Assembly (NCBI GenBank): GCA_000934665.2
Contig: JYFJ02003456.1
Coordinates: forward strand, 1-41,307
Reading direction: 5' to 3'
DNA length: 41,307 nt
Source: Catajapyx aquilonaris
Taxonomy: Eukaryota
Notes under the pieces: generated by a model
Seen by the model: only the letters and a program-made list of their open reading frames with translations
Told to the model about the DNA's origin: nothing
Database searches by the model: none
Made by a program: the position numbers and the translations under genes
Part shown: in pieces, positions 1 through 41,307 of the stretch
Numbering within the stretch: the first letter of the stretch is position 1
How the letters are laid out: each line of letters starts with the position of its first letter

Positions 1-160
1 CCCCGGGTGGTTTAGTCTGTAGGAAATACCACCCGAGACGAAGCCAGAGGTGACCCAATGAACTCTGCACGAGATGAAGGGGGTGTCCCCGGGCTGGAAT
101 CGAACCCGGGGCCTTAACATCCGTGGGCGCATACGTTACCGCAGCACCACTCCGCCTCCC
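1..160 (-). mobile_element. tRNA-derived SINE, 5' head (continues beyond the window edge)
   Basis: The minus strand begins GGGAGGCGGAGTGGTGCTGCGGT (A box) ... GGTTCGATTCC (B box), followed by a non-tRNA body. Confidence 0.75.
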
Positions 161-1717
161 CTATACGTATACCAAAGTTCAACATTCATTAGCTGATTTA
201 TTGCCTGAAAGAGAAAGGTTAGCATTGTCCAATATATTTTTTTCCAGGTGACACGATCCTACATATTATGCGGAATGTTCACTTCCTTTCCAGTCTGAGA
301 AGCAAGGTAATTTCTTGCACTTGAAGCAGTAACCTTGGTGCTTATTCACCCAGAGCCGAGAAGTGCACACCACGTACTACCGTGACTGAAATTCTTCCAA
401 TTGGATGCTCTCAGTTTTGCTTGTACTTTGCAAGCATTCTTTTTAGTATGGTGCACAGCAGGACAGATGTTGCTTGTATTGACATCAGGTATGAAATGCT
501 GGGAAAGGCTGTCCTTCTAGATTCAAAGTCATTTACAATGATTGGAATTTTGCTTTCAAGAATTAATTCATTTTAATTATTTATCTGACATGTCAGAGAT
601 GAAAGGATTCAATTACAGTATCAAGAGAAATGATTCGTATAAAATTATGTTCTTCCAGGCACGAGAATGGCAACTTCCATCCTACCAGCTGGCATCCCTG
701 AAAGTATTACATTGCAGCCGCAGCCATTGCACTACCCATATTCTCACAAGATGCATCCCTGATGCAACAAAACATGGCTATTCACCAGAACCTTATCTAA
801 ACTCTATGTGATGCATAAAATTTTACAAGTATCCGTTATTGATTATATCACTGGATTCTGAAATAGAGGAAGACATAACTAAAAGTCAAGTTATGTAGAA
901 GCAAATTTTAATTACAAATTCAAATCACACAGCACTCGCTCATTACAAATGATTTAACTCCTTATTGCCTGTAATTTCCAAATTAAACACCAGTGCATTA
1001 AAAAAAATACTGTACTTGTAACTCCATGATCCCAAATCCTGCAGCAGAATAATCTTCCTTTTCAGTGCAAGGGCAGAAATATTACATTTTACCATTGCAT
1101 ATCGTCATTAACATCCAGTGAAAAGTGCAGCGACTAGTATCACTATGCGCTCGGACATACAAAACACACTAATGGAGGGGACAAGTTTAAAAATCTGTTG
1201 CAATGGCACTCGTATCTTTTTAATCTTCCAGACTCCTCATACACACTCACAAACACACAAAACAAAACAGAAACTGTGCCCTGACAACCTAATAACAATT
1301 TGCGTTGTGGTTTGTTTCACCTCTCATAACCTAAGCTTTTGCCCACCTCCTATCCATACACTTGCATTCTGGTAATGTACCAAAGCTAAAAATCAAGTCA
1401 GAAATTTCGGGACATTGTAAAAAGTCCAATTAATCCTAAAGCTAACTCAAAATATGGAGAGGAAAATAAATCTTGAGTAAAATGTCAACCTCGACTTGCT
1501 TGCACTGCTCCACATCAAAAAGAACAAAAAAATGAGCGGACATTTCAACTTTGTCCCAACTGCACATTCCCACCTACATGCATAGCTATGCCACAAAAGA
1601 AAAAAATGTCCTCAATTCAATCGGCACCGTGTCTTCAGAATGCAAACTCAGCATCTTCCTCACAGCCGCAAAAAAACAACGGTTCTTTTTCATTTGCTTC
1701 CATAAGTGTGAGTGAAG

Positions 1718-4700
1718 TCATTGGAGTACCAGTCCAATCTGCAAAGAAAATAAAAAGATAGAAGACTGAGCAACTTCCGTCACATGACTAACAAAACACG
1801 TTGTAGACTCCTTAACATGCTCAACAATCAGATGCTACTCCGAATGCAAGTCATAAAGTGTGCCTGACATGACTTGCATTTAGAGTTAAAAGCATATTAA
1901 CCAGTTATAAAAATTAGTTGGCAAACCTTGTTAGGTGTCATTGCAGGGCACCTCCAGTTGTACAGGTAGTACTGCAGGTTCCCATCCCCAATGCCGAACT
2001 TGAGCGCCTCCAAGAAGTCCCGGTTTTCCATCAGGTCAAGGGCATTGAAGACATCAAAACCAGCCTGGAACAATTTGCATCATCGTAAGGTAGGCTTCTG
2101 GTAAGAATTAACCTAATTAGACCCTCAGGTAATAACGTACAGTTTTGAAAATGGTTTTTTTAAAGCAAATGTTCAGTGATGCTTTCAGCACTCACACTTT
2201 TATCAACTAGCCTTTCCCTTCCTTAGAAAAAGTGCAACTCACATTCTTGGCTGTAATGAGTGTGTCCCCCATAAGATCCTGCCAGCTAGTCCTAGAGGAG
2301 ACGTTGTAGAAAGAATAGGCAGCTTTGATGGACTTGTGCACAGGATGGTGCATCACAGTGGAGGGAAGCGTGTAGTAGCTCACAAAGTCAGTCAGGCAAC
2401 CCCCTTCCTTCTCCACTACGTAACTGTCCACAATGTTGTTACGGGGGAAAAACCAATGCCGGAATTCCTCTTCACTGAAGGATGGGGCCAGGTCAAACTT
2501 CTGCAAGTACTGTTATGGCATTTGCCCAGAGATATAACATTTGTTATTATGGTAAAAACTGAATATGTAAGACAGGAAACCCCACACTGATTGAGAAAAC
2601 CAGGTTGACCAGAAACTTCTATTTAAAAGCACACCGAAGAATTTTTCACTGAACTGTGTGATGTGAATAATTACAAATAATTTCTCGTATAATACATCCT
2701 CAATCCCAAAGAAAATTACAACACCAGTTAGCCACAATATAAATAATTAAGTGGCATAACATTTCACTGGCAGCAGTTTTGCTTTCACGATCACGAAACA
2801 TTATGGATATACAAATAATTGTACTTGTTCTGTTCTGAACTGTGAAATTATCAAATTTAGCAAACTGCACACCTTTAAGTTTTTCCGGGTACCTTGGCGA
2901 TTTGACTTAACAAAAGTTCCATTGCATATTCTATCAATTACTTTTAAAAAGAGGCATCAGTGTGAATTGATTTGAGGACATAATACTGTAAAAAGTGGTA
3001 ATAATATCATTACAAGCATGCCCACCCTTCCACAGCAGTAGCCTTAAACTCTGACCTGTGCAAGCAGGGCATGAGCCTTTGGGACATCCTCCTCATCCAA
3101 ATGTCTGAAGCCCTCGGTCTTAGTGTGCTCAGGTAGCTTGTACAGCTTCATGGTCCTCTGCATTGTCATGTTTCGGCTCAGGTGAGAAAACTTCACATCG
3201 ATTAGCTTCTTTGGATTCAGGGAACGATGCCAGTATCTTTAAAAAAATTAAGTTAAACATGGTTAAAAATACTGGCTGAAGTAAAAAGAAAGAGCTGAAT
3301 ACAATGGAAAACCTCATACAGTGAAACCTACACATGGCGGAATCGCATGGGACCCTGAAAATTATCCATCATGGACAAGTTTGAACCGCTATATTCAACA
3401 TGGTCTTTCCGCAAGTTCATGTCCTAAGTATACGCAGTTTTCAGAAAAAATCAGCAATGGACAGAATTCTGCTAAACTCACGGTCCATTATGAACAGGTT
3501 TCATTGGTACATAATTGCTGGCAGGAAATACACAAGAACATTTCAGTTACTTATTACCAGGAAAATTCACTGTATGCTTTGCTTTGTAATAATATTGAAA
3601 AACATTTATGAATGAAAATGTGTCACTGACCTACACTTCAAGCTCATATCAGTGTTATAAACTTCCTTCATTAACTAATGGGAATGTGAACAAGAACATG
3701 ATCTTAGAATGGTAAGGTCTGGTCTCTCCCCTCTTATCGCTTTAGGGGGCCTGACGGGGTGTTTTGCAGGAGGTGGCTGCTTGATAGCCCATTTCACGGC
3801 TTTACAGACATGTGCGACCCTACCTGACTGTTCTGAACATATAGGTAGAAGAGACAGTCAGGTCCTTAAGGCGATAAGAGGGGAAAGAAAAGACCTTACT
3901 ATTCTTAGACCGTGGGTAAGAGCTTGTGAGATTATTTTAGTTATGGACTCAGGCAACTTAACGGTATACCCACCGGGGCCTATTTCCAAAGGCATAAAAT
4001 ACCAACTTTTAAAAGTCGAATGAATACATTTCTTCCTCACCTACAAGTTCCAACTGGCTTTGGCAACACAACACCTGCAGTATACACGGCCTGGAAGATT
4101 CCCTGCAAGTTGACCCTTCTGGTGATCTCACGGATAAGAACTGGGGCTACCCGCTTTGACCTCAGTTTCTTGTGGACACACAGGAAGTTAATCTCCACTG
4201 TCTTCTGGGTTCTAGGAAAGAGGGCAATGATTTCGTAAATTTAAAATCAGAACTAGTGGCAAACAATATGGATGCTGTAGTTCCCTTTTAGGATGCTATG
4301 AAATGAAAACATGATTGTTCCAACATAATTATGTGATCAGAAAAAATTGACAGTACTTGTCATATATTTTAATCGTTGCTGGAATGGCACTGATGAAACC
4401 GACCAGCTTCCCACTCTTAGTCACCCGGACCCCGCAATGCCACTCGTGGCGCCATCCAGGAGGCTGCAGAGCCCTGAAAAAAAGGCCTAATTTTAAAACT
4501 GCCAAATGCTGATAAATATTAAAATTCCAGCATCATATGTGAACTTACCACCTAAGAAACTCAGGTGGATAATCAAACCGAAACATGCTATCATCATCCT
4601 CCACGTAGTTTTCATTAAGCAGCTGGTACAGCTCCTTAAGCTGCAGTAAATCAAGTAGAGGTGAAAATTAATGTCCCACCCCAGAGAGCTTTACATCCAC

Positions 4701-5786
4701 ACAATATTACCACAGCAGCATCCTCAAGGTTCAGGGTGTCCCATTGGAATCCGTCAGGAAGAGTGAAAGGATCAGGCCGTATCTCCGACACAGTCTTGTC
4801 TGGTTCGATGCATTCATTTGATGTTATATCCTCATCTAAAATGAGGTGCCTCAATTATTAAACTGTCTATCAGAGAGTCGGTAACACACATGCCATGAAA
4901 ATGCATTTCCCTCTCATCTCTGAAATGGGGCAATTACCGTTGCGCATAGCAATTCATGACCCAAGTTCAAGTGGATGACATGTGAATCTGTGACACGCTC
5001 ATTTACCCCAACTCTTCACCTACCTCTTGAACTGAAAACTTGTACAGTACAATGCACCATCCAGTACGATACAATAGCAGTTCAGTAATTTATGATTTCT
5101 GAGCAAATTCAATCTTCAAGAAAAGAGTCTCACCCATTTTGGGCACCGGCTGTGTGTTCCAGAACTGGAATTGTTTCTGCAAGGCCTCCTCAGGAGTCTT
5201 GGCTGGTTTTTGCTTGAGGGTGAGCATCTCCACAGCCTTCTTCAGTTCCTGCATGGACAGGCGAGTGACGCCCTTGTTGCCCTTATTCACTTCCGCACCA
5301 CCCACGTCGTTCTCCGTTGGACCATCTGCTGCCTCTGCACCAGAAGCTGCACCACCCTTCTTTTTCTTGCTCTTCTTCTTCCCACTGTTCGGGGAAAAAA
5401 TTTGCATCAGGTTAAAGGTTACAACTCTTCTTTTTTTACAAAATGCAATAATGTGTCCTAGGGAAGGCATAGTGGTCTGGTGGTTACGCCACTGGCCAGC
5501 CAAGCGGGAGGCCAGGGTACAAATCCCGTCCCCTTCACCTCTGCTTGACCAGGTCTTTTTCCGCTTTTCACTCGACATGCCAGGGCAGAATTGAAGGGTG
5601 GAGTGCAAGAGGGGCATGAGTCAAAGCAACAGACACCTGACTCATGCCCCTCTTGCACTGCACCCTTCAATTGCACTCCCTACTCTGCCCAGGGCTAGGA
5701 GAAAAGGTCTGGTGTATTTCACAAAGTCAGAAATGACTATAATTACAGCGCCCTCCCTTGGGAACCACCCCATCACAGGGTAAATT

Positions 5787-5855
<69 letters not shown>

Positions 5856-8132
5856 TGTCCTAATAATGTTCAGATCTGCACTTATGAAAATCTGGTTCAC
5901 ACTCCCAACCTATGTTGACAATGCATATGCATAGGAGTGGCATAAACTCTATGCGCATACACTACAAGAAGGAACACATGGTATTTTAACCAGCAAGTCA
6001 ACAAGTCAGGAGGACGTATGGGATACCCATTGACATGCAACTGAGCTTACTTTAGAGACACTTCCCATGCATACCAGAAGTTCTTGCATATGTCAGTGTA
6101 ATCAAACAACCGGCAGAAACACAAATCAATCATAGCCATTCATTCTGTTGTCCTAAATTATTACATAAAACAACACCCTACAGCAAAAGATGGCATCAAA
6201 TCTGCTGTTAAATGTTCCGCACTACTTACGGCAACAAAAACAATATTGCAATCCATTTCTGTGAGGCATGCAACAGGATTACATTGGCAACACTGAATCA
6301 AACAAGAGCCAAAAGCTGCATAAGATTTCTTGGAATGCAGTGTGGAATGGAAGTAGGCAGAGAGGTGAGCGGGTGAATGGTCCCATAGGCATGTTAACAC
6401 ACCCTCTCATGCTATCAGGTGGAGGAATGCTTCGCTGCTGAGTAAGGAACAACATTGAATCAGTCTCACGCTGATGCTCTTGGGAAAGCACAAAACTATT
6501 TTCATGTGTGTGCCCAGTAATAATATTCTTCACCTCCCAATACTCTTTCTGATACATTCTCACACTAGTTATTCACACTAATTCTGCAAATATATCCTTA
6601 TTGTACTCATTATACTTCAGTGAAACCTCAACCTATCATTTCCTGGATTCATCTTTTTGTTCAATTCCTCGAGTCCTGGAAAAAATACTATTTAATATAG
6701 GCTCCTGCATCACCACTGACATGATTGTAGGCACTGGGTGTTGCTGATTTGGCAGGAGTGCTACAGGTGGCACCAAGCGATCCCCTCCCACCACCTGGAC
6801 ACAGGTGGGCTTGCATGACACAGCAATCTCACGTCGTAGCTCCGCAATAGATGCTTTCATCTCTGCATGCTTCAGCTCCAGTTGACCCTTTTCTTTTTCT
6901 TTCTGGTAGACCAGGCGAGCCAAAACCGCATCCACATAATCCAGCTGAGCCAAAGCCTCCTTCACAGTAGCCTGGTCATTCTTGTCACACCAATCCTCGA
7001 TTGTTTCACCAAGAGTATCCAGAATCCTAGTTGCCTCCAAAAACAGTCCAGTCCTAGGCAAACTCATGAACTGCTTCATCTCCACAACCTCCTCTCCAGT
7101 TGCGTTAGTCCTCATTCCCTGGGTCGCAACTTCAGCTACTCCAGCCATCGTCTCCTGGCCTTCAGCAATACCTTCCCTTGTCAAAAGGCAATTTACCACA
7201 CAACAACTAGCACAAACTAATTCTACCATGGGAGCCAAACAAAGTTATAACAAACTAGACAGTCAGTAACCATAACATGCTTCCCCTAGCAACATAGCTT
7301 ATGCAGAACCATGTGCTTGTACTGGTATAAAGCTGTGCAAGCAAGATTCGCTCTTCTGTCACTAGCAGTACCATGCGATGAATGTCCACCACAGTACAAG
7401 CCCTGCAACCCCCACCCTTTTGCATGAGCTTCGTTACTCTCTGATTTGGTGCTGGCTTCACTACTGGGGAGATAAGGTGGTTCGGGTGGCTGAGGAGGAC
7501 TGTGTGAATGTGCCACGGACCCAGCTGCAGTGGAAACGACAGTTTGGGTTGGTTCAGAAGCCGTCTGCCTGAACCGCCTAATGCCCAGCAGCACCAAATC
7601 GATACTCCAGCGGGCAGGAGTGCATTGTAGATCCCTCAGCAAGAATAACGTAAGGCAGAATTATTAATCCTGCCTAAATCACGCCCAGGTGAAACTTTTG
7701 TCATTTCTCCAAACCAATTCCTTTCCACTGCCTTCCAAACGCAGCCGGATGATCTAACGAGCATGTGGCATAATGATTGATTGATGATATAGTATCCGCT
7801 TGTCAACAACACTCGTGGCACCCACATGAATAAATAGAACGGTTCCATCAGCGAGTGATTTACGGCCGCTAATTCCTTCCCACCCCAGGAATCGACCCAA
7901 AGAATGATGATCACCCTTTCTTATCATCCTTCCCGGCCGCGCTGTCCTCCGGCTGCTTCCCTCCTCCGACAGCGTTGGTGGCCTCCACGTCGTTCATGTG
8001 CACCTCTTCCTCCTTCTTCCCCTTGCCGCCGCCCTTCTTCTTCCCTTTTCCCTTCCCTTCCCCTGCCGCGGGGACCGAGGACGAGGCTGGAGGCGCCTCC
8101 GAGGCCTGCTCACGTTTCCCTTCGTCCGCCAT
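1718..8132 (-). CDS. NMT: Glycylpeptide N-tetradecanoyltransferase (N-myristoyltransferase), 10 coding exons, 526 aa
   Basis: Hand-built model: complement(join(1718..1738,1927..2064,2243..2509,3056..3236,4041..4211,4357..4473,4549..4640,4711..4835,5134..5384,7915..8132)) = 1581 nt. All introns are GT-AG with matching phases. Hallmark NMT motifs: [94 protein letters not shown] and C-terminal IGLVLQ*. Confidence 0.97.
3319..3506. mobile_element. Tigger/pogo-like MITE, degraded
   Basis: TA|CAGTGAAACCT ... AGGTTTCATTG terminal inverted repeats. Confidence 0.55.
3707..3904. mobile_element. MITE, PIF/Harbinger (Tourist)-like
   Basis: About 50-bp imperfect terminal inverted repeats (GAATGGTAAGGTCT...CCCCTCTTATCGC / GCGATAAGAGGGG...AGACCTTACTATTC) flanked by a TTA duplication. 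Confidence 0.75.
5461..5848 (+). mobile_element. Full-length tRNA-derived SINE with (TAA)n tail, in NMT intron 1
   Basis: A box (TAGTGGTCTGGTGG), B box (GGTACAAATCC), 3' stem-loop at 5751-5780, (TAA)n tail, and a 14-bp TSD AATAATGTGTCCTA at 5447-5460 and 5849-5862. Confidence 0.9.
5788..5853 (+). repeat. (TAA)n microsatellite, about 22 units; the SINE tail
   Basis: Perfect TAA run read directly from the sequence. Confidence 0.97.
6636..7238 (-). mobile_element. Probable decayed non-LTR retrotransposon ORF1 (gag-like) N-terminal fragment in NMT intron 1
   Basis: 200-aa ORF with a coiled-coil ([26 protein letters not shown]) followed by KPTCVQVV, which resembles the 'PTYAQVV' motif common in arthropod LINE ORF1 proteins. 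No zinc knuckle or RT was seen. Confidence 0.4.
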
Positions 8133-9979
8133 CTTGATTCTGAAGCCGGAACTGCCTGCTCTGTCATTGGTCCACGCCTCCTTCCAACCGGTGGCCGGGA
8201 AATAGGAGGGTCGGATCCAGCACAGCAGTTCGGGGAGGGAGGGACAAGCAGCTGTCACAGCATTAGCTATTAGTGAATCTAGTCGGAATTACGCGGAATT
8301 AATCCTATTAAACGCAAAACGATAGTAGTTAAACACGATTTGGCATGCGAAACGGAATATTCTGCACAATTGCTAATCAAAAAACTACTAATTCGTAATT
8401 CCGATGAAATGTGTGATGATTATAGCTGCGATGCTTTAACTGCTAATAGTTAGCAGCAGTTAACAGGGGAAGGACATTTTTATTAATTACAAACTTATGA
8501 AATTGCAGTTTAAATTTACATGTGTGTTAAACCGAATATTTTGACGTCATCCACGCAATGAAATTAGCATGACCCGACAAACCAGGCCGAATGAAATCAT
8601 TATATCAGGAACGGCCAGGAATGAGCCACCTCCTGACAATACTACCTCCTGCCGTCTCATGGCCACCTGATTGAAAGTCAGAATTTGCGTTGTGTTAGGT
8701 AGTTTGTGGGCACTGTGAGGACATTCAGAGACCTAGACTAGCGGGGGACTAATAATAATACGTGGAGACTAGCACTGCACATGCGATGTAATTGTAACAT
8801 ATTCGCTGTCTTGTTGAATACAGGCAAGTCTTGAGGTGTTAGGTACTTGTACGGCAACTTTGGTGCATGTACTGTACTGATACCACAAGCAGAAATATGT
8901 TCGAAGATGGGCTGGGAGACAAATATGACTAGTTTACATGGGACTGAAAATCGACCTAGCTAAGGCTGCCTATAGGCGAACTGGCTAGGTAGTGGCTGAG
9001 CTCCTATGTTGACCAGCGTGACCCATTTTCATTCACAATTAACCACAAATGCAATGTGGAACAGTACATAGAAGAAGAACCCCACAAACATTCACAGAGC
9101 TTGATGGCAATGGGAGATGAACAATGAAGCAGAATACCAGATACCCACTAAGGTTATTGACACAAATACCAAGACTAGGAATTGGATTGGCTGCCAGGGT
9201 CCTTTCAGTACATTACCACATTTATGGCAATAAAGTTCAGGCAGCATTCAGGTACAGAACTTGCCAGTTACAGTACATTGCACTACATGATAAGTTGCAG
9301 ACAATAAAACAGTGGTAACGACCTCTTCCAAGAGAGTTTGCACAGGTAATAAAATATCTCAAGGTGAGGTTTCCATGAAGTAGGCTGCTGTACTGTACGA
9401 TATCAAAGCCAGTCAATTTTATTCAGCCCAACACAATGGACAATGACGTTGCAAACTTGGTTGTCGTTCTTGATTGCGGCAACCTAAATTATTTAAATAT
9501 GCTAGAATTAGGCACAACTGCAGCAGCAGTGGTAGAGCGGCATATTGATTGCGACTTACCTGTCAGTACACATTACAGTAACAACAGCACCTGAAAATTT
9601 CTCTCAAACAACTAGGGCATACTGGAGAAATGCAATAAACCACATGTTGCGTATGTCTCTTCCACTTTGCAAATGCAAAGCTCACCATTATTATTACTTT
9701 TATTATTGTTACCCTCGCTATAATATCTCTTCTAACATAACAATCCTGTAGGACTGGAGGGGGGGATTGGGCCTGCCAATCGTAACAGGAGACCACATTG
9801 CACTTTTTTGTATTCTGAGGGATTGCTTAACAACCTAGTCTGTATAACCAGGCAACTCTGATATGTGCACCTATACAAGCTAAAGCATCTCATCACGTAC
9901 ACATGTTGTGAACATGAGCACACTGCATGAATGCAACATCATTTTCTCAACCTTCCGCCCCTTGACCCGATATAATTCT

Positions 9980-12900
9980 TCACACGTAATTGGAAGTGGA
10001 GTATTTGGTTCTGGATACAGTCCTTGGCGGGGTCTCTTTTTTAAACTGGGGGGCGGAATCACGCATGGTCCGGAGGGTCGGGTGGCTGTAGTGCAGCTTC
10101 GTGTGATATCGCTGTTCCACCAGTGGCAGTAGAGAGTCCAGGAGGAAGGCCTTGGATTTTTGAACTACCAAAATCTGTAAAAATTCACGAGGAAAATGAC
10201 AATAAAAATGACATCTCATAAAACTGTCTTACGTTAGTTTACATAATAGTCTGACTTATTTTATGGCAAGACCACCTTTGCGTACCTTAGATTGTGAGAT
10301 CCCTCCAGCCCTGAGTGCAGCTTCCATGTGCTGTAGTTGAGCTTGGAAGACGTCATACATGACCTTGTCAATCTCTCCCTGTACCTCTGGAGAAGCCACG
10401 TCCAAGAGTTGCTTCTGCAGATGCAGGTAGGTCCGGCAGAAGGCTACTGTGCTGGCAGCCAAGGTGACTTGCGACCCATCTGGGGAAGAGACCCTCTGCA
10501 GAGTCTCCTCGGGGAAGCCCATTTCCTGAAGCTCTGAGGCTAGCTTTTGGTGCTGGGATGGTCCCTTCAGCTGCAAGGGCGACCATGTCTCCTCCTGGCT
10601 CCTCAGCTTACAAGAGTCCAGAGCATGTTCCCGGGCCAGAGGGAGAGATTGGAGGACACGTGGACGCAGAAGGGATTCAAGGAGGAAACTCATAGCCAGG
10701 CCCACCTCCGTCAGCTGATGTTTCATAGAAAGGACAATGGTTAATAACATTTCAGACAACATACCTTTCTAAATATTATTGTGCATTCCTAAAACATGGC
10801 AAGATCCTAAGCCCCGGAATTAAACCCACATATAGCTATGACACGCAATACCGCTGTGATGGAGCTTATGCTATAACCCACATACTACTCATATATTACA
10901 GCATTTCACGCTGCTGTTTAAGATGAGAATTGACTGTACTGACCTGTTCACACTGTGTTCGAAGATCAGCAACGCACGATGCTACCAGTGCTAGCGATGA
11001 CTTTGTGGTGAACAAATGGTGAGAATAGCTGACAACAAATGACTCCAGTTCATTCTTCGCCCAGCACACAAATGCTGTGGGAAATTTTCCAAGTGTTAGA
11101 AATTTTACACTCAATGGGGAACTAGCCTTGGTCTGGGATTTGGGATTTTTGTTCATAACTAGCTAGCCCATGCCTGTAAACATACATTCCATCACTCTGT
11201 TGCATCAAAATGACATTACTGGATAAATTACGGCACATTTAAAAGTGCCTTCAAAATTGGCGGGAAAAACGCCGGAGCCAATCGAAAGGGTACACTGAAA
11301 TGCCTGGTTGACTGCGAGAGATGAGGAATTTGACTTTGAATTAACCGCGGACACGACGGAAAGCATTCGCAAGGCGGCTGTAGGCCATCGAGGTGGAGAA
11401 AGGGGGCCTTCATGTGCCGAATTCGGGTGACAGATGATTCCTGCCAGTTGGCACCCCTGCCAGCCCCTAAGCTGATTGAGCGGCGTGAAGTAAAAACGCG
11501 CCCCGGCCGCTATCTTGCTCACGGAATGGGACGGTTGCTAACCACAGCAAAGCATTTTACAACAATGACGGGGCGCGTTCTATAACATCATTTTTGCGTT
11601 CATTTCACTTCGCGTGACGTCAACATTTTCTAGGGAAACAGTGACGTCACCATTTCCCTACATAAAAACCCCAATTACTCCGGAACTAAAGCTGATATCT
11701 TAAAACGGAATATGCCAAAAAAATCCAAAAAATATGGGCGAATTTATTATGTAGTTTCCAAAATGAAGGCTACTCCCCCATTACACGTATGTCTTTATCC
11801 TATGCTTTCTCACTGTAGATTGCATCAGCACCATATTAGGCAAGCCTTTTATGGAAAAATGCAGCATGCAGGAAGCAATGCAAGGGTTACCTGGGGCACA
11901 GTTCTTGCAGTGAGCAAAGACACGCTCATACTCTCTCCCTGTTTCAAGCAGGCAAGCGAAGAAGATGGCTGCCATGTGACCGAGGAAGCTCTGGGTGTCT
12001 CCCTCCAGCTTAAGGTTTTGCAGGCCATTCTTTAGAACCAAGCTGCGCAGCTTGAGGAAGAGATCGCAGGCCACTTGAGGCTGGCCTAGTTGCACTAAGA
12101 GGAGGAGAATCTTCCTGGCTGCACGGGGACCTCCTCGCAGGGACTTGTTGGGACTCACCCGCAGCTCATTGGTTAACGAATCTAGCAGGGTCTTCACCCT
12201 TAACTCCAATTTTTGCCTAGATTAAATAATAATAATTTAGCACAGTGTAAGTTTCGTTTTAGTCCATCAAATAAATACACAAACATATATTTGAGTTTTA
12301 GGAAAAATTTCACATGTAACCAGGGCTGTATTTCCGTAATCTACACAAACATTTTAGCAACTCTTACTTGGCATCCTTTACAAATGGTTCTGGTAGCAAA
12401 GGGCTCTGCAGCTCCTTCCTCACTTGGAATATTATGCCCACTGCAGTCTCAAATGACCTTTGAGCAATATTCATGTCCAGTTCTTCTGCAAAGTCATGCA
12501 GCACTTCTGGGATATTGGTCTGGTCCAGTTCCTCGATTTCTAAAAATGCTGCAAAATATATATTTATGTGAAAATTAGCAAACGGTAAAAATGTACGAGG
12601 GTTGTTTCATAAGTCATGGCGCGTATTTTTTAATTCAAAAACGGTAACACATACAGAGATGACCTTTGCTGAGTTTTGAAACTCAGGCGATTACAATTTG
12701 ATCTGGCATATACATGTCGCCCATATTGCGAGGGAGGCAGGGAAACAAAAGGGGATCGTGACCCCCCACCGCACCATCACCCTAAGAAGGCCCGAGCCTG
12801 ACGCGCTTGGAGCTGTTGGAGGCTGCATGCGGGACACTCTGAGATGGACAACACTAGAGATTGCGTACGAGTGCGGAACTACAGTCAGAGCACTTTGACC

Positions 12901-15900
12901 GGAGCCATGTGTCATCATCGCCACAAGCCGTTTGAAAAAACTATCGCCCTCAATGCGATCGAGTTCCAAGCGAAAGCAAAATGGGTGGCTCTTTTGCACC
13001 TCAAAGAGATGGTGAGGAACCAGCGAGGATGCCAACTTCCTGAGACCTTTCAGTCTTTCAGAGTCCTAAGCATAGTGCTCTGACTTGTCCCACACTCGAA
13101 AGCAAGCTCCTGTGTTGTCCATCTCTGAGGGTCCAGCATGAAGCGTCCAACAGCTCCAAGTGAATCAGGCTGGAGCCGTCTTAGGGCGATGGTGTGGTAG
13201 GGAGGTCACGATCCCCTTTTTGTTTCCCCACCCCCCTCGCGATATGGGCAACATGAATATGCAGATAAAATTGTAATCTCCGGAGCTTCAAAACTCAGCA
13301 AAGGTCATCTCTGGACGTGTTACTGTTTTTGAATAAAAAAATTCACGCCATGACTTATGAAACAACCCACATATAATAAAGTACCATCAAGTGTGTCATA
13401 AAGCTACTCTCGAGTGTGCCTACATTACAACAGACGAGCTACTGTTTCCTATTTGTACCAAGATTATGTGCATTACGATCAGTTTGATAATTTCATAATA
13501 ATGTACAGATGATAGGAAGGGATGATCCCTGGCATCGTTCCACCATGTACACATATTAACTAACTATTTTAGGCAAATATCATGATACCATTATTTTCAT
13601 TTATGGCTTTTATGCAGACCTGCATAAAAGCCATAAATGAAAACAATGGTATCATGATCTGTGGTCATAACTGCTTCCAGCACAAATTTTCAATACAAAT
13701 TTGAATCGCTGCACAATGCATGCATGCTCTCACTTCATTACAAATGCAGCATGTCATGAAACTGTGCTTTATGCTTGTGGGATTACAGCTACAAATACTT
13801 ACGATTGCTGGAATCAAATGAGTCAGCCTTAGAGAGCTGTGAATGTGGGCGTTCTGAAATCATGCTTTCTCTTTTCTGCTTCTCTTGGTCCTTTCTGCTT
13901 TGTCTCACTCCATCAAAGGCCTCCATCCAGTCTTTCTAATGTGCAAAATAACATGGCATTAACCAAAACACCAGGAGAAGGAGGAAGTTGACAACGTGAA
14001 CTTACCTTGCTCTGTGCACTTGAGCTCTGAAAGACTCTTGTGTCGGAAGACAGAATCTTGAAGGCATGCTTCACATGATCAACATCTTTTATGTTGACGA
14101 CAGCCAAACTTTCTAAGCCATAAAGCTTCTCAAATCTGTACCGGTTTGGTCCACCCCTAAAACAAAAGCATCGCAATTTTAGTAATTTCACTGAGTATTA
14201 TTGATACATGTAACATAACAATAATCATATTTATCCACAGTTAGATTTTGTCGTTAAATGAACAAGAATTGTCTTCTCATCTAAATGCGATAAAGTGTGC
14301 ACACCTGCTACCAATCCCCTTGGCAACAAAAAAACAGTCATTGAGAAGGCATCCCCTGACCCTCTGCATGGGAATGTTCTCCACTGCGTCCAGCTCTATG
14401 AGATCCCCATCCTTCACCAAGGTCCTTCCTGGCACCTCCAGTACTACACCACACCCTTCTATCTTCTCTAAGAGAGCCACCAACTTTTTTCGACCTTCAT
14501 TCTCCTCTGGCTCCACCTTCCTGTCTCTCTCCTGAACACCATTCATCTCATGCATTGTCTCCCCTTGGAGGGAGGTGTCAAGAAGAGATGTCAGAAGTGT
14601 CTTCTGCTCCGTCAGCATGTGAGACAGTTGGTACATCTCACTCTCCAGGTCTGGAAGAGTTATTCCATGGTCACATGTGGTAAAATTAAAAACCTTGCAA
14701 GAACATAGCATGGTAAATCGCATTTCCTGGGCATAATGGGTTGAACCAATAAGTCACAATCTTCCTAATCACTCATAATAAAATTATAAATATCACATGC
14801 TCTTTTAAATAATTCCTACTCTATGTAAGCTTGCAGCTGGTTTTATAAAAATTTACCGTGCAACTAATAATGACTTTTAATTGTCCCAGTTATCATTGGT
14901 TCTCACAGTAACTTCCTCCTAGACAGAAAATAGTAATAAAAGGAGTGATTTTTAGAGCCCAACTTGTCAACTGAAGGCTGCACATGCACCTTTATGTATG
15001 CAGGTAATTATGAAACATTAATAATGACATAATCACACTATAATAATGGATACCCCGTGCTAGGCCTCCTTGGGCCTCTTAGGGGATCATCTTTTATTTA
15101 ACCAACTTTAATCATTGCCTGCGCTGTGATGGATTTTGATAGCAGGAGGAAACAGAAGAACCCCGAGAAAACCCATGCGAACACGGAGAGAACCCATCGA
15201 AACTCCCACATAAGAATCCTCCGTCCGACCCGGGGATCGAACTCGGGACCTTAGAGGTGGAAGGCTGCGGCGCTAACCACTCCACCACCGTGTCACCCAT
15301 GACATAATCATACAAGCTTACATGAAATCTCCTTGGCAGCCTCAATAAACTGCATGTAGTTTTGGTACACATTCTTTTTGAGCTGGCTGTTGGTCTCCTC
15401 TGCTAGAGAGCGAATCTTCTGCCTTTGTTCCTGTAAGTCCCTGCTGTTCATGTTCTGCAGGGTCAGCTCCTTCACATCTGCAAAATATAACACCCTTTAC
15501 ATGGCTGAACAAATAATATGCCAGTGTGTTCCACTGAGATAATGATATTCAAAAGTATGTCATGAAATAACCCAGACAGGTGTGCGTGCCTCATGCTGGT
15601 TTGGCCCTTTTGTATTTAAAATATACTGTACCAGTGTTATATTGATTTACTTCAAAATGCTCAGTCCCTAGATCTAACAGGTAGTTTTGCATCCAATGAA
15701 AGTGTTTCAGACTGCTGCTGCATGATAAAATGTGGGACATATGGGAAGTAGGGGAAAATATGCAGTGTCCAATTTCACATTATGAAATTTATAAGACCCC
15801 TCTCAGGTCAGGGTACACCAGTGCTTCCCAAATTGTGGGTCGCGACTCCATTTGGGGGTCGTGAAAATAATATTTGGGGTCGTGAGGAAAGGTAACAAAT

Positions 15901-17175
15901 TATTTTCACAAAATGATGCTATCTTTCTTGAAAATCATGACCATAAGGTAAGGTCATTTCACTGCTTACCTGTCTTTTCATGTGGGCGGATCGAAATGTG
16001 CACATATAGGGGGGTCGCTAACGAAAGAAATTGGGAAGCACTGGTGTACACCAACCAGTGCAGTGAAAAATTATAAATAAAACAATAGTCTAATAGACAA
16101 CATCAAGAGCTAACAATTAGTTATTAGCTCTTGACAACATGGGATGTCTCTTTATAGCGATTGCATCACATTTTGTGTGTTTTGTACGCTATTTCATTCC
16201 AGAACCTCAGCATTATTTTGTGACCCCTTCATTAATTTCCAAATCCCCCCCATGCAGAAGTGGTGACCAAAAATGTGGAAGATATGTGCATTTCACGACA
16301 CACAACATTTGGTGTCATGCAGTGCTAAGAGTAAGGAGTCGACCTCAGATTAACTCCAAATAACAACTTCACTCTACAAATGTGCCTAGTCTACTCCGGT
16401 CTACTCCTTAGCATCAGAAGTAAGCAACATTCCCAGTAAAACATGCAACATAGTCTGCACTCATAGGTCACCACATCTGCACCAATCTTCTCCAGCCAAA
16501 CACTTGCTTTTTCCATTTCCTCCATCTAATACAGCGACAGGCACATTTTTCTTGCCTGCCATGTCTCCTGCATCTCTGACTACCCTTTTCAGCGGAAATG
16601 TCAAGACAGTTTAGAAAAGTCAATACAATTGGCCTCCTCGTCCATTGGGTCTAAACATCTCTGACACACTGTTTGCATTCTACATTTGGAACTGGAGAAT
16701 TATCTAACAAATATTAGCATAGTGGACCCACCACTAGTGTATACACATGTACGCATAATATTTAGTATACAGTATGTGTGTGTACATGTAATGCATGTAG
16801 CGTGCACATAATATTTAGTGCACAAAATGCATGTAATATTTAAAGTGTGGTGTATCTTAGTAGTCTGATATCTTTGTGTAAAGTGATCCAGACACCTTAC
16901 TAGAAGGAGGAAGACCAAAACTGATTTTTCAATGCGTACACCTCTGAACCCCAACTGGTAAGCGGGAAACCTTACAATTCCCCATCCCACAATGTTGCGC
17001 AGGCATCACCAGCTCAGTCCCAATTCCCTCCCTTGTCCCAACCCGAATGACCCAGCGGTGACCCCTAGTGACATGACAGTCTCCCCTTGTGTCAATAGTG
17101 GTGTCCAATCTCACATTTCTCAGGGCTGAAGTCCTGCCCCGCGAACTTGGCCGCGGTCGGAGTGGTGTCCGACAT
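9980..17175 (-). CDS. EXOC8: Exocyst complex component 8 (Exo84), 10 coding exons, 702 aa
   Basis: Hand-built model: complement(join(9980..10174,10286..10714,10944..11074,11891..12216,12368..12548,13803..13935,14006..14156,14305..14650,15322..15477,17115..17175)) = 2109 nt, GT-AG with consistent phases. Motifs: DFSPEKYVKEL, LKKNVYQNYMQFIEAAKEISYLESEMYQLSHMLTEQK, PH domain (GDLIELD...LLNDCFFVA...LAVVNIKD), SPNKSLRGGPRAAR, LGQPQVACDLFLKLRS. Confidence 0.95.
11116..11779. mobile_element. Non-autonomous DNA transposon in an EXOC8 intron
   Basis: Imperfect terminal inverted repeats GGGGAACTAGCCTT / AAGGCTACTCCCCC around a CpG-rich interior containing paired GTGACGTCA palindromes. Superfamily uncertain. 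Confidence 0.5.
12596..13371. mobile_element. Mariner-derived fold-back element with about 300-bp inverted arms
   Basis: TA|CGAGGGTTGTTTCATAAGT ... ACTTATGAAACAACCCACA|TA. The minus strand retains transposase remnants (WTTQELAFECGTSQSTM; LVPHHLFEVQK similar to WVPHEL; EGDSFFKRLVA similar to FLKRIVT). Confidence 0.9.
13579..13658. repeat. Near-perfect palindrome: 39-bp arms, 2-nt loop
   Basis: ATCATGATACCATTATTTTCATTTATGGCTTTTATGCAG-AC-CTGCATAAAAGCCATAAATGAAAACAATGGTATCATGAT, one mismatch. Confidence 0.95.
15036..15298 (-). mobile_element. tRNA-derived SINE with a V-SINE-like core
   Basis: A box TGGTGGAGTGG, B box GTTCGATCC, central TGTGGGAGTTT...TTCTCTCCGTGTTCGCATGGGTTTTCTCGGGGTTCTTCTGTTTCCTCC resembling the V-SINE core, 3' stem-loop, and a 12-bp TSD ATGACATAATCA at 15024-15035 and 15299-15310. 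Confidence 0.88.
15819..16043. mobile_element. hAT (Charlie-like) MITE
   Basis: TIRs CAGTGCTTCCCAA / TTGGGAAGCACTG; 8-bp TSD GGGTACAC / GTGTACAC (one mismatch). Confidence 0.88.
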
Positions 17176-18001
17176 CCTCTCTCTTCTGGCGAGACCGTAG
17201 GTGACAAAACCTCAAAACCACCAGAAAAATAAACGAAACGAACAAATAATAATAAAAAAGGAGGACACCCACAATCGGCCCCCTTTTTTTTTTCTTTCTC
17301 TTTTCTTTTCTTTTTTTTACCAATGCGCACTCCGACGTTCACATGTTCGACAAAATCAAGGGTGCCAACATGCACAGTTTGGCAACACCGGTTTTTTAAA
17401 CCGTGCATCCTTCTTAAAACACTGCTTAGATCCAATTAGCGGGAATGTGTACGGTTAAATCGAGTTAAAATGCGGTTTAATTACGATCCGGTCAGGATTT
17501 GAATCGGGCGGGTGAGCCTCGGGGCGGAGATCATTTGCATCAGCCAGGGGTGGACAAACGGTCGAATTTATTTTGAGCTCTCTGCTCACTGCTACTAATA
17601 TCCCAGAAAATAGCAGGTAGCAACCCCAGTGCTTGGCAAGTGTTCACATACTTTCTCTACATTGCGGATTAGTAAAAAATGCGTTTCTCATCCGATAAAT
17701 TCCGAAAAGAAGTAGGTAGTGGCCTTTTAAACAATTCCTGCAGTCTGCTCCGACCGGCAGCAACTCATCAACAGCTATTTCCGTAGCAGCTGCTATGCGA
17801 TTGAATCGCCAACTCGCGCCAACTTGCCCTTTTCCCAACGACCCAACATGGCGGCCTCTTTTCCCCGGCCCTGAAACGAACGTTGTGTGGTGCTCGTGCC
17901 GCTTTCGTTTTTCGGCCATCCCCGCCGCCTCCAGGCCACTGGGTTCTGGCGCCTTTTCCTCCGCCTCCTACGTCGCTGCCCCCACGCCGCCTGCCGCTGC
18001 G
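17176..18001. promoter_or_regulatory. Putative bidirectional promoter and 5' UTR region shared by EXOC8 and the POM121-like gene
   Basis: Divergent start codons lie 0.6-0.8 kb apart; the region is CpG-rich relative to the CpG-depleted gene bodies; YY1-type AACATGGCGG motif at 17845-17854. Confidence 0.7.
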
Positions 18002-21000
18002 ATGGAAGGCGCCTACGTGAGTCCCCTGCCACCGGATCGGGCCAGGGTCCTTCCCACCCGGAGAAGCATGGAGGAGACGAGGCCGTCCCCGTTCATCCCG
18101 AGGCTGGGCCTGTTCCCGGTAGTCAGACTCAACCCGGTCCCTCTGCCCAGGATCAGGATCAAGAAGGACCTCAGGAGGAGGACCATGTGCACCGTCAGGC
18201 TCGCCTCCCCCTACGCCATGCTAGACCAGCAGCCACTTGGGTAAGGGCCCATGCTCAGCAGGACTTGCAAAGCTGAAGCCGTGAATTAAATACGTGCAAG
18301 CTCCGCACAGCCTATTTTGAAGGAATTTTAGTACCTATTTGCATTCCATATGTGTTGGCCGTACGGGAGTGCAACCAAAGGTAATCGTTAAGTGCAAGTA
18401 CAGTAGAACCCCGATTGTCCGACCTCGGATTATCCAACTGACCCACACCAACACTAAATGAATGTTTTCTCATCAAATACTGTATTGTAGGCCTTCTAAG
18501 CACTTGTTTTGTATTGACTTAATTAAATTTAAAAAAGTAGAGTGTATATGTAAAGGATAAATACTTCACTATTTCTTAGAAAACCATGATATTGTATATT
18601 GTTTCTTGCTTTCATGTTTTTTGTTGTGTTTCATTTTTCCTTTGCTCTTAGGATTATCCGACCTTTTTTTTGTGTTCCGACCATGCCTTGGTCCCATGGG
18701 TGACAGATAATCTGGGTTCTACTGTAGGTGCTGGAATTAGCTGATGTGAGAAAAAGCCACACTCTGAGTGCTGGGGCATTTGGGGTTACTTTGAGTGACT
18801 AGAAGAAACTGGCTCTCTGACATTGTGTAATGCCAGGATCAATGACCTCACTTGGCGCATTCAATAATGATAATATTGATAATTGATACTTTACCCTGTG
18901 ATGGGCTTGTGGAGTTGTAAATTATAATTTTTAATTTCTTTGGTTTTGCAATGCCCACAAAAGACACTCGGAACCTTCCAAAATTATTATTTTAATAGCC
19001 CAGATATATGATGACCAATTTTTTCAATACATATTGTAGTCTACAACTGTTATTTAATTAAATCAATGCTTGCCTAGAGACTGATCACTTCCCTCTTGCG
19101 TAAAGAATCGTGTGCCTAGGTCCAGGACCTGTATACTGGACCCCGACGTCTCGAGGGGAACTCGAGGATGCGACTCTGCGTGACGTCAAAATGACGTATG
19201 CAGACCAATCCGGGGCAGGGGAGGTACCCAGCCTACGTCATTTTGACGTCACGCAGAGTCGCATCCTCGAGTTCAACTCCAGACGTCGGGGTCCAGTATA
19301 CAGGTCCAGGTATTCCCGAGTAACCAGTCGGAGCAATTTGGTATATCACTGTACTTATCATGCCTGCACAAGAACACTTGGTGTCCTTAAGTCTCACTTT
19401 ATGAATAATAATTAATATAGATGTCTCATCAGTAAACATGCTAATAATTTAATTTAATGAAGAAAACCAGTGGGGCACATCAGTGAAGTGTTACAAAAAA
19501 CTTGCATGTATAGACACACATTAGAAATACTGGAACCTTTTTAGAAATTCAATTTTTGGGCCACTTCTTGCTCATCGAAGTCTTATCAAATGAGGTTAAA
19601 GTACAGGGTAGTCAAAAAAGACTGCCCCGATTTAAAAACCCTATAACTCGAAAACTTGTAAACATGTCTTAATGATGTAAGTTTTGACATGCTAAGAAAT
19701 GTCTAAAGTCTCACCTTACTTTGTTTCGAAATGAGCTTCATTTGTCACATGGCAGATTTTAAAATGCGGTGTTCAGCACACACCGGATCAATCATGTCTA
19801 GAGTTACCATTGGGATCGTATCCCGTAGGTGCTGGAGATGGTGGATCTGTACACTATTCTTGATGATGTACATGAAAAGTCAAAATTCGTCTCATCCATG
19901 AAACAAACCTGCTGTAGGAAAGACTCATTTGTTCAGCCTCCCACTGTGCAAAGGCTTGAATGAGACGTTGCCCAGTCCCCCCCCCCCATAAGCCCATATC
20001 TTACCCAAATTGACTTTTTTGTGGAGATACATGTATGGTTTAATGATCCAGGATCTCCAGCACCTACAGGATAAGATTGCAATGGTAACGCCAGACATGT
20101 CTGAGTGGGTTAGGCACAACATCAATTACCATATTTACATGTTCTGAGCGACAAATGGAGCTCATATCGAAGCCAAACCATGGTAAGACCAAAACTTGAG
20201 ACATTTTTTAGCATTTCAAAACTTAATCATTTAGATGTCTGCAAGTTCTCAAGTTATAGGGTTTTCAAATTGGGATACCCTGTATTTTTGGGCAGTTCCC
20301 CAATTATTTATCCCCCTGCCAAGTTAACTCCACGCTTTTGTAGTTTTTGCCAGGTGCCCCAAAAATATCAGCACAGATTCTGTCACAGACGGTTAAGGGG
20401 GATAAATTTCCGAGTTTTCCTATGCCATTGATTGCACTGCACTTGACCTTGCACTCCCTGTGTGACAATTAAGATTATCGAAATCTTCACAGAGGGAGTG
20501 CAGTTATGAGAATTCTGGGTCATCGATGATATGTGCAAGCCAGGTGTCATAATAACAATACTAGCGTTTTGTCTTTGTAGAAACATACCTAAGAGAAATC
20601 ACCCATTGTGACACTTCTTAAACATTAGCATGCCATACTCAGTTTATTCATTTTTTCCTTGGTACACAACATGTATTCTTGGTATTGGAACTAACTTGTA
20701 AGTATAAGCAGCGAATTTCACAGGGTATTAAAAAGTGGAGCCCTGTGAGTGTTGATTGATTGCAATGTTCCTTATGATGTGTTGTTTTTTCAGTAGTCGA
20801 AACCACTTTGAAACCACCAGCATTCAGCAGGATCCTCCTCCGACTGAGAATGGGCAAGATGTAATCCATGCTCTACAAGCTATATCTGAGTCACACATTC
20901 CGGGAGAAGACCATGTCATCGAGCACTCAACAACTTCACAGCAGCAGATGCAGCAGCAGAAGAGAGTGGACAGGACACCAGAGCAGGAGTTAGTATGAAG

Positions 21001-24000
21001 CTGTTTGTGGACGCGATTTTTATTCTCCTTAGGTAATGATGGGCTGCCTTAGTGCATTATTCATGATGTTGCTTCACATGTGTCAGGAATTTGATAAGAA
21101 CGGCCTGTTTCTTCAGGAATTATTGGAACCCCCTTGCATAAAAATATTTCACTTTTACCCCATGGTGTAACTTCAGATTGGGGAAGGCCAGTACTATAGA
21201 AACAACACAACTGAGTATAGTAGGTATTACGGCAGAGATGTGGCAGTATCGGTGAGACTGTTCATAATGCAAAGTCAAAGAATGTTGACAAACACCTTCT
21301 AAAGTGGTTTATTTCAACAGCAGGGACCAGCCACGCAAACGGACCCGGAACAACGAGATCTTCAGCTCCCTGAGTTCTTCAGCTATCATGCGTGTTCCTA
21401 AGCGCACGCTTGACCATTCAGGAGCCTCATCTTCTGCATCCTCCTCAGCCTGCAGCACACCACTTCCACCATCCCTTGGAAAGCACCTCAGGCGGGCTTC
21501 TCCGTTTTCTTCAGCTCCAGGATCTGCCACACATTCCATCTGCAATGGAGAGGATGGAGGGAAGGAGCACACACTGCAGCGAGATCAAAAGTGGTCAGCA
21601 AGATCTACTCCAAAAAGGACTCCACCATTGGTGCATGGAGGAAGAGCAGAGCTGCAGCGTGACCTAGAACGGGACAGACAGAGGTTGGCAACCATGCTGG
21701 CCGCATTTGGAAGTGGCAGTGAGGACAAGGGAGATGCCAAAACTGAGGGCCAGACGGCAGCAATGGCCAGCCTCAGCACTGAAACCAATGTGGTCACATC
21801 CAATGCAACCCCAATATTGGCTGTATCACCCAACACTGTGTCCAAGGTTGGTGAGAATAAGTCAGCGCCTGTCTCAACAGCTGCTACATTGTTGGCAACC
21901 CAGCCAACACCCACTGCATCACCATCATCACTGCTAGTGTCACTGTCAAGTCCCGGTACCCAGGCACCTGGCAGTAGCATTTCCAACTTGCAAACTGGGG
22001 TGTCCAACAATGATTTTCCAAAGGTTGCACTTCTGCCAACTACATCTTCCGTTGGATTTCCACATTTCCAGAGTGTACCAACAACATCTGCTGATGGTTC
22101 ACCAAAGGTGACGATGGCACCAGCAGCACTTGCAGGTGGATTCCATAAACTTGCAACACCACCAGTGACGTCTCTCAACACAGTTCTGCAGTTTGGGTCT
22201 GCCCCTGCTACAGTAACTACACCGTCAACTGCAACGACTAGTACATTAGGTCTACCCACCAGTATCTTCAGCTTTGGGGCACAACAACCAAGTACTACAA
22301 CAGTTGTGGCAGGAACACAACAAGCAGCAGAGGTGACAACTTCCACAAATGTGTCACTGTTGTCAGTGCCCGCAACTGCTGTGTCATCATTAGGCTCACA
22401 GATAGCAACAAGCCAGCAGCAACCAGCTCCAGCATGGAGTTATAAGGGGCCAGAACAGACCACCACTGCGGCTGTGTCACAGCCATTTGGTTTTGGTTCA
22501 CAAATGACAACAGCCAATTCCTCTGCTGCATCACAATCAGATGCGACGTCAGCATTAGGGGGGCATCAGCTTGCACCTGCCAGTACCACAACTCTACAAC
22601 TATCAGGTTTTGGTTCACCTTCAAGCCTGAAACAGTCAGCAGCACCAATATTTTCCTTTGGCTCCAAGCAAACCACTGTGGAAACAACTGCACCTGCCTC
22701 CCAGCAGTTGCCATCCACTCCCACCTTAAGCTTTGGCCAGCCATCTTCGGGTTTGGGGATGCTGAAGTCAACTTCAAATACTGTTACCCCTCAGCAACCT
22801 GTCTCGTCACTTTTTGGAACACAGCCCTTGACTACCTCAAGCTCTGCTCCTTCATCAATCTTTGCCTTTGGTGCGCAACAATCCACAGCTGCCAGCAGTA
22901 CACCTGCTGCCACATCATTTGGCTCACAGCAATTAGCTCTTTCCAGTTCACAACCCCTGCCGACATTTGGCTCACAACACTCGGCTGTGATTTCAACCAG
23001 CTCACAACCAGCATCTATATTTGGGTCTCAGCCAGTTTCTGCCGTCACTTCACAGCCTGCACTCACATTCGGGTCCCAGCCAGGTGCTGCTGCCACTTCA
23101 CAGCCAGCAGCTACATTTAGCTCGCAACAATTGGGAGCTGGAGGAATGCAACCTACACCAGCATTTGGGTCGCAGCAGATGAGCACTGGAGCTTTGCAGA
23201 CTTTGCCATCGTTTGGCTCACAGTTTACTCCTGGTGGAGGCACACAGAATCTGTTTGGTTCTCAACAGTTGGGTGTGACTAGCACTGCAACCTTGCAACA
23301 ATCCATGCCAACATTTGGTGCACCACAGTCAACTTCTGCTTCCACCCAGCCTGGGAGCATCTTCTCTTTTGGTGCGCAATCAATGGCAGCGACAACCGCC
23401 ACCACTCAACAGCAGCAGCCAAGCTCAATTTTCACCTTTGGCTCTCAACAAACTTCTGCCACAACAACCATCTCCCAGGCACAGCAGCAGCCCTCTTCAA
23501 TCTTTAGCTTTGGCTCGCAGAATTCAGCTGCACCCTCCTTTCCATACGGCTCCACCCCTCAGCCAGCCACGACATTGCCATTTGGTGCTACACAGCCAAC
23601 ATCAGTAGCACCATTTGGGTCGACGCAGCCAACTCCAGCAGCGTCAATGCCATTTGGGTCAACACCATCTTCATCAATGACACTGTTTGGGTCAATGCAG
23701 CCAGCAGTAGCAACAACAACAGCAGCAGCAATGACATTTGGATCGACACAGACTCCACAATCATTTGGATCGACACAGGCACCACCAACATTTGGTGCCT
23801 CTCAACAATCGCTGCTGCCAACAGCACAGTCCAGCTTCAACTTCACACCCAACAATGGAACTGCAACAACCATGTCATCCTTGTTCTCTTTTGGTACCGC
23901 AGCACCAAGCACAGCAACAGCAGCTAAGCAGCCAGCAATGGGGAGCATGTTCCAGTCCAACAACAACTCTGCAAACAATTCCAGCTTGTTTGCATTTGGT

Positions 24001-24336
24001 GCGCCTAAGAGCACAGCAACGGAAGCAGCACCACCCAATGTCAATCCCTTTGGAAACAACAACTCATTCTCCTTCCCATCTGGTCCTGCAACCACTGCAT
24101 CCACTTTCCCTTTTACAACAATGAGCACTGCAACAACGACAATGTTCAGCAGTCAGTCAAGTGGCCCAAGTGGACTGTTCACATTTGGGTCAAGCATGCC
24201 AAGCACAACAGCCACTTCCAAGTTCAATTTCACGCCTACCAACACACAGCTTGGTGGTGGTGGTGGTGGTGGATTCAACTTCAATGCCGCTGCACCAAGC
24301 AGCAATACTTTTGGTGGCATGGCAAACACACAGCAG

Positions 24337-24368
<32 letters not shown>

Positions 24369-24498
24369 ACAGCAAGGAATGTTCGCCTTTGGTGGCGCCA
24401 AGCAAAATTCTGCAGGGTTCAACTTTACAAGCCCAGCAGCCAAATCAGGCTTTCCAAACGCAAACCCAGGAGTGTTTACATTCGGAGCCAGCAGTTGA
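18002..24498 (+). CDS. POM121: FG-repeat nucleoporin, POM121-like; 3 exons, about 1203 aa (1272 aa if the in-frame ATG at 17795 is used)
   Basis: join(18002..18240,20794..20988,21321..24498); both introns are phase 2, GT-AG. The last exon is 3.2 kb and Ser/Thr/Ala/Gln-rich with about 35 FG dipeptides (xSIFSFG, PTFGSQ types). N-terminal blocks LGLFPVVRLN, TVRLASP, DVIHALQ, KR-x-RKRTR and RNNEIFSSLSSS resemble, in the same order, vertebrate POM121 blocks recalled from memory (LGVLPTVCWN, TVRIAPP, ETVLSALK, NLS, RNAITSSYSS). The FG-nucleoporin call is firm; POM121 orthology is inferred. Confidence 0.8.
18401..18724. mobile_element. Tigger/pogo-like MITE
   Basis: TA|CAGTAGAACCC ... GGGTTCTACTG|TA with internal GATTATCCGA-type subterminal repeats. 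Confidence 0.85.
19126..19306. mobile_element. Young hairpin-type MITE with about 73-bp arms and a CAG target duplication (Harbinger-like)
   Basis: GACCTGTATACTGGACCCCGACGTCT...GCGTGACGTCAAAATGACGTA and its near-perfect reverse complement; flanked by CAG on both sides. Confidence 0.85.
19604..20282. mobile_element. Tc1/mariner (maT/rosa-type) internally deleted fold-back element
   Basis: TA|CAGGGTA ... TACCCTG|TA with long degenerate inverted arms. The plus strand retains the transposase C-terminus (PPISPYLTQIDFF similar to PPRSPDLTPLDFF; VTPDM; ATNGAHIE). Confidence 0.82.
24331..24375 (+). repeat. Coding (CAG/CAA)15 polyglutamine tract; nearby (GGT)n polyglycine at 24253-24273
   Basis: Read directly from the sequence; in frame in the nucleoporin. 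Confidence 0.95.
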
Positions 24499-25995
24499 AT
24501 TTTTTTTACAATGATTTTTCTCTTTTTTTGAGTCCTTTGACCTGTGAAATTTACCTTGGTCAGCTGTTTTATGTTTGATTCGATTTTTGTACCCATGTAA
24601 AAATAATCAATCATTGTTGACTAGTAAATCGATAACATGTTTTGAATCAAAATGGTGTGCTGATTTCCAACATCCATCAGCATGGAGAGGAAGATTTTGA
24701 AGTACTTTGTTTATGATGAAGCCTTGATTCAATTGAATTTTACAGTCAAATGAAATTAATTGGTCAGAATATATTCCATGTGACGTGAATTACATGTTGA
24801 CAGCTGCTACATTTTTCTGTAAGCTAGTGAAAATATACATCTTCCCATTTCTTTAGGTATGTGCTTGTTATGATGCATCTCCGGAACAAATTTTTGGATT
24901 TTTTTAAAAGTACTTTACTGGTATGCTTTATTTATATTAACTTCTTGAATAGTCATTTACATTTACAGGGAAACCCAGTTGCAAAACTGCTGGTTCCTAA
25001 CATTCCTACTAGGCAGTTCCACGATTAGTCAACAGTATAATTCCACATGAGAGGGAAAAAGGTGCTGCCATGGAGGTAGTTCTCAACACAATGCCTGAGT
25101 TTGTTCCCTTCACTAAAAAATATAGTTCAACTGCTTATATCAGATGTTTTTATTTTTCATAAAATACGTAATATACAGTACATTTTAATCTGTAGGGTGG
25201 ATGGAACAGTTGCAATTTTTATTTTTTGGAATGTCATGTCAGAAAATGTTTGAGACTGGTGAGACTTGATTGCACTTGGGAGGGCTCAATTTGTACGTAT
25301 ACATATTCTCAGGAATGTTGCAATACAGACGGCACATGCCTCTGCTCTCAAGCAACCTGTATTTTAATAATAATTATGAATGTCACGTTCAGGCACATTC
25401 TCCAAGATGTCTGATCCACAAACACTTAATTAAACTACCATGTTGTGTGGTACTGGTACTTCATTTACTTTATAGCGATTTTCTCTTTACAGTCGTAACT
25501 GATACATCACCCACTGTATAGCCAGGTATGATTGAACACTTCAAAAGATATAACCAAATTCCAGATGCAAACACTACAGTGGCTCTCACAAATTGATTCT
25601 TTTTTGGACATCCAATTTCTGGGCATCATATGTTACAATAACAGTCCCTCCAAAAATATTTTGACCCATCCCCACCTGAAAGTGATGACTGCAATATTAA
25701 TGGCCCATTCACATAGTCACTTACTTTTTTTTAAACAGTGGCTTCAGCTGCTCCACTTCCATCAGTCGCATAGCAGACACCAGCGTCTTTTTGATTTCTT
25801 GACTGAAAATCCTTGGAGCTAACATTTACTGCCAGTTTTTGAAAATCAATGATGGCTGCAGCAAATCACAACCCAGCTGACATTCAAATTCTTAGGAGAA
25901 TTGCCTAGTCACATCGGCAGGCAGTGGCCACTCCAGCCAGTGTTGAGACCCATGGTTGAGACTATTCGCCAATAGACACTCCTGTTGCCAGATAT

Positions 25996-26057
25996 TTAAT
26001 TTTTCAATTTAATTTCAATTTATTAATACCCTGTTGGGCTGTCTGCCCTTTCAGGGG
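25996..26057 (-). mobile_element. 62-bp 5'-truncated retroposon tail insertion
   Basis: Flanked by a perfect 14-bp direct repeat CTGTTGCCAGATAT (25982-25995 and 26058-26071); contains the stem-loop CCCTG-AAA-GGGC-AGACA-GCCC-AA-CAGGG and an A-rich tail. Confidence 0.8.
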
Positions 26058-26723
26058 CTGTTGCCAGATATGATTCTCCAAGAACTACAGAGTCCAATAT
26101 TGGTTCCTGATTGCATATTGAGGTAACTTCCTCCATGAGAATAGGCCATAAAAACACCTTTTTTAAAAGTCATGGCCAAGCATGGCTGCCAAGGGATGTT
26201 GCAAGGTGTTTTAAAATTAATTAGGAAATAACTTCTGAGTGCATAATGTTTTATTTTAAAAAATCAAACACCTCTTATAATCTCCCCTTGGATGGTCAGC
26301 TGAGGCCAGATTTACTTTTTTCATGCATACCTATTAAAGAAAATCAAAGAATATGTACTCTAAGGATAGGAATCCTTTATTGCTCTAACAAAAAGCACAC
26401 ACAAAGTTCTACATACTACTAAGCTTACTTTTTAAAAAAGGAAGACAAAAAGCTACCTTTGTTTACAATGAAACATACACCTTCACAACCCCCTGCACAT
26501 TTTATTTCAATATGCAGTAAAAAAAACTTTGTACTAATGTTAAAAGCTTACTCATTGCTTCTAACTTTCTCTACACACACAAAAAGAATCATGCTACAAA
26601 AGCATATCATATGCTTTTAAAACTAGGCACTTCTCAAGTACACTACACTAAAAGACACAAAAAAGATACAAAGATACAAAAAACCCTTGAAGGGATATAA
26701 AACAGTATAAAAACAATAAAATG

Positions 26724-29620
26724 TCACACCACTGCTCCATCTCTCAAGATGCATATCCCGTCCTGGCAAGCCTGGCACGCATCAGGCTTGTGCGGCTTCA
26801 TGGGCTTCCCTGGGCGACGCTGTTTGAGAACTGGCTGCCTCTCCTTTCCGTAGAACCTTTGAGCAACCTTATTCGAGAGGTTCTGTACGACCTGGAAAAT
26901 AGATTGATTAGTCAAAAATGTAATTTGCAACATGTTGGGACTTCATCGCCAACATCAAATACATCAATCATAAAATAAGGTTACACACCTCACGTGAATG
27001 AGTGATTAAAAGGTGCAAAATAGAGCTAACAAAAACCAATTCTCACATGAAAGGCATAGCATCACTGCAAGGGGGTAACCAGTAACCACTCCCCCAAAAA
27101 GTGTACACCAGTTCCTGGAACTAGGTCGTTCCACCCGGTTCCAAGCCGGTTCCACAGGGACCATGCACACAGGTTCCACGAAGTGGTTACCCCCTCGCAT
27201 CACTGCAATGTTGACGTGCAAGTTCAGTAACATCTTGGTGACATGCAGAAAGTTGAAGAATTGAAACCGTCCACAGAGGCTATGCCTATAACCCAAAAGC
27301 CATGTAGCAACACACATGGGATGCTTTATACAGGCTGATTGGAAAACATGACACGAGCAGGACACCATTTTGTAAGTGCCGTGCCACTTCCTCCTAATCA
27401 TCCATAAAATGGGATAAATGCAACCAAAAAATATTTATATGACTGAAACAGGAGAGGAAAAGTGCCAAAAATTTCCATATCACGACAAATGACCTTTCAA
27501 GTCATATGTTTTCACTAAAATGCCAAAGATTGTTTTAATTTACAATGGTGTATTCCTTCTGTGGTTAACATTCTCATAATAATCAAGTTTTCCCAACCAT
27601 TCAGTTCCACACTAGTTCAACTTTCAACACCTGGCACAACTATTAGCTTTTATCCATACCCATAAAAAACACTTCTTCTGCCAACATCTATCATGCCAAG
27701 CTACCATAAAAACCAATATGTTCTCAAAGATTTGACAATAATTACTGAATGCATGTCACACTTATGAACAAACTGTAACAAGACTATTTAAAGCCACTTG
27801 TACATCAACAGTACTTCCTTTTCAGGCTATTTATGAGTAGCTGTGATGAAGTTCAACCTTGTCTTCTGGAACAAAGGGAGAGATGATTGTGGCTCATTAA
27901 CGCAATCTTCTACCTACTGCAGAAAATATCGTCACCCAAAGTACAGTAGTTACAAAGCCAATTGTACGATATCCCCAGAACCAGGAGAACTGCTGTAGCC
28001 AGTCAAACACCCCCCCATGGTAACATACACTCATTTTGAAAACTGCTGTTGCTTTCCCCAACAACGAATTGGCAAGTGTGAATTGAAAAGACATATTCAT
28101 TGTAACAAAACCTACCTTGTGGACCTCCTCAGGATACCACATGGGTGTCTGGAACTCAGGCTTGTTGCAAGACAGGCATTTCTGCCCGTAGAGCTTGAAT
28201 CTAATGGTTCCCACGTTGCGCCTGAGCTCTATCCAGAAATTGGCACGCCCTTTCATGGATGTCCAGCCATGGCCACAATGCTCACAGAGAAACCTCACTT
28301 TGGCTGCATCCGTAAACTGCAGCCCATACCCGTGATCATACACTGGCACGAGGCTCCAAGTCCCATCGAATGCAGCAAAGAACGACTGGAAGCACAGGGT
28401 CCAGACGTCCTCCAGGCCACTACACAAACAAGAAATATGTGTGTTTTTAAAAAATCTTACCAACTAATCTGCATCAAGTACCAGCAAAATATATATATAT
28501 ATATATATATTTAAATCGATACAGTTCCTCTCTTCACTTCCAGTCTACACTTTGTGACTCGTCTTTCCCACTACTGTCACGCATTTTCACTGCTAGTTTG
28601 TCGACTTGCCGAACTTGACCAAAAATCATCTTCGAATAGAACTTCCGACTGTCTGTTGCACAATCGGCAGTTTCCCCCAACAATTGAGTTGGCGCAACTT
28701 GCCCTTGGTCGGGTGAGAAAATGAGGTCTGTCATACGGTCAAGGGGTAAATCACACTCGTCAAGTCGGTTGTACGGTATAAGGAGCCGCCAACTCCCACC
28801 AAGTCCGTTGTACGCTCAACTGACCAGTGATTTACCCCAAGGTTGCATATTCAATTTCGGTAATTTTCACTCATTTCCGTAAGTCATCATCAGCAACAAC
28901 GTAACGCATCACGAATCATAGAATTACGGCAAGAGCGAATGTAACATGCGAGAATATGCCTACATGGTATGACACACGCAAAATTAACTCAATTCAAAGC
29001 ACCGAACACGATCCAGCCACAACGCCACTCACATTTTGTCAACATTCACCTACTATTACGTGCTGTTACTCACCCAGCATCGAAACATTGCGATTACTCC
29101 AAGCAGACTATGGGCAAAGTCAAGGTCTACACTGTCTACACCTAGATTATTATAGGCGACTCCTCTCACTGGTCACTATGCCTGTGCGGGGATCTCCCTA
29201 GATTCCTAGAACATTCGAAATAGAACACCGCGACTGACCCGCTGGCTCCCGGATTTAATGTCACGGATTTTCCTGCACTGCTATCGGTGCCCCGGAACAC
29301 TAGTTTTATAGCACCCTTTTCATCCTACCAGATAAGTACCACGTGCTTTATCGCGATGTAGTAACCACGCGTCAATTCATTCACAGCCTGGCAGGTGTCA
29401 CCTACCCGAATTGGTCACCAGGCTCGATGGACGGAGGGCAGTAGTAGCGTTCTGGTACCGCCGGTTGCGGTACAGACTGGTCGTACGTCGGTGGATCGAC
29501 GTACATGTAGTTGGCATACCAGTTGCAGGGCACAGTGGTCCAAATCGGTGTGTTCTCGTACTGCCCTACTACGGGCACGTATCGCACCACCGGCACGTAC
29601 GAGTAAGGAACCCCCGCCAT
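26724..29620 (-). CDS. zf-3CxxC zinc-finger protein (receptor-transporting protein / RTP-like), about 228 aa short form
   Basis: complement(join(26724..26891,28116..28419,29406..29620)) = 687 nt, phases 2 then 0, GT-AG. Motifs: W...F (DVWTLCFQSFF), RFLCEHCGHGWTS, FKLYGQKCLSC, PMWYPEEV and PHKPDACQACQDGIC, i.e. three CxxC pairs plus His as in the RTP/zf-3CxxC family. The two core exons are certain; the 5' exon is less so. Confidence 0.85.
27068..27197. mobile_element. 130-bp hAT MITE
   Basis: TIRs CAAGGGGGTAACCA / TGGTTACCCCCTCG; perfect 8-bp TSD CATCACTG at 27060-27067 and 27198-27205. Confidence 0.85.
28743..28838. mobile_element. Small MITE
   Basis: TIRs GGGGTAAATCAC / GTGATTTACCCC; TSD unclear. 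Confidence 0.6.
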
Positions 29621-31614
29621 ACCCCTTGCGACTCCGAACTGTGAATGAATCCAGGTCCGTATTCGCACTGTATTTCCCCCTATCCGCCCACGCCGTCTTG
29701 TGACGTCGATGATCCCGGGTGGAAGGAGGCGGGTCTGTCTTGTGATAAGCATTGCCGGAAAGGACCCACATGCAACCCCCGCATCTGCTTTAAAAAATGC
29801 GCATGTGTTGTTCGCATACCGGCCGATGAATAGGAACGTCTTTGTGGAAGTGCTCAACATATCGAGATTGACATTTTCATCCGTGGGAAAAGGAACTGTC
29901 TCACGGTGCGGCTTCTCTGAATTTGTCAGCTTGTTCTTGTTGCAGATTATGTACCAACACAATGGGACAAGTCGCTAATCCCTTCTGATCAATGACTGTT
30001 ATTAGTTGTGGCGCCGAACATTGATAGTGCTTTGACAGTACTTTATGCATATGATAAAGTATATAGCAGGTGAATGGATTGCGCTTTCAAGATCTTAATC
30101 AGCGTAAACGGGGTAGCCTATAACCCGTAGATTACTATGTCAACACTGGCTTGCGACACTACAAGTGAACTTTAAGACATTATCTCCTGTGCGCCCAGTA
30201 ATTACATTCGGCACTTTACATTTTCGGGGACAAGTACCAGCCTCTATGAAACTGCATGAAACTATTTAAACGGGTAGTCAAATGTACTACCGGTCTTATG
30301 GAACCTCCCTGCGATATCATGACACATGCGAACCCCTGCTAATGTCAGCCCAACGAGCCATATTTTAATCTGGTTATTGGGGTTGTTTGCTGCCTGCTTC
30401 TGACGCCTGAGTGCCTTATCTTAATTGTCACGTCCCTGGAATTAGCCCTCCCCAAAATGTGGGTTCTCATTTATGTCACCCCCTGATACGCCCAATGTAC
30501 ACAACTCAACCAGTCACTGATTTCCTGGTGCTGCATGCAACCCGATACATGCTGGGGGCTTCCATCCATCAGCCTTCAACCGAAACATTGGGAGGTCAAC
30601 ACTACCCCATTGCCTCCTCATAACTCACCTAACCACCCACAAGGTTATCGTGACCACTGACACAGGTTAATTTAACAATCCTCCCACTTATCATATTTTT
30701 CGGGTCATCAGTGGGGTCAGCACGGATTGAAATCCAGCTCGGATTGTAAGCCCTTCGTGTGAAGGTCATTGCACAAAGCTCGAAGTTACGGGCATCCATA
30801 ATAATAAACATCGGGTGAGTCAACAACTTCCTCCTTTTAAACAACGGCAGGAATTTTAAAATCGTACCTGCCGAGAGAGGCGTGACTTTTCCATCTAGGA
30901 AAGGTGGTTTGCACAGGTGAGTAGGCGGTGGTGGAACAGTGAGAAGCAGCTGAATGGGGGTAGGAGGTGCTTAGGGTGAACCCTCCTGCCGGGGTCTACC
31001 CCCAGCCCTCCCAATTATGTCACCATTTTGTAGGGGCCGCGCATGCATATGATTTGAATTGCTCAATCTCGCAGGACACTTCCCCCTGCCTATTTCTACG
31101 CGGCAGGGGATCCCACAAATTCCTAACCGTGGCCTTGGTGCTTTCTTTTTTTACTATAGAGCCATGAATCACATAAATGGCTTTGAAATCAGTGAACTGC
31201 TGGCGGGGAGCAAGTAATATAATTTTACTGCACCCTCACCTTATGTGAGGGTCAATATCAATGTCACAATGTTGCGGGTCTCCATGTCCACAGATTGCCA
31301 GAATTGACACTACATGTCATTATGTTGGCAGAGAAACTCACAGGCCCATGATTTTAATTCAAGCAGGGAAACAAGAAATTAAATTGTTGGGCAACCAGAA
31401 GGATCTAAAAGAGCTCAAGAGTTCATATCCACCAAAAAAGGCTTCTATAATTAGACAAATGGCACCGATAGTTGCGATGACTCATCGGTGCAAGGGCCGC
31501 GGACACCACCGAAAATTACAATTAGTGGTCTCAGCATCCTGAAGTCCCCATCACAAATTTGGTTCATGTCATTCGAATCCAAATTGTTCAGGGATTCATG
31601 AAACATGCAACATA

Positions 31615-31699
31615 TGCGGGAGTCACCCATGTATGCACGTAATATTGGTGATCTGGCAAAAATCACCAATATCACTTGCATACATGAGTGACTCCCGCA
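31615..31699. repeat. 85-nt hairpin with 38-bp arms and a 9-nt loop
   Basis: TGCGGGAGTCACCCATGTATGCACGTAATATTGGTGAT versus its reverse complement at 31662-31699; three differences. Confidence 0.92.
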
Positions 31700-31900
31700 G
31701 CACCTCAATTTGCCTGACCCAATGCATACATCTCGCAAAAAATGGAAGGAAGCTGGTCACGCGCATTTGTTTGTTCCCCGCAGGAATATGACCAAAATTT
31801 CATTGTCTGTAGGCATTGATCATTTGATGCTATACAATGCACTGTACTAAATTAATATCAAACACGCACCTGCAATCATATAGTACGTAGTTATACTGTA

Positions 31901-32396
31901 CCTTACTCAAATCCCTTGGTTTACGCGCACCCCTCACTTCACGAGTTTGTGCGGCGTAACTCGTACGAAGCGTATGGGTCAGTGATAACCTCCGTGTAAA
32001 AACGTGCGTTAAAATGTGAGAGAAACGCATGTGCGAAATTTCGACGATCTTCTCCCTTAGTGCAACAGGCAACCCTCTTCTCGCCATGTTTCTTCGCTAT
32101 GATGAGTCATGGGCAGCGGTTGCCAAGATGGGCTCAAAACGTCAGAATCATTGGAGTAGTTTGCTTGCAAAGACACATGGACACAGAGCTCATTTCATGT
32201 GACAGGGGGGTGCGCGTAATTTTACTTCCCTTGTGTATTGGGTGACCCATCATATGCACGTATCGTGACCCTTGTATACGAACCGAATCAAATCATTGGC
32301 ACGAGTTTCATTTCTCACATTTTAACGCATGTTTTTACGCGGAGGTTATCACTCGCGAACTGAGGGTGGGCGTAAACCAATGGGATTTGGGTAAGG
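31901..32396. mobile_element. MITE with TA target duplication and long inverted arms
   Basis: TA|CCTTACTCAAATCCC ... GGGATTTGGGTAAGG|TA; internal inverted block AGTGATAACCTCCG..TAAAAAC..GCGTTAAAATGTGAGA. Confidence 0.8.
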
Positions 32397-33184
32397 TATA
32401 TTGGAACAGGCCTTGCCAATTCCATGCACATGCCAGTAAGTTCGATATTTTTCTCGGAATCAAAAATTGTTCACCCTCCCAAATCTTTCAGGTCACGTGT
32501 CAGCTATGCTGTGACATTTTTTGAACAATGAACAACTTGTGCTGTACACAAGCTTACAATAGTGGAAATTCTTTTGCACTTACAGCATCAATGCACAAAA
32601 ACCCAACCTAATTTTTTGTATTTTCTTAGCTAGTTTTAGTACCATGAGTGCATGTGTCAGTGATCATGCTTGTGCCAATCCTAACTCCTCAAGTAGGCCT
32701 ATCATTAGTAGAATGCCACAAAAAATTTTATGACCTTTTTTTTCATACACACTGCTCGAAATAACATGCATTTAACTAGTATTGAATACACAGTACATAA
32801 CCCAGCCAAACAGCCTTAGTTACTTCAGTATCTTCCCGGCACCAAAACAATCACTATGCAAAATACCAGTGAGTTGTCCATCAAAAGTTGAGCTATGAAC
32901 TAGCGATTGGACAATCAGGTGAATCTCCTGCATTTAGAGGTTGAATCCCTCATGAAAAACATGAATTTTGACTTAATCATGTGATACTGGCAAATTGTGG
33001 AGAGCCCAGCCAGTGCTGATCAATAGAACATGAGCAGTTTGAAAGGACATTGCCTGAGTCATCTACAGCTCTTTAAATGACTTTATCCCCAGACTGATCT
33101 GGTGGCCACTAAACCATGCTACAGTAGGTTAAATTGATGGCAACCATCCCAATGGTAATGCAACATGCATATTAAAGTACTTAC

Positions 33185-33501
33185 CATCCTATCTCGTTGT
33201 TATTTGCGTCGGCTGTAGTAGGCTTAAAGATTCTGACGTATTCCAAATTTGGTCGATCAGCTTCTAAGCTTGGTGGCAAGGTGTTCACCATGGGTGGTTG
33301 CGGCATCATGGGTGGTTCTAGCGTCATGGGTAGCTGCATCACTGGCATTGCAACTGGTGGAGGAGACAGTGGGTAGGCCCATTCCCATTCATTATGTGCT
33401 GGGGGCGCCCACAGGGGAACAGGGGTACCCACAGGTGACCGTGGAGGTGGAGGTGGAGAAGCTAGATACGCTGGATAGGCCACCAGGAGATCGTTGTGAT
33501 G
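33185..33501 (-). CDS. Candidate alternative proline-rich coding exon of the zf-3CxxC gene
   Basis: Open frame (HHNDLLVAYPAYLASPPPPPRSP...NNNEIG) bounded by a tttcag acceptor (phase 0) and a TG|gtaagt donor (phase 2). The donor phase matches the acceptor at 28419. Confidence 0.6.
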
Positions 33502-33829
33502 CTGAAATAGTGGTGAAAACACACCAGCCATTACTAATTGACCATTGACCATCAAACATTACACTCATTATAGAATATTACGCTGTAATTGACACACAAT
33601 GGTTAACAAGGAAAAATACAACTTAACTCGAACCTAACTTTAAAACACTGATTAGTGATTATACTGATTAATGACAACAGGTGTCTTCTATTTCTGCATT
33701 GAGGGGGGGAAAGCTGTAAAAGATGGCTGGTTGGTTGGGTGGACCAGATGGGTGCTGAAGACACTGATATTTCACGTCACATCCCTCATTCACTCATTTC
33801 ATCTTTCACAGTCACCTTAGTACGTACAT

Positions 33830-34610
33830 TGGACATACATGGATCGCTTAATCAAAGCTGTCCAAAGTGACCTTCCACCGCGCCAAGCGGCTGGACGGGT
33901 ACTTTCCGGTGTGAGGAAACTTTAGTCCCATGTGATCTGTCCAGATCACGACATGCGAGTACTCCAAGTACTACGCATGTTTCTTCAGGGCGAAAATAAT
34001 CGCCAAGCGCTCTCCATCTGTGGTCGAATAATTATTGAACTCACATGGTCCGGACAACAACCGACTTGCGTACGACAGCGGGACCATTCGACCCTGCTGG
34101 TCATCCTCCTGCATCAGGACAACCCGACCTCCGATTGACTGGCGTCACGCGTCACAAAAGAGGGCAAATGGTTTATCTAACTGCGGCACGGCCAATTCGG
34201 TACAGTACATCATCAGGGCATTCCTAATGTCCTCAAACTCACTACTATGCACGTCTGCCCATTCAAAGACTGCATCCTGCTTCAGTAACTTGTACAAGTT
34301 GCGTGCGCGACATGTCAAGTGGTCAACAATGTGATCCCGGAAATAATTGACATACCCTAAGAACCGCATAAGCGACTTCTTGTCCGTAGGAACTCTGTAA
34401 TTCACCAACGGCTCCGTCTTGGCAGGGTCTGGCTTCACAAAACCATTGTCAATCACAAATCCGAGACGCTTGATTGTTGCAGTGCACAGCTGCGACTTTT
34501 GCCCATGCAAATGCATTCCAGCCCTTGCTAGGGTGGACAACACTTCATTCACGTGCCGCAAATGCGTCTCAAAGTCTGGGCTGTAAACCACCAAGTCATC
34601 TGCATGCCCA
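33830..34610 (-). mobile_element. Decayed Ty3/gypsy LTR retrotransposon pol fragment (RT C-terminal half plus RNase H)
   Basis: ADDLVVYS..FETHLRHVNEVL, LGFVI, KPDPAK, RFLGYVNYFR, FEW, KPFALFCDA, then past stop codons PLSYASRLL, NYSTTDGERLAIIFALKK, WTDH and SRLARW. Confidence 0.92.
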
Positions 34611-35325
34611 ACCAACCCAAATTAAATTTAGTTTCAGTCACCTAACCCGTCATACATCGCAACATTAATCCCATGGGGCAGCCCTAAACTTTCCCCATTC
34701 ACAAGCCTTCCTCCCCTTAAATCAGAATGGACAGGCCCAATACAAATTTCTATGAAACATTATTGGCACTATCATGCATTCAAAGTGCATCAGCAATATC
34801 CCAGCAAAATATTGTACGTATGCCTCATGAAATCAATACATTGCATAGACGCATCCCTGAAGAAATTCTTATACTGATCCCATACATTCAACTTGAGCAA
34901 GGTTATTTTTTTGCACCAATCAAGTTCAGTCCAAAATGCAAATAATCCTCATTTACCTGGCTTGGTCATGAACTGAATACATGAGCCTGTGTAATTCTAG
35001 GCTACAGTTAATTCATCAAGAGAATAGTACTGATGTCACAGACCTTGAAGTGTTCTTTGTCTGTTTCATTGGTGGCCTTTTGTTTCCCTGCATTGTCAGA
35101 TTAACCCACTGGTTGCATGAACTGTACCAGAACTCCAGAAGCACGTTAAAAAAAACTGTTCTGCAAAACCATGATGCAATACGAGTGGCAAAAGCAACTT
35201 CGGTAGCTGCATAACTCTTCACTGTTGATATTTGGGGTCATTTTTTGATAATGAAATATTTTTGGTGTACGGTAATTAGACAGCACAGAGAAAACTGAAC
35301 CTCCTCCACTTTTGATCAACATGTA

Positions 35326-35542
35326 CCCCCGCGAGCATAAAGATGGCGACGGCAGGCCCTTTTTTGACCTTTCTTTATCCGACTAAAATTAATGAACTAA
35401 GTTATATTTTGAACCGAGTTAGTTGCTTCAGGCGTGTGTTCGTATATTTATGACAGTATATTTGATACCGTAATTGCTGAGATTGACAGAGCAGCCTGCC
35501 GAAGGTGAGGGCCGGCCGTCTCCATCTTTATGCTCGCGGGTG
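35326..35542. mobile_element. Tc1-like MITE
   Basis: TA|CCCCCGCGAGCATAAAGATGGCGACGGC ... GCCGTCTCCATCTTTATGCTCGCGGGTG|TA. Confidence 0.85.
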
Positions 35543-37451
35543 TACATATCATGCATACTTCCAACCCATTTTCACAAACTTACCTTCTGATAAACTATGT
35601 ATTAATGGCAAAATTTGGTGCCAGATAATTCAACAGAGAGAGGCAATCAAGCGAAACTTGAGCATATATCATTTAGACGGCCTGGTGAAATTCGACAAAG
35701 CAGCGGGGCATTGTACCGAACAAATGTAACGAGACTCGTCCCTCAATCGAAAGTGCTTGTACAGTACCTGTGGAGAGGTCTTCATAGTGAAGCGGTAGTC
35801 AACCATGGTGTCACTATAGGCAGGCCTCGAGGCAATCTGTGTCGGCCGGGGATGTATACAGAGATGGAGGCGGCACGTCTACACTGCACGACGGACGAGC
35901 AACGACAAGAAGCTGCCCGCTGGGGATGTGGGGTAATGCGGGGGCAAGGGGGCGTGTGAAAGCGGGAGGCTCCGAGGTGGGTGAATCCGTGAATCGACGA
36001 AATAGAAAAGCGCCATCGCACAAGCCAGGATGCCAAATCGACAAATTACAAGGGGGGACAAAACTACATTTCTTGCTGCATGCCTGTTGGTGGAGACAAC
36101 CATTGTTATCTATAGGCAATGCTCAGATTAGGCGCTTATTGGGAGTGTTTTTCACAATAATGGCCATTGGACATGGAGGATGGAGCAGTTTAGCGTGATA
36201 AAAGTGGATTTTCTCATTTTTGGTTACTTGTTTGATGGGTCAGAGTAGCAACGCAGTCTGAATATCACAAAAAAGAGGCAAACTTGGGCCGAGGATAGTG
36301 CACCTTTGGCAACTGTTTGGCACGGACGAATGACGTCATGGTTGGCATATCCGCTCCCGTCGGTTGCATTACCGACAACTCTGGCACTTTTCAATACTAC
36401 CGTAACTGTAAGTTATTTCAGGGCCCATCCATTCAGACCTTACACGTAATTGACGGATTGCACAATATTCCAACACGGCTCAAGATTCGGACTGCATTTC
36501 CGCTCGGATGAATAATCCTCCAGACCGCCACCCAACAGCCCAGGATATCAACCCCCCCTCCTCGCCGACGGACTATTTTAATGAGGGGGAACGCGCGAAA
36601 AGGCCCTGGGCGGGATTGGGTGGGNGGGTGGGTGGGTGGAGAAGGGTTTCCATAATCGTGAAATGGACAAGTGTTGCGGCCAGATTTTAACACTCACAGT
36701 CAGATAGATAACACGGCAATGCAAAATTGGACAGGCGCCAATATGGGCTTCCAGCGTTGCGAGGGGATGGCACATGGCAGGGGATGCAATATGGCTGGGA
36801 GTCGCTATAGCCAGGCCTAATTTCAATACTTTTTTCCATCCCTCCGACCACCCCCGTTTTAGTGCGTCCATATAATACAGTAGGCCTACTGTATAATATT
36901 AATGTGAAACTCGGTTCTGTTCGAAATTCCAGTGCCCTATTTCAAAAATTCACATTCGCAATTCGTTGCGTACCACAGCTACGTTTATTGCGTTAAAAAG
37001 TGCGTCTTGCGGGTGCACTTCATCTTCGGAAATGCAGCGCCGCGCTGCCTGACAACGAATAATGTCAGGATTGGACGCCATTGCTCCACATTAGCCCAGC
37101 TTCTGGCTGCAGTGGCGCGGGGCCGGCCGACACCCCTCGCCGCTAATTGCGCAGCCGGGCGCAGCAATGATTGGGGGACGTAACGACCCGGACGGGGAAG
37201 GAGGCCCCTCCAATCCAGATTTTGGCGCAACGACTTATGGACCTAATGACTTGCAGATACGTACAATATCCTGTACCATATTATTCTTGTAAGACGGCGC
37301 ATTTTTTTGTATTTCCGCCGCCCAACTGGCGCACCCTCGGCCAAATAACCCGGGCAATACCGTACGGGTGCTGCGTCATCACAGCGTACAAGTGCACATA
37401 ATATGTAACAAGAGTCGTCCCTCAACCGAACGTGCAAGTCCCTAACATTAC

Positions 37452-37776
37452 CTGATTCCTCATGACGTACTGAGGCATTTCGGGCATGGCGAAGGCCGCG
37501 GGAGGCGGTGATGCTCCCATATCGTGAGGCGGCGGCGGCGGTATGTCTATCTGCGTCGGCGAGGGGACAAGCACAGGTGGCGGGCGTCGCACCTCCTGCA
37601 AGATGTGAAAAAGGGGGTGTTGAATGGGCAGATAAGGTGGCCAGGTGGGTGGGTGGCGTGATTTCCTCACGCCAAGCACCTGACCACCTTGATTATTATT
37701 GGTGCTTTTGTGAATTGAGTCACGGTTGGAATTGGTTGGCATACCCGCTCCGGTCCGTTCTATGCGCACCGACAAC
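37452..37776 (-). CDS. Candidate upstream proline-rich exon of the zf-3CxxC gene (ATG at 37742)
   Basis: Open frame MPTNSNRD...PPPPPHDMGASPPPAAFAMPEMPQYVMRNQ ending at CAG|gtaatg (phase 0), compatible with the phase-0 acceptors at 33501 and 29638; tacag acceptor immediately before 37776. Confidence 0.45.
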
Positions 37777-37895
37777 CTGTACAGTCACGACCAGTGTCCA
37801 ATGCTATTTCACAGTCAATACACTACTACTGATTATTATCCGTGCATGGCCAAAGTAAAGAAAATAAATTAAAGTCAGAAAAAAATGTCAATATA

Positions 37896-39410
37896 CAGGG
37901 TGTATCAGAGTCACGGCCCACGGGTCAAGCGCGCGCGAGGGGGTGAGGAAAAATCGTAGGTGGCGATAACCCCGGTCAGTTTTATAAAATAATTAGAAAT
38001 AAGGGAGTAATCGATTTTTGATTACGGCAATGCGTGATGTCACGTTCATTCCGTTCGAACCGAGAGGCGCGGAAAGGCGAGTACTGTGCGTACAGCGGCT
38101 CTCTCGCCTTCCCACGCAGAGCATGGGGCCTGGCCTGGACCTCGGCAACCCCTCTTCGCGACCTGCCCATGCAACGGTGCACCGAGAAATGGCGGAAGAT
38201 GTCGAGCACCGATGTCTCTGTACAGCCAGGAATGACAGCACGCATACCGGGTAGGTAGACGTCATCCTCATCGAAAATCGCGAAAAAGGTTTCTTGCCGT
38301 GGACAGACTGCTGCGTGAGGCCGGTACCGGCCGATACATTGCGAGGCAGGCGAGATACGTCAGGTACGTACAGTAGTACAGTGTGTTGTACGCGCCTGTA
38401 CTGTAGTACAGCACTGCACTGGCTGGATAAGGATAATGCCTACAGTAGTATACGGTACTGTAACAGTATTGTGTCGCTCAATGCACCTCGGACCGCACGT
38501 ACAGTACCATGGCAATGGAGGAAGACGTTCTGGACATGGTAACCATGGACCCATCGATCAGCACCCGTGAAGTTGGTATGCGTACTGTCAGTACTCATAC
38601 CGTAACTACAACAAATCCTGGAACTGGCGCGCGCCCATTCGCTCGGATGCTAGCTGTCATCGGTGTCATGGATGGTCCTTCACACATTGTAGGAATGAAT
38701 GCTGTGCACTCTACAACCGACTTCACAGGTGCTGATCGATGGGTCCATCGTCCATGGCTACCATGCCCAGAACGTCTTCCTCCATTGCCATATATGGTAT
38801 GTGCGGTCCGAGGTGCATTGAGCGGTACAATACTGTTACAGTACCGTATACTACTGTAGACATTATCCTTATCCAGCCAGTGCAGTGCTGTACTACAGTA
38901 CAGGCGGACAACACACTGTACTACTGTACGTACCCGACGTATCTCGCCTGCCTCGCAATGTACCGGCCGGTACCGGCCTCACGCAGCAGTCTGTCCACCG
39001 CAAGAATAAACCTTTTTCGCGATTTTTCAATGAGGATGACGCAAGGGATGACGTCTGGTATGCGTGCTGTCATTCCTGCCTGTACAGAGACATCGGTGCT
39101 CGACATCCTCCGCCATTTCCTGGTGCACCGTTGCATGGGCAGATCGCGAAGAGGGGTCGCCGAGGCCCGAGTACGCCCGAGGTCCAGGCCAAGCCCCATG
39201 CTTTTATTTATTTGCGTGGGAAGGCGGGAGAGCGTGAGAGCACCTTGTTCAGCCTTTCCGCGCCTCTCAGTTCGAGTTGCCGTAATCAAAAATCGATTAC
39301 TCCCTTATTTCTAATTGTTTTATAAAACTGACTGGGGTTATCGTCAGCTACGATTTTTCCCCACCCCCTTGCGCGCGCTTGACACGTGACCGTGACTCTG
39401 ATACACCCTA
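37896..39410. mobile_element. 1.5-kb Tc1/mariner-derived fold-back element with about 680-bp inverted arms
   Basis: TA|CAGGGTGTATCAGAGTCACGG ... CCGTGACTCTGATACACCCTA|TA. Arms are about 37896-38572 and 38722-39410. Each arm ends in a transposase N-terminal remnant (PRTART..MEEDVLDMVTMDPSISTREV, similar to the HTH region of maT/rosa-type transposases). Confidence 0.92.
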
Positions 39411-40499
39411 TAATTATATCGCAAACAAAGACAACCACTTTAGACGAAGACGGATTATCCGGCATTCAGTCACTGTCACTCCTTCAGAATTCAAGAATTA
39501 CCAGTATAGGCTACACTAGATTTGCATCAATAGTCAGGAGAGCTCTTCTTTACTAACTGGACCAAAAATTGATTGCGGTTACATTTTTGACATCCTTGTT
39601 TTAACATTTTTAGCTTTTAGTTCATTCCGTTACCATTATAACATTTATAAGACAAAAAGCAACCGTTGGCAACGACCGCTCCCACGCCCTGTATGACCGT
39701 AAGTCGGTACGGAGAAGTACTGTACGTAGGGGTCATGCGCCGGCCATCCTTGCTCCACTTTATTGACATTGAAACCGGTTCTTGTGAACCAAACTATTTC
39801 GGGGTCCGACTTGATATGCTACACTCTCAATGTACACTCTACACATCTAACGAAAGCAGCACAGAGTGCATAAAAATGTTCAAAACGCTACACCAACTAT
39901 GATGTCACGGCTCTTGTAATTGCACCGTGTAGGTGTAAGTAAATTAGTCCACACTTTCCCAATAATGTTACAGGACAGGAAGTGTGAAAACCAGCAAACT
40001 GAGGGCCCCTTGAAAGCAGATGAGTCTGAGGGTTTTTTTTAAATAATCTTGCACGTGGCTGGGGATTAGGCGCCTTTGTTCAACTTGGGAGCCGCGACGC
40101 AGTGTCTCAATGCCACGTCAAAGGTCATGACTCAAAATAATATATGCGGCCCCCGTATGGAACTGCACCCGCTGGAAAAGGGTAGCTGAACACTTGGCTG
40201 TTCCTCTCTTTTTTTCCAGGATCCGTGCCACGCAGGTGGCCCGTGATGCGCACGTGTCGGATTTCCGTTGTCGTCTATATGTACCGCATGTACAGCAAGT
40301 AACCTCAGAAAAGCTGCTAAAGTGCATATTACAGCTAAACTCAGCTAAGTACTGTACCAAATTAAGCATCTGATAACAGTGCTGCGAATTACAGTGCTTG
40401 GAATTTTCTACTCAATTGCGCTGCAATAGAACATGCCCTTTTTAATGCACTATAAAAATAAATGGCAATCAAGAGCTTGGTAAAGAATAGCGCATATAC

Positions 40500-41027
40500 C
40501 AGTAAAACTTCTATAAGTCGAATCTCCACGGGACCGGGAAAAAACTTCCGAGTTATAGTATATAGAAGATTCGAGTTGAGAAGTTTGCCGGAATTTTTTA
40601 AGCATATCTCTATAAGGAAGCCTATTTTCATATCCAGCAACGAAATATGTTCGAAACTTAAAAATACCTCTCATTATCACACACTTACAATGTTCCTCAT
40701 TGTTTTCTTGTTTTAAAAAAAAGCCGTTATGGACGAGGTTATGGACATTTGCCTACTCTCATATTCAAGGATTCAATATTGTCGCAATCGAGTCAAACAC
40801 TTCTTTCGGTACGTCTGGTAGACTGAGATCAGGAAATTGAGCCTTTCTGCGCATGTGGACTACTCTCGACCCTTCGGCTGGGCAATGAGAACATTTTCCG
40901 TAGTCCCCAACATGAACCTCGACTTAGGGAGAGTGAAAATGCATTGATGTCCCATCGTAAGGCCCTGCCTGCACTTCGAGTTATAGAAATTCGACTTAGG
41001 GAAGTTCGACTTATAGAAGTTTTACTA
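40500..41027. mobile_element. Tigger/pogo-like MITE
   Basis: CAGTAAAACTTCTATAAGTCGAA ... TTCGACTTATAGAAGTTTTACTA|TA with repeated TTCGAGTTATAG subterminal units. Confidence 0.85.
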
Positions 41028-41307
41028 TAGCCTACGTAAAACAATCAAAAACTCTTGTTGCAATTACGGTAGCAGTAGGCTATTATTGTTATCAAAGCCA
41101 GGTTGGGTTCATTATTGCTGACAATTAACAACACGATCTAATGAGGATTTGAGGTTGTATTTGCAGTACATGTATTAGTTATTATACCGGTACTGGTTTT
41201 AAGTGTATTTATCGCACTTATAAATAGTAAACACAAAACGCAATGTCATTTTAGACCCATTTCTCACTTTTTTATTCTTGATTAGTTTATAGACATTGCC
41301 GTGCCCA

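Follow-up and report, generated by a model that had tools for sequence, protein, structure and literature searches.

The contig JYFJ02003456.1 of Catajapyx aquilonaris (GCA_000934665.2) carries, on its forward strand, a three-exon spliced gene that encodes a 1203-residue FG-repeat protein (ATG at 18002, TGA at 24496-24498), and the exons that we saw encode no transmembrane segment. The window analyzed was the stretch of 41,307 nucleotides that begins at position 1 of this contig, and all coordinates refer to it. With moderate confidence, we regard the product as an almost wholly disordered FG nucleoporin that is laid out as vertebrate POM121 minus the membrane-spanning first exon. The findings described below suggest kinship with POM121, and the nucleoporin is probably soluble, although the 5' end of its transcript was read from the sequence alone.

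Published accounts of the distribution of POM121 disagree. The protein is said to be restricted to vertebrates (PMC2951903), to have emerged in vertebrates (as stated in a passage of PMC4888837), or to occur only in Chordates (PMC6371224). It is also described as 'more widely found', in passages that cite a ciliate protein named by its layout (PMC8421043; PMC5450191). In the literature that we searched, we found no report of an invertebrate POM121 or of a soluble non-mammalian POM121.

There is indeed a spliced FG-repeat gene here. Run X1, for which the kind of library is unrecorded and from which we used the joints and not the depth, has contigs that join 18240 to 20794 and 20988 to 21321. 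The three-exon structure proposed in the first-pass annotation was thereby confirmed, as the contigs skip both introns (18241..20793, 2553 nt, and 20989..21320, 332 nt; both GT..AG). The coding part of exon 1 (18002..18240, plus strand) is an open frame for residues 1-79 and two bases of codon 80, and a GT donor follows at 18241; the X1 contig that joins it to exon 2 spans only about 18146-18240 of this exon. Intron 1 contains two foldback inverted repeats, at 19122-19310 and 19788-20104. Exon 2 (20794..20988) encodes residues 80-145, and an X1 contig links it to the exons on either side. Exon 3 (21321..24498) contains a 1069-codon open frame that encodes residues 145-1203 and ends with the TGA; an X1 contig is identical to it, letter for letter, over 21354-24321 (2968 nt). 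The 3'UTR covers at least 24499..24721, as one X1 contig is colinear with the DNA over 24381-24721. The C-terminus is the previously read ...FTFGASS, followed by the TGA in this unspliced contig.

The peptides quoted in the first-pass annotation are all present in frame: exon 1 encodes EGAYVSP, LGLFPVVRLN, and TVRLASP, exon 2 encodes DVIHALQ, and exon 3 encodes RKRTRNNEIFSSLSSS at its start. The first-pass annotation proposed that these N-terminal blocks may follow the order of the POM121 core motifs. Exon 1 also encodes a basic run, RIRIKKDLRRR. A Q-rich run in exon 2 is accompanied by KR, the first half of a bipartite-like basic site, and the start of exon 3 carries RKRTR and RNNEIFSSLSSS, followed by further basic sites. 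The bipartite-like basic site across the exon 2/3 junction is thus found as described (KR-x12-RKRTR, residues 136-154). By pattern match only, eight basic clusters lie in residues 20-244, between the N-terminus and the FG domain. An AlphaFold2 single-sequence model of the first 340 exon 3 residues has just one confident helix, at residues 252-275 (21640-21711), where positions 106-129 of the piece had a pLDDT of 83-94; the rest was below 50.

The protein contains 35 FG dipeptides, compared with 5.9 +/- 2.2 (maximum 15) in 2000 shuffles, which bears out its description as an FG-repeat protein. Thirty-two of them are in residues 436-1199, mostly at spacings of 9-45 residues. The FG domain is dense from residue 436 onward (about 22192-24495), has a nearly uncharged, S/T/A/P-rich background, and contains tandem units of 16 and 9 residues as well as a G7 run and a 17-Q run (24331-24374). 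Charged residues are distributed unevenly: residues 1-300 have 43 K/R and 33 D/E, and residues 301-1203 have 14 K/R and 8 D/E. There is no GLFG, and there are only three cysteines.

The relationship of this protein to POM121 was examined by profile, sequence, and embedding searches. In the Pfam searches, we used nine pieces: two versions of exon 1, exon 2, and six cuts from exon 3. The POM121 profile (PF15229) gave no match at E <= 10 on any of the nine, and the profile check proposed in the first-pass annotation thus found nothing. The PF15229 model was built from vertebrates, the equivalent region in this gene is split by two introns, and the HMMER filters drop most matches above an E-value of about 0.1. 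No piece matched a Nup153, Nup214, or Nup62 domain, the matches that were to count against POM121; RanBP2-type zinc fingers, Nsp1_C, Nup54, the Nup98 autoproteolytic domain, and a Ran-binding domain likewise gave no Pfam match in any piece. DUF3618 (E 0.047) and DUF2656 (E 1.1) were below the cut-offs and were ignored.

The HMMER searches found no relative among 1.84 billion representatives, in a 5.8-billion clustered set, or in the PDB, and exon 3, used in three word-seeded searches, had no match even at E <= 10. The few candidates that appeared were judged to be due to chance. In the case of exon 1, phmmer against the 1.84 billion representatives gave only two matches, to bacterial TPR-repeat proteins over a 20-residue stretch, and the PDB rows were phage tail proteins and a nucleotide-binding protein (E 0.95-1.9). 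A metagenome scan with exon 1 gave 508 pattern matches; the only one to pass tblastn was rejected because it lies inside a 463-codon bacterial-type ORF on a compact, ORF-dense contig. These searches yielded no relative in another genome, and so no sign that the motifs are conserved.

The only positive signal came from the ESM Atlas, a protein-language-model search, for exon 3. The first match was a POM121 cluster (0.91, with 174 of 256 features shared, for a low-recognition query), the second-best was an unnamed arthropod cluster (0.89), and POM121L2 was found at 0.88. PF15229 was present in eight of the ten best matches having a family. The listed neighbors with a family all belonged to nucleoporin families, and Nup153, Nup214, and Nup62 were not among them. 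The recognition of this query was 1408, where 2300 is usual for known families, and the POM121 signal may reflect composition. No usable Atlas match was obtained with exon 1, where most of the claimed core motifs lie.

These results bear most directly on the possibility that the gene encodes a lineage-restricted FG nucleoporin that is not POM121 by descent, for example a nuclear-side FG protein doing the job of Nup153-, Nup1-, or Nup60-type proteins elsewhere, and whose likeness to POM121 comes from a shared uncharged FG make-up and common short basic motifs. We consider this explanation rather unlikely. It is favored by the blank alignment-based searches, the lack of an Atlas match for exon 1, and the arthropod cluster almost level with POM121; moreover, the Atlas itself flags low-recognition queries as weak evidence. 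Against it stand the frequency of PF15229 among the best exon 3 matches, where Nup153, Nup214, and Nup62 are absent from the rows listed, and the order of the parts (motifs, NLS cluster, and FG repeats to the C-terminus), which is as described for POM121 in the relevant passages of PMC3069009. The POM121-like reading of the first-pass annotation therefore stands in part: the FG gene, the layout, the fact that the exons seen encode no transmembrane segment, and the Atlas result for exon 3 favor it, and the PF15229 and HMMER results do not.

Whether the protein lacks an anchor depends on the 5' end of the gene. The start had been placed at 17795, which is the only ATG in 17260-18002 that opens a long frame and is in the same frame as 18002. 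The coding signature in third-position G+C begins at 18002 (GC3 of 0.8-0.9 in exon 1) and is absent over 17795-18001, where GC2 exceeds GC3; thus, 18002 is the likelier start, and 17795 is an upstream in-frame ATG only. This start codon, the first 48 codons, and the probable lack of an upstream exon come from reading the DNA itself. In a codon-usage log-likelihood test of the start codon, a control intron reached the same scores as the exons, and so we relied on the GC3 profile. Upstream, the in-frame TAG noted earlier (17717-17719) closes the frame, which is open from 17720 onward. A short uORF of 8 codons begins with an ATG at 17848.

The neighboring gene on the opposite strand is EXOC8 (Exo84), as had been noticed. 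Its coding region (9980..17175, minus strand) has 10 exons and encodes 702 amino acids; it was rebuilt as an ORF from one 2456-nt X1 contig with nine CT..AC joints, and it was identified by single-exon Pfam matches to Exo84_C (E 3.5e-15) and PH_EXO84 (E 9.7e-4). This 10-exon structure, like the missing match to the vertebrate-built PF15229 model, would fit an invertebrate. The EXOC8 ATG is at 17175, and its contig reaches 17260. The two divergent genes are therefore head-to-head across an interval of about 740 bp (17261..18001), which is CpG-rich (observed/expected CpG of about 1 and G+C of up to 0.69 in 17100-18000), and this arrangement argues, though not decisively, that the first exon of the nucleoporin gene is located here. 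The interval is probably a bidirectional promoter together with the nucleoporin gene's 5'UTR.

By the Kyte-Doolittle method, the exons seen hold no single N-terminal membrane span of the POM121 type, which follows a short lumenal head. The best 19-residue mean in the coding frame is 1.25, even when the in-frame stretch from 17720 is included, in agreement with the first-pass annotation. The interval 17261-18001 contains only one hydrophobic window (at 17265), which has no ATG before it and lies in a pyrimidine-run stretch with a TTTTC repeat at 17285-17318. A scan of the plus strand further upstream gave 36 hydrophobic windows; their frames are 23-163 codons long, and no exon marks were seen on any of them.

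An improbable explanation is that the gene is a conventional, anchored POM121 orthologue with its transmembrane segment in a 5' exon that overlaps EXOC8 or lies upstream of it, or in an alternative first exon; in that case, the gene model would be incomplete and the 'soluble' appearance an artefact of this. The transmembrane domain of vertebrate POM121 does sit in the first exon (according to the part of PMC3942032 that describes the gene), the X1 contigs leave 17261-18145 uncovered, and a pyrimidine-rich AG at 17933-17934 is a possible acceptor, and the frame is open from 17720. However, the first exon of EXOC8 is within 740 bp on the opposite strand and the interval resembles one CpG-rich bidirectional promoter. 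The sole hydrophobic window of the interval and the windows in the short frames further upstream have the shortcomings mentioned above, and 17795-18001 lacks the coding GC3 signature. The anchor-less reading is preferred, in which the gene would have no further 5' exon and its product may be constitutively soluble, as the first-pass annotation suggests.

The other FG nucleoporin classes are also unlikely. Nup153, Nup214, Nup62/58/54, Nup98, and Nup50 share an FG-repeat domain with this protein, and generic Nucleoporin_FG (PF13634) matched its last 457 residues weakly (E 0.024; 15.9 bits, below the gathering score of 32.2). However, none of their signature domains (RanBP2-type zinc fingers, beta-propeller, Nsp1_C coiled coil, autoproteolytic, or Ran-binding) was detected, GLFG is absent, and with only three cysteines there is no zinc-finger array. 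It is very improbable that the product is a non-pore nuclear low-complexity protein that is FG-rich by chance, such as a Q/S/T-rich transcriptional co-factor or a condensate scaffold: no nucleoporin profile scored above its cut-off, the 17-Q run and the NLS-like sites would suit such a protein, and the hominoid soluble Pom121 is described as acting at promoters with Nup98 (in part of PMC4888837), but the FG spacing in residues 436-1199 on a nearly uncharged S/T/A/P-rich background is a hallmark of FG nucleoporins, and the listed Atlas neighbors with a family are all nucleoporins.

Three parts make up the POM121-like nucleoporin. Short linear motifs occupy about 150 residues; then come basic NLS-like sites in a cluster that includes KR-x12-RKRTR, and after them the one helix; finally, about 770 nearly uncharged, S/T/A/P/Q-rich residues carry xFG repeats to the very C-terminus. 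In the mechanism that we envisage, importin alpha/beta would take the protein into the nucleus via the basic sites, and the N-terminal motifs may dock it on the pore scaffold, by analogy with the region of POM121 that binds the beta-propellers of Nup155 and Nup160. The FG tail would join the permeability barrier and bind transport receptors, and anchoring at the pore would depend on protein contacts and not on a membrane span. In human POM121, residues 215-557 are described as binding Nup155 and Nup160 (in a section of PMC3003318). Human Pom121 minus residues 1-136 is described as still reaching pores, and five NLSs are placed in residues 266-513 (both in passages of PMC3069009).

The likeness to vertebrate POM121 (PF15229; human POM121/POM121C) extends to the length, which is about 1200 residues in both. 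Both proteins have a long unstructured pre-FG region that is rich in basic NLS-like sites and an uncharged FG domain that fills the C-terminal part, as described in portions of PMC3069009 and PMC13242641, and a POM121 cluster is the nearest Atlas neighbor of exon 3. Without its transmembrane exon, POM121 is laid out as an N-terminal part, an NLS cluster, and an FG tail, as outlined in part of Funakoshi 2011 (PMC3069009). Unlike POM121, the Catajapyx exons that we saw encode neither a transmembrane segment nor the lumenal head of about 30 residues, no exon piece matches the PF15229 profile, and the part before TVRLASP has only about 60 residues. The Catajapyx protein ends in FG repeats. A basic C-terminal tail is attributed to POM121 in the first-pass annotation.

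POM121-type proteins that likewise lack the transmembrane exon are described in sections of two other reports: hominoid sPom121, a nucleoplasmic partner of Nup98 that acts at promoters (PMC4888837), and the NPAP1 / NPAP1L / UPF0607 retrogene family, which lost the first exon, the separate exon that encodes the transmembrane domain in vertebrate POM121 (PMC3942032). These are recent, mammal-only forms, derived from a membrane-anchored parent via an alternative promoter or retrotransposition, whereas the form here would come from the main promoter of its own locus and is not known to have an anchored parent. The TtPom121 protein of Tetrahymena was also assigned by layout and not by alignment, with an N-terminal NLS and C-terminal FG repeats; in contrast to the Catajapyx protein, it was named for its N-terminal transmembrane domain, according to a passage of PMC5450191.

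With its exact exon coordinates, the locus is a well-defined candidate for an invertebrate POM121, short of a demonstration. With a true homologue in an invertebrate, the origin of the family would move back and, provided that this homologue really has no anchor, the parts for pore docking and the FG repeats would predate the membrane span. We tentatively propose, as an unlikely history, that POM121 began as a soluble, NLS-bearing FG nucleoporin that invertebrates already had and that was docked on the scaffold by its short N-terminal motifs, and that vertebrates then added a first exon encoding the transmembrane segment. If this is true, sPom121 and NPAP1 represent a return to the ancestral state. 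An anchor-less POM121 would also bear on how interphase pore assembly is seeded in animals where only Ndc1 and gp210 are known as anchors.

Three open stretches on the plus strand at 17720-24498 contain, in frame translation, all of the peptides quoted in the first-pass annotation, and the splice sites read from the sequence place the 3' end of exon 1 at 18240 (followed by GTAAGG), exon 2 at 20794-20988, and the start of exon 3 at 21321. The exon borders of this nucleoporin gene are confirmed independently by the contigs of X1, the sole public sequencing run containing this DNA, for which no library type is recorded. The contigs jump 18241-20793 and 20989-21320 (both GT..AG), and exon 3 shows zero differences from its contig over 21354-24321. 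X1 behaves as transcript-derived data, because nine CT..AC introns of the neighboring EXOC8 gene are also skipped, all within one 2456-nt contig. The joints listed (n = 13) are these nine, two in the nucleoporin gene, and two opposite-strand joints, which were taken to be repeat-related. The spliced frame from the ATG at 18002 to the TGA at 24496-24498 encodes 1203 residues. As another X1 contig crosses 24381-24721 unspliced, the C-terminus is ...FTFGASS, as originally read.

In make-up, the protein matches an FG nucleoporin domain of the cohesive, uncharged type preceded by a head that is disordered and basic and carries short motifs. Charged residues are frequent in 1-300 (43 K/R, 33 D/E), where pattern matching gives eight basic clusters. 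The bipartite-like basic site reported across the exon 2/3 junction is present as KR-x12-RKRTR at residues 136-154, with the KR half from exon 2 and the RKRTR half from exon 3. When the first 340 residues of exon 3 were modeled by AlphaFold2 from the single sequence, one confident helix (residues 252-275 of the protein) emerged, and pLDDT was <50 for the remainder. Residues 301-1203 have only 14 K/R and 8 D/E; 32 of the 35 FG dipeptides lie within residues 436-1199, mostly spaced by 9-45 residues. The 35 FG compare with 5.9 +/- 2.2 (max 15) across 2000 shuffles. The whole protein is S 15.9%, T 12.8%, A 11.1%, P 9.5%, Q 9.4%, and G 8.1%, and has 3 Cys and 0 GLFG. Tandem units of 48 bp and 27 bp occur in the DNA of the FG region, together with a (TGG)7 run and a CAG run (24331-24374) that encodes 17 Q inside the FG domain. 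The X1 contigs are interrupted exactly at the CAG run (24321 to 24381), as assemblies are at simple repeats.

The comparison with the POM121 profile that the first-pass annotation had proposed gave a negative answer: PF15229 gave nothing at E <= 10 in the nine pieces searched (two versions of exon 1, one of which included the upstream stretch; exon 2; and exon 3, both whole and in five cuts). The Pfam search had a single nucleoporin row, the generic Nucleoporin_FG, whose 15.9 bits fell short of the 32.2-bit cut-off. By phmmer, exon 1 returned two proteins from 1.84 billion cluster representatives, neither of them POM121; both were bacterial TPR-repeat proteins aligned over 20 residues and were rejected. 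Word-seeded searches with whole exon 3, with its residues 1-150, and with the same residues at E <= 10 were empty, PDB searches gave nothing relevant, and the one match in a metagenome scan, a bacterial contig, was judged to be due to chance. The ESM Atlas is the single positive POM121 signal among the searches. Its nearest cluster to exon 3 was 'Nuclear envelope pore membrane protein POM 121' (score 0.91, 174/256 features), with PF15229 in all members and Chordata as the commonest phylum, at a low recognition of 1408 versus the 2300 usual for known families. An unnamed arthropod cluster (0.89) and POM121-like protein 2 (0.88) were also matched, and PF15229 was common to 8 of the 10 best family-bearing matches. 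Exon 1, which carries most of the claimed core motifs, had no usable Atlas match. The order of the N-terminal motifs may be POM121-like, as cited in the first-pass annotation and in keeping with our own impression. Nup153, Nup214, Nup62/58/54, Nup98, and Nup50 were eliminated, their folded signature domains being absent from the Pfam results and the AlphaFold2 model. Among the features of POM121 membership, the NLS cluster and the FG tail were found, and the profile match and transmembrane segment were not; common descent with POM121 is a possibility. An unrelated, lineage-specific FG nucleoporin with a merely compositional likeness to POM121 would accord with the silent profile and less readily with the Atlas matches; we regard this reading as doubtful, if credible.

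Upstream, the gene is divergent from EXOC8 (Exo84; minus strand, 9980-17260) and the two are separated by about 740 bp of CpG-rich sequence (17260-18002), with a CpG observed/expected ratio of about 1 and G+C up to 0.69. EXOC8, rebuilt from X1 joints, has 10 exons and 702 residues, with its ATG at 17175 and contig reach to 17260, and was identified by Pfam on single exons (Exo84_C, E 3.5e-15). The interval contains nine ATGs, of which only 17795 and 18002 open the nucleoporin frame. The gene had been taken to start at 17795; 18002 is the likelier start codon, because third-position G+C rises to 0.8-0.9 there and GC2 exceeds GC3 across 17795-18001, so that the 17795 ATG is probably within the 5'UTR. 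The motif CCCAACATGGCGGCC at 17843-17856, upstream of the likely start codon, has an ATG that opens only an 8-codon uORF; we take it to resemble a YY1-type core-promoter motif. The interval and frame data fit a first exon transcribed from a bidirectional promoter that the two genes share. They are not proof, because the X1 contigs over exon 1 begin at about 18146, a pyrimidine-rich AG at 17933-17934 might serve as acceptor for an exon farther upstream, and in vertebrate POM121 the transmembrane domain is described as lying in its own first exon (PMC3942032).

An ordinary anchored POM121, with a transmembrane exon not seen, could use such an acceptor; we consider it unlikely. The N-terminal transmembrane segment of POM121 is missing from the exons seen: no 19-residue window exceeded a Kyte-Doolittle mean of 1.25, even including the in-frame stretch from 17720, and the frame is closed by a TAG at 17717-17719, both in agreement with the earlier reading. 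On the plus strand of 1-21320 there are 36 hydrophobic windows, all within frames of 23-163 codons, and exon marks were found on none of them. A low-complexity nuclear protein that is not of the pore is more improbable still.

Foldback inverted repeats are present in intron 1 (19122-19310 and 19788-20104) and in an EXOC8 intron (12594-13373), with arms of 80 nt at 94%, 75 nt at 79%, and nested 112 and 116 nt. The opposite-strand X1 joints connect 7517-7538 to 15106 and 19123, and depth at these places is high. Together these suggest a small, MITE-like foldback element in dispersed copies. Beyond the 3' end of the nucleoporin gene are a minus-strand Zn_ribbon_3CxxC ORF (27900-28463, Pfam E 5.1e-12), a minus-strand reverse-transcriptase fragment (RVT_1, 34148-34621, E 1.1e-7), and a G+C-richer block (37000-39300) with long overlapping frames on both strands and similar peptides repeated; the latter two are probably retroelement remains. 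A minus-strand ORF at 5093-5620 has a lysine-rich stretch followed by ...FWNTQPVPK...; Pfam found nothing on this piece, which we assume to resemble the N-terminal exon of N-myristoyltransferase.

We judge the locus to hold a genuine, spliced gene for an FG nucleoporin that is laid out like POM121 and probably has no membrane anchor. Of the earlier proposal of an anchorless POM121-like nucleoporin, the spliced FG gene, the layout, and the lack of a visible transmembrane segment stood; the PF15229 match proposed as a check was not obtained. In such a protein, importin alpha/beta would bind the basic sites and bring about nuclear entry, the N-terminal motifs would dock it onto scaffold nucleoporins, and the FG tail would add to the permeability barrier and bind transport receptors. 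Human POM121 offers direct precedents. Loss of residues 1-136 does not keep Pom121 from pores, residues 137-265 attach to the nuclear envelope, and residues 266-513 hold five NLSs (PMC3069009); Nup98 and the propellers of Nup155 and Nup160 are binding partners of residues 215-557 (PMC3003318). In hominoids, soluble POM121 (sPom121) acts with Nup98 in the nucleoplasm (PMC4888837). The place of POM121 in the pore is still listed as unverified in a 2025 review (PMC13242641).

In the papers cited here, POM121 is either confined to vertebrates or chordates (PMC2951903, PMC4888837, PMC6371224) or called more widespread, the latter because of a ciliate protein that owes its name to its layout (PMC8421043, PMC5450191). 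The literature searched did not describe a POM121 from an invertebrate, or a soluble one from outside the mammals. That the animal studied here is an invertebrate is suggested by its 10-exon EXOC8 and by the silence of a profile built on vertebrate sequences. Names of the 'POM 121-like' kind are already assigned by automatic annotation in several invertebrate genomes, which would lessen the surprise of the present gene. Not yet evidence on the origin of POM121, the locus is a sound candidate for that question.

Follow-up and report, generated by a model that had tools for sequence, protein, structure and literature searches.

The window, a 41,307-nucleotide stretch of the Catajapyx aquilonaris contig JYFJ02003456.1, contains a minus-strand gene for a soluble zf-3CxxC (RTP-like) protein. 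Its constant two-exon core is probably served by alternative promoters, a distal one that starts with a short 5' exon spliced to a Pro-rich exon (exon A) and a proximal one that starts with a different N-terminal exon (exon B), which would give a soluble RNA-binding domain with a swappable tail.

The core comprises exon C (28116..28419, minus strand; 304 nt, phase 2 to 0), which encodes the first helix and two zf-3CxxC CxxC motifs, and the last exon, D (26382..26891, minus strand), with the third CxxC, a stop codon at 26724-26726, and a 3' UTR to ∼26382. The start of the last exon at 26891 corrects an initial annotation of the locus. Exon C alone matched Pfam family PF13695, the domain that the initial annotation had expected, with 46.6 bits (gathering cut-off, 23; E value, 5e-12). 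The core has three CxxC pairs (C45/C48, C81/C84, and C140/C143), plus H135 and C148. The protein has no hydrophobic helix (maximum 19-residue hydropathy, 1.11), including the C-terminal transmembrane helix that marks amniote RTP1-4, and its earlier description as a soluble RTP-like 3CxxC protein was upheld. Homologs, automatically named "receptor-transporting protein 3/4-like," were clear across arthropods, molluscs, annelids, amphioxus, and one tunicate; core identity to the best database matches was only ∼47 to 56%, and the window core lay on a long, unplaced branch of the tree. An Rfam search gave 0 matches, and an Exo84 search gave only a loose taxonomic placement, its best match (53%) being in Triops. 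The introns contain the remnant of a gypsy-type element along with several inverted-repeat elements.

Junction evidence came from one public contig run (X1), whose kind is unrecorded and which was chosen for holding exon A, at a depth of 13. One spliced form was seen, with junctions 35768 to 33501, 33185 to 28419 (predicted by the initial annotation), and 28116 to 26891, exon-only cover, GT..AG joints, and 0 mismatches. Exon C was covered and joined on both sides, and the second contig record (26382-26889, 0 mismatches) was joined to it over a GT..AG intron. Exon A (33185..33501, minus strand) is a Pro-rich internal exon of 317 nt, phase 0 to 2, and is used, because it was spliced on both sides in this run. 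Its splice sites scored 7.2 bits (acceptor) and 8.0 bits (donor) in leave-one-out scoring, under a splice model built from 12 acceptors and 12 donors. Upstream, 66 letters of the contig joined to exon A define a 5' exon, E0' (35768..35833, minus strand; 5' edge provisional), with an ATG at 35806 in a strong start context, 13 codons, and a phase-0 donor into A. Together, E0', A, C, and D form an open frame of 275 amino acids. The initial annotation had missed E0' and had instead proposed that an exon at 37452-37776 (E0) could feed either A or B; E0 had zero depth in the run, a run unable to show absence.

Exon B (29406..29638, minus strand; 233 nt) encodes an alternative N-terminal module that closes with a conserved motif of 14 residues. 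As the initial annotation had claimed and a script verified, A (33501-33185) and B (29638-29406) are both open from phase 0 to 2 with AG/GT borders, and either alone gives an open frame into 28419, while both (via the 29638 acceptor) or neither lead to stops. In-frame inclusion of A and B through another acceptor was rejected, the best phase-2 AG scoring only 0.7 bits. Between 28420 and 35767, 26 open phase 0-to-2 AG..GT pairs of 60 to 400 nt reach B's acceptor score by chance, and thus the phase match alone is weak evidence, not above chance. The two exons are unrelated (BLASTP E value, 0.39), and a common origin as ancient duplicates was rejected, since 940 of 2,000 shuffles scored as well and the ungapped ends scored −21. 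Both are rich in Pro (25% in A and 17% in B), as first described; the Tyr richness also ascribed to both holds for B (13%) and fails for A (only 4%). Of the boundaries given for B, the donor at 29406 is firm (6.2 bits). The acceptor at 29638 scored 2.7 bits, a value equalled by 87 of the 413 AGs in 28500-35760, so that the 5' boundary of B is not established; the frame is open back to 29974, with in-frame ATGs at 29620, 29752, and 29860. Three true NMT acceptors score under 2.7 bits, and hence this acceptor could work. Exon B had zero depth in the contig run, which is able to show presence only.

What identifies B is its end. Scored with BLOSUM62, ungapped and anchored at the junction, its last 15 residues reached 55 to 64 with 6 of the 79 homologs, all of them from decapods or barnacle; the other 73 gave at most 5. 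None of 20,000 shuffles did as well as the terminal motif, and 0 to 2 of 20,000 did as well as the Daphnia versions. A motif resembling the end of B adjoins the core in decapods, krill, a barnacle, and Daphnia, and 10 of its 14 residues are identical in shrimp, while core identity is down to 47%. Because its terminal motif matches the junction-adjacent motif of these relatives, exon B is very likely real, and it is probably a first coding exon. In the folded protein, this conserved stretch probably lies against the first core helix or lengthens it. Kinship of B with mollusc tails was rejected (482 and 490 of 1,000 shuffles were as good).

Gene models of relatives show two N-termini on one core in Penaeus chinensis LOC125027200 (XP_047472083/84/85), Daphnia pulex LOC124210076 (XP_046464339/41), D. 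pulicaria (XP_046656779/81), and Dreissena (isoforms X1/X2). In all four same-locus isoform pairs the core was identical and the N-termini shared only Met1; these are automated models, in which exon order is not visible. The adjacent Amphibalanus models FJT64_004449 and FJT64_004450 represent both N-terminus types, and their cores match at 100 of 100 residues; Penaeus isoforms X1 and X3 share one exon beneath a long or a 2-residue start, resembling E0 or E0' over A. The pair is not annotated everywhere; all isoforms fetched from Scylla, Portunus, Procambarus, and Macrobrachium had the B-type start. Exon A was not accepted as an ortholog of the A-type tails (shuffles as good: shrimp, 667 of 2,000; Daphnia, 351 of 2,000; barnacle, 14 of 1,000, a marginal and Pro-driven value), and in the lack of any detectable likeness, it is B and the junction alone that are shown to be homologous. 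Given that shrimp, water-flea, and barnacle models all have the two-version layout, this layout is old and probably useful. A fast-evolving novelty, as initially suggested, is contradicted by the two-start layout and the B terminal motif, which are common to three other crustacean classes. The use of alternative starts is itself well known. A literature search that left most subscription papers outside yielded no report of its deep conservation in the RTP-like family and no paper on isoforms of invertebrate RTP-like genes.

The region around B (28500..30250) is a CpG-undepleted block and a candidate internal promoter. The CpG observed/expected ratio in 500-nt windows was 0.92 to 1.11 there versus 0.18 to 0.37 around A. 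By exon, it was 1.14 for B, 0.95 for E0, 0.91 for E0', and 0.94 for the NMT first exon, and 0.12 to 0.70 for the 16 other exons or exon stretches measured; exon A had 0.51. Similar peaks mark the 5' end of NMT and the interval at 17 to 18 kb, and since transposons here also give CpG-rich peaks, we treat the block as supporting evidence only.

In the arrangement that we consider probable, the constant core (C and D) would be served by two promoters. From the distal promoter, E0' would be spliced to A and then to the core, giving the 275-amino-acid spliced form described above; the proximal promoter, within the CpG-rich block of the long intron, would start B, to be joined directly to the core in a protein of 228 amino acids or longer. 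A transcript started at B would have no A, and the distal transcript would skip B with its poor acceptor, so the tails would exclude each other without a special splicing device. Of the mutually exclusive N-termini initially annotated, the interchangeable low-complexity tails that cannot both be included are retained, and the cassette mechanism is probably wrong in view of the relatives and the CpG pattern.

Under such a cassette mechanism, a shared exon (ending at 35768 or 37452) would be spliced to A in some transcripts and to B in others, or A would follow E0' and B would follow E0. In its favor, the two upstream donors and the AGs of A and B are all in phase 0, all four combinations are open, and the acceptor score of B falls within the range of true acceptors. 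Against this, the isoform pairs of relatives, with nothing but Met1 in common, have no shared upstream coding sequence, B carries an ATG of its own together with the CpG content of a first exon and an acceptor no better than chance, and the two exons, separated by 3.5 kb, are not copies of each other; we consider the mechanism unlikely. The sole upstream junction seen in the contig run is that of 35768 to A. It is less likely still that this species makes the A form alone and that B is a relic of the ancestral start or too rarely expressed to matter. The contig run does contain the A form only, but a single contig set of this depth, picked for A, cannot show absence, and a dead exon would not keep an open frame, a right-phase donor of 6.2 bits, and the motif identities to shrimp. 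An origin of B or of the upstream exons from transposons or as chance frames, an idea prompted by the element remnants in the introns and the frequency of phase-matched pseudo-exons, is very improbable given that A and E0' are spliced, B carries the family junction motif, and A, B, and E0 have no Pfam hit; it is conceivable only for E0.

RTP4 has been studied as an RNA-binding protein with antiviral activity. ZAR1, the other 3CxxC RNA-binder, regulates maternal mRNA and was not considered in the initial annotation. Invertebrate zf-3CxxC members are essentially unstudied. Interferon induction has no known direct counterpart in arthropods, and an antiviral role is offered as a lead only. By analogy with ZAR1 and RTP4, whose domains are reported to act on RNA (PMC12799850 and PMC12431671), the core may bind RNA. 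On the same analogy, the protein would be a soluble cytoplasmic zinc-dependent RNA-binding domain, and its disordered tail could set location, condensate behavior, or partners, as the N-terminal region of ZAR1 does. Regulation of cellular mRNA is a tentative first choice for the main job of the core, followed by antiviral RNA sensing or restriction, which is possible; some other job is unlikely, and a receptor chaperone role more doubtful still.

The window protein resembles RTP1-4 in its PF13695 match above the cut-off and its three CxxC pairs. RTP4 is reported to begin with the zinc finger and to continue through a disordered stretch into a transmembrane helix (PMC12431671), whereas the window protein has its disordered part, a swappable one, at the N-terminus and lacks a membrane anchor; fish RTPs are likewise described as having no transmembrane helix (PMC8172065). 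With ZAR1/ZAR2 it shares an N-terminal disordered region and a C-terminal 3CxxC domain; in ZAR1, this domain is reported to bind RNA and the N-terminus to drive condensate localization (PMC12799850). Unlike ZAR1, the core has a further helix and strand at its N-terminus, which the RTP-named proteins have too. A model of the shrimp homolog had a low-confidence N-terminus and a confident core, and its top fold match in a wide search was the ZAR1 RNA-binding domain 9jko, a weak match (Z, 4.7; rmsd, 4.6; 90 aligned; Foldseek E value, 0.28, and probability, 0.51) whose VIA Z of 4.7 was tied with unrelated folds. Foldseek gave no match at an E value of 0.001, and a PDB sequence search at E values up to 1 matched no chain, 9jko included.

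The crustacean RTP-like genes (Penaeus chinensis, Daphnia pulex, and Amphibalanus) are like the window gene in having unrelated N-termini at the same junction, one with the B-end motif; they differ in that their A-type tails could not be aligned with A and in that the distal 5' unit has been locally duplicated in tandem in the window species. Chelicerate sDscam and clustered protocadherins are reported also to combine variable N-terminal modules, separate promoters, and a constant 3' part (PMC4835542 and PMC9258826), whereas the window gene has two or three unrelated, disordered starts and no array of duplicated folded domains. The invertebrate 3CxxC homologs contrast with the dating of the RTP family to jawed vertebrates in PMC8172065. 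An amphioxus gene that goes by the name RTP3 is reported to show ∼1000-fold poly(I:C) induction (PMC5752451). A far-reaching and rather improbable reading is that this is an ancient soluble RNA-binding family whose two-promoter switch at one fixed junction has been retained across crustacean classes and occurs in bivalves and amphioxus as well, with one isoform serving routine mRNA control, for example in the germline or neurons, and the second acting as an infection-induced antiviral. If true, the gene would represent the unsplit ancestor of ZAR1-like and RTP4-like jobs, which lie in separate genes in vertebrates; if neither isoform is special, this is an ordinary alternative-promoter gene. 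As the layout is kept in shrimp, Daphnia, and barnacle, a cheap isoform-specific test could tell an immune from a developmental family.

The distal 5' unit exists in two copies. Unit U2 (35700..36440, minus strand; repeat families D2 and D4) is a tandem duplicate of unit U1, its DNA alignments to 37380-37920 outscoring all of 300 and all of 500 shuffles. Duplication of U1 or U2 was not accepted as the source of the B region (260, 9, 81, and 207 of 300 shuffles), nor was E0 accepted as the counterpart of the shrimp long 5' exon (1,137 of 2,000 shuffles as good). Exon E0 of U1 (37452..37776, minus strand) is Pro-rich and ends in phase 0, as initially annotated, and its donor is strong (8.7 bits); the acceptor proposed with it at 37776 is weak (1.9 bits) and another at 37595 is strong (10.4 bits). 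The 37595 acceptor, or a first exon from the ATG at 37742, is likelier than the 37776 acceptor, and the duplicated unit U1 may provide, through E0, a third start feeding A.

All exons of the RTP-like gene lie on the minus strand, as the initial annotation had them. Its two candidate N-terminal exons, A (33501-33185, 317 nt) and B (29638-29406, 233 nt), are open and run from phase 0 to phase 2; we reproduced these coordinates, lengths, and phases. Translation reached the 28419 exon in frame from A alone or B alone, with stops arising if both or neither preceded it, as had been claimed, and sequence comparison likewise found no relationship between A and B. The proposed 3CxxC domain was recovered by a Pfam search, in which the 28419 exon matched Zn_ribbon_3CxxC at 46.6 bits (cut-off, 23), establishing the identity of the domain. 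The core formed by this exon and the last exon (from 26891) has three CxxC pairs; no hydrophobic helix was found in it, and the protein has no membrane anchor.

Exon A as the query retrieved one public run, X1, stored as contigs and of unrecorded type, which we compared over 24600-37900. A single X1 contig (1,198 nt; depth, 13) matched 26382-26889, 28114-28419, and 33185-33501, plus 66 letters from 35768, without mismatches to the window, and its three joints all span GT..AG introns. Among the matches listed (8 of 30 pieces), introns were uncovered except for repeats. Because introns are skipped at all joints and otherwise uncovered, X1 behaves like a transcriptome. Since the contig joins these pieces, A is a genuine exon that joins the core by splicing, as the annotation had predicted; its upstream partner, which ends at 35768, had been overlooked. 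This partner (E0', covered over 35768-35833) carries an ATG at 35806, and a transcript started there encodes an open 275-aa product; one isoform is thereby documented. The annotation had instead proposed the exon at 37452-37776 (E0) as a possible feeder of A or B. Both E0 and B had zero depth in X1, a single contig set selected for holding A, which cannot show absence. The contig ends at 35833, three bases short of an acceptor at 35836, and many X1 contigs match an inverted-repeat element at 35.3-35.5 kb.

The phase match of A and B alone is weak evidence, because 26 open phase 0>2 AG..GT pairs within the relevant 7.3 kb match or beat B's acceptor score and 87 of 413 AGs score at least as well. 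These scores come from a small splice model (12 acceptors and 12 donors, all from the window), trained on three introns of the RTP-like gene and nine of a 10-exon N-myristoyltransferase gene (NMT; 1718-8132, minus strand; Pfam NMT_C), the latter validated by an open 526-aa frame.

A representative search returned 224 homologs at an E value of ≤0.001, the best ∼50% identical. We anchored B's last 15 residues at the junction in the 79 homologs with enough upstream sequence; they scored 55 to 64 against six (Penaeus, Petrolisthes, and Amphibalanus) and ≤5 against the other 73, and none of 20,000 shuffles reached the motif score. The shrimp version of this terminal motif is YYVPPSVEPGDPYG. A later search extended the carriers to Cherax, Scylla, Panulirus, Chionoecetes, Procambarus, and krill. 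Macrobrachium and three Daphnia versions passed the anchored test (0 to 2 of 20,000 shuffles), while the Daphnia end of the other, A-type tail failed it (18,121 of 20,000). Because the end of B keeps 10 of 14 identities when the adjoining core is only 47% identical to shrimp, the comparison points to selection acting on B. Among the records fetched, the motif occurred solely in crustacean or unnamed ones, which suggests, but does not prove, a crustacean source. The B frame, with in-frame ATGs at 29620, 29752, and 29860, is open for 190 codons, a length matched by 4 of 1,000 base shuffles that took no account of whether B is coding. It continues open for 112 codons upstream of the exon (29639-29974, minus strand); from the ATG at 29752, the tail would be ∼116 residues long, near the 117 to 126 of decapod B-type tails. 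The Petrolisthes model joins a tRNA m1A58 methyltransferase to a B-type RTP-like protein and is likely a gene-model fusion.

The isoforms of relatives are automated models, compared here as proteins. In Penaeus chinensis, three isoforms on one contig (XP_047472083/84/85, X1 to X3) have an identical 163-aa core; X2 bears the B-type tail, and X1 and X3 share another exon, which follows a start of 97 or 2 residues. In Daphnia pulex and D. pulicaria, X1/X2 differ in their tail from X3, which is B-type, and the 168-aa core is identical. Two Amphibalanus models, one B-type and the other long and Pro-rich, have the same core; the Pro-rich part is annotated also as an adjacent gene on the same contig. 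Dreissena X1/X2 carry two other tails on a shared 159-aa core, each mollusc tail type recurring among the proteins fetched (8 and 7), and two amphioxus proteins have different tails on cores identical at 159 of 159 residues. The bivalve and amphioxus junction is nearly the same, one codon further in, and the tail types are kept across molluscs; this layout may reflect either shared ancestry or convergence. Within each pair, the tails have only the first Met in common. Counting against generality, Scylla, Portunus, Procambarus, and Macrobrachium showed only B-type starts among the isoforms fetched, and an acidic alternative tail in Cherax may be a model error. On these automated gene models, the two-start layout appears to be old.

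The genome is depleted of CpG in gene bodies (observed/expected, 0.2 to 0.5) but not at 5' ends, with values of 0.8 to 1.0 both around the NMT start and in the 17-18 kb region; some other peaks are probably transposons. By exon, it is 0.94 in the first NMT exon, 1.14 in B, 0.95 in E0, and 0.91 in E0', and 0.12 to 0.70 in the 16 other exons measured (A, 0.51). Because the isoforms of relatives differ from Met1 and B has its own ATG and a 5'-end-like CpG, the simplest model has two promoters: a distal one would drive E0' and A into the core, and a second, proximal one would drive B into the core. It is possible that A and B are instead alternative internal exons, since every phase combination is open and some true acceptors in the window are weaker than B's; however, internal cassettes sit poorly with tails that differ from Met1 onward, with the resemblance of B's CpG to that of 5' exons, and with its ATG at 29620.

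The upstream regions around E0 (37.4-37.9 kb) and E0' (35.7-36.4 kb) are tandem DNA duplicates (0 of 300 and 0 of 500 shuffles) that include the opening bases of the intron. E0 retains a donor of 8.7 bits and a Pro-rich frame that is still open; it may serve A as a third start, as in shrimp X1 and X3, or be a copy that is silent. A 1.47-kb foldback element (37919-39388; long inverted arms, 94 to 96%) lies 143 bases 5' of E0 and may have disrupted or replaced the promoter of this unit. In each unit, the motif common to both contains an ATG, and a phase-0 GT lies after it (36304-36348 and 37680-37742, minus strand; 3.8 and 7.0 bits); this could make short first exons that stay in frame on joining 35836 or 37595. 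Between the units, a single N (36625) lies in a CCCA repeat; their divergence is too great for alleles. A Gypsy-type RT/RNase H remnant with stops (33850-34700, minus strand) occupies the E0'-A intron, and several short inverted-repeat (MITE-like) elements lie in introns (31600-32400 and 35321-35547).

Both RTP4 (PMC12431671) and ZAR1 (PMC12799850) bind nucleic acid through the 3CxxC domain, the N-terminal disordered region of ZAR1 sets its condensate localization (PMC12799850), and an amphioxus RTP3 is one of the genes most strongly induced by poly(I:C) (PMC5752451). Like the protein studied here, fish RTPs lack a membrane helix; trafficking and antiviral roles do not require it (PMC8172065). 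In the structure predicted for the B-type protein of shrimp (pLDDT, 84; pTM, 0.81), the core is confident; confidence is 75 across motif residues 31 to 40 and 52 immediately before, which is compatible with, and no proof of, partial packing of the motif. In a wide fold search, this model is best matched by the ZAR1 RNA-binding domain, a weak and tied result (Z, 4.7; rmsd, 4.6; 90 aligned). In a tree of cores, mollusc branches are short and crustacean branches long, and Daphnia and decapods carry additional paralogs, a pattern that would fit either relaxed constraint or conflict. We favor a soluble protein with switchable tails that, going by its family, would bind RNA; its role may be either mRNA control or antiviral defense.

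The use of alternative promoters to vary an N-terminus is well established, and automated annotations already contain the isoforms of relatives; the papers listed by our literature searches included none on this conserved two-start layout or the B motif. Among neighboring genes, the exocyst component Exo84/EXOC8 (10040-15475, minus strand) is best matched at 53% to Triops over the exon tested, with no close relative in the database searched, which places the organism in a poorly sampled lineage. A 3.2-kb open exon (21289-24498, plus strand) belongs to an FG-repeat nucleoporin-like gene, a POM121/Nup153-like candidate, and has a CAG repeat and a weak Pfam Nucleoporin_FG match (E = 0.018); the CpG-rich region at 17-18 kb is probably common to the 5' end of this gene and Exo84.
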